From Welwitschia mirabilis (Eukaryota): 52,671 nucleotides of DNA. The notes below the pieces were generated by a model, which did no database searches, had not been told where the DNA came from, and saw nothing but the letters and a program-made list of their open reading frames with translations. Where the stretch lies: NCBI GenBank assembly GCA_051453625.1, contig JBOZIK010000001.1:41499898-41552568 (forward strand). The letters are read 5' to 3'. This document shows, piece by piece, positions 1 through 52,671 of this stretch (position 1 is the first letter of the stretch; the number at the start of each line of letters is the position of its first letter). Position numbers and translations under genes: made by a program.

Positions 1-573
1 AATGTAAAATAAACTCCTTTATTACATTGACTCTGTAATAAATTTAATTTAAAGTAAACTTAATGTAAAACTAATATTTAAAAAAACCAAATGTAAAAAT
101 AGTAATCTTTTTAAAAATAATAAATTTATAAAACTTAATAACTTTAATTAAAAAATTAATTTGAACTTAATAAATTTTTAAATATTAATAAATTAAAGAT
201 AATGTAAAAATAATAATTATATAAAAATAATAAATTTTAAAGAACTAGTTTATTACTTAGGGCTAGATTATAATAACTGGTAAAGCACTCTATAAGTTTG
301 AATTTAACTAACTTGAAAAATCTATGAGAACCCAAGTTATACTCACATTTTTGTTGAATATTACTATTATTTCTAAACCCAATATTAAATATTAAATGTT
401 TGAATAAACTGTAAGATAGTTTTTTTCTTAAGAGAATGTTTAATTTTATTAATTAGGACTAGATTATAATAATTGCTTAAGGAATTTATATTTTTAAATC
501 TAATTAACTTAAATAATTTAATCATATTTTTATTTAGTTGTATTATAATTTCTAGATAGTTAAAATGATATTC

Positions 574-648
574 ATGCTTGTGCTGAGAGTTAAACCTGTG
601 ATCTCACCGCTAGTATACCTACAACTTTGCCACTACACCAAGGCACGC
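574..648 (-). pseudogene. tRNA-derived sequence (tRNA pseudogene or SINE head)
   Basis: Minus strand reads GCGTGCCTTGGTGTAGTGG...GAGATCACAGGTTTAACTCTCAGCACAAGCA. It has an A-box-like TGGTGTAGTGG and a B-box-like GGTTTAACTC at tRNA-like spacing, about 75 nt, GC-richer than its flanks. The cloverleaf is imperfect. Confidence 0.5.
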
Positions 649-1954
649 TACATTGAAAAAAAGAATGCTTACTAACCAAGATAAAGCAATTAACAGGGGG
701 AAATAGTAGCTATAGATAGTGTTAAATCTGATTGAAATTTTTTTTTTTTGCATATCGAACGTGTCTTGGAAGCTCCCAAAACCTGCAAGTATAACTTATG
801 CACTTGCTTGAGAGCTATTTTACATAAATCTGGACTTCATCGCTCCTCGCCTCACATCAAATCCAAAGAATTTAAATGGTAACACATTTGCATATGGCAT
901 ATGCAAATTCAAAATTCAATCACATTTGCCATTTTTAAGCATTAAATCTATGTTCTGCGATATCAATCAACAGTTTCATAAACATAAAACACTAAAGAAT
1001 GTTGGATGGATGAAATAGAGACATGCTAAGGGAGTATTCCACAAACAGAGGCGTGAATTGAAATCAATGTTTTGCATATCAAATGCAGCAGAGAGAGGCG
1101 AGAGACAATGTGAAATTCGATTCTAAAATGTTAGGAAATGAAAAAAATGCATTTGAGATGCCCAACAAAAATCACAAAAGTTATTTTTAGATGAGGGCCT
1201 TACCTGTTTGTCTTAAGAAGAATGGATGATGGGCTAATTAAGGGTAAAATCTAAGAGGTAGCATGTATAATGAGTACAAATTTTTGATAAAACAACTTAA
1301 ACAGTGAGGCTCAATGCAGAGAAAAAACAAGTTTCAACCCAATGAATTTCCAAAAAAAGCTTGAAGATGATTAAGAAATGATAGATGAGGGATTAATTTA
1401 AAGGTTGAAGCAAGAAAAGGATAATAAGAAATAACATTCGTTTGATTAAAGCGTTTTTGTCAGAGGATGTCCATTACAATTTTTATCCGCTCTGACATTT
1501 CAGAAACGGCTGCCAGGTGTTGCAAATTCAGTTGAATTTTGACCAAAATTAGACTTTGAATGTCTGTTACTTGTGCGTCAGTTACCCTATGCATCTGCTC
1601 CAAGAATCTCACCCTTTTGGCCAAATGATAACACCATCCTGGACATTTCAGTGGCTAAGGATGGCCTCTCGCCAAATTAGAGTGTGTTTTAAGCTCATTT
1701 GGATGTTTTTAATGGAATAATAGCAAACATTGATCCACTATTATGGATAATCAAAAGAGCATAATTTTGGAGCATTTATAATCCTTTCTAGATGATTTTT
1801 TAAGCATGACCTATTACTAATCCCACTGGTGAACCTCTAATAGATAACTAATGAGGTTATGACAAGATTCTATAGCATGACGAACTTGGTAGATCTCTAA
1901 TAGATAATGATTTGTAACTAATGATTTGCAACCAATGGCTTATAATCAATAAAT

Positions 1955-2170
1955 AATTAGTTCATCCATTACTAGATTTATAATGTAACTACTAATTAAT
2001 TTATTACTAAATTATTATTGTAATCACCAATCAATGCATTACCAGATTATTATTGTAACTGCTAATCAATCCATTATCAAATTATTATTATAACCTTTAA
2101 TCAATTTGTTAATAAATTATCATTATTATAACTGCTAATTTTTGTTACCAAATTATTGTTGTAACTGCCA
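1955..2170. repeat. Degenerate ~35-bp tandem repeat, about 6 copies, probably inside an LTR-like fragment
   Basis: Recurrent unit like AATCAATCCATTACCAGATTATTATTGTAACTGCT, followed by a TATA-like CCTATAAAT near 2178. Confidence 0.7.
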
Positions 2171-2999
2171 ACCTGAACCTATAAATTACCCTTTAGGCAT
2201 CCCATTTCTTGACCCTTTTTATATCAAAGTAGCTTATGAAATTAATGCACTTTGAGCTTCGCTTGTGAAAGAAGTTCTCATTGGTATTGGGCTACGTTTC
2301 CTTTGTTGAGGAATTAACGTTTGTAAGTGGATGTATTTGAAGTGCAATTGGTAATAAAATCAAGTGTGCCTCTTCTCAAATTCTCTCTCTATCTCTTCCT
2401 TATCCTTTATATTAATGTCAATTTAATACTACTCTAGATTAAATCTAATATTAATATAAAGAGTAAGGACTAACTTGCATGATAACAAGTTAGTAAATTA
2501 GTTGATTAATTGCATTTCGGACATTACATTTTATTTCAATTGCATTTTCTATTTTTGTTGCCTGTCATTCATCTCATTCAACATTTGCATTATTAATTTT
2601 ATTTTTTCTTACTTAATTAAAAAATACCAAAAATAATTTCTTTCTCTTTTGAATGATTTAATGTTTTAATATTCTTTTGTTTGCTTTACCAGTTTATGAC
2701 ATTTGGGTTACACCCTATATTAGCATCTGTCATATGCTCAGACTACAAGTTTAATTCATAAGTGAAGAAATATTTTATTAATGCATGCCTAAGAGATGGT
2801 CATTTACAAACTAGACTTCTTGAACATGATAAGCCTTCTCCAAAGTTATGAGATTGGAAGAGTTAATTCGCAGAAGAGTTGGTAGAAGTAGTAGCATTTT
2901 TGTGTTGTTTACTCTTATAAGAGTAAACATCTTCGCTTAAAGATGTAACAGCCATTGGAAAGATCTATCCCAAAAACCTCAAAAGATTTCTCTGTAGTG

Positions 3000-3900
3000 A
3001 TATTTATAGTGAAATGGAGAAAAGCATCCATGATAGATTTGGGAGGGTCAATGGATGTATCCCTATTAAACTTAGAGTGAGGAGATTCCTCTTATGGGTT
3101 AGCTTTTGGCAATTTTAAATGAGATGTTTCTGATTGTGATAATAGTTATAGCTCCCTAGCAAACCAAGGTAACCAAAAATTGAGACTTATAATAATCCTG
3201 AAAACCTTTGATGACAAAGCCGTAGATGCTAAATCGATAATAATCCATGCATGTTTGCTTAGATTAACATTACTTGATGGTTCTCGCTCTTTTGTAATGA
3301 ATGTACCTAAATTTTTGCATAAATATGGAATAAGAGACCAAAATGATCCCTTTAAATTTGGGAATTTGATCAAAATGGGCACCTTCATAGATGCATGCTC
3401 ATTAATTTCAAAAATCTTAATCCACTGTTTCAGAAAAAGAAGGGTCTAACCTACATACCTAGGTCGTGAAACGGAAAGGGGAAAAAACCTTTAGAACAAT
3501 TGAAGACAAAAGTGCATGAAAAGCTTTGAGCTCCCAATCCTTGCCAATCTATGCCAAATCGACTTTTGGTGATGGTGGAGGACCAACAAAAAAAACCAAG
3601 AGCATGCAAGGATATAAAATCTCTATAGACCATATCATATTTAAATGTCACATTGACTTTGTAGATAATAGGGAGAGACAAAGAATCTACGTCATTGTCC
3701 ATAACTACTCCAAAACGCTCAAAACCTTCCTTTATTAAATCTTATGACTCAAGGGAAAACTCCCAAAACTCTATGAAGCATGTATTTTATCGAAGAAGCT
3801 AAACTACCTTCCAAGTTATGTACTACATGCATTGAGATGATGACAAGTGACATAGAATTTGAAACTTGTGGTGTACATTTATTAAACTGTTTAGTCCGCT
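3000..3900 (-). mobile_element. Degenerate LINE (L1-type) reverse transcriptase remnant
   Basis: Minus-strand translations give LASSIKYMLHRVL..IRFNKGRF (cf. LANRLK..L...Q..F.KGR), IIYKVNVTFKYDMVYRDFISLHALGF..W (cf. LKLD..KAYD.V.W.FL...L..GF...W) and VFNCSKGFF (cf. VNG....FF), in correct order, with stops and frameshifts. Confidence 0.5.
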
Positions 3901-5702
3901 CAGAATTTTATGACTTTGGACATGATTTGTATTTGGCATGGCTCTGGCTCTATGCTTCTTTTTGGTCTTGAACGGAAGTTTACCGGCCCTTTTTACATGA
4001 CTTGTCGTACTCAAATTCCGATTACCGACCACACGAATTATTTACGTTACGGCATTTGACACTTACTCCTCCTCTTTTCTTAACGACGGAGGAAGGCGGC
4101 GCGTCAAAAGGTTGGAAAATGATAAGTCAACAGGAAACGCAGGTTTTATAACATTGCACACGTTTCATGTCATGTGTTATCACACAAATTGCATGAACAT
4201 GGTCATGTTTATGTTGCGCAGGTTAATCAAATTTTAAATATTTATATTAATAGCATCTTCAAACTCACCAAACACGACGCCACCTTACAATAACATATGA
4301 CAATTGTATATTTCAGAGTGGCAATTTGCCGTAATTTATACTTATCACGCAGTTGAAGGGAGAGAATGACCATCATACATGTGATACGAAAATATGATCT
4401 GACGCTCACCTCTTCTCCCTTCCTATCACCACCAAGCCGTTGCGCTTTTTATGTTAGCACTCTCACTCAAGTTGACGCAGATTAACAGCAACAATGGGTT
4501 AAACAGCCTTCTATCTCTTATATAAGGTGTATAAATGCAATGCACACCACAAGTTTGACATATACATACAACTTATCATCACCTAAACATAGGCAGTGAC
4601 TCAGAATCCGGACGCAGCACCAACGCTGTGCATGCTCTGTTGTAACACTTGTGCCGACCTTTCCGAGACTCCTGCTCGCGCTGTACATAGAAACAACAAA
4701 CTTGTGTTAATGACCCGAGCCACAGTTATCTGATACCGGCCATTGCTTTCGTGCATGTGCGAAGGCGGAGAGACTGTACGCTACAGCAATCTGGCGTTTT
4801 CGACATGTGAGCGGTACAGGCAACAACTTTGGCAGGCCAGAGGCGTGTATAATTTTGACTCAAACATAGGGATTCGTACTTATGATGCCAGCAAAGCAGG
4901 AGCCCCACCGACAAGACAGCCTTCGGCTGAGGACCACACAGAGGAGCCCAGTGGGCACAAAAGTCGAATATTCCCGACGTACATCCGTTTTGAGAAGAGT
5001 TCTTACGTGTAACCCCAATGAATGAACTCGCACCTTGCTTGTATCTTTTAAGCGCGGGGGGTGATGTGTGAAAAGGAGGCTGCCGGATGGCTGCTTTACA
5101 TGTGTTTTACATCTCCACGCACGTTCTGCGCGTACTCTTGTTTGGTACTGGGTAGTTGGTACGACGACCTTTGGCCTTTTCTTAATTACAATTACTTTTT
5201 GCCCACTTGTACGCTCTTCACTTCAACCACATTTGGTGCGGCAAACATGTATTAACTAAAACGAATGCCTTCCATCTCATATCATCTGTCTTTAGCCAAG
5301 TGGATGGTACCCTACTTGACACTGGCTGAATCGCGCATAGATTATTTACTTCCAAAAAATCTTGTGGTCCCGCGCTTCATCGGGCCGTCGTGTCCGTTCA
5401 CGTCGTTTTTTTTGGACGCCNNNNNNNNNNACAGAACGAGAGGAATAGTCCGCGCCGGCAATCCAGATGGTGACATACCGAGACGGATGAGTCACGGCTT
5501 ATGAGTCGTCCACCAGGAGCACTATCGGATTCGGAGGTGGAGTTGTTATACATGTTTGCTACTGCAATCGAAAGATCTCACGGAGTTACCGTGCTCATAG
5601 CGGCACCTCCCACTTTACTTTTCCGCGCGGAATTCGCCGACGACTATTCCATATTAGATCTCTTTGATAATATCTTCAATGTTGACAACGAGGGGCACTG
5701 CT

Positions 5703-5711
5703 GCCACGTCA
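5703..5711. promoter_or_regulatory. ACGT-core bZIP site (hex/G-C hybrid box, TGACGTGGC on minus strand)
   Basis: GCCACGTCA about 45 bp upstream of the putative TATA box of the MFS gene. Confidence 0.4.
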
Positions 5712-5755
5712 TTTTTAAAATAAAGTTGGAGGGGCCTTAGGCAATAGCGTCAGTC

Positions 5756-5763
5756 CATAAATA
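5756..5763 (+). promoter_or_regulatory. Putative TATA-like box of the MFS gene
   Basis: CATAAATA about 160 bp upstream of the ATG at 5922. Confidence 0.45.
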
Positions 5764-5921
5764 CGGCATCGCCTCCCTTCGTTTCAGATGTACTACTAGT
5801 GTTGTGTCGAGATAGCAGCAGCAGAGGTGAGCAAAGCGCGAGCTCTGTGTGGTGTGTGTGGAACAGAAGAGAAGCATTATCCGAAATCTTTCTGTGGGTC
5901 TTGTCTTTCGTGCTTTGTGTC

Positions 5922-6260
5922 ATGGCAGAGGCCGCGGGTTCCAACTGGAGGAAAAAGGAGGCGTTGAGATGGCTAGGTTTTGTTACAGCGATCTGGGTGC
6001 AGGCAATCGCGGGAAACAACTACACGTTTTCGAACTATTCTGAGGCATTAAAGACAATCATGGGGCTTAACCAGGTGCAACTCAACAATCTGGGCGTGGC
6101 CAAAGACGTGGGGAAGGCCTTTGGATTAGTTGCAGGCTTCGCGTCCGATTACCTTCCGGCATGGCTTATCCTCCTTATTGGTTCCCTCGAGGGTTTTGTA
6201 GGCTACGGTGCGCAATGGCTGGTCGTCAGTCAGAGAATTCGTCCGATTCCATACTGGCAA
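5922..6260 (+). CDS. Nodulin-like / NFD4-like MFS transporter, exon 1
   Basis: ATG at 5922 (MAEAAG...). RWLGFVTAIWVQAIAGNNYTFSNYS...AKDVGKAFG...YWQ matches the plant nodulin-like N-terminal domain; by recollection it is close to the Arabidopsis At4g34950/At2g16660 clade. GT donor at 6261, phase 0. Confidence 0.93.
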
Positions 6261-6377
6261 GTAAGAACAAACCTTTTCATGTACAATATTTTTTCTCCTT
6301 CAGAAACATGAACAGATACAGAAAGCCTGGTGAAAGGCACTCAGATTAACGATTGGAAATGAACAAAATGTGGACAG

Positions 6378-7216
6378 ATGTGCGTGTTTTTGTGCATGGG
6401 CGGAAACAGCACCACGTGGATGAACACCGCTGTGCTTGTGACATGCATAAGAAACTTCAAGAGAAACAGAGGACCAGTTGTAGGCATACTCAAGGGTTAC
6501 ATTGGGCTCAGCACAGCCATATTCACGGATCTCTGCAGCGCACTCTTCTCCAGTAGCGCCTCCTCGTTTCTGATGATGCTCACGCTCATCCCCGGCGCCG
6601 TTTGCGTAAGTTCGATGATATTCTTTCGACCACTCCCCTCCGCCACCAACGAAGCAGAAGAAAAGAGGGAGTCCTCCAAGTTTGGCCTATTCAATGCCAT
6701 CGCAGTCATTGTAGCCGTTTACTTGTTGGCTTTTGATATAACCGGCGAGCACGGTGTCGTTCTCTCGCGTAGCTTTGCAGCGTTTCTTCTAATTCTGCTC
6801 GCAGCGCCGCTGGTTGTGCCTTTGAAAGTCTTGCTTGAGGGTAGCAGCTGCTCGTCCGATGTCGAAAGCCAAATTCGACAGCCACTAATCCAAGACCAAG
6901 ATAAGCAAGATGAATCGGTGACCAAAGGTAAGGATGATAAGAGAGAAGAACTTGCGCTGAAAGGAGAGTCTGGCGAAGGAAGACCAAGACTAGGGGAGGA
7001 TCACACCATAATGCAGGCTCTAAGGAACGTCGATTTCTGGTTGTTGTTCTTTGCTTTTCTGTGCGGGGTGGGCACGGGAATGGCCGTGATAAACAACATG
7101 GGTCAAATCGGGCAAGCCATGGGCTACTCTGATGTCTCCGTCTTTGTCTCTCTCATCAGTATTTGGGGCTTCTTTGGCAGGATCGGTGCCGGCTCCATCT
7201 CCGAGCACTTCCTCAA
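6378..7216 (+). CDS. Nodulin-like / NFD4-like MFS transporter, exon 2
   Basis: AG acceptor at 6376-6377. MCVFLCMGGNSTTWMNTAVLVTCIRNF...GEDHTI..AL..VDFWLLF...NNMGQIG...SIWGFFGRI. Donor AA|GTATTG at 7217, phase 2. Confidence 0.93.
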
Positions 7217-7305
7217 GTATTGACTTTCGCTCTCCTTCTGTATCTTATCTTTGCCTTGTTTCTTGTTTTTCACAAGACAGATAAACGAATGGGCTGCTGA
7301 AACAG

Positions 7306-7804
7306 GAAAGCGGGAGTGCCAAGGCCGGTGTGGATGGCGGCGTCACAAGTTCTAATGGTGGTTGGATACGCGGTGATGAGTGTCGGGATGGGGGTCTGGA
7401 GTCTATACATGGGCTCAATTGTGGTGGGGATCTGCTATGGCGTTCGGTTATCTGTTTCTGTGCCAACGGCGTCGGAGCTGTTCGGACTCAAGTACTACGG
7501 AATCATTTATAATTTCTTAATATTAAACTTGCCCATCGGGTCGCTTCTGTTCTCGGGACTGTTAGCGGGATTTCTGTACGACATCGAAGCAGCCAAGGAC
7601 GATGGCGGGGAAGATAGCAAGTGCGTTGGAGCGCATTGCTACAGGATGGTCTTCATTGTAATGGCTGTAGTGTGCATTTTGGGGTTGGCCTTGGACCTCC
7701 TCCTGAGCCTGCGCACAAGGGCCCTGTACCGAAACATATTCGAGTCGAGGAAGAGCGAAAAGAGCAGCAGCACCCCCTCCACCAAAGCGCCGAGCGACAA
7801 ATGA
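7306..7804 (+). CDS. Nodulin-like / NFD4-like MFS transporter, exon 3
   Basis: CAG acceptor ending 7305 restores SEHFLK-KAGVPRP. Contains ASELFGLKYYG..YN.L.LNLP.GS.LFSG..AG.LYD and the C.GAHCY motif; stop TGA at 7802-7804. Spliced CDS is 1677 nt = 558 aa. Confidence 0.92.
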
Positions 7805-8429
7805 GATCAGATACGGATGGACGCCAGTGCAACGCCGTGTAACATTAGCAAAATTTGCATCTCCGCTCCCTTAGTGGGAGAGAGAGAAGGAGATGGAAGG
7901 GGACTTCTGCGGCGTTTGTTTCCCTACCATGGCGAAGAAAGTCATCTATCTTATCTTCCAATAATCCGATTGTTGGAAAAACGGCGTCCATCTGGGCAAC
8001 ACGCACGTGAATTTCTCAGAGCCAATGTGAGACGTGTTGTGTCTAGTTTGGGAAGGTAGCCGCCACACCAGATGGAATAATGAAAGAAATATGTAGTAGC
8101 GACGCAGGGAGCCCTCGAGGGAAACCCACGTTCTGTTTATTGTACTTGACCATGGACGTCACTGTATTTGAGTTTAAGAGAAGCTCGATGTTGATGGAGT
8201 ATCTGATAATGTATGAAGATTAATGTTGAAAGTGAATGTTTTGGAATATTAAACTTGAGAGTACAATAACTATAACGGAATGATTTAACTATAGCTAGAG
8301 CCTTTATTGTTCAAAATTATCGCTGGCGTTGATGGTATATATGTTATAATAGGTAATTAATGCGTTGTTTTGGATTGAGATGAAGCTCTAGTACGGCATT
8401 GAAGTACAAGTTCACATCCCGTGAGGCTA

Positions 8430-8900
8430 TGCCCATACGCATTATGTGGGATTTGGTTGGGGCTACCTACAAACCCGTTAACTCTTGCCCCTACCAAATA
8501 ACAGTAAGGAGGGCTTGCCAAGCTTGCTGCTTTTTATTATTAATGCTTCTCATCTCTTGATCCTCTTGGAATGGCTATCTTTAAGATGTTGGTTAATTTT
8601 GATAAATAGACTCCTTACAAAAACACAAATTGTTAAATTTTGATAAATAGACTCCTTACAAAAACACAAATTGTTAAAAGAGGATCTACATAGATTTATG
8701 TTAGCACCCATTTTATTAAAAAGATCCTTAGTAGGCAAACTTTTCTTGGTGATTTTATTTGAAACTAGCTTAAGCTTTGAAGCTAAAATGGAAAGTTGCC
8801 AATTCTTGAAAAGAGAATATCAAGTTGTTGGATGTGAAGTTGGATAGGCTAGATAAGTGAGGTAATTCAACTTATCTAACCGTGGTTCATTGTCTTCTAT
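8430..8900 (-). mobile_element. LINE ORF2 fragment (region downstream of RT core), degenerate
   Basis: Minus strand GANINLCRS (cf. GA.IN..KS) and KLGKPSLLLFGR (cf. KL..W....LS..GR). Confidence 0.35.
8595..8678. repeat. Exact 41-bp tandem duplication
   Basis: GATAAATAGACTCCTTACAAAAACACAAATTGTTAAA starts at 8601 and again at 8642. Confidence 0.9.
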
Positions 8901-9299
8901 TTTAAAATGCATTAGAAACCAACTTATTTTAATTAGTTAGTAAATGAAAAATTTAAAGTGAAATGATTCAAATATATTTAAAGAGTTAAAGTAAAATTTT
9001 AACTGTTTTTTATAATAATGAAAACATAAGAATTTGGTGATGTGAAATAGAGATGGTATTCTATAACTTTGAAGACATAAGAGGTAAGGTTTTAAATATT
9101 TCTATAATCCTCTCTCTTTACATGGGGGATCCAAATAATGTAAATGTTGTTGAATATAGCTCCCAAGTAGAGTCATCATATAATTCTAAAGATAGAATAG
9201 TAGGTGTATATTTTTATTTTATTCCTCTTAATGATTTATTGAAGTATCACACTACCTCTCTTACCTTGATGCACTTTCTTAGAAATCTTAGGTTATCTT

Positions 9300-11650
9300 C
9301 CAAGATTGTTTTCTTTCTTGGAATATATTAATTTGTTTATAATGCGTTATGGTGTCATTGATTCTCATGCAAAGTATTTTGCTTTTTTTTATTTCTTTTT
9401 ACTGTTTAAGTTCCTTAAAATCTTAATGGTAGAGAAATCTATTTCTATATGTGCTTTTGTCCCTTGTCATGTTGTCTTAATAGTTTGACAATAAGAAACC
9501 AATTTTTGATGTTAACACTGTGATGTAGCTTATTTTGTGGAATTGTCAGATTTGCCTCTTAATTCTAAGAAATTTAAGTCTTAAGATTATTAAGCTCCTT
9601 GGACTAATTACTAAAATTCAAAAATGTTATTCCTTGCTTGGAATACAAGAAGGTATTTTGTTAATATAAATTTGAATAACAAAAATAAAGTTTTACCACT
9701 CAAAGTTAGTTTTGTTATTCATTAGTAATAGGTTATTAACTTTAATCTTCCAAATTCCTCTAACTGTTGCCATAAGGAAGGTCATTTATCTAACTACTAT
9801 CATCTTTTTTAATGAAAGAAGTTTATTGATGAACTTCATAAGAACAAAGCTCAAACTCCTCATGCTTTGAGGTTTCTTTTCTAGCTAAAATACTTCATGT
9901 AATATTAAAAAGCATATAACAATGAAAAAAATCAAATATTTAATTTTAATCAACTAGAAAAGAGAAAGAAGTTGATGCTTCTTTATTCAGGAAGATCCAA
10001 TTCACAAAATGCACACATTGTTGTTTAAATTAATGCTCTAAAAAAAAGAAGAAATTAAGTGTAAAAGACTTTAAAATAGTGGAATCATGTAAATGACCTA
10101 GTCGTAATGGACTTCAAAAAAGCTAAATATTTTAATGGATGCACTTATCTTATTAGAGAGTCCTTAAAGGATGTTAATAAAACATCTAATCTATTTAAAA
10201 TTTTAGAAGTCAGTTATGAGAACCTTATAGATCTTAACCTGAACATGATTGTTGATTTATCTGATAAAGAGAGGATGTCATTCCCACATGTTCATGATTA
10301 TATGTTTTTAGAATGTCCAAGGGCTCACAACAAGTCATTGGAGAAGGAGAGCTAGGAATTTCATTTAGGAATATGCCATGTCTCATAATTTCATATTATT
10401 ACAGGAAGTTAAAATCTATAAAGAAGAAACGAAATTTGTTTAGGAAGTTATTTATTACAAATAATGTTGCATTTACAATAGAACCTTTTACTAGTAAAGG
10501 TAATTTTTTTATTATGCCTCATTAATGTTGGCACTCTAAAGTAGTTAAAAGAGGTTATGATTCTCGAAAGAGATATTACTAGATGTGCTTACTACTTTCC
10601 TGATAAAGTTTTTAGAGTATGCCCATTTGCGCTCCAAATGAAGCTCCTAAAAGAGCTGTCTTCTCTTCTTTGGAGAAAAGTTCTTATCTTCTCTTCAAGA
10701 ACAGTTTTGTTCCATTGATTACCTTAAGTAATGTTAATATTTTCCTTCAAGGAGTTTTTTAACTCTTGGTCAAATTTTTGATGAATATGTGATCTTATTC
10801 TTTAATGAGTTAATAGATTTTATTTTTCTTCTATCTCTTTCTAGGATCAAAATACTTCTGTTAGAGTTCATAATAAATGCTTCTTATCAAATTATTATGT
10901 AATTTATTTGCAAATTGACTTTAGGAATTTGATTTAGTGAAATAATTTTTCAATTTGTAGATTACATGAAAATGCATATGATTCTAAATTAGACAAATCT
11001 ACTTTGCATATTTTTATGAAATGTAAATCCTCACCTAAGTAGAAATAGTAGCTTGAGGATATGGTGAATTTATGTGATGTGTTATATTTGGAATCATTTT
11101 AGAAATGTTACTAAACGAGTGGCTTTATTCAAACATTCAATAACATATTTCATCATTTTATGCTACTATTAAAAAGATTTTTTTGATCATCATCTCTATA
11201 AGTAGTGTTTTGAAAAAAAATAATTTAAATTTCTACAAAAATGTACTTTTTTATAAGTGACGTGTCTAATAACATAATTTATTAGCTTAACATTTAAGAT
11301 GTTAATTGTAGAGAATTTTTAAGTTTCTTAAAAGAGGCTTTGCTTCTCCATAGTTAAATAAGTTTAAAGTTGATGGTAGTTTACTCTAATCCTTAAGCCA
11401 TTCTTAGTTATTTAGTCAAGCATTTTACTAAGGTATTTAAATTAAATGATTTGCATTTACATCTCTTTGATCAAAATGCTATCTTTGCTCTTTAGGCAAT
11501 TTTAGAAGTTCATTAAAGTAGAAAGTAGGGCCATCTCTTATAGCATAGCCAACCCTTAATATTGCTCTTTTACAAGAATCATAAGGAACTTTTAAAGCAT
11601 ATAAGCATTCAAATTTAGAGATAACAAAGATATTGACTAGTGTTTAAGAA
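9300..11650 (+). mobile_element. Degenerate LINE: ORF1 (zinc knuckle) then ORF2 endonuclease/RT remnants
   Basis: YFVELSDLPL at ~9531 (cf. WVELP.LPL); NLPNSSNCCHKEGHL at ~9744 (CCHC knuckle); (R)VNRFY at ~10806 (cf. RLDRFY); weaker RT-like traces to ~11.5 kb. Many stops. Confidence 0.55.
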
Positions 11651-12698
11651 ATGAAAAAATATTAATTAAGACCTTCTCCTCCTAATAATTGGAAAACATT
11701 TTCAAAAGACAAATAATCAAGCAAGCTCAAATGAAGAAAGTCATAAACATACCATTATTTTCTTAACATAAAATGATGGATCATTAAGCAATAATGGATT
11801 TTAGGGAAGAGATCGTCCACTATAGATTTCTAATGTCATGAATGCAAATAAAAGAACTTGTAGTACTGAAATATCATTACTATTTAAAGGTAAATCATCT
11901 TGAAATGAAGTATATGGATAAATAAAAAAGCAAGAAAGATGTCATAAACCTTGCCACATTATTCAACTACCCTAACAAAATATTGAATGAATATAAATCA
12001 AATAAAATATTCTACCTAAATAGAAAAAAACTTAGTTTAAGACATTAAATTACATACTCAAAGAAAACATTTCATCTTAAATGTCCTATTCCATTGGTAA
12101 TTTTTCAATTTTCAAAAATTTTTAAGTAAATACAATGTATGATTTTATGCATAAATAAATTAAATTTTAAGAAAATTTCAAAACTAGTAAGATGATTTTC
12201 ATTTCTTAAAATAATATATACATTATCCCTAATGTTTGAATTAAGTTAGAAAGTTATAAGATAGCATACAAAGTCATATAACAAAGAAATTATCAAATAT
12301 ATTTCTATTATTTAATATGAAAATTAGTATATATATGAAGTGAAAAATAAAAACATAAATAAAAAGAAAGAGTAGAAGAAATTACACATTAGAAATAAGA
12401 AAAACTCCTAAGAGGAGACTTCTTATTCTCCTTAGAGGTAAGGATCCTTTGAAGCTTAGTAGGTCTATGCATTACCTTTCTGTGATTTCTTCTTACACTT
12501 CTTCATAGTCTTTGGGACTAATTTCCCTAACTACAAGTGCTATATTAATAAATTCTATTTTCTCTTGAGAGAAAATAGAAGTTATAGTCCTTGGTCATTG
12601 TTGTGTTAGAGGTAATAATGGCCTTTGCTCTTCTTCTTATTCTAGTTGTTGGTCTTTGGATGATTCCACCTATCTTCTTAAAATCTAATTTAGATAGA

Positions 12699-14071
12699 AT
12701 TCATGGTGAAATCTAGCTATGATTGTATCTAATATTAATATATCATAAATAGCAAGATCATCTTAGGAATACAAATTTTTTGTGGTTAAACCCAAGTCTT
12801 ACTCATAATACTAGGACTTCTTCTGTAGAGATAGATTACAAAATCTATTAGTAAAGCAAGCACAATGAAAATGAGTAATAGAAAGTGAAATTATATCAGA
12901 GAAATAGGAATGGGACATAGAATTTAAACTAGTATAATAACTTTATGAAAAAACATAATTACTAAAGTGAAATCATGTAGCTTTTACTTTCACTTAAGCA
13001 TAATGATATAATCCATCATAGACATGAGTACTGATGTAGTTCAAGCTAAAAAATAATGGCGTAATCTTATCCATCATAGATATGAAGGTAATATGTCCAA
13101 TCCACTTAACCTTCATAGTGAGACTAAGATAAGCATGAAAAGCAGGGGTCTCCCAAGATCCATCAAGTAAACATTCAGGTTATGCAAGCTTGAATGAAAA
13201 AGAGAATCATCAATTAGATCTTAAAGTAAAAGCATACCTTGGTCAATCATAAGCATACCAAGTATGAAATAATCATAACTTGATATCAAAGTAATGCACC
13301 AAAAACATGTAACACTTTATTATCTAAAGAGTAAAAGCATATAATCTGAAAATGTATTCTTGATGAACCAAGAAGTATCATACTAGTTTGGTATCTAGTC
13401 CATCCCTATGCAAGGCTTTGAAAGAACTCATGATTAAAACTCCAATCTGTTTCACAATGATGTGATATTATCTGATATAATTCANNNNNNNNNNNNNNNN
13501 NNNNNNNNNNNNNNNNNNNNNNNNNNNNNNNNNNNNNNNNNNNNNNNNNNNNNNNNNNNNNNNNNNNNNNNNNNNNNNNNNNNNAGGTAAGAGAGGTAGG
13601 ATATTTATAGGCTAGAATTATGGTTTATAATTCTAAAGTCCTATTGAGGTTTATTTAAATAATGCCCAAAGTATATGGGATTATCCTTTAGTCATGGGAC
13701 CAAATTGAGGAGTTCTTCTTAGAAAATATCCCTCGTTCATCTTATAGTCACAAAAATGATTAGAATGAATTGCTTTCATTAAGAAAACTCAAGAACATGA
13801 GTTTGGTATTGTTTTAATTAAAGTAATTAGTACTGCTACTCCTAGAACTGGCGCAACTACTAATTATGCTCAACACACCTCTATCTTTTGCCATAATGCT
13901 CCACATGACATATTTATCCTATAAAATAATAGTGTTAAGGTATATTAGCATTGAAACTAGATTTTCATGGAATTAAGCATAATAAATATATGAAAATATT
14001 GTGATGATTAATTAAACATGCTAACAAGGGCTTAATTCCTCAATGTAAATGTCAATTTTTACATGTTATCA
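12699..14071 (-). mobile_element. 3' LTR (~1.37 kb) of a minus-strand Athila-like element
   Basis: Minus strand PPT-like TTTGATTTGGGGATA then TGATAACATGTAAAAATTGACATT. The whole block is the inverted homolog of the LTR at 45146..46440. Confidence 0.7.
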
Positions 14072-14449
14072 TATCCCCAAATCAAACTTTTTCTAGCACC
14101 TTAGTAAAAATGTGTGTTAAAAAATAGATAACATGGTAAAAATTTCAAATCAACTCAGTCAAGTATATAAAGATGAAGGGATTGTTAAAAGAAAAAAAAG
14201 CAGATGTACTTCTAAAGTTATACTTAAGCAAAACGTAAAGCATAAGTGAAAATGCCACTCCCTTCAATCAAATCTAAAGTATTCACTAATATAAGCTACA
14301 ATAAGATCCAAAATAGAACAAATCTTTTCCAAGTTCATGAGGAAAAAATGGCATGTCATTTTTGGAAAAGATTCCTAATAAATTCAAGTAAAGCTTACAT
14401 CTTACATTAAGATATTAACTAATTCATCATAAGTTTTCATTAGAAAGTT

Positions 14450-16662
14450 TTTTAGGGCTGAAGTGTATAGATTTCAAAGGCCTTACAAATTTTTAAAGAA
14501 GTTAAGATTAATATGCCTCTTTTAGAAGTAATTAAAAGGATGCCCTCATATGGAAAATTCCTTAAAGACATGTTCATCATGAAAATAAGCATGAATGTTA
14601 AGAGCAAAGGCCTTCTTAACTAAACAAACTAGCACAGTCATTCATAATTAGTTCTAACTAAGTATAAAGATTTAGGTTACTCCATGATAACTATAACAAT
14701 TGGAGATAAAATATTAAGTAAGCCTTGCTAGATTTGGGAGTAAGTGTTAACATTTTATCCCATTACATTTACAAGGAACTTGGATTAAATGATTTTAAAT
14801 GTACTAAAATCCAATTAAAATTGGTAGAAAATTTTGTAAAGTCACTTTTAGGAATAGTTAAGGATGTAATAATTCAAGTTAATAACTGCTATTTTCTAGA
14901 AGACTTTAAATTTTTAGAAATGAATGTGACAAACGACAATTTACTTCCCATCATTTTAGGAAGATCTTTTCCTGTGACTTCAAATACTTTAATCAATTGT
15001 AGGAATGGTTAAATAAGGGTATCATTTGATAACATGACCTTGAACTTAAATATTTTCAACATAATGAAATCACTAAGCAATCTTAAAGAGGCTAATTGAC
15101 TTAATGAAAATTACAACTTTGAATGTTCTCCTCCTTAACAAAATAATCTTGAATATCACTTCTCTGACTCCAAACTTGATAGTTGTAAATCTTTTAAGTC
15201 TTCTACAATAAGTCATCTAATAAACAAGTAGTTTTTGCCTAAGGATGATCTTTTCATAAACACCCCACTTCATCATCAATCATCTTATCATCTATTAATG
15301 CCTTTTCATATGTCAAATCCATTTCCAAATCACTTTATTAAACCCACAATCCTTCACTCAAGCCATCAACCTATGCATTTTTAGAACTTACTAACCTAGC
15401 TTAATGGCCCTTAACCAAAAAATTAATAAGAAGAAATCTCGTTATCATGTGAGTAATGATTAAGATCAAGTTCATTTATGCTTTTTTAAGGAAAAATATG
15501 CTTATTTTAGGTTTGTTGATTAAAACTGTATTAGCTTAGGTCTCCGATTGTAGTAAAAGTGGGTTAAAAAGGTGGGATTTACCTTGTACATATTATTTAA
15601 GTATAAAGCCTTTAATGGGGACAATATTTGTCTTGACTAGGTTAATGAGCTAATGACCCCCTAATGTGCATAAAAAATGACTATGGAAAGATGAACAAAA
15701 GAAAATTATATCTCTGTTCTCCAAATGCACATAATATTAATCACTTAATTAGGTTTAATTAAATACATCGAGGGTATACATGCCTACTCGCAATGTAACT
15801 TTAATGATCTAATCGTGACATGTTTAATTGCATCAGGGCTATAAACGCTCGCTAGTAATGTAGCACTAATTTCTAAATAAATAACATGCTTAACTCTATT
15901 GGTAGAAAAATATCATAATATTGGATGCTTAATGAGATTCAAAGGCTTACAACTAAGGACATGTGCAAAGGTAGAAACAGAAAAAAAAGGAATGACAAAT
16001 GTGGGAATCAAAGGTTTTATGTGAACCATTTTCTATTAACCTTCACACTTAGGATTTTTTATGATTTCTTAAAATTCATATAATTTACTTGATTAAAACT
16101 TCACTTGGTTGATATCATGATCCAATAAAAATACAAAAGTATAATACAAAACTATTAGCTTAGGAAATTTTCTTGATTCTTCATTGGTTTATGATTTAGT
16201 CCATTGATGCATTTATCATCTTCATTTTACTCCACGCCATGTCACTGAACTTCGTAGCCATTTTTATGAGAAATAATTCCTAAGGCATAAATAGTTTTTA
16301 TTAATCGACCTTTCATTTAGTAGTATTTCATATTAGTTAGTCTTTTCTATTTTTGATTATCTACCTTTTTTTGCATAGTTTCTAATAAAAAAGCTCTTTG
16401 TGATTTTTTATAAGGCTTATATTCTCAAATTACTTAAATATTTTTCATCATATAACTTTGAGGATAAAGTTGAGTTATGGTTAATGGGTACAAAATCTAG
16501 TTTTAATGAAAAAATTATTCATTTTAATACCTTAATTGTAAAGCATTGGTAATGAAATTTTTCAAGTTATATCATTCCTTCAACATAAATAATTTTTCCA
16601 TATTTAACCATTTCATTATTGACTTTTTGCTAAGGCGCTAGTAAATTGCTGGTTAGGGGATG
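14450..16662 (+). mobile_element. Athila-like internal region (family B): gag C-terminus, aspartic protease, non-coding 3' region, PPT
   Basis: EVKINMPLLEVIKRMPSYGKFLKD...LLDLGVSVNIL...LPIILGRSF..TSNTLINCRNG. No RT motifs follow. PPT TTAGGGGATG at 16653-16662. Confidence 0.85.
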
Positions 16663-17805
16663 TGTTAACATGTAAAAATTGATATTATAATTAAGTTAAA
16701 TAACTAATTAATATTTATGATATACATTACTATCATCAATTTTATCATAAAAACGTGTCTTATATTAATTTTCACATAAATTATGAACTTATCATGTGCT
16801 CATAACATTTTTTAGGTGAATTATGCTCAATTAGGAGACATGCTTAAAGTTTATCATCAATCAGCCTAAAACACTAATGCCAATGGCTAGGACTACTGGC
16901 ATTACTGGCCCATCTATGCAAAATGCCTTCAAACTCATGTTTCTGGCTTGTTATGAAAAATTGAATTAAATGCAATTATGGGATTAATATAAATCCACAT
17001 TAGAAGTTAATCATATTCTTAACAATACATGGCAGTGCTAACAAAGACTCGTAGAGAGACATTTTACATGGCAGACTAGGATGATAGTGGAGACACATAA
17101 CATTGATAGTGGTTGGTAGTAGATACAACCCTCTAGAGCCAAGTGTTGATATTACCATAAGAATCTATTATAATTATAAAAGAAAATAAACCGTTCCATC
17201 TAATGCCATGATTATGTAACTATCCACCTAATACTACAAGCCAAGAGCTTGTAACCACTCCTCTCCTCCATTTCTTCCTATAAAAAGAACTTAAATCCTT
17301 TATTATATCATCTATGGCTTTGGATAATTGTAGAAACTTGAACATCAATCATGATGAATTTCTAAGAAATTCTTTGGAGGAATGAGCTAGTCTTTAAGGA
17401 TTAATTAGGAGTTCTTCTCACATCTTTATTCAATTATTGTAGTTGTTTTTCTTTTATTTCAAATCATGAGTTAATTTATATTTGGAATGTTTAGAAAGTA
17501 ATTTAATCATTGAAGCTTTATTACTTTTAAGTGTGTTCTTTAATAATTGAACTAAGTCTTTTAACTTTATATATTTTAAGTGCTTAGGGTCCTTACTTTC
17601 TATTATTGTTTAAGGTTTAGAAGATCAAGTGGTAATTGAGTTCGAAATTTCTCATATGGTAAATGAGATTATGTCACCATGATCTAATCCAAAACACTTG
17701 GTAGTTGTAAGTGTATTGTAGGAAGGCATTGGAAAACATTGAAGTGAAGGATTTTTTAACAGCAAATTAGTGATACCTTAGAGCTAGTTTGCTTCCCTAC
17801 TCTCT
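16663..17805 (+). mobile_element. LTR (family B type), 3'-truncated
   Basis: Begins TGTTAACATGTAAAAATTGA directly after the PPT; TATA near 17279. Homologous in inverted orientation to 43384..44159 and 30911..31545. Confidence 0.7.
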
Positions 17806-18562
17806 TTACTTCTTAAATGTCCAAAATATGGTTTTGAGTAAAGAAGAATCATAAGTTTCTTTTATTAAGAACTTTCATCTAGCCATAGTGAATTTGTAAA
17901 AATTATGGGTAGATAAAGCTTTCTAGATCTTGAAATTAATTAGGCTTGAGATTTTCTTGAGATTATAGCTGACAATTCTAAGAATGGATAAAACTAGTAA
18001 GCCATTAAGATCACAACAACCTATTAAGTCCACTAGTATCTTCAAAATCTTCCACAATAATGAAGTCAATCAAAAGTTGGATGAGCTTTCTAAGAAAATT
18101 GAGACTCTTAATAGTAATCCTAAGCCCATAAATTCATCTCTTCATTATAATATTTGTCTTGTAAATATCCATGAAATGTTAGATTGCACATACATCCTCA
18201 TGTTCCAAGCAGTAGTTAAAAAATAAGTCAATTTTATAGGACAACAATGATAAAACAAAAGAGCCAATAACCCTACTCTAAGAAGTCAAGCCTCAAATAA
18301 TCAATCTAAGAGTTCAAATTCCCCTACAACTTCTAATTATTTAGTGTCTATACTTTACAAGTTTATGAAAGCATAATACATCAACACCTTACAATAACAA
18401 TTTAATCAATAAACCTCTTCCACATTGCAAACATTAGATCAAAAAATATACCAACTAAGTCAAACCACCACACACATCCTTACATCACTCAATTAACATG
18501 AGAAGGAAAAGCTTCTTGCTACACATAAGTCTAACCTTGATAGTTGTAAGTTGATGAAATAT
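17806..18562 (+). mobile_element. Athila-like gag remnant (host, left part; continues at 25441)
   Basis: LLKCPKYGF...SFFY...EFVKIMGR..FLDLE...DFLEIIADNS.W-type motifs; colinear with 47880..48645. Confidence 0.75.
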
Positions 18563-21389
18563 TGTTGCAATGCGTATTTATACTTCTAATTCCAATATTC
18601 TAAATATCGAATTTAACTTGCAACATCTAAAAAGCTAAATATCTAGTTGCACACAATACACATTTGTATAGTGGGATCAACCCAAATGTTATACACTTAG
18701 AGAAGAATTTTGAAAGAGAATATAAAAATTTGATTTCATAAAGAGAACAATAAATATTTTGAACTTTTGCTTTCAAGGAAATAAAATTAAACAATGCAAA
18801 GATGAAGATGGAACGTAATGCAATGTAATGAAATGAAATGCAATGTAATGAATGTAATTCTAATGCAATGAACTAATTAAACTTTTAATCTACTATTACT
18901 TAGATTAGTCCTTATAACCTATTTCAATTATAGATTCATGTCACTTAAATTGCAATTAAGATAAGCTATGAGAAAGAACAATAAAACATTTGAAAATATT
19001 TTAATTCAATCAATACTTTTATTAATGAAATTAGAGTACATCCACTTACGATAATAACTTCTCAATGAAATATTCACTGCCTAACACCAAGGTAGTCCTT
19101 CTTATAAGTAGGATGGATTTCCTTACTTCCAACCTATAAATAGGCCCTTTTAGACCCTATTGAATATCATCTTTTGCATCTACATTCTCGTCCTAATCAC
19201 CATACCCATAACACAGAGGACGACCATACTTTCGTCCCCTTTGTCATCCCCATGACATAGAGGATGATCATAATGTCATCTCCTCTATCATCCCCATAAT
19301 AATGAGGACAACCAATATATCTTCATCACTTTGATTTGGTTGATCATTATCCAAAAATGGCTTCTTATTTGGAATATTATTACATATTTTAGCCTGTATG
19401 GAAGATTTATAGATTTTGCATAAATCCCTAGAAAAACCTGTCAATAGGACTTGAAAATGTACTTCACAAGTGCATTAAATAGGTTAAGTTCACATTACAA
19501 CATAGCCCTTCACTTAGCATTTATCAGTCTTTGATAAAGTCAACGAATAATAAGTTGTGAGCCAACTGACAAAAAGAAACTAAAAACATGAATATCATTT
19601 AGAATTAAGAGTAAAACATGCGAAATACATCTATGAAAAAGCATAAGTAAAATTGATTTATATTATAAATCATTAAGTTTAACATCATAAAAAAGTTTTA
19701 TAAGTCATGAAGGAAAGGTAAAGTAGGGTAAGATTTCATAATTGCAAGGTTAAGAGGCAAAAAAGGTTATAAAAAGGGAGATTGTTAAAAAAAAGGAGAG
19801 CATTAATACTATCATGTAAAAGGATGGTTAAGACAGAGGTCAATTTTGATTTTATGTATAATAATCAAGTGATGAAATATGTAACAAGTAGATTAGAAAA
19901 TGACAAAGTCCTAAACATTATTTTGGAAGTGATAAGAAAATGACTTTGAGAAGATAAACCTTCAAACTAAGATTAGAAAAGAAGGAAAATAGACCCTCCA
20001 AAAAAAAAAAAATCAAATTTAGCAAAATTTCTTAGTAATATTATAAAGCTACTTGATATAAAAATGCATGATTCAATGTAGAACACCATAGAATGCCATT
20101 CAAAAGGGTAGTAATGATGTTTTGACTATGATTCAATCCCTCTTCAGCTATGACAACCATAGTACTTTGATAAGATATCATCCAATAATCAATATACTCA
20201 NNNNNNNNNNNNNNNNNNNNNNNNNNNNNNNNNNNNNNNNNNNNNNNNNNNNNNNNNNNNNNNNNNNNNNNNNNNNNNNNNNNNNNNNNNNNNNNNNNNN
20301 ATGACAACCATAGTACTTTGATAAGATATCATCCAATAATCAATATACTCATATGCTTATGAAGTATGTGCCTTAGAGTAATGGGATTTTTAGTCAATGA
20401 AGTGTTGAACAATACCGTTCATCATGATGAGGGGAATGCAACTATTGCCAAGAGAATAAGGATCTGCAAGCCAAAGCTAGATCCTGACCAACTAATCCTT
20501 TGGTGGAGTTTCCATAGCTATTATATCATACTGTCAAAGGTCCTCTTGGGAAAATTTGCCCTGATATGCTTATGGTAGTACATCATGGTATAATTGGAAG
20601 AGGGTGATTCATTTTTCTTTTTCTTTCTTTTGTTTCTTTCTTTTTTTTCATATTTTCCTCTTACTTTTTATTTTCTTAATTATTTTCCATTGAANNNNNN
20701 NNNNNNNNNNNNNNNNNNNNNNNNNNNNNNNNNNNNNNNNNNNNNNNNNNNNNNNNNNNNNNNNNNNNNNNNNNNNNNNNNNNNNNNNNNNNNNNNNNNN
20801 NNNNNNNNNNNNNNNNNNNNNNNNNNNNNNNNNNNNNNNNNNNNNNNNNNNNNNNNNNNNNNNNNNNNNNNNNNNNNNNNNNNNNNNNNNNNNNNNNNNN
20901 NNNNNNNNNNNNNNNNNNNNNNNNNNNNNNNNNNNNNNNNNNNNNNNNNNNNNNNNNNNNNNNNNNNNNNNNNNNNNNNNNNNNNNNNNNNNNNNNNNNN
21001 NNNNNNNNNNNNNNNNNNNNNNNNNNNNNNNNNNNNNNNNNNNNNNNNNNNNNNNNNNNNNNNNNNNNNNNNNNNNNNNNNNNNNNNNNNNNNNNNNNNN
21101 NNNNNNNNNNNNNNNNNNNNNNNNNNNNNNNNNNNNNNNNNNNNNNNNNNNNNNNNNNNNNNNNNNNNNNNNNNNNNNNNNNNNNNNNNNNNNNNNNNNN
21201 NNNNNNNNNNNNNNNNNNNNNNNNNNNNNNNNNNNNNNNNNNNNNNNNNNNNNNNNNNNNNNNNNNNNNNNNNNNNNNNNNNNNNNNNNNNNNNNNNNNN
21301 NNNNNNNNNNNNNNNNNNNNNNNNNNNNNNNNNNNNNNNNNNNNNNNNNNNNNNNNNNNNNNNNNNNNNNNNNNNNNNNNNNNNNNNNN

Positions 21390-22500
21390 AACATGTATTT
21401 CAAGCCATTAGATAAGTCTTTAAGTTGAAAATTATTTTCATCCTTCATAGTTGTAGAACACCCATCTTGATGTAAAAGATTTTCAATGAATCTTACATGT
21501 TGAATATCATGATCAAGTATGAGTTTAAAGTCCTTATAAGAATCATTATTGGAAGAGTGGTTTAAAATATTTGGGTTAAGATTGCAAGGATTGGAGGAGT
21601 TTAAAGATTTAAGACTAATAGAATATTCTTCCTCATCCTCAAATAAGGCAGAGTTATGTAATGAAAGGAGCCTTTCTTCTAAAGGATGATGTTGAACTAA
21701 CATGGATGACCTAACTTTTTCTTCTATGTCNNNNNNNNNNNNNNNNNNNNNNNNNNNNNNNNNNNNNNNNNNNNNNNNNNNNNNNNNNNNNNNNNNNNNN
21801 NNNNNNNNNNNNNNNNNNNNNNNNNNNNNNTTATGTAATGAAAGGAGCCTTTCTTCTAAAGGATGATGTTGAACTAACATGGATGACCTAACTTTTTCTT
21901 CTATGTCAAATTCATCTTCCATGTCTTTTTTAGCGGCATTGAATACTTTGATACTAAACTTTTTGTTGTCTATATGAAATTTCATCATCCCTATACGAGT
22001 ACCAATGACATAATGGGTTGTTGCACAAAAGGCTCTTCCTAAAAGTAGAGGGTATCCATCATTATGTTCAACCTCTATAATAACCACATGTATAGTATAG
22101 AAAGCTTTCTCGATTTCAATCACTAAGTCTTTGATTATTCCTATAGGTTTCTTAGTTGATGCATTAGCCAATTCCAACACTATTTTGGTAGGTTTAATTC
22201 TTCTTTCTAATCCAAGCTTTTTACAAATGTGTAAAGGCATAATATTGACCCTTACTCATATGTATATTAGAGCTTTCTTGATTTTTTTTATTTCCTTCTA
22301 AAATAACACCAATATTGGCTGCCCTTGGATCTTTAAAACTTAGGAAATTTCTGAGAAACTAAGTTGGAAAGAGATTGGGAAATGAATACTTTACTTGAAA
22401 TTAGTCTCTTTTATTTTCTTTTCACTAAGTCCTTCCAAATTTTGTTGTACTTGGGATTATCTTAAAGGATCTTCCAAAAGGATAGGTTGATAACAACATC
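21390..22500 (-). pseudogene. Retrotransposon aspartic protease region (family A)
   Basis: MPLHICKKLGL...IKPTKIVLELANASTKKPIGIIKDLVI...YPLLLGRAFCAT...QLKDLSNGLKY. The 530-aa ORF call is inflated by N runs. Confidence 0.85.
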
Positions 22501-23430
22501 ATTCATGATTGCTTTCAAACATTTGTCATAAGTTGGATTGTTCTTTGATCTCTTCAGCCATGGGGTACTCTTATCCTTAGAATGTTGGTTGTTGTTATTG
22601 GATTTATGAAAGTTTAGTTAATCAAGAATTTTAAGATCATCTTCTTGAGGTTTTCCTTTATGGATAGAAGTTGAAAGTTTCTAATGAGGAGTAGTGTTAT
22701 GTCCACTTCTAGTATTAGGATGATTAGGCAAAAGAGAAGAGGAAAAATTTTCAAAAATTTTTAAAGACTTAGGAGTATGTAAACAAGAAATAATAAATGC
22801 AGAATAATCATTGTGCTTAATTTAAATAATTAAAATTTTCTTTCTCACCTTGAGTTCTTAAATTAAAGTTCATCAAATATTCTTTGATTGCTTCATTAAG
22901 AAAATGTCTTTCAAGAGTGTATTTGCTTTTACTACTATGTACCATTACCATGTAAGATCAATTTATATTAAACAAACTTCTTTACATTCAAGTGGCATTA
23001 ATATCCAGGATCGCATAAAGGTGCAAGGAGTAGGATATACCAAAATGAATGTGGCAATTACTTAGATCACATAAAGCACAAAGTATAGGTCAATTTTGTT
23101 AAAAATAATAATCAATATGGTAATCCCCAAGATCACACAAAGTGCAAGGGATAGACCTAATAGATTACTGAATTTAAATATGAATTCTTAAAATTATACT
23201 TAAAAGTAAAGAAAAGAAAATTACCAGAAATAAAAATTATAATTTCCAATAAAGGAAATTAAAGTACATTCCAAATGAAAAATTAAACAATTACTTATAA
23301 ACCAAAAGATAATCAAGAGATTGCAAGTATATCCAAGAGGATAAAATACAAAACTACTCAAATAAACAAATTAAAATGAATTCAAAATACTTACTTAAGT
23401 AATGACAATATTTTTTTTCTCTTTAAGTCT

Positions 23431-23448
23431 TCCCTAGCAATGATGCCA
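23431..23448 (-). other. Primer-binding site, tRNA-Asp type (Athila), deaminated
   Basis: TGGCATCATTGCTAGGGA vs canonical TGGCGCCGTTGCCGGGGA, 3 nt inside the LTR end. Confidence 0.75.
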
Positions 23449-25440
23449 AAATGTCTTGATGCATATTTGTGCTTCTAATTCCAATATTTGAAGGATCGAA
23501 TTTAACTTACAAAATTTGAAAAGATAAATATCTAATTTCACACAATACACATTTGTACAATGGGATCAATCCAAATGTTATACACTTAAAGAAGACTTTC
23601 AAAAGAGAATATGAAAAATTACTTTTATAAAGATAAAATAAATATTTTGAACTTTCACTTTCAAGGAAATAAAATTAAATAATCCAAATATAAATATGGA
23701 ATGTAATGCAATGTCATGAAATGAAATCTAATGTAATGAATGTAGTTCTAATGTAATGAATTAATTAAACTTCTAATCTACTATTACTTAGATTGGTTAT
23801 TATAACCTATTTTAATTATAAATTCATATTACTTAAATTGCAATTAAGATATGTTATAAGAAGGAGTAATAAAACATCTAAAAATATTTCAATTCAATTA
23901 ATACTTTTATTAATGAAATNNNNNNNNNNNNNNNNNNNNNNNNNNNNNNNNNNNNNNNNNNNNNNNNNNNNNNNNNNNNNNNNNNNNNNNNNNNNNNNNN
24001 NNNNNNNNNNNNNNNNNNNTAGAGTACATCCACTTATGACAATAACTTCTCAATGAAAGATCCATTTCCTAACACCAAGGTGATCCTTCTCACAAGTAGG
24101 ATGGATCTCCTTGCATTTAAAAATCTCCAATTATCATAAGAATGTAGATGCAAAAGATGATGTTTAATAGGGTCTGAAAGGGCCTATTTATAGGTTGGGA
24201 TAGGTTGCTAAAAGATGTGAAATAAAGAGGTGTGAGTTAGATCTACCCTTTCATAACAATTTANNNNNNNNNNNNNNNNNNNNNNNNNNNNNNNNNNNNN
24301 NNNNNNNNNNNNNNNNNNNNNNNNNNNNNNNNNNNNNNNNNNNNNNNNNNNNNNNNNNNNNNNTTTGTACTTTTAGTTCCAATATTCTAAAGATCGAATT
24401 AACTTACAACATCTGAAAAGCTAAATATTTAATTACATACAATACACATTTGTATAGTGGGATCAATCCAAATGTCATACACTTAGAGAAGAATTTTGAA
24501 AGATAATGTGAAAAATTGATTTCATAAAGAGAAGAATAACATCTTTTGGAATTTTTCTTTAAAGGAAATAAACCTAGATAATGCAAGATGAAGATGGAAT
24601 GCAATGCAATGGAATGAAATAAAATGCAACTTAATGATTGCAATTCTAATGTAATGAATTAATTAAACTTCCAATCTACTGTCTCTTATATTGATCATTA
24701 TAACCTATTTAAATTACAAATTCATGTCACTTAAATTGCAATTAAGATAAGCTATAAGAAAGAACAATAAAACATCTTAAAATATTTCAATTTAATTAAT
24801 ACTTTTATTAATGAAATTAAAGTACATCCACTTATGACAATAACTTTTCAATAAAAGATTCTCTGCCTAACACCAAGGTGGTCCTTCTAATAAGTAGGAT
24901 ATATCTCTTTGCCTTCAATAATCTTCAATTGTCATAAGAATGTAGATAACGAAGGATGATTTAAATAGGGTCTAAAAGGATCAATTTATAGGTTGGAACA
25001 GGTTACTAAAGGGTGTGAAACAAAGAGGTATAAGTTAGATTCATCCTTTGATAATAATTTAATTAAGTTTTCAAATTATTTTGAGTGTCATCCCCTCATG
25101 TCACTTCTATGACATAGAAGATGACATCCCATCTATCAACTAATACTTACAATGTGTCAAAAATGCTGACTATCATCCTGATCATCATCCCCACAACACA
25201 GAGGATGACTATACTTTTGTGACTATCATCTCCATGATAGTGAGGATGACTAATATATCTTCATCACTTTGCTTTGGTTGATTATTATCCAAAAATGGCT
25301 TCTTATTTGGAATATTATTACATCTTTTGGACTATATGGAAGCTTTGTAAATTTTGCATAAATCCTTGGAAAAACCTATCAATAGGACCTGAAAATGTAC
25401 TCCACAAGTGAATTAAATAGTTCAAGTTGGCATTATAACA

Positions 25441-28000
25441 AAGATGCACAAATTAAGAAAACTAAGATTATACATTTAAGAAATGGAAAAGAACTTAACC
25501 AGAAAATATAAGAAGTAATCATACAAAGAAGAAGAAGTACAATAAAAATAAGCCTAGAAGTAAGAAAAAGGTAGAGATGAAATATGAAGATGAAGAAGTT
25601 GTCTCAACTTTTAAAGAACACCTATCCTTTCCCCAACAACTTAAAAAACTTATTTGGCTAAGAAATAATGAGAAGCACTAAAAGGTTTGAAAGAAGTAAA
25701 GACTAATATTCCTCTTTTATAAGGCATTAAATAAGTGCCTTCCCATGCTAAATTCTTGAAAGATCTATGCACTATTAAAAAAAGGATGAATGTAAAAAGT
25801 AAGTCCTTTTTTGTTTAAAAACTTAGTGCTATTATTCAAAATTAAATTCCCCTAAAATACAAAGATCCTTGATGCCTTAGCATATTATCATCATTATAAA
25901 TACAAACTCTTACCCTATAGTGTATATAAGGAACTTAGTCTAAATTATTTCAAAAATACTAAACTTTAATTATAATTGGTTGATAATTCTTTGAAAGCAC
26001 CATTGAGCATACTAAAAAATGTGATTATTTAAGTAGAAAATTTCTAGTTTCTTGTAGACTTTTTAGTTTTATAAATGGAAAATACTAGAATCTGTACTAG
26101 TTATATTATCCTAGGAAGATCTTTTCTTGATACTTTTAAGGCTCTTATCAATTGTAGAAGTGGTCTTATGAATATCTCTTTTGGTAACATAACTATTGAG
26201 TTGAATCTCTTTAATACCATGAAACAACCTAATGATTTAAAAGGAGTAGAATTTGTTAAAATTCTTGATGATCTTGATTCTTCTCCTATGAGAAAAAATG
26301 TTTTCCTTATTTCTCTATATTCTTTAAATTATGATTTTTATATTAATATTAAAAATAATCCTTTTTTTGTTATAGATTTACCTCTTGAGGATCTAAGATA
26401 TTTCTTTGATGATGATCCTTCTCATCCTTTGATTTCTAATTCATCTATATTTTCATCAAAGAAAAAANNNNNNNNNNCCTTCTTAAGTTTTCAACTCATG
26501 TGTGGAGGCCTTTCATGAAAAATATTTCTAAGTCTAATTTGTCACTTGATCATTATCACTTTGATTGTGAAAACCTAATCATTCAAAAATTTCCCTTTCA
26601 TTCATAAGTATACACCAGCCTTATGAACCTAATTTATTTTTATTAAATGAGCTTGAACTATATTTACCTACTCTAATCTTGGAATGCTTAGATCAAACTA
26701 TGGAAAATCCTCATCTATCGAAGGATGATCTTTTCATTAGAAAAAGGCCTAATCATTTCCTTTTATCTCATCCACACTTTAGCCATTATCACTCATTTAA
26801 ATCAGCTTTAGATAATGCNNNNNNNNNNNNNNNNNNNNNNNNNNNNNNNNNNNNNNNNNNNNNNNNNNNNNNNNNNNNNNNNNNNNNNNNNNNNNNNNNN
26901 NNNNNNNNNNNNNNNNNNACTTTAGCCATTGTCACTCATTTAAATCAGCTTTAGATAATGCTTCATTACCTACATTTCATCCAAGTCTTCCATCATCTTG
27001 TGAGTTCATAAGACTCAGTGATCCTAGTTAATGGTCTTTCCTTTAATCCATGAATAAAAATATCTTTCAACTTTTTAAAGTTGAGTTAAAATTTTATAGG
27101 CTTTTGCTTTTTTATTAGCTAGTCCTTTGAATTTTTGAGTTCCTTATTAAGATTTGCATGAATTTAGAGATCTCTCATTTGGAATCGAGGAAAAATATAG
27201 AGTTTCTTATTTTATGTTGTTTTCTTATTTCAAAGCATTCATGGGGATGAAATCATTTCTCTATTAGGCTATTGAGTCAATGAACCCTTTTAATTTGATA
27301 TAAAAAGGAAAAATATAATAAATAATAAATCAAATAAAAAAAATCTTAAAGCTCTTTTTGCACATTTTTATGGTCATTTTTATTGGGTTTAGTTAACTAC
27401 ATCTGGGCTATTGTGATACATTTATCTACATCGGGGCTATAGATGCTTGCTAGTAATGTAGCACTAAATCATTTTTGTATAACATGTTAAATCTATTATA
27501 AGAAAGTATCACAACAATAAATGCTCAATGTGATTGAACGCTTAAAACTTGAATGTCCATTAAAGAAAAAGGAAAAGGAATGAAATTAATTTGAAATTAG
27601 AGAGATCTTTTATTTTCTTGTTTTGACAATTGAATTTGAGATTCCTTGGCTAGTTGTAAATTCATAAGGATTTACTAATTTATAATTTTCTTTTTTAGTA
27701 AATGATACACCCAAATTTATGTAAATAAATAAAACCACTATATTACCTTTATTTTGTTTCATTTATTCATAATGTTCATAGTACGATTTGTTATTTCATT
27801 CATCCATTTCATCAATTTCCATTCATTTTTGATATCCATATCAAGCCATAATCCTTTGTAATTCCTTTTATGAAAAATCACAATAATAAACATGTTGTGT
27901 TTTTTATGATTTGATCCATCTGCACATGTCTAGATCTAAGATAAAATTGATTTAAACCATTGATAAAATCTAGTCATCCAAGGGTTCTTATTTCATCCAC
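25441..28000 (+). mobile_element. Athila-like host, right part: gag C-terminus, protease, non-coding 3' region (family B)
   Basis: IHLRNGKEL; EVKTNIPLL..I..VPSHAKFLKDLCT; KYKDP; IILGRSFLDTFKALINCRSG. The 3' region is similar to 15.4-16.3 kb. Right boundary approximate. Confidence 0.8.
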
Positions 28001-28559
28001 TTTCTATTAAAACTCATGATTTTTGAGCCATCCACACCTAGCACTTATAGTTTTTGTGATCTTCACATTACTACAACACTCATCATCTTCACTTAACCTA
28101 TGTCTCCATGTTTTGTTAGTGCTATTATCTACCCTCATTGGTGCCACCATCTGTTCTCCTTGTTGTGCGTCAGATTTTTTCTTAAAGTGTTATTTTGGCC
28201 TCTTCTTGGTTTATAGTTTATTGATGAGCTCATTTTCATATTTAAAATTTTTCCATTTTTATTTTACTCCATTTTTTGCTTTCCTAACTTTCACTTTCGT
28301 TTTTATTCTATTTCCATTTATTTTTCTTTCTTCCATTTTATCATTTCAAGCCACTATAAGTGAAAGAGTAGGATCGTTTTTAGAAAAAAAACATCGTCAC
28401 ATAATTTCTTGCTTTGTTTATATATTTCTACCTTAATAAAGCTTAAGTAATAAATTGACATTATTTAATAAAGAAATATGGAACCTACTACTTCATAAAA
28501 GCTATTTTAAATTTTCATGAGAATGTAATAATTAATGATGATGGCCCTTAGGTAATCCA

Positions 28560-28988
28560 TTCCTCTATTTGATACACTTCCTTTGTTATTTTCCTTAATG
28601 ATGTAGAAGCTTCGTTAGGAGTTGAGCACTATGATAATTTGCCTTATATTCTTACCAAATCCTTTATCTATTGTCATGCTATACTAAATGTTAAATATGC
28701 ACCAAATAGAGAAGATACCCTACCTTTAAATACCTCTACACAAACCAACTTGTACTTTTTAGATTTATCATTGGAAATGTTTTGTTCACATTTCATGTGA
28801 CCAATGCCTATAGTAATCACCTTGATATAATTAGGATTATCCAAGATAGTAAAACCTTTTATATTGTCAAATGCCTCTCTACTACTATAGCAAATAACAT
28901 GGACCACAATAGTAATCTTCCCTTCCCTTGCTTAGTTTTAAACTTGATTTATAATGCCTTAGCTTACAACCTAGACTTTGAAGGATGA
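28560..28988 (+). pseudogene. Remnant of Athila-type accessory ORF (putative plant transposon protein / Transposase_32-like)
   Basis: GNVLFTFHVTNAYSNHLDIIRII...NLPFPCLVLNL resembles the N..P..H.S.......LL..I ... LPFP.LIT.L pattern. Confidence 0.4.
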
Positions 28989-29668
28989 GATAAGAACTTC
29001 ATATAGATCATTATTCCTAAAAGGACTACCCAAATTAGCAAGTGCAAGAATCATGATTAGATTTCAGGGGATCTTTAAGAGATTCAAGAAGAAAAATAAG
29101 AATATTCTTAAAGGAATTCTCCTCATTCTCAACCTCTTTCTTCTTCCTACTCTCTAATCACTATAAAAAGAAAGAGGGAGGCATCTATTGGTGAAAACTC
29201 TCATCCCATCCTTTTCTACCTTCTTTCACTACTTCTTCTATTACTCATAGACATTCCTCTACTACTTTAAGTAATACATTTTTAGAGGAAGTCCCCAAAT
29301 CTTAAAGGACATAAATTGGAAGATTCTAGGGAAAGATGAAAAAATTTTAAAAAAATAAAAAGAGAAGTCTAAGAAGTAAGAGATGGATATCAAGTTAGAG
29401 AGGTTGGCCTCTCATAGAAGATCTTTGAGCTAAATTTCTTTCATTCTCTCACTATCTCACCATTTCTTATCTATGTTTTTCAATTGCAATAGCTATATTA
29501 TACTTGCATCATAATTTATTATAGTGTCTTTTGTACTTAGTGGAAAGTCAATATAAATTTATTTCTCTCTAAATATAGTTTTAATTATAAACTAAAACTT
29601 AATTAGAAAATTCTTAATTTGGTTTTAGGGCTTTGAAAAGTAAGATCTAAAGCATAACTCTTAATACA
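28986..29668 (+). mobile_element. Possible short LTR-like segment
   Basis: TGAGATAAG...CTTAATACA imperfect inverted ends and TATA CTATAAAAAG at 29161; TSD not convincing. Confidence 0.3.
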
Positions 29669-30886
29669 ATTGATGTTATCGACCCCCCTAACTAGCACTA
29701 ATGCCTTGACCTATGCACATGGATTCACTTTTTACATGGATACTCTACATCATATTTCTTATGTTTATAGCATTCTAGTCTTTGTTAAAAATTTTCAAAA
29801 TTTGACTTATTAAAATTTATCANNNNNNNNNNNNNNNNNNNNNNNNNNNNNNNNNNNNNNNNNNNNNNNNNNNNNNNNNNNNNNNNNNNNNNNNNNNNNN
29901 NNNNNNNNNNNNNNNNNNNNNNNNNNNNNNNNNNNNNAACCAAATCTTCATTTTTGATTTTTAGTCTTTCATTTGCATTAGTTTGAATTTTATCTTTTCT
30001 GTTTTAGTCATGCATTATACATTTTATTTTAAATAAATTTTCTTTTTAGCTTATTCTAGACTATATTAGCACATGCATCGTTCATTCCTCATTGTATTCA
30101 CATTTAATTTTTCATCTTTTTAAACTTAGCAAGACTATGAACCACTAGCTATCGACTATGTCTGCTCCATAAAATCTATAAAATTGACTATGTAAGTGGT
30201 ACCATATTCATGTAAACCATCTAAAAATGAAAATGAATGGTTTATTTGAAAATTTTCAAAAAATCTGGCAGAGAAATAGGAAATTTTCCAAATAATTTTA
30301 GGCTAAAAAATAGTGATACTAATGAGGGAAGGTGACATTGCTGGTTAAATGTCAAGCTTTGATTTAAGTTTTTACACAAAGTTTTGCAAATCGTACATAG
30401 AATGATTGCAATAATAGGGTTAATAATGAAATAAAACTAAAACAAAAAACATGAACAAAATTGAGCTCAACATTATTAGAATCATGAGAAAATTTTTGGA
30501 GATTTTAATTTTTTAGCACATAGTGCAATTGTAGAAATAGAAATGTAGAAAAACTAAATTAAAAATGTAGTACATAATGTTAATTAAAAATTTTTAATTT
30601 TTAAGTTTTACTCTAAAAGCAACTTGTAAATAAAACATTAGACCTGCATGAAACAAGCTAGTACTAAATCAAAAACAAACTTTGAGCAAGTTGGACTAGT
30701 TCGAGTTTTACTAGAATGACCAATACCAACCATTAAAATAAAAGTTAAACACACAAAATAAAAGAAACAAGACTAGTTCAGTTATCACTAGAGAGGACCA
30801 ATACCCACCACTACAAAAGTAAAAGCTATATATAAAAACTTGCAAGAAGATAAGTAGTGCTCCTATGAGATACTATCGTGCTGTTA

Positions 30887-31545
30887 TCCCCTAGCAATCA
30901 TGCCAAAATCTATTCATTATTTTAAAATGTCCAGGTTTAAAACTATATTTCTACTTAGTTATCATTATTCGTTAGGGATAACATGGGTAGTAGTTTAGAG
31001 TTACACTAACTCAAAATTAATGCAAGTACAAATTCTAGGAAAAGAAAAGAGAAGAAAGAAGTGATTTAAGAGTTTAAGTTGGAACTTTAACTAGAGAAAA
31101 GGAAAATCAAACTAGTTCCAAAGTATTACCGATTTGCTCTGAAGCAATTCTTCACTCCCATTTTGTGCAATGCTTTCTTGTAACATACTTAAAACCATCA
31201 AGTGTTTTAATTGAGATCATGATGATATAATCTCATTCACCATTTGAGTAATGGTAAACTCAATTACCACTTGATTTTTTAAGCCTTAAGCAATAGTAAA
31301 AAGTAAGGACCCTAAGCACTTAAAATCTATAAAGTTAAAATAATTAGATCAAGTATTAAGAGATATCACTCAAAAATAATAAAGCTTCAATGATTAAGTT
31401 GCTTCCTAAACATCCAAAATACAAATTAGCTTATGAATTGAAATAAGAGGCAAACAACTTATGTATTACAAAACTAAAAGTACTTACAAAAATGTAAAAA
31501 CAATGCTAGAATAACTCCTCAATAATCCTTAAAGACTATCTAACT
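30887..31545 (-). mobile_element. 3' portion of a family-B LTR plus tRNA-Asp PBS
   Basis: Inverted homolog of ~17385..17800; PBS TGGCATGATTGCTAGGGGA at 30905..30887. Confidence 0.7.
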
Positions 31546-31599
31546 TGTTGGTTTCAAAGAAATCTGAATTTACAATGAAATCCCTATAATCCATATGAA

Positions 31600-32250
31600 C
31601 TAAATTTGAAAGAAATATTTTTGAAAAATGTAAATTAATGCAGTTGAAAACTGAATGTGCTATCTACTGATTGACAATAAATCAATAGAGTTTAATGCAC
31701 ATTAAAGGAGCAAACATAATAAATCATTAATGATAAAGAAACAAAACTTTAAGTGCCCACTTTATATTTATTATGAATTTGACATTCTTCTCAACATTAT
31801 GTTTGCCAAAACAAACATCCAAGGAAATGATCTTAATCTTTCTAATGTAACTTGAAAAAATTTAAAATAGTTTGAGAAACAAATATATAACTTAAGCCAA
31901 GAGCAAATTGTTTCAATCTTAAACAATGAAATGTTACAAAAACGTCTTTTCTAATTGACTGAATGATAGACATATAAATCAAATTTTAAAACAAAAAGAA
32001 AAAAAGGACTAAATGCCATTTCGAATTTTTATAATAAAACTATTATATTAAAGATAATTCAGAATGTCCAAAATAGCTTGGTAAAAGAATGCAATCAAAA
32101 TATTATTAATTTGAAATGCACATTACATAAGATTGAATATAGAAACTTCACAAATGGATTCAAAATTGCTAAAGAACTAGTACAGACATTTGATAGGCAG
32201 TAAATAGGCTTTACAATTGGCAGTTATTTGTTTGATCTAAAATATTAATA
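31600..32250 (+). mobile_element. Possible hAT (ZMYM1-like) transposase remnant
   Basis: NKTLSAHFIFIMNL (cf. NP.A.Y.PC..H.LNL) and EYRNFTNGFKIAKELVQTFD (cf. YR...F......AKE.A...D). Confidence 0.35.
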
Positions 32251-32649
32251 GAATATGCAATAGATTTTACATTAATTACAAAATGAAGCATAAGTTTAAA
32301 CTGTGTTGTAGTGGTCTTCTTAATAGTGTCTAGTAATGTTTTCACGGAATTTCCTTTCTTTGTCTCTCCCATCTTTGATTTCTGTGAATAAGCTTTAGAA
32401 GAAAAATGCTTTAATAAAAATACTAAAATGATAGCAAATTTATTATTATTATAGGTTACTTAATGACTTTTCTAATGGATTCAAGTCTTGTAACTTGTTG
32501 GAATTTCACTCTTTTCCTTAAATCATAGAGTTACACCTCTCTCTTAATAAGCCAAACTTTTTATACATTTCTATAATAATCCTTATATTACAAAATTAGA
32601 TAACAAATCTTAAATTTTAGATTTGAATCTCAATCCTAGGAACTAACAT

Positions 32650-33720
32650 GGACGACCAAGTTCTTATTTCATAGTTGTTTTCTTATTGTAGATTATTTTT
32701 TAAAAGGATTGGGCTCGTAATGCCTCCTTTGTAGAGTAAACCAAGGAATACTTTACTGACTATATTTCTGAAGTAATATCTACTTTAAATATCCTATACC
32801 AATAGCCATGTTCTTACTTTTAAAGGCTGTTGTATTTAAGACCCTATAAATTGACCAAATAATCTATTCATGTGAAGATCAAGCTTCTAGTATTTCAATT
32901 GTATAAGGGACTAGACTTCATTAATGCCTAAGTTATTTTTTTTTTATCTTCTTTTCCATGCATAAATGGTTATGAAAGGTTCTTATTATACAACACTATT
33001 TATTATGTAGCTCTATGCACTTGTTCCCTTATTATTAACTCTAGTCCTCTGCTTGTGATGCATTTTTATTCGGTGTCTCATCTATGATCTGGTGTCTCTC
33101 CCTTCTCCTTATTGCATTTTCTTATTATGAGCACTGTCCTTAGGTATTTTGTTTAAGAACTTCCTTTATCCATACTCATACCTAATGCTGTTAGCACTTT
33201 ATGATGCTACATTTATCAGCTGTGAGATGCATCACCCTCTTCTCTATCAGTATCCTCTTTTTATTGTCGATCACTATGCTAGGTCTTTCTACATGCACTA
33301 ACTTTCCTTTAAACAACCCTCATTTGCTTCTCTTATGAATGGCCATTCTTTTTTTATATCTGCGATGCTACTGTCATCTACACTAGCTAGCTTTGCATTA
33401 TCTATGCCAACTATGATCCACTCAAAGCTAGCTCCTTCTTTTTTGTTGGCTATCTTTGTAATGCATGCTAATGCTATTTCTCTTATTTCCTTTTTCCTTC
33501 TTTTCTCCACGCTATAGTGTCCTCCTTGCTTTAACACTATCTTTCTTCTTAATGCATGAACTCTTCTCACTTAACACCATCTAATGTGATAATCTCTTAC
33601 TCTCTTGCTATGATAACTACTTGGGAACATAGTCCCTGTAGTTCCAACCTCTTATGATGATGTCGTTTCCTGACTTAATTTTGTGTGATTTGGAAAGAGA
33701 ACATCCTCAATCATGAACAA
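32650..33720 (-). mobile_element. Highly decayed coding remnant, possibly Copia gag/pol
   Basis: Purine-rich minus-strand ORF fragments with a KQGGHY knuckle-like trace; no decisive motif. Confidence 0.25.
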
Positions 33721-35039
33721 CCTCCAATGTAATCTCTTCATCTTTCATTTTGTTGAAAACTCTATTTTTGCTTGTAAATATGACAATTGATCATTGAAAA
33801 AGAATGAATATAGAGAGTGGAATTTGAAATGATATGCATTTTAAGAGGATCCCTCTTTGCAAGAGTAGTACAAACTACTAACGCAGCCATTTTCAGTGTC
33901 TAAAAACCTCTAAAAATTCCTTTGTTTCTCCAGAGATTCTCATAAGCCTTAAATTGTAATTGCATCTATAGAAAATCTCTCATTTATATGTCAAGTATTT
34001 CAAATATTTATTTCCATTTTTTATGGTCATTACCAGATTTATCACTTGTAAAATTATTCATCAATTTACCATGTGAAGTTTTCTTAAACTGGTTATCACA
34101 AGATTATTATTAACCATTCTCATCTTAATTTGCAATCCTAGTCCTTCACTAACTATCATATTAGTGAAATAGCCATGGTCCATAGAAAAGAGCATTTATA
34201 ATGAAATTAAATAATAATTTAAACATGAATTTACACACTATGTTGTAGAAGGGTCTAAGTGTTTTTGTATTTTCTTGCATTTCATATTAGGACTATGCTA
34301 GTGTGAGTGCTCAATTTCACTTTGCATTTGATTTTTATGCAAATTAGCTATTATCTTCACTCTTAGATAACGTGAATAAGTAAATTTGCTAGAGACAATA
34401 TAGTACAACTATGAACAAGGTAGTGAATAAAGAAAGTTACATTGGTAATAATGGTGGTGGATGAAATCAATGCATATATGAGAGGTATGTCATGATGAAA
34501 CCAAATATTTAAGGGAAAATGTGGTCATATGATTGATAAAAATGAAGGATAATTGAAGGTTTTCTAAGTTCATGAAGGGTAAATGTAATTGTACATTTTA
34601 ATGATAACTTTGATTGCATGGGCTTTTATTTTTAGAATTCAATCTAAGATTTCTATAGATACATTAATGGTGCCATTTTTGATTTTTACCATAATGCAAA
34701 CTCCTAACAAAACTTTTCCATTTTAGGTTTTTAAGAAAAAAAAGGAGTTAGAATGTGTTATACCCAATAGCGCTGTGATGAGTTAAGTCATTACACTTGA
34801 GTTGATTGGTGATAGGGAGACAAGTTACATCATCATACCTACATGAACATAAATATAATAATATTGTGACCTTAAGGACATTAAGATAAATCTAATATTC
34901 AAGGTATAAATACCAATAAACCCCCTTAACATTAAGGTCACAATTTATTTTATGTGAAAAGAAGTAGGAAGAAAGAAAGAGAGTGTTGGAATTTTAACTA
35001 ATGCAACAATAACATGTCCTATAATAGATGAAATACTAC

Positions 35040-36045
35040 CATCTCTCAACCTTAATGTCAAGGATATTCAACTAATCACAAAGTAACTCAAATCTACTTT
35101 TGCCTAATACCTTTATAAATAAGTGTGCAAGCTATGCAAGTGATGAACAATAGTATACAAAAACTAAGCCATCCTTCACTTTTGCATGAATAAAATGATA
35201 CCTGATGTCAATGTGTTTTGTACATGCATCTAGAATTAGATTCTTGGTGATGGCAATTGCTGATAAATTATTAGAGTGTAGTGTAATTAGAAAATGAACT
35301 AAAATAAAAAACTTAAAAAATAAACTTTCAAGCCATACAATTTGTTGACATGCTAAATGAATTACCATGTACTCTACTTTAGCTATTGCAGTGCCATACT
35401 TAACTGCTTTTTACTACACCAAGAGATCAAACAATCATCAAGAAGCATTATGTAACCTATTGTACTTTTCCTATTATTAAGACAACCTATCTAATTTTCA
35501 TCCACAAGCCCTATCAATTGGATATTATTATTAGATTCATAGAATAAACTATAATGTAATGTGCCTTTCACATATTTCAGTAATCTTTTAATGTGCATGT
35601 TTAGGGGCATTCATAAATTATGAAGCAATACTTATAGCAAATTAAATATCTTAGTTAACTACATTAAACTTTCAATCATATAATAATATAAACATTTATC
35701 AACTAAATGACTATCCATATCTTTAGTTAAATTTACATTTGTATCCATTGGAGTAGAGATTAGTTTACATTTATGCATTTCAAATTTTTGAAGCATGTCA
35801 TGTGCATATTTGTATTGGTTTAGGAAGATTCCATTAGAGAGTTGATGAATTATAATTTCAAGATAATAAGAGAGCAAGCCAAGTTTAGTTATTTCAAATT
35901 CATAATTCATCTCATTATGAAATTATTTAATCAAAAAATCATGTGTTCCTCCAAATATAATATCATTAACATAAATTAATATAAATATGATATGATTGTT
36001 GATAATTTTTAGATAAAAAGTATTTTCAAAGGAACATTTTTTTCA
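35040..36045 (-). mobile_element. Ty1/Copia RT-RNaseH remnant
   Basis: EFEITKLGLLSYYLEIIIHQLSNGIFLNQYKYAHDMLQKFEM..CK.ISTPM and NLSAIAITKN.....TKHIDIRYHFI; purine tract downstream near 35040-35055. Confidence 0.9.
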
Positions 36046-36383
36046 TAAGAACGATTTCTAAGATATAAAGTATTTTCATAAGAACGATTTCTATAGCCTT
36101 CATTCAATTCATGTACGGTTCCTTGAATATTTTCTTGTATGATTTATCACCTTCATTCAATTCTTGTATGACTTATGATCTTCATTCAATTCTTGCATTT
36201 CTCTCTATTATCATGATTTGTATTCCTTAAAAGCTTGGTTATTTCGTATTTTATCAAAAGCTTATAATTTCTGTACATAATTCAAATTTCATGTTTTTCC
36301 TTCTCTATCTTGACCATCCCCATCATGTTTTGAGCTAGTGACCATTTGTTTACTAGTAGCTAGAATATAATTTGGGTGGCTAA

Positions 36384-36570
36384 ATAATATATTTTCCTAG
36401 AGAGTAAAGAGGTAAAAATTTCCCCCTTCTAGGTGTATTGATTAGATTTTAATAATTCCTCTAGAGAATAAACGAGTAAATTATCCCCTTTGGAGATGTA
36501 TATGTGAGATTCCAAATTACAATAATTCCTCCAGAGAATAAAGGGGTAAATTATCCCCTCTAGAGATGTG
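36384..36570. repeat. Three ~67-70-bp tandem units with palindromic core
   Basis: AATAATTCCTCYAGAGAATAAAGGGGTAAATTATCCCCTCTAGAGATGT-like units at ~36384, 36451 and 36521. Confidence 0.75.
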
Positions 36571-37166
36571 TAACTATGTAAATTGAAAATGTAGTTGAGC
36601 ATATTTTGCAATGCACTTTGGATTGTTGAAAGTAAATCTTGAATTGTTGGCCTTGCATTATTGATTTGTCTTGGTCACATATTGATCTTCTATGAGAAAC
36701 CCTTCATTGTCCTTAAAAACTTTCCCTTTCCACCTAAGCCTTACCATGGACTACACTAGGGATTGTGATGATTTCACAATTCTCATATCATATTATATAT
36801 GCAAGTTAGATACTAACATGGATTCTAGTTATAGAGAAAGAAGTACTTGTTGCTAATGGATTGGAATACTTTGTTACTATTTCATGATTTATGTATTTGT
36901 ACTTATAATCTGTGAAAAAATACTATGATTGTAAATTTTTCTATAAATGATATGTAAACATTGAAATTCTATTGTTATCCTCTAAAGCTATTTATGATTT
37001 GACTTATTCTTCAACATTTTATTATCATGGGTAATTGTCTTCTTATAATAAAATTTTGTTATTATATTAAGTTATGTTTTAAAGCATGATAAAATTTTAA
37101 TCTAGTACACAATAGTGATGAGAAGCATTGCAAAAATTGCATTAGGTAATGTTCATAGTTTTGGGC

Positions 37167-37345
37167 TAAAATTAGGATATTACAATTTGGTATCAAAGTG
37201 CCTAGGTTTTGATTTTCTCTGGGCATAATTGTCATGAAGCCATTAAACTTTCAGTGTGAAATTCAGGCCATTACAATTTAGTATCAGAGTGCGTAGGTTT
37301 TGATTTTCTTTGGTGTGATTATCGTGAAGCCATTAAACTTTTCAA
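37167..37345 (+). repeat. Tandem 91-bp duplication of an LTR 3' end plus tRNA-iMet PBS
   Basis: TTACA-ATT-TGGTATCAAAG at 37188 and TTACA-ATT-TAGTATCAGAG at 37279, with duplicated downstream flank. Confidence 0.75.
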
Positions 37346-37914
37346 CATCAAGCATAGGTTGTGATTTGGCCACGCCAATTTGATTTAACATCTAATCTCA
37401 AAGTATTCAATTTCTTGCTTATATGCCTTGTAAGACCATTGATGCAAGGTGTTTTCTTAGAATCTCAAGCATAGTATGTTATCTATTTCTTGATTGTAAG
37501 TCATTCTTAGTAGGAAAGTAGTCCCAAGATTCAAAACAAGAATCTTTCTGGCTTAATTAGAAATGGTGTTAAACTATTATAGATCACGCTTTGCTCTAAT
37601 AATAGTAAAGTTAATGATACTAATCAATTAAAAATGATGTTAAATTATTATAGATGAGTTCTAGGTCTTCACAATATTATTGAATTTACAGTCCAACTAT
37701 GTGCATAGGAGAAAAATCTAAAACATACTGACCGCATCACCAAAGATAAATAAATACCAACTACCTAATATAAATAAGAGAATATCATCATCATATAATG
37801 CTTATGATTTACACTGATGGCTAACAATCATACAAGAATGATGGAGCCAATAGAAATGGATGTCCATGTCCACTGATGCATATCCTTGTCACTAATAAAT
37901 TTTCTCAAATAATA

Positions 37915-39983
37915 ATCTTAATAAGCCATTAATCATTAGTTTTCAACTTTACCCTTTCCAAGAAAAAGCCTTACTTAATCCTATGATTAAGCTAGTAATC
38001 AAGGACAAAATTGTTAAACTTATAGATACAAGTCAATTCATGCTTTGGTATAATACATGAGTACATCTTATCCATAGTAAGTTAACCTCTAAATGGCTTT
38101 GTCCTTATTATGCAAAAAGAATACATTCTAATGGATCTATTGAGATCAATGACCTTCAAACTCATGAAATCCAAAAAGTAAATGGTTAGAGGTTAAAACT
38201 TTATACATCTCTAGGTAATTGTTCTTATACCTTGAACATAATAGAAGAAATTAACTTGGAAGATCCCCTTTGTAGGAAGGAGGATCTCCCCTTGATCATC
38301 TACTAAATCATTTCTTATTCTTATTCCTAACTAAGTTATAATACTACTTAATCCTCTTTAACTTGATTTATGTTTAACTTTCATAGGTATTACCATGATT
38401 AAGTAATTCTTTACTTTGGGTTTTCATGTGATAAAGATTGGATTCAGTTAATCTTAAGATATTCCAATATNNNNNNNNNNNNNNNNNNNNNNNNNNNNNN
38501 NNNNNNNNNNNNNNNNNNNNNNNNNNNNNNNNNNNNNNNNNNNNNNNNNNNNNNNNNNNNNNNNNNNNNNGATTGAATTCAGCCAATATTAAGATATTCT
38601 AATATCTACAATCAATCTCCTTGGTTATTTTATGGCAAAATATCAACTATGTTAATCTGATGCTTATTTTTAACCATATACTTTGTTACTTCATTATTTC
38701 ATTAATTAATCAATGATTTTCAAAATGGGAGTCTCAGTCAATGGAAAAGAACCAAAAAATTGAAAAACAAGAGGAAAATATGAGTGAGTGTGTGTGTGTG
38801 TGTNNNNNNNNNNNNNNNNNNNNNNNNNNNNNNNNNNNNNNNNNNNNNNNNNNNNNNNNNNNNNNNNNNNNNNNNNNNNNNNNNNNNNNNNNNNNNNNNN
38901 NNNNNNNNNNNNNNNNNATAACCCTCTTGTAATTATACCATAATGTACTATTGCAAGTCTATTGAGGTAATTTTTTTTGAGAGGGGTCTTGGCAGTATGA
39001 TATGATAACTATGGAAAATCCACCAGATGATTAATGGATTATGATCTAGCTTTGGCTTCTAGGTCCTTATTCTCTTGCTAGTGGTTACACTCCTCTTATC
39101 ATGATGAATGGTGTTATTCAACACCCTATTGACTAAAACATACCATCACTTCAAGGAACAAAATTTGTGAGCCTGTGAGTATATTGATCATTAGATGATA
39201 TCTCATCAAAGTNNNNNNNNNNNNNNNNNNNNNNNNNNNNNNNNNNNNNNNNNNNNNNNNNNNNNNNNNNNNNNNNNNNNNNNNNNNNNNNNNNNNNNNN
39301 NNNNNNNNNNNNTAATGTACTATCACAAGTATATTGAGGTAATTTTTTTTGAAAGGGGTCTTGGCAGTATGATATGATAACTATGGAAAATCCACTAGAT
39401 GAGTAATGGATCATGATCTAGCTTTGGCTTCTGGGTCGTTATTCTCTTGGTAGTGGTTACACTCCTCTTATCATGATGAATGGTATTATTCAACACCCTA
39501 TTGACTAAAAAATACCATCACTTCAAGGCACAAAATTTGTGAGCCTGTGAGTATATTGGTCATTAGATGATATCTTATCAAAGTACTATGATTATCATAG
39601 TTGAAGAGGAATGAATTATAGTCCAAACATGACTTGGTCCATTGCTAAACATAATTATTAGATATTATCATCATTACTATACTTTCAAATGGTACTCTAT
39701 GGTATTCTACATTGAATCATGCATTTCGAAATGAAGTAACTTTATAACCTTTACCAAGAAGTTTTGCTAAGTTTGAATTTTATACAAATATTTAATCTTC
39801 TTCATGTTTTATATTGTTTATTTTTCTTTTTGTTTTATCTTAGTTTGTTGATTTGCCTTTTCAAAGCCATTTTTCTCACCTTTTTCAAAATAATGCTTAG
39901 GACTTTATCATTTTTTAGTCTACTTATTACATTTTTTATCACTTAATTATTATGCATAAAATTAAATTAACCTCTATCTTGGT
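37915..39983 (+). mobile_element. Family A internal region, copy 2 (fused RT-lead/integrase tail and 3' non-coding region)
   Basis: Colinear with 40320..41890 and the inverted homolog of 19840..20693; ends in an N gap. Confidence 0.8.
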
Positions 39984-40083
39984 NNNNNNNNNNNNNNNNN
40001 NNNNNNNNNNNNNNNNNNNNNNNNNNNNNNNNNNNNNNNNNNNNNNNNNNNNNNNNNNNNNNNNNNNNNNNNNNNNNNNNNNN

Positions 40084-42294
40084 TTAAACTCCTCTAATCC
40101 TTACAACCTCAACTAAAATATCTTAAACCACTCTTTTAATGATGATCCTCATGAGAATTTCAAACCCATAATTGACCATGATATTCAACATATAAGATCC
40201 ATTGAAAATCGTTTACATCAAGGTGGGTGTTCTACAACTATGAAGAATGAAAATAATCTTCTACTTAAATACTTATCCAATGATTTTAAATATATTTTCT
40301 TAAATAAAATTTCTAATAAGTCATTGATCATTAGTTATCAACTTCATCCTTCGAAAGAAAAAGCCTTGATTAAACTTCTCACTTTAAAATTATAAGCTTT
40401 TTCTTAGACTCATAAATATCTTAGTGCTATTCTTTCTAATATTGTTTAATATAAAATTTACTTACAAATAATTTTAGATCCAATAGACAACCTCAAAAAG
40501 ACTTAATCCTCTCATTCAGTGAGTAGTCAAGGACAAAAATAATTAAACTTATGGAGACAAGTCAATTCATGCTTTTTAATAATACTTGAGTATGCTTATA
40601 CATAACCAGTTAATCTCTAAATGGCTTGGTCCTTATCATGTGAAAACAATACATTCCAATGGATCTATTAAGATCTCTGATGTTCAATCTCAAGAAATAA
40701 AAAAAGTAAATGGATAAAGGTTAAAACTTTATACATCTCTAGATCATTGTTCTTATACCTTGAACATGATAGAAGCAAATAACTTGGAATCCTCTTTGAA
40801 AAAATGAAGATCTTTTCTTGGCCATCTACTAAATTATTTTTTAGCTTTATTCCTTGGTTTAAGTTATGATATTACTTGATCATCTTTAAATTGATTATTT
40901 TTTACTTCTATACATGCTACGATGATAAAGTAATTCTTTACTTTGGTTTTTCATGTAATAAAGATTGGATTCAGTCAACCTTAAGGTATTCCAATATCTA
41001 CAGTCAATCTCTTTGGTTATTTTATGGTAAAATATCAATTATTTAATCTAATACTTATTTTTAGTTACATACTTTATTACTTCATCATTTCAATGATTAA
41101 TCAATGCTTTTAAAAATGGGAGTATAACTCAATAAAAAAGAACAAAAAAATAAAAAGCAAGAGAGAAATATTAAAAAGGAAAAAGGAAAATAAATCAACT
41201 CTTGCAATTGTACCATGAAATAAGATTGCAAGTGTTCTAAGAAAAATTTTCCTAAGAGGGGCCTTTGGTAGTATAATATAGTAGCTGTGGAAACTTCATT
41301 AGATGATTAGTTGACCATGACTTAGCTTTGGCTTATGGGTACTTATTCTCTTAATAGTGGTTTCACTCCCCTTATCATGATGAATGGCATTATATAACAC
41401 CCCATTAGCTAAAAAATCCCATCAATCCAAGGCATAAACTTTATAAGAATGTGAGTATATTGATCATTGGATGATATCATATCAAAGTACTATGGTTGTC
41501 ATAGCTAAAGAGGGATTGAATTATAGCCAAAATATAACTTAATACTTTGACAAAAATAACAATTAGATTTTATCATCATCACTGCCCTTTCAAATAGTAC
41601 TCTATGATGTTCTACATTAAATCATGTATTTCTATATCAACTAGCTTTATTACCTCTACCAAAAAGTATTACTAAGTTTGAATTATGGGCAAAAAGTTAG
41701 TCTTCTTCATGTCCTGTCATGTTCATTTTTCATTTTGTTTTATCTTAGTTTGTTGGTTTGCCTTATTAAAGTTATTTTTCTCACCTTTTCCAAAATAAGC
41801 CCTAGGACTTCATCATTTTCTAGTCTACTTATTACATTTTTTATCACTTAATTATTATGCATAAAATTAAATTGACCTCTATCTTGGTCATCCTTTAGCA
41901 TGATAGTATTGATGCTTTCCTTTCCTTTAATCTTCTTCCTTTTTACAACCTCTCCTATTACTTAACCTTGTAATCATGAAATCTTACCCTGGTTTACCTT
42001 TCCTTCATGATTTCTAAAACTTGAGATGACTTACTCATTTAGTTCAGGGGAATAGATACCTATATTACATGTTTTATGAGCCAAAAATTTTTATCAAATA
42101 TATGCTATGATATTAAACTAATGATTGATAATATACATTTGTTTCACTTGTGATTTTTCATAGGTTTGGTGTATTTTACATGTTGTAGTCTTAATTCTAA
42201 TGATATACATGTTTTAAATTTTCTTTTATTAGTTACCTCACAACTTGTTATTCATTTATTTTATCAAGGATTAATAAATGCTAAGTGGGGGTTA
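40084..42294 (+). mobile_element. Family A internal region, copy 3
   Basis: Post-protease linker (homolog of 21390..21603), LKY.FL...LIIS..L, RLNPLIQ.VVKD...KL, then integrase tail WLGPY...KVNG.RLKLY; PPT AAGTGGGGGTTA ending 42294. Confidence 0.85.
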
Positions 42295-43383
42295 TGTTAT
42301 GATGTTAGACCTATTTAATACATTTGTGGAGTACATTTTCAGGTATTATTAATAGGTTTTTTTAGGGATTATGAAAATTATGTAAAGCTTTTATACAAGT
42401 AAAAATATGCAATAATTTCCAACATTAAAAGCTTTTTTTGTATGACGATGGACCAAAGAAACTTGATCAACATGATATGATCATCCTCTAGGTCATGAGG
42501 ATAACAGAGGAGATGACAGTCACAATAGTATGGTCGTCCACTATGTTATGGGAATGACAATCAGGATGACAATCAGCATAATCAACATGTGTGGGGCATC
42601 AGTTGATCATCATCTATGTCATGGGGACAACATATGGTACAAAAGTTAAAATCATTTATAAAGTCAATTAAATTATTATGAAAGGGTGTATTTAACTTGT
42701 ATCTCTTCCTTTCACACTCCTTAATGACATTTAACCATTTATTATAACCTATAAATAGACTCTTTTAGACCCTATTTAAAATCATCTTTTTTCATCTACA
42801 TTCTTACGATGATTGAAGATTATTAAAGGTAAGAAGATCCATCCTACTTATGAAAACGACTACTTTAATGTTAGGCAGAGAATCTTCCATTGGGAAGTTG
42901 CTACTGTAAGTGGATCTAATTTAATTTTATTAATGAAAATATTTATTGAATTGAAACTATTTTTAAATGTTTTATTACTCTTTCTTATAGCTTATCTTAA
43001 TTGCAATTTAAGTAACATGAATTCATAATTAAAATAGATCATAGGAACCTATCTAGTGATAGTAGAATGGAAATTTAGTTAATTCATTACATTAGAATTG
43101 CACTCATTTTACATTTCATTTCATTCGATTGCATTGCATTTCATATTCATCCTTACATTATTTAATTTTAATTCTTATAAAGCAAAGTTCAAAAATATAT
43201 TATTCTTCTCTTTATGAAAGCAATTTTCCAAATTCTCTTTTAAAATTCTTCTCTAAGTATATGACATTTGGGTTGATCCCACTATACAAATGTGTATTGT
43301 GTGCAATTATATTATTAGCTTTCTAGATGTTCAAGTTAAATTCAATATTTATAACATTGGAAGCACAAATAAGCATTGCAATA
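42295..43383 (+). mobile_element. Family A 3' LTR (1089 bp)
   Basis: TGTTATGATG...GCATTGCAATA directly after the PPT; inverted homolog of 24364..25440 and 18563..19502. Confidence 0.85.
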
Positions 43384-45144
43384 ATGCTCTTAGTCATTTT
43401 TATAGGCAAAGATAAGGAGGAAGTAGTTGGGTTTCTTTGGCTTATAGTAGTATATGAAGTGGATACAATTCTATCCTATAGTACTAGGTGGAGTGATTAA
43501 GAATTCTTATCCTATAGCATTAGGTAAAATCTTCATCATGTAGTGTTAGATAGAATGGTAAGGATTCCTATTATGTGGATTTAAGTGGAATCTTCATCAC
43601 ATAGCATTAGGTGGAAAATCATCATAATAGTTTCAATATATGGCCTTAAGTCTAGATGCTTTTAACTAACTCTATCACCATGTGTGCTGATGCCACTACC
43701 ATGTGTCATTATTGCAAGTCATTACCACTTCACTTCCATGTCATTGTTATGTGTTTATCACATCATTACCATGAGGTTCTAGTGTCATTGTCATGTGTCA
43801 CTGAAGATCACAACTTACTAGAATGTAGTAACTCATAAGGCCATCAAATGTAATTTAAATTTAACTCCATGGTGAATTTAGTAGGTGGGCTTAAAGGCAT
43901 TTTCTCAAAAATGATGAGCATTGCCATACATAAATACCAGCACTATTAGTGTTTTTTGTAGGATTTCCTTCTTCTTTTGCATCATGTTCCATTATCTCAT
44001 TAAGTGCCTAAATTTATCATGGAAAAGTACATAATTTCATAATTGACATTAAAATTAATAAGAGATATAATTTTATGATAAAATACTTAATTTAATATCT
44101 TCCTTGAGCTAAATTGAACTGAAATACTTGATTTCAATATTAATTTTTAAATATTATCACACCACCTAACTAGAATTTTTCTAGAGTCTTAGTCTGAATT
44201 GTGATAAAAGATGATTAACATAAAAATCCTATAGTAAAAATATTCAAGGATGTAGGAATGATAAAAACTTTGAAAATTTTTTGACCAATTTTTGAAAAAA
44301 AAAAAACTAAGGAATTTTTTCAAAAATGTGAATGTCACACCCCTAACTAAAATCAAACTTTATGCATAAAGTTTTTAAGATAGAATTACATGAAAAATTT
44401 GATAAAAAGTTAATGAAACCTTAAAAGGAATATTATTCATTTCATATTACTTTATTGTAAATAGAAAAGATAAAAATACAAAGTACTTAAATCTAAGCTA
44501 TGATTCAGTGAAAGGTCATTTCACAATAAAAACAATTATGCCTTTTGGGTGTTTTTCCTCTTGTGATGGGGGTGGAGTGAAAATGATAATATATAGTAGT
44601 AAAATGAATGCAAATGAATTGAATGATAATGCAACTAAAACTTTACTATGCATGCTACAAATAAATGAGACTATGAAACTAAGGTAATGGCCTAGAAAAT
44701 ATTTATTTAATTATGGATCTAAGTTAAAACAAGGAAAGACATTAATAAAGTAAATTCATGCAAATTAATATTAGTAAAAACACCTTTAGTGATAAATGTT
44801 AAAATAAGTNNNNNNNNNNNNNNNNNNNNNNNNNNNNNNNNNNNNNNNNNNNNNNNNNNNNNNNNNNNNNNNNNNNNNNNNNNNNNNNNNNNNNNNNNNN
44901 NNNNNNNNNAACAAGGCATTCATGCAAATTAATATTAATAAAAAGACCTTTAGTGATAAATGTTAAAATAAGTAATTCACAAGAAGTCTCTAATTTCATC
45001 TTAAGGTCTTTTCAATTTTTACCATTCTATAATTACAAGTGATATCCTTTAAGCATTTAATCATATTGTATATTCAATGTTGTAGCACATCTTTCAATAG
45101 AGTTAAACATGTTGTTCATAAAGATGTTACTGCTGCATTTCTAG
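43384..45144 (-). mobile_element. Family-B-like 3' internal region, PPT and 5' portion of LTR (LTR 44159..43384)
   Basis: Minus strand TAGTTAGGTGGTG then TGATAATATTTAAAAATT; similar to 15850..17300; TATA CCTATAAAAA just before the break at 43384. Confidence 0.65.
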
Positions 45145-45145
45145 T

Positions 45146-48100
45146 CGTTACATGCAAAACGTAACATTTACATTGAGTAATTAAGATCTCATTAGTATGA
45201 TTAATTAATTATAATGATAGTTTTATATATTTATTATGCTTAAGGTTATGGAAACCAGTTTTACTTATAATCCACCTTAATATTATTGTTTCCAAGGATA
45301 AATGTATCATTATAGGCATTGTGATAGAAGATGGACAAGTGTTGAGCATAATTATCAGTAGCACTAATTCTAGGAGTAGAAACACCAATTACTTTAATTA
45401 AAATAGTACCAAACTCACATTATTAAGTTCTCTTAATGCAAGTAATACATTCTGTTCATTTCTACAAATAGGATATGAACAAGGAACATTTTCTAAGAAT
45501 AATCCCTTAATTTGATCTAATGCCTAAAAAATAATCTCATACATTTTGGGCATTTTTTAAAATAACTATGTTATACCTTTGAATGCTTATTATAAATCCT
45601 AATTCTGACCTATAACTACTTGATCTTGCTTCACTATCAAATCATTATATCATTATTAGAGAAATTGGCATTTTAATCATGCATTCCTTTTAAGCCTTCC
45701 ATAGGGGTGGTAGCACTAACCTAGCATGACGATTTTTGGTTTATCATGAGTACATTATTAAATCATATAATTTTACTTTTTAGATAGTAAAAAGTTACAT
45801 GTTCTTGATGTATTACTTTTATATTAAGATGTGATTTTTTCATACTTGTTATTCTTAAGATTAACTAAGGCATGCTTTTACTTTAAGATTGATCTAGTGA
45901 TTATCTTTTTCATTTTATCTTGCATAACCTAAATGTTTATTTGATGGATCTTAAGAGACCCCTACTTGTTATACATATTTTATTTTTGCTATGAATACCA
46001 GGTGACTTAAATATATTACCCTCATTTCTATGATGAATGAGATTATGCCATTGTGTTTGTCCTTGGACTATATGAGCACTTATATTTATGATGGATGAGA
46101 TTATGCCACTTTACTTAAATTGAAAGTAAAATCTACATGATCACTTTAGCACTTATGTTTTTTCATGAAATTGTTATGCTAATTTGAATGTTATGTCTCA
46201 TTCCTAGATATCTCATATCATTTTACTCTCTATTACTCATTCTTTTTTGTATGCTTTAATGATAGATTTTAAAATCTATCGCTATAAAAGAATGACATTG
46301 GGACTATACTATAAATAGAAGTCCTACCATTATTACTAAAATTTATATTTAACTACATAAAATTTATATCCCTAGGATGATCTTGATATTTACCATACGT
46401 TAACAACAAATACAAGTGTGGCTAGACTTCGCCACAAATAGCTTTTTGGTGTCATTGCAGGGAATAGTAATATAGTAGATACAGTCGATCATGCATAAAA
46501 TCTACAATTGCATAGCCTTTTTAGTTTTTGATTTTTTCTCTTTTTCCTTTTATTCTTTTATACTAGTCTTTTTTAATTCCTTTTTTTTTTTATTTTTATC
46601 ACCAGAGGATTGGTGTTGATTATGCCTAGTACTTGATAGACAGAATGCAATCTAGTGACCTCTTTTCTTTTTATTTTTATTTTCTTATTTTTCTTTCATT
46701 TTTTAGTTTTTTTCCTTTATTTATTTGTAAAGATTATATAGTATATCGAATTTTCTTGTAGGATTGATCTTTTATAGGTTTAAAGAAAAGGAAATCAAGA
46801 AAAAATAATAATTTTTTTCTTCTATTCATTTTCTTTCTCTACAATCTCTTCTCTATTATCTCTTCCCTTTTCTATCTTATATGACTTCCTTAGTAGGTAC
46901 TTGAAGATAATTTCTGAATGAGGACTTCATTAGTAAAATTCTTAAGGAAGTGATTTAGTACTTGTATTATTTATGTCTACAACTTTATTTCTTTCATGAC
47001 ATTACATTGTGATTTTCATTTTGCATTATCCCTTCTTGGAATATGCATTTAGTCATTTTTGGTTAGTTAACTAAATTAATCTATCATCTTAGACTATTAT
47101 CTTTTTTTGATATCTTTACTGTCATTTTTTTAAAAACATCTTTATGTCATCTTACTAGTACCACTATCTTCCCTTATTTGCACTACTGGATTCTTGTGTT
47201 AAACTATTTTTAACTTTTGTAAAACTTATGTTTATAACATCTTGAACATTTTTGCATATCGTGTGCATCAAGAAACATAACTCATTTTAAATATTTTATT
47301 AAATTTTATAAATTAGAAATGAACATGTGATGGTAGATTGCATTAAATCTCTCTTAATTCTGAAATGTAAAGAAACCTTAAAAACTAGTTTTAAGAAATA
47401 CCTTAAGAAAGTTAAAACAACTCTAGAAGTAACTTTAACATTAACCAACCTATAAGAAAATTGAAATAATATCTTAAACCATAATATCTAAGTATATCCT
47501 CTTATATTGTTCAATTCTAAATGCTGAGAAAATTGAATTTAAATAATTACTTATTAAACTTATCTCATATTTTCATGATTTAGACTCTAAGAATCCTTTG
47601 TTTGCATCTTAAGGATTTTAGTATATTCTTTTAACAATCCCTTAAAATCCTGATACATCCAATGCCCTTATATTAATCTTGTTTCATTTTTTCCTTATAA
47701 AGAAGGTAAAATCTTGGCTTTATACATTAAAGCCTATTTTCATTACTACTTAGGCTAAACTTAATTAAGCATTCATTAGAAAATTTTTGTCTAGTTATAA
47801 GACTAGTGCCATTAGAAGAGAAATCATGAACACCTAATAAAAGAATAGTAAAATCTCTTCCTACATATTATAAATATTTAAAGATTCACTTCTTAAATTC
47901 TCACGACATGATTTTAAACTAAGAAAAGTTATAAATTTCTTTTATAAAGGACTTTTATTTAACTATAGGTAATTTGTGGAGATGATGGGTAGAGAAAGCT
48001 TTCTAGACCTGGAGATTGATAAAGCTAATAATTTTCTTGAGACTATACCAAAAGCTCTAAGAATTGAAAGAAACCTAATGAGCCAACAAGATTATAACAA

Positions 48101-51100
48101 CATGATAAGTCCACTAGTATCTTCAAAATTCCTGACAACAATGAAGTCAACCAAAAATTGGATGATATTTCTAAGAAGATTGAGACTCTTGATATAATCC
48201 TAAGTTCATAATTCTACCTCTTCATTGCAACCTTTATTTTGTAAATACTTATGAAACCTAATATTTTCCATCTACTCCCATGTTCTAAGGAGTAGTGAAA
48301 GAACAAATTAATGTTATAGGACAATAATGATAAAACCAAAAAAGAAAACAACTCCTACTCTAATACCTCTATCCTAGATGCAAAAATATGCAAATTTCTT
48401 ATGGAAGTAATATAATCCTAGACATGCCCTAACTATCCAACCTAAGAGTACAAATCCTCCATCAACTTCTAAGTCTTTAAAGGCTACATTTCATAAGTTC
48501 ATGGAAGCTCAATATCATATTAATAACTTACAATAACAATTTAATAAACAAACCTCTTCCATGTTTTAAAAGTTAGAGTAAGGAATGCAACAATTAGAAC
48601 AAACCATCATACATATCCTCACATCACTCAATCAACATGAGAAGGTGATGAAGTAGAAATTTTGAATAAAATAAGGTATTAATAATTAATATTTTACATT
48701 ACTTTTTAAACTTTAATACTGCATTTACAAGAATGTTTTTACTTTTTAGATGATAGGGATCTTGAACATAAAATGAGCTTAAAATAATGTATTATGATCT
48801 AATAAGATTCTTTTCATGATGCTTATGATTAGAATTTTAAGATTGAGGATGAAGATGTAGATCATGGATGACTACTTCAATATAAAAATTTGATAGATGA
48901 TTCATAGTCCTTTTTCCAGCATCATATATCATCCTCTTCCTGATGCAATGATTTTGAATCATTCTAACACTAGATGCATAACATGGAATAACATCAAAAC
49001 CTTTTAATATATCAATACCTTACAAAATTACATTTCAAAAACTATAATTTGTATATTTATAGCTATTGTAATGGATTCATGTATTGTAAGCTTTAAGAGA
49101 TAAACTTAGGTCAGTTTTATTTTTGGATTTTTTGAAGTTATTTATGAAACTACATATGATGCTATAGTGTCAATTCAAAGAGTAAAATGATGCTACAGTT
49201 CCATGTGATAGTGTTTCCTAGAAACTCATGAATCACATGTGAATTCACACTAGATTTAATAGATCCTCAACTTACAACTGATCCTATTATGCCTTTAAAG
49301 ATCATCTTCAGTGTCGATACCAAAATTACATCATAATAACATCATTATTATGCTATTTTTATGCCAATTTTTTCATTCTAAAGCATTAGAAGAATATTTT
49401 CTATCATTTTTCCCTCATTTTTCTTCATTTACAAGTTAATCTTCTCTCTATATCAACTTTGAAAACCTTCTGCATTCCTCATTCACATATTTTTCATTTA
49501 ATAAAGACCATTTTTAGCCTTTTAAACCCTTTTATAATCTATTTTTCATCATCTTTTCTTCCATTTCCATCTATCCAGGGGGGATTATAGGGGTAGTGAA
49601 GTACATGTGATTAGGTAGTGTAGGAGGAGAAGAAGCCATCAAATATTATAAGCAATTATGTAGAAGATTAATGAAAAGGGCCATGAATTCATCTAAAATT
49701 AATAAGTATTTATTACTTTATGTTTTTGTACTTTTAATTACTTGATTTATGCATTTATATCATAAAGTTCTTTCTTAATTTTTGCATGTATGTCATGAAT
49801 TTCTTTCAATTTAGTTAAACCTTTTATAGCTTATATCATAATTAGTACTAATTAGATTATGGAACAATTACTACCTATCCTAACAATATGAAATTTTGCA
49901 TGTTTGATGATTCTTTGTCAAATAAATCATATGTTTTATTCTTCTTCTTGCTTCTTTCCTCCATTCTTTTCATTTCGTAATACATTTCTCATAATTCCAC
50001 CTTTCTTCTAAGGCAATTAATAGTGAATTTCTATTTTCTCCTTTCTAATAGTAGTAGATTAATTTGTAAATATGTGCTTTATATTATCTAAGATTTAAAT
50101 TTTTTTATCTATAAATTCATATCTTTTCTTTCTTATTTTTAAAATTAAAGTGAAATAGTTAATTTGAATGCTTGTTTTAGTCATAACTTATTTTTGTAAC
50201 TTTAATAATTCTAAAGTTTTATTTGTAGCTTTCTCTCATGATTTAGAAACTTTCTACCTCAAGGAGTCAAAACCAAAATTCATATGTAAAAACTCCATTT
50301 TTTGCCATTTTTAGTATTAGTTGCAGTTTTACTTAGGAAAATTTCTAAACTATTAAATCTCTCTTTTTTTTTTTTTTTAAATAGTGAATTTCTTAGTCAC
50401 TTTTAGCATGCTTTCAAAAATTCAAGATTCTATCTTATAGTATTTCTTAATTAATTTTATAATATGAAATTTGATTTTTATTTAGTTTTATAGTTTTGTT
50501 AATATTCTTAGTCAAAATAGGGTTGACTATAATTTTTACCAATTTTTTAGATGAACTGTTTTTTTTTTAAGTTATAATCAATTATACTTAAATCTTGACT
50601 AGTGGTTATAGAAACTTGTTTTATNNNNNNNNNNNNNNNNNNNNNNNNNNNNNNNNNNNNNNNNNNNNNNNNNNNNNNNNNNNNNNNNNNNNNNNNNNNN
50701 NNNNNNNNNNNNNNNNNNNNNNNNGATTATAATTTTTGCCAATTTTTTAGATTAATTGTTTTTTTTCAGTTGTAATCAATTCTACTTAAATCTTGACTAG
50801 TGGTTATAGAAACTTGTTTTATGGCATATTATAAGTATTTTAAAGGTTTTAAGACTTTCTAAGTTCATTCTTTTGAATTTTCTCTCTCCCTTTTCTCTTT
50901 CTTCTTCATTTTATCTCTTTTTGCTAAAAAAATAACTTGAAATAAGTAAGTATTACTTTGATATCATGAACATTCATATGCTAGTTTTTGACAATTTTCT
51001 ATTGATTTGAATCTTGATTTTAATATTCTAATGCTTTTATAATTCAATTTGTGCTTAGTAAAGACTGATATTTTACTAAAATATAATGTAATCTAGCAAA

Positions 51101-52264
51101 AATATTCTTATTATTGAATAGTTTACTTAGTCAATGTAAATAATCTAGCTTTGCCAGTGTTATATTTTGATTATAAATTGATGTACATTTTACATATCAT
51201 GGAATAAGATGTTTGAATTATCTAATTACATTATAGCATATGAATTCAAGTAGTTAACATTCAAGAAAATTTATTTTTATATATGAATATGAAAGGTAAA
51301 TTTGACTATTTAAATTCCTTTCTTTATTCATATGAAGTATTAATGATCTTTAGAATATTGTGACTATTCATGAAAGATTACTTCTTCTTATTTAATTGTA
51401 TTTTCCTTTTCATACCTTATGAAACTATGTTTTTACACATGTAGTTTTTCACAATTATTTTAAATCATGTGTGTTTAATTAGTTGTATGTAACTTAAGAG
51501 AGATTATTATTTTATCATATGAAGTTATTGTTTAATAAATCAATGTTAATATTTTCATATGAATTCATGTCAAGTGTTTTGTTAGTCCGATATTGATGTT
51601 CTTTCCCTATGTATGCAATTCAACTTAGGAGATTTATTATGATGCAATTTAAAATTTTATACTTAATTTTATTTCTCTAAGTTGAATTATCATGTTAATT
51701 ACACATTGATATTTTGCAAAGCCCAAATCATGATCTCCTTCTTTAAAAAATTGAATTTTACTTGATTTAGAAAGGAAAGATTCCAGTAACATGTAAGCCT
51801 AATCTTAGTAGTTGTAAGTTGATGCAACATTTATAAATCAATAAAATCAGGGTCATACATTTAAAGTGGAAAGAAATCAACAAAGAGATAGAAGAGAAAC
51901 AATCATAAAAAAAAAAAAAAGTACAATAAGATAAGCCTAAAAGTAAAGAAAAGGTAGAGAAGAAATATGAAGTAAAGGAAGTTATTCTAACTTATAGAGA
52001 GCCCTTACCTATCCCCAATAATTGCAAAAAAATCANNNNNNNNNNNNNNNNNNNNNNNNNNNNNNNNNNNNNNNNNNNNNNNNNNNNNNNNNNNNNNNNN
52101 NNNNNNNNNNNNNNNNNNNNNNNNNNNNNNNNNNNCCCCTACCTATCCCAAATAATTGCAAAAAAATCAATTGACTAAAATACAATAATAAACATTAAAA
52201 ATTTTGATAGAAGTAAAGATCAATATCCCTCTTTTAGAAGCCATTAAACAAGTATCTTCCTATG
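45146..52264 (+). mobile_element. Athila-like element (family B gag): 5' LTR 45146..46440, PBS 46447..46463, gag ~47480..48645 resuming at 51775; interrupted twice
   Basis: PBS TGGTGTCATTGCAGGGA; gag capsid motifs HLKDF, LFHFSL..K.KSWL, IRREI, FFYKGL; EKGKIP is restored when the 48646..51769 insertion and one TSD copy are removed; EVKINIPLLEAIKQV. Confidence 0.8.
48646..51769. mobile_element. Large (~3.1 kb) non-coding insertion, probable solo LTR
   Basis: Splits the gag codons EK|GK; TSD GAAGG/GAAAG; imperfect inverted ends TGATGAAGTA...TACTTGATTTA; no ORFs. Confidence 0.7.
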
Positions 52265-52671
52265 TGTTGAAATGTGAATCATGTTTTTAATCTTATACTT
52301 TTTTCCAATGAATTGTTTATTTTTGATACCCGCAAATCTCAATATAACTCTTAGAAAACACACTAGTATATAGGTGTTAACACAAATGTCATACTCTAGA
52401 CAGAAATTCTAAGCAAGAAGTTATAAAATTTGCTTTTAATCAAAAATAAGAGAAACTAAAATGATTTCCTGTCTTAAAATCATAATGATAGATTAAAGAA
52501 AAAGCAATGACACAATGATGTAAGATGCAAAGATGTGATGGAAGCCCAAATGTAAATCCTAACCAAGTGCACTAACTTATTTTCATCTAACTTATCCCTC
52601 ATAATCTATATCAATTACAAATTTCTGACACTAAATTGCAATTAACATAAACTATAAGAAAAATTAGATAA
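52265..52671 (-). mobile_element. End of another LTR related to family A, inserted in gag; runs off the window
   Basis: Host homology stops at TGTTGAAATG; shares AAATTGCAATTAA.ATAA.CTATAAGAA and CAAATGTCATAC blocks with family A LTRs. Confidence 0.6.

Follow-up and report, generated by a model that had tools for sequence, protein, structure and literature searches.

The window (the whole 52,671-nt stretch of DNA analysed) carries an NFD4-like gene, whose nearest matches are gymnosperm proteins (≤66% identity), and remnants of an LTR-retrotransposon family, designated copies A to D. The parts of copy A are:

37868 to 37978, + strand: protease-RT linker remnant (..IFSNNNLNKPLIISFQLYPFQEKALL), link HMM positions 13-38
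37978 to 37979, + strand: point at which the A subtype alone lacks 126 nt, by alignment with copy B 40374-40499
37979 to 38036, + strand: RT lead-in LNPMIKLVIKDKIVKLIDTSQ, link HMM positions 79-103 ('sqRRlnpkikevvkkevlklLdagl')
38016 to 38036, + strand: breakpoint zone KLIDTSQ, seven codons to which link HMM and tail HMM both align
38037 to 38275, + strand: integrase GPY/F tail to the natural pol end (FMLWYNT*VHL..SKWLCPY..KVNG*RLKLY..NLEDPL), by tblastn and tail HMM
38058 to 38060, + strand: TGA stop common to copies A and B, by translation and A-B alignment
38187 to 38189, + strand: stop, TAG in copy A and TAA in copy B, by translation, alignment and family word depth
38276 to 39983, + strand: non-coding 3′ internal region, N-gapped, matching copy B 40963-41888 at 78-84%

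Copy A can be read in a single frame (37917-38216, + strand) that joins LNPMIKLVIKDKIVKL, comprising linker and RT lead-in, directly to the integrase C-terminal GPY/F tail and continues to the natural end of pol. From 37917 this frame contains two stops and no frameshifts, and translating window positions 37980-38216 (+) reproduced exactly the fusion string given in the preliminary description. Two profile HMMs, link and tail, were built for this analysis and used with the reversed window as control. The lead-in at 37959-38177 gave i-E 7e-4 with the link HMM over the whole window (best value for the reversed window 1.1), and the tail at 38019-38207 gave 5.3e-15 with the tail HMM (reversed window 1.7). 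Residues 235-323 of P0144 aligned with 37995-38270 at tblastn E 2e-15 and the tail HMM also matched copy B, bearing out the earlier assignment of the KVNG..-type right flank to the integrase C-terminus. The lead-in motif likewise belongs just before the RT core, as had been proposed: in P0137, KLLDAGMIYPISDSPWVSP lies at ~975-1000 and Pfam RVT_1 starts at 1017. Pfam searches of 36801-38300 returned no relevant family, and a word-indexed protein search with the fusion peptide gave 37 candidates, none at E≤10.

The 5′ side of copy A is truncated near 37870-37894, and the protease is wholly absent; upstream of 37894, 49 contigs per DNA run (X1, X5) have a different sequence, reading QLKDLPNGL. 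The 126-nt deletion is bordered by AAAAAG(C/A)CTT and is present in at least one other genomic copy, as record 7 of X1 covers 37899-38112 with no gaps. The 3′ region stops at an N gap before any LTR is reached. Copy B, which retains the 126 nt of linker absent from copy A, extends further in the 3′ direction:

40084 to 40565, + strand: linker (LKYLSNDFKYIFLNKISNKSLIISYQL..) and RT lead-in (RQPQ / KRLNPLIQXVVKDK / IIKLMETSQ, in three frames), by link HMM
40557 to 40574, + strand: junction 18-mer, an exact match to 38028-38045
40575 to 40777, + strand: integrase tail, by tail HMM (40601-40735, i-E 1.8e-11) and tblastn (40595-40777)
40778 to 42294, + strand: 3′ internal region with no recognisable domain (Pfam, 0 families in three frames)
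42283 to 42291, + strand: purine tract AAGTGGGGG, by motif position and alignment
42295 to 43386, + strand: 3′ LTR of ~1.09 kb beginning TGTTATGATG, where homology to copies C and D begins

Positions 40289-40997 are 82% identical to 37894-38470, and the link HMM aligned to 40264-40482 with i-E 4.4e-7 (reversed window as above). The 5′ part of copy B is missing at an assembly gap (39984-40083).

The protease side and the cis-acting ends of the family are seen in copies C and D, on the opposite strand:

24364 to 25440, − strand: copy D, another LTR of this family, beside the copy C 5′ LTR, by LTR homology
23452 to 24263, − strand: copy C 5′ LTR, gapped, 87% identical to its own 3′ LTR over 462 nt
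23436 to 23448, − strand: copy C PBS TGGCATCATTGCT, of the Athila Asp/Asn type with four transitions, by a transition-degenerate pattern
21390 to 22608, − strand: copy C pre-protease, protease and linker, with an ORF open from 22255 to 21390
20695 to 21389, − strand: gap of 695 N at the junction site, with a length that fits the deleted form (718 nt vs 833 nt in copy B)
18560 to 19515, − strand: copy C purine tract (19515-19506) and 3′ LTR (19502 to ~18560), by LTR alignments

The copy C PBS lies three nucleotides (TTT) past the LTR end, and nothing else in the window matches the transition-degenerate pattern. The exact Athila PBS with ≤3 mismatches had matches only in the GC-rich gene of the window. 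The reference PBS, TGGCGCCGTTGCC (tRNA-Asp/Asn), separated from the LTR end by a few AT-rich bases, was taken from the accessible text of bioRxiv 10.64898/2026.03.20.713144, with validation limited to Brassicaceae. The purine tracts adjoin a TG-starting LTR. The LTR ends are decayed (..AAGACA in the copy C 5′ LTR, ..CAACAATA and ..CAATAATG in the 3′ LTRs), and the Athila terminal pentamer TATCA is defined for Brassicaceae alone.

The copy C ORF had 4694 relatives at E≤1e-3 (phmmer, best 7.8e-22). Its catalytic DLG has become YI*, so that copy C reads ALIYI*VRVNIM vs ALLDLGASVNLL in relatives. A word-indexed protein search with this protease gave 423 candidates and no match, and Pfam searches of copy C found neither gag (PF03732) nor a protease family (leader: 0 families in three frames). 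Decay may account for these missing Pfam matches; the family may also be more reduced than the published gag-protease type, given that these searches found no gag domain in copy C.

The junction and its origin

The junction 18-mer occurs twice in the window with no mismatches, at 38028-38045 and at 40557-40574; two or more matches were found in none of 100 shuffles. The preliminary description had placed a recurrence near 40562 in a diverged copy, which agrees with this second occurrence. RT, RNase H and integrase core were not found in the window when 150 representatives were searched by tblastn at E≤1e-4; the six regions that matched were four of protease type and two of integrase tail. In the relatives P0090 and P0126 the domain order is lead-in, RVT_1, RNase H, Integrase_H2C2/rve and tail. 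None of the 150 representatives is a clean full-length polyprotein, and the size of the deletion is therefore taken from the literature value of ~3.1 kb.

The breakpoint codons are claimed by both parental profiles, as 'klLdagl' of the RT lead-in and as 'KnFekgq' of the integrase. Contigs with an intact integrase read ..FEPSQLVLL before 38049 (39 contigs in X1 and 23 in X5). An in-frame removal at a shared Gly had been proposed; the RT core and RNase H, together with the zinc and core domains of integrase, are indeed gone in one step and the copy A join is in frame, but the breakpoint can be placed only within a zone of seven codons, not at one Gly. Both flanks were as claimed. To stay in frame, copy B needs a +1 and a −1 indel on either side of the junction. 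Reading LNPMIKLVIKDK as integrase only was considered and rejected, because the sequence upstream in copy B has RQPQ / KRLNP and an HKI.LE-like RT lead-in stretch.

Both stops had been attributed to single C-to-T changes, from CGA and from CAG. At 38187, C accounts for 15589 of 18078 of family word depth in X1 and 16597 of 30836 in X5, with A at 38189, so that most of the family has CAA (Gln) where copy A has TAG: C is the commonest base as proposed, but the common codon is CAA, not CAG. A CGA ancestry of the shared TGA is plausible; a T>C variant at 38058 was absent among the word-depth rows listed.

We consider it probable (about 0.8) that these are old, decayed copies of a non-autonomous element of the Athila lineage of Ty3/gypsy, produced by one pol deletion, mobilised by autonomous relatives acting in trans, and left to neutral decay. 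A single internal deletion would have joined the last pre-RT codons to the integrase GPY/F domain, with loss of RT and RNase H as well as the zinc finger and catalytic core of integrase. It may have occurred by homology-assisted template switching or recombination at parental sites that read alike, as K-x-hydrophobic-acidic-x-G. Because the join falls inside similar parental motifs, the frame would be kept without selection. Retaining LTRs, PBS and polypurine tract, the deleted element could have been copied in trans by autonomous relatives; a later sub-lineage would then have dropped the further 126 nt, and all the copies seen would have decayed neutrally, chiefly through C-to-T changes, in a genome strongly depleted in GC.

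A more ambitious idea, which we think doubtful, is that the join motif (KLLDAG before RT, K(N/S)FE(P/K)G before GPY/F) is an Athila recombination hotspot at which the same in-frame derivative has arisen repeatedly across seed plants, from a gymnosperm-like host to Brassicaceae, at first encoding a protease-integrase-CTD protein that rode in or poisoned helper particles. A 'conserved recombination hotspot' has been invoked to explain the ~3 kb pol deletion that recurs among unrelated Athila families.

Spread, constraint and alternative explanations

The preliminary description had the deleted element amplifying non-autonomously. The junction does occur beyond the two local copies: at least three contigs from public DNA runs (X1 record 7, X5 records 12 and 13) bridge it at ~83-85% identity, and the gap length in copy C fits the deleted form. 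Summed word depth was 13-140 upstream of 37867 vs 2,300-100,000 from 37904, climbing from <140 to >3000 across the truncated 5′ part of copy A. In the junction bin it was 2329 (X1) and 4316 (X5), compared with ~7 for a locus-identical contig, these depths not being copy numbers. Contigs of intact elements that end close to the junction may contribute part of this depth. The family is very abundant as judged from word depth, and the deleted form may have been amplified as proposed.

Alternatively, the junction might have been born once at this locus and spread by local or segmental duplication, without retrotransposition. Copies A and B are in tandem, 2.5 kb apart, on a single N-gapped draft scaffold, and the junction of copy C is hidden by an N gap, all of which would suit such an origin. 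We nevertheless judge it improbable: the bridging contigs are diverged (record 7 of X1, which has the copy A structure, shows 33 differences in 214 nt, and records 12 and 13 of X5 are diverged too), copy C, 17 kb distant and on the opposite strand, has LTRs and a PBS of its own and a gap length that fits the deleted form, and junction-proximal depth is ~190-330 times that of a single-copy contig, depth again not being copy number.

The preliminary description also raised a protease-plus-integrase-tail fusion that enters helper particles or interferes with them. Such an in-frame protease-linker-integrase-tail protein, selected in the past or at present, would be compatible with the in-frame join of copy A. 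However, one join in three would be in frame by chance, and a join that lies within similar motifs would be so anyway. Comparison of copies A and B gave dN/dS 0.60 (74 codons; 9.5 synonymous and 23.5 non-synonymous differences), which is below 1, and so compatible with past constraint, but rests on 33 differences and is indistinguishable from 1. Divergence is moreover equal in coding and non-coding parts, with A-B identity of 83.5% in the fusion frame vs 82.9% in the downstream non-coding sequence, and no sign of the proposed constraint across the fusion was seen. The copies themselves also speak against a selected fusion: copy A has no protease, the catalytic motif of copy C is destroyed, and the TGA is common to copies A and B. 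RNA was likewise negligible in the two runs examined (in X14, 14 reads per 12.5 million records, 11 of them <90% alike; in X17, 1 per 11.1 million); an index search of public runs gave no RNA run among those listed. Purifying selection is reported for gag and env ORFs of pol-less Arabidopsis Athila, according to the accessible text of PMC2410132, and gene models with protease and integrase tail but without RT exist in Morus, Vitis, Juglans, Cajanus and Vicia. The junctions of these models all differ, however, and the models may be annotation mosaics. Taken together, we regard a selected fusion protein as very improbable.

Hardly more credit, and if anything slightly less, is due to the idea that the missing segment was spliced out of genomic RNA like an intron and the product reverse-transcribed. 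Where Ile comes after an Ala-Gly codon pair, the sequence can look like a splice donor, and similar protease-to-integrase-tail skips appear in gene models of five eudicot genera. Against splicing, the gene-model junctions differ from each other and from the junction in the window, and joining the integrase-side consensus at its AG did not give the observed frame in a hand check. A chimeric join of two contigs is scarcely credible, since, for all that the scaffold has 17 N gaps with duplicated sequence beside some of them, the junction lies in gap-free sequence of two diverged copies and is bridged by contigs of independent public runs with two organism labels.

An old non-autonomous element, copied in trans and since decayed, thus remains the preferred reading, and it is otherwise an ordinary dead transposon. 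It adds a mapped breakpoint, in a host far from Brassicaceae, to the pol-less Athila derivatives described until now mainly by length and domain content, and it offers a simple reason for in-frame deletions without selection, namely a join inside similar motifs. The short 'protease plus integrase-tail' gene models named above are probably remnants of a like kind or annotation mosaics, and as such are an annotation warning for plant proteomes.

Relation to known Athila derivatives

Protease, linker and tail match the polyproteins of plant non-chromovirus gypsy elements, which fits the Athila lineage of Ty3/gypsy but does not split Athila from Tat, Ogre and Retand; no RT is left in any window copy for RT-based placement. 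The Asp/Asn-type PBS of copy C agrees with Athila, as does the ~1.09-kb LTR of copy B with the Athila trait of LTRs >1 kb. Pfam searches of copy B 40740-42300 in three frames did not find the ATHILA-specific ORF (PF03078), which is present in one relative, P0021. This ORF occurs in only about a quarter of elements in the accessible text of bioRxiv 10.64898/2026.03.20.713144, and is hence not obligatory.

The copies can be compared with several kinds of deleted element. LARDs and Dasheng/RIRE2 are internally deleted LTR derivatives that keep cis signals and have proteins supplied in trans, and the internal regions of LARDs are non-coding by definition. Here, unlike in LARDs, protease, linker and integrase tail are still recognisable, and these remnants both date the deletion and place it on pol.

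Closer to the present case is the ~3 kb-deleted ATHILA of Brassicaceae (Wlodzimierz et al. 2023, via bioRxiv 10.64898/2026.03.20.713144). As far as the accessible text of that preprint goes, this RT-RNaseH-integrase deletion is abundant across Brassicaceae, and 934 of 2,322 intact elements have gag and protease only. The two share LTRs, an Asp/Asn-type PBS, PPT and a retained protease side, as well as the loss of RT, RNase H and integrase by one internal deletion and their abundance. They differ in that the present copies sit in a GC-poor seed plant, are old and decayed rather than intact, show no detectable gag domain in copy C, and keep ~80 codons of the integrase tail in frame.

Most Arabidopsis Athila families are without pol (Marco & Marin 2008, PMC2410132), and the entire families mobilised in trans by others that the accessible text describes are a further parallel. 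In those families gag, and sometimes env, is retained as an intact ORF under purifying selection; in the present copies neither an intact ORF nor any sign of constraint is seen. For Welwitschia, PMC8275611 reports, in its accessible text, 10,589 non-autonomous LTR copies and a TE GC content of ~29%, which it ascribes to methylated cytosines being deaminated. The repeats of the window are similar in composition (GC 0.25-0.31 vs 0.46-0.50 in the gene). That text defines non-autonomous elements as having 'no domains' and gives no pol breakpoints. Pol-less Athila families are thus already in print, and the window copies are a new case in which the breakpoint is mapped.

Junction between the RT lead-in and the integrase tail

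Translation of 37980-38216 (+) gave exactly the frame of the preliminary description, with the RT lead-in of pol running into the integrase C-terminal GPY/F tail and stops at 38058-38060 (TGA) and 38187-38189 (TAG); the frame of this copy (A) is unshifted from 37917 onward. As also claimed, the junction recurs in a diverged copy (B, plus strand), 82% identical over 37894-38470 / 40289-40997. Eighteen bases across the join are the same in both (38028-38045 in A, 40557-40574 in B), and two matches to this 18-mer were obtained in 0 of 100 shuffles. Copy A lacks the protease. It also lacks 126 nt of linker, bordered by AAAAAG(C/A)CTT, that B keeps at 40374-40499. Upstream of 37894, where contig depth collapses, family contigs read on into QLKDLPNGL but A does not. 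In copy B the join lies between a +1 and a −1 indel, so that lead-in and tail share a frame from which the 20 intervening codons are shifted.

Word-indexed protein searches found no reference relatives. A third copy (C) has an open protease-linker frame (21392-22255, minus strand), and exhaustive phmmer searching of reference proteins with it detected 4694 relatives at E≤1e-3 (best 7.8e-22), all plant gypsy-type gene models, of which one (P0021) has Pfam ATHILA ORF-1. Profile HMMs built from relatives for the linker plus RT start (link, 10 sequences) and the integrase tail (tail, 7 sequences) matched both copies:

38019-38207 (+): copy A, tail profile, i-E 5.3e-15
40601-40735 (+): copy B, tail profile, i-E 1.8e-11
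40264-40482 (+): copy B, link profile, i-E 4.4e-7
37959-38177 (+): copy A, link profile, i-E 7e-4

The best i-E values in a reversed-window control were 1.7 (tail) and 1.1 (link). The link alignment places 'sqRRlnpkikevvkkevlklLdagl' over EKALLNPMIKLVIKDKIVKLIDTSQ, and the tail alignment 'KnFekgqrvllydsrLhlfPgkLksrwsgpf..kvngqrlkeyl' over KLIDTSQFMLWYNTXVHLIHSKLTSKWLCPY..KVNGXRLKLYT. Residues 235-323 of one relative, P0144, match 37995-38270 (tblastn E 2e-15) up to the P0144 C-terminus (..LEDPVYQD), so the copy A tail reaches the natural end of pol. Because the domain order in relatives P0090, P0126 and P0137 is lead-in, RVT_1, RNase H, Integrase_H2C2/rve and tail, the missing part comprises RT, RNase H and the zinc and core domains of integrase. 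Consistently, tblastn of 150 representative proteins against the whole window (E≤1e-4) found no RT, RNase H or integrase core match; the six regions matched were four of protease type and two integrase tails.

Residues KLIDTSQ (38016-38036) are aligned by both profiles, so the breakpoint, previously put at a shared Gly, can be placed only within these seven residues. Contigs with an intact integrase (39 in DNA set X1, 23 in X5) read ..FEPSQLVLL ahead of 38049, which makes the integrase side a possible source of the Ser-Gln at the join. The parental sites are alike (K-x-hydrophobic-acidic-x-G), and a join inside them would keep the frame automatically.

Seven of the 150 representatives matched the copy A tail by tblastn; in a profile scan 15 matched tail, 51 linker and nine both. 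Six of these, all short and without RVT_1, run from protease or linker straight to tail (from Morus notabilis, Vitis vinifera, Juglans, Cajanus cajan and Vicia villosa, plus P0144), and the seventh, P0126 (Vitis piasezkii), is a mosaic with RNase H and integrase-core fragments. The junction differs in each protease-to-tail model, and no common residue-level hotspot is evident among them; such models may represent separate deletion events or mosaics made by annotation.

Element plan and genomic setting

The plan of the element was read from copy C and the 3' end of copy B:

24263-23452 (-): copy C 5' LTR
23448-23436 (-): copy C PBS, TGGCATCATTGCT, three bases after the 5' LTR
22608-21390 (-): copy C pre-protease, protease and linker
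695-N gap (-): copy C, at the expected place of the junction
19515-19506 (-): copy C purine tract, after the 3' internal region
19502 to ~18560 (-): copy C 3' LTR
42295-43386 (+): copy B 3' LTR, 1.09 kb, starting TGTTATGATG and preceded by AAGTGGGGG
25440-24364 (-): LTR D, a fourth LTR of the family

The copy C PBS is the Athila Asp/Asn-type motif (taken from the ATHILAfinder preprint, bioRxiv 10.64898/2026.03.20.713144) changed by four transitions, and nothing else in the window matches the transition-degenerate pattern. The ~830 nt that follow hold no domain recognisable with Pfam. Across the gap, copy C measures 718 nt where B has 833 nt, a distance that would fit the deleted form. The copy C LTR pair is 87% identical over 462 nt, making the insertion old. 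LTR D and the copy C 5' LTR lie head to tail, 84% alike, with only a gap between; the arrangement may reflect a solo LTR next to copy C or a recombined tandem element.

The window, a draft scaffold interrupted by 17 N runs, has a GC content of 0.17-0.32 nearly throughout, rising to 0.46-0.50 at 4-8 kb. Two 100-N gaps have duplicated sequence on both sides: the same 25 residues (DIEEKVRSSMLVQHHPLEERLLSLH) flank 21731-21830, and 38941-39212 matches 39313-39584 (94%) around 39213-39312. Such duplications suggest contig overlaps or haplotypes left unresolved in the assembly rather than a biological feature. Other features are:

5748-7804 (+): nodulin-like/NFD4 major-facilitator transporter gene, three exons (open frames 5748-6311, 6363-7223, 7301-7804); Pfam PF06813 E 5.5e-46, PF23262
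~35746-36042 (-): decayed Ty1/copia element, extent ~34000-36400; Pfam RVT_2 E 3.2e-14 in one minus-strand frame
14474-15342, 25672-26434, 47514-48140 (+): protease remnants of a second gypsy-type family
36397-36572, 37169-37341, 1964-2165, 50525-50822: short local tandem duplications, units ~65-100 nt, 74-91% identity

The NFD4-like gene (GC 0.46-0.50) is surrounded by repeats of ~0.27, and its best named relatives are from gymnosperms (Araucaria, Wollemia, Ginkgo, Cryptomeria, Taxus; identity ≤66%). The rest of the window is a mosaic of diverged repeats, including four protease-bearing gypsy remnants and zero gypsy RT. In the Ty1/copia remnant, which lies just upstream of truncated copy A, an RNase H-like open frame (35132-35410) comes after RVT_2. 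In the second gypsy family ALLDLGVSVN is still readable at 14722-15012; no RT, linker or integrase tail was detectable downstream of its protease remnants.

Abundance and coding state of the family

Contigs of X1 (organism A) and X5 (organism B) and RNA reads of sets X14 and X17 were placed on 37400-38470 at a likeness of at least 80%. Summed word depth was 13-140 up to 37867 and 2,300-100,000 from 37904 on (2329 in X1 and 4316 in X5 in the junction bin), compared with ~7 for locus-identical contigs (records 4 and 9); such depths are not copy numbers and show only that the family is very abundant. At least three contigs among the pieces listed, beyond which there are 11,325 more, bridge the junction: X1 record 7 (217 nt; 37899-38112; 33 differences, no gaps), which also spans the 126-nt deletion site, and X5 records 12 and 13. 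Contigs identical to 37415-37660 / 37415-37691 occur in DNA runs of both organism labels, so the two labels must denote one taxon or very closely related ones.

Both stops had been ascribed to C-to-T changes from CGA and CAG. For TAG, C at 38187 is indeed frequent (15589/18078 depth in X1, 16597/30836 in X5), with CAA, not CAG, as the common family codon; for TGA, no T>C change appears among the X1 and X5 variants listed. A working fusion of protease and integrase tail had also been proposed, and of this there is no sign. The TGA is common to A and B, and copy C has ALIYI*VRVNIM in place of the ALLDLGASVNLL of relatives, and has thus lost the catalytic aspartate and glycine. Copies A and B are as similar in the fusion frame (198/237, 83.5%) as in the non-coding flank (208/251, 82.9%). 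Their Nei-Gojobori dN/dS is 0.60 (74 codons, four skipped; 9.5 synonymous and 23.5 non-synonymous differences), which by a rough reckoning is indistinguishable from neutrality. RNA was scant: 14 reads among 12,546,805 X14 records (none ≥99% alike, one at 95-99%, two at 90-95%, 11 below 90%) and one among 11,053,536 X17 records. In the copies visible here, the proposed protein function is unsupported.

Relation to known Athila elements

The Athila-type element with a pol deletion is real, was correctly read and is of an already-known kind. Most Arabidopsis Athila families are described as lacking pol and being mobilised in trans (Marco & Marin 2008, PMC2410132). According to the ATHILAfinder preprint, which attributes the result to Wlodzimierz et al. 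2023, A. thaliana has abundant intact non-autonomous ATHILA that lack RT, RNase H and integrase through a ~3 kb deletion; the same preprint gives gag-protease-only elements as the commonest class in six Brassicaceae (934/2,322, on average 3,102 bp shorter). PMC8275611 reports on a gymnosperm genome that is GC-poor, has a TE GC near 29% and contains many non-autonomous LTR elements. To these the present family adds a join mapped inside two similar motifs, a retained integrase tail and a host far from Brassicaceae.
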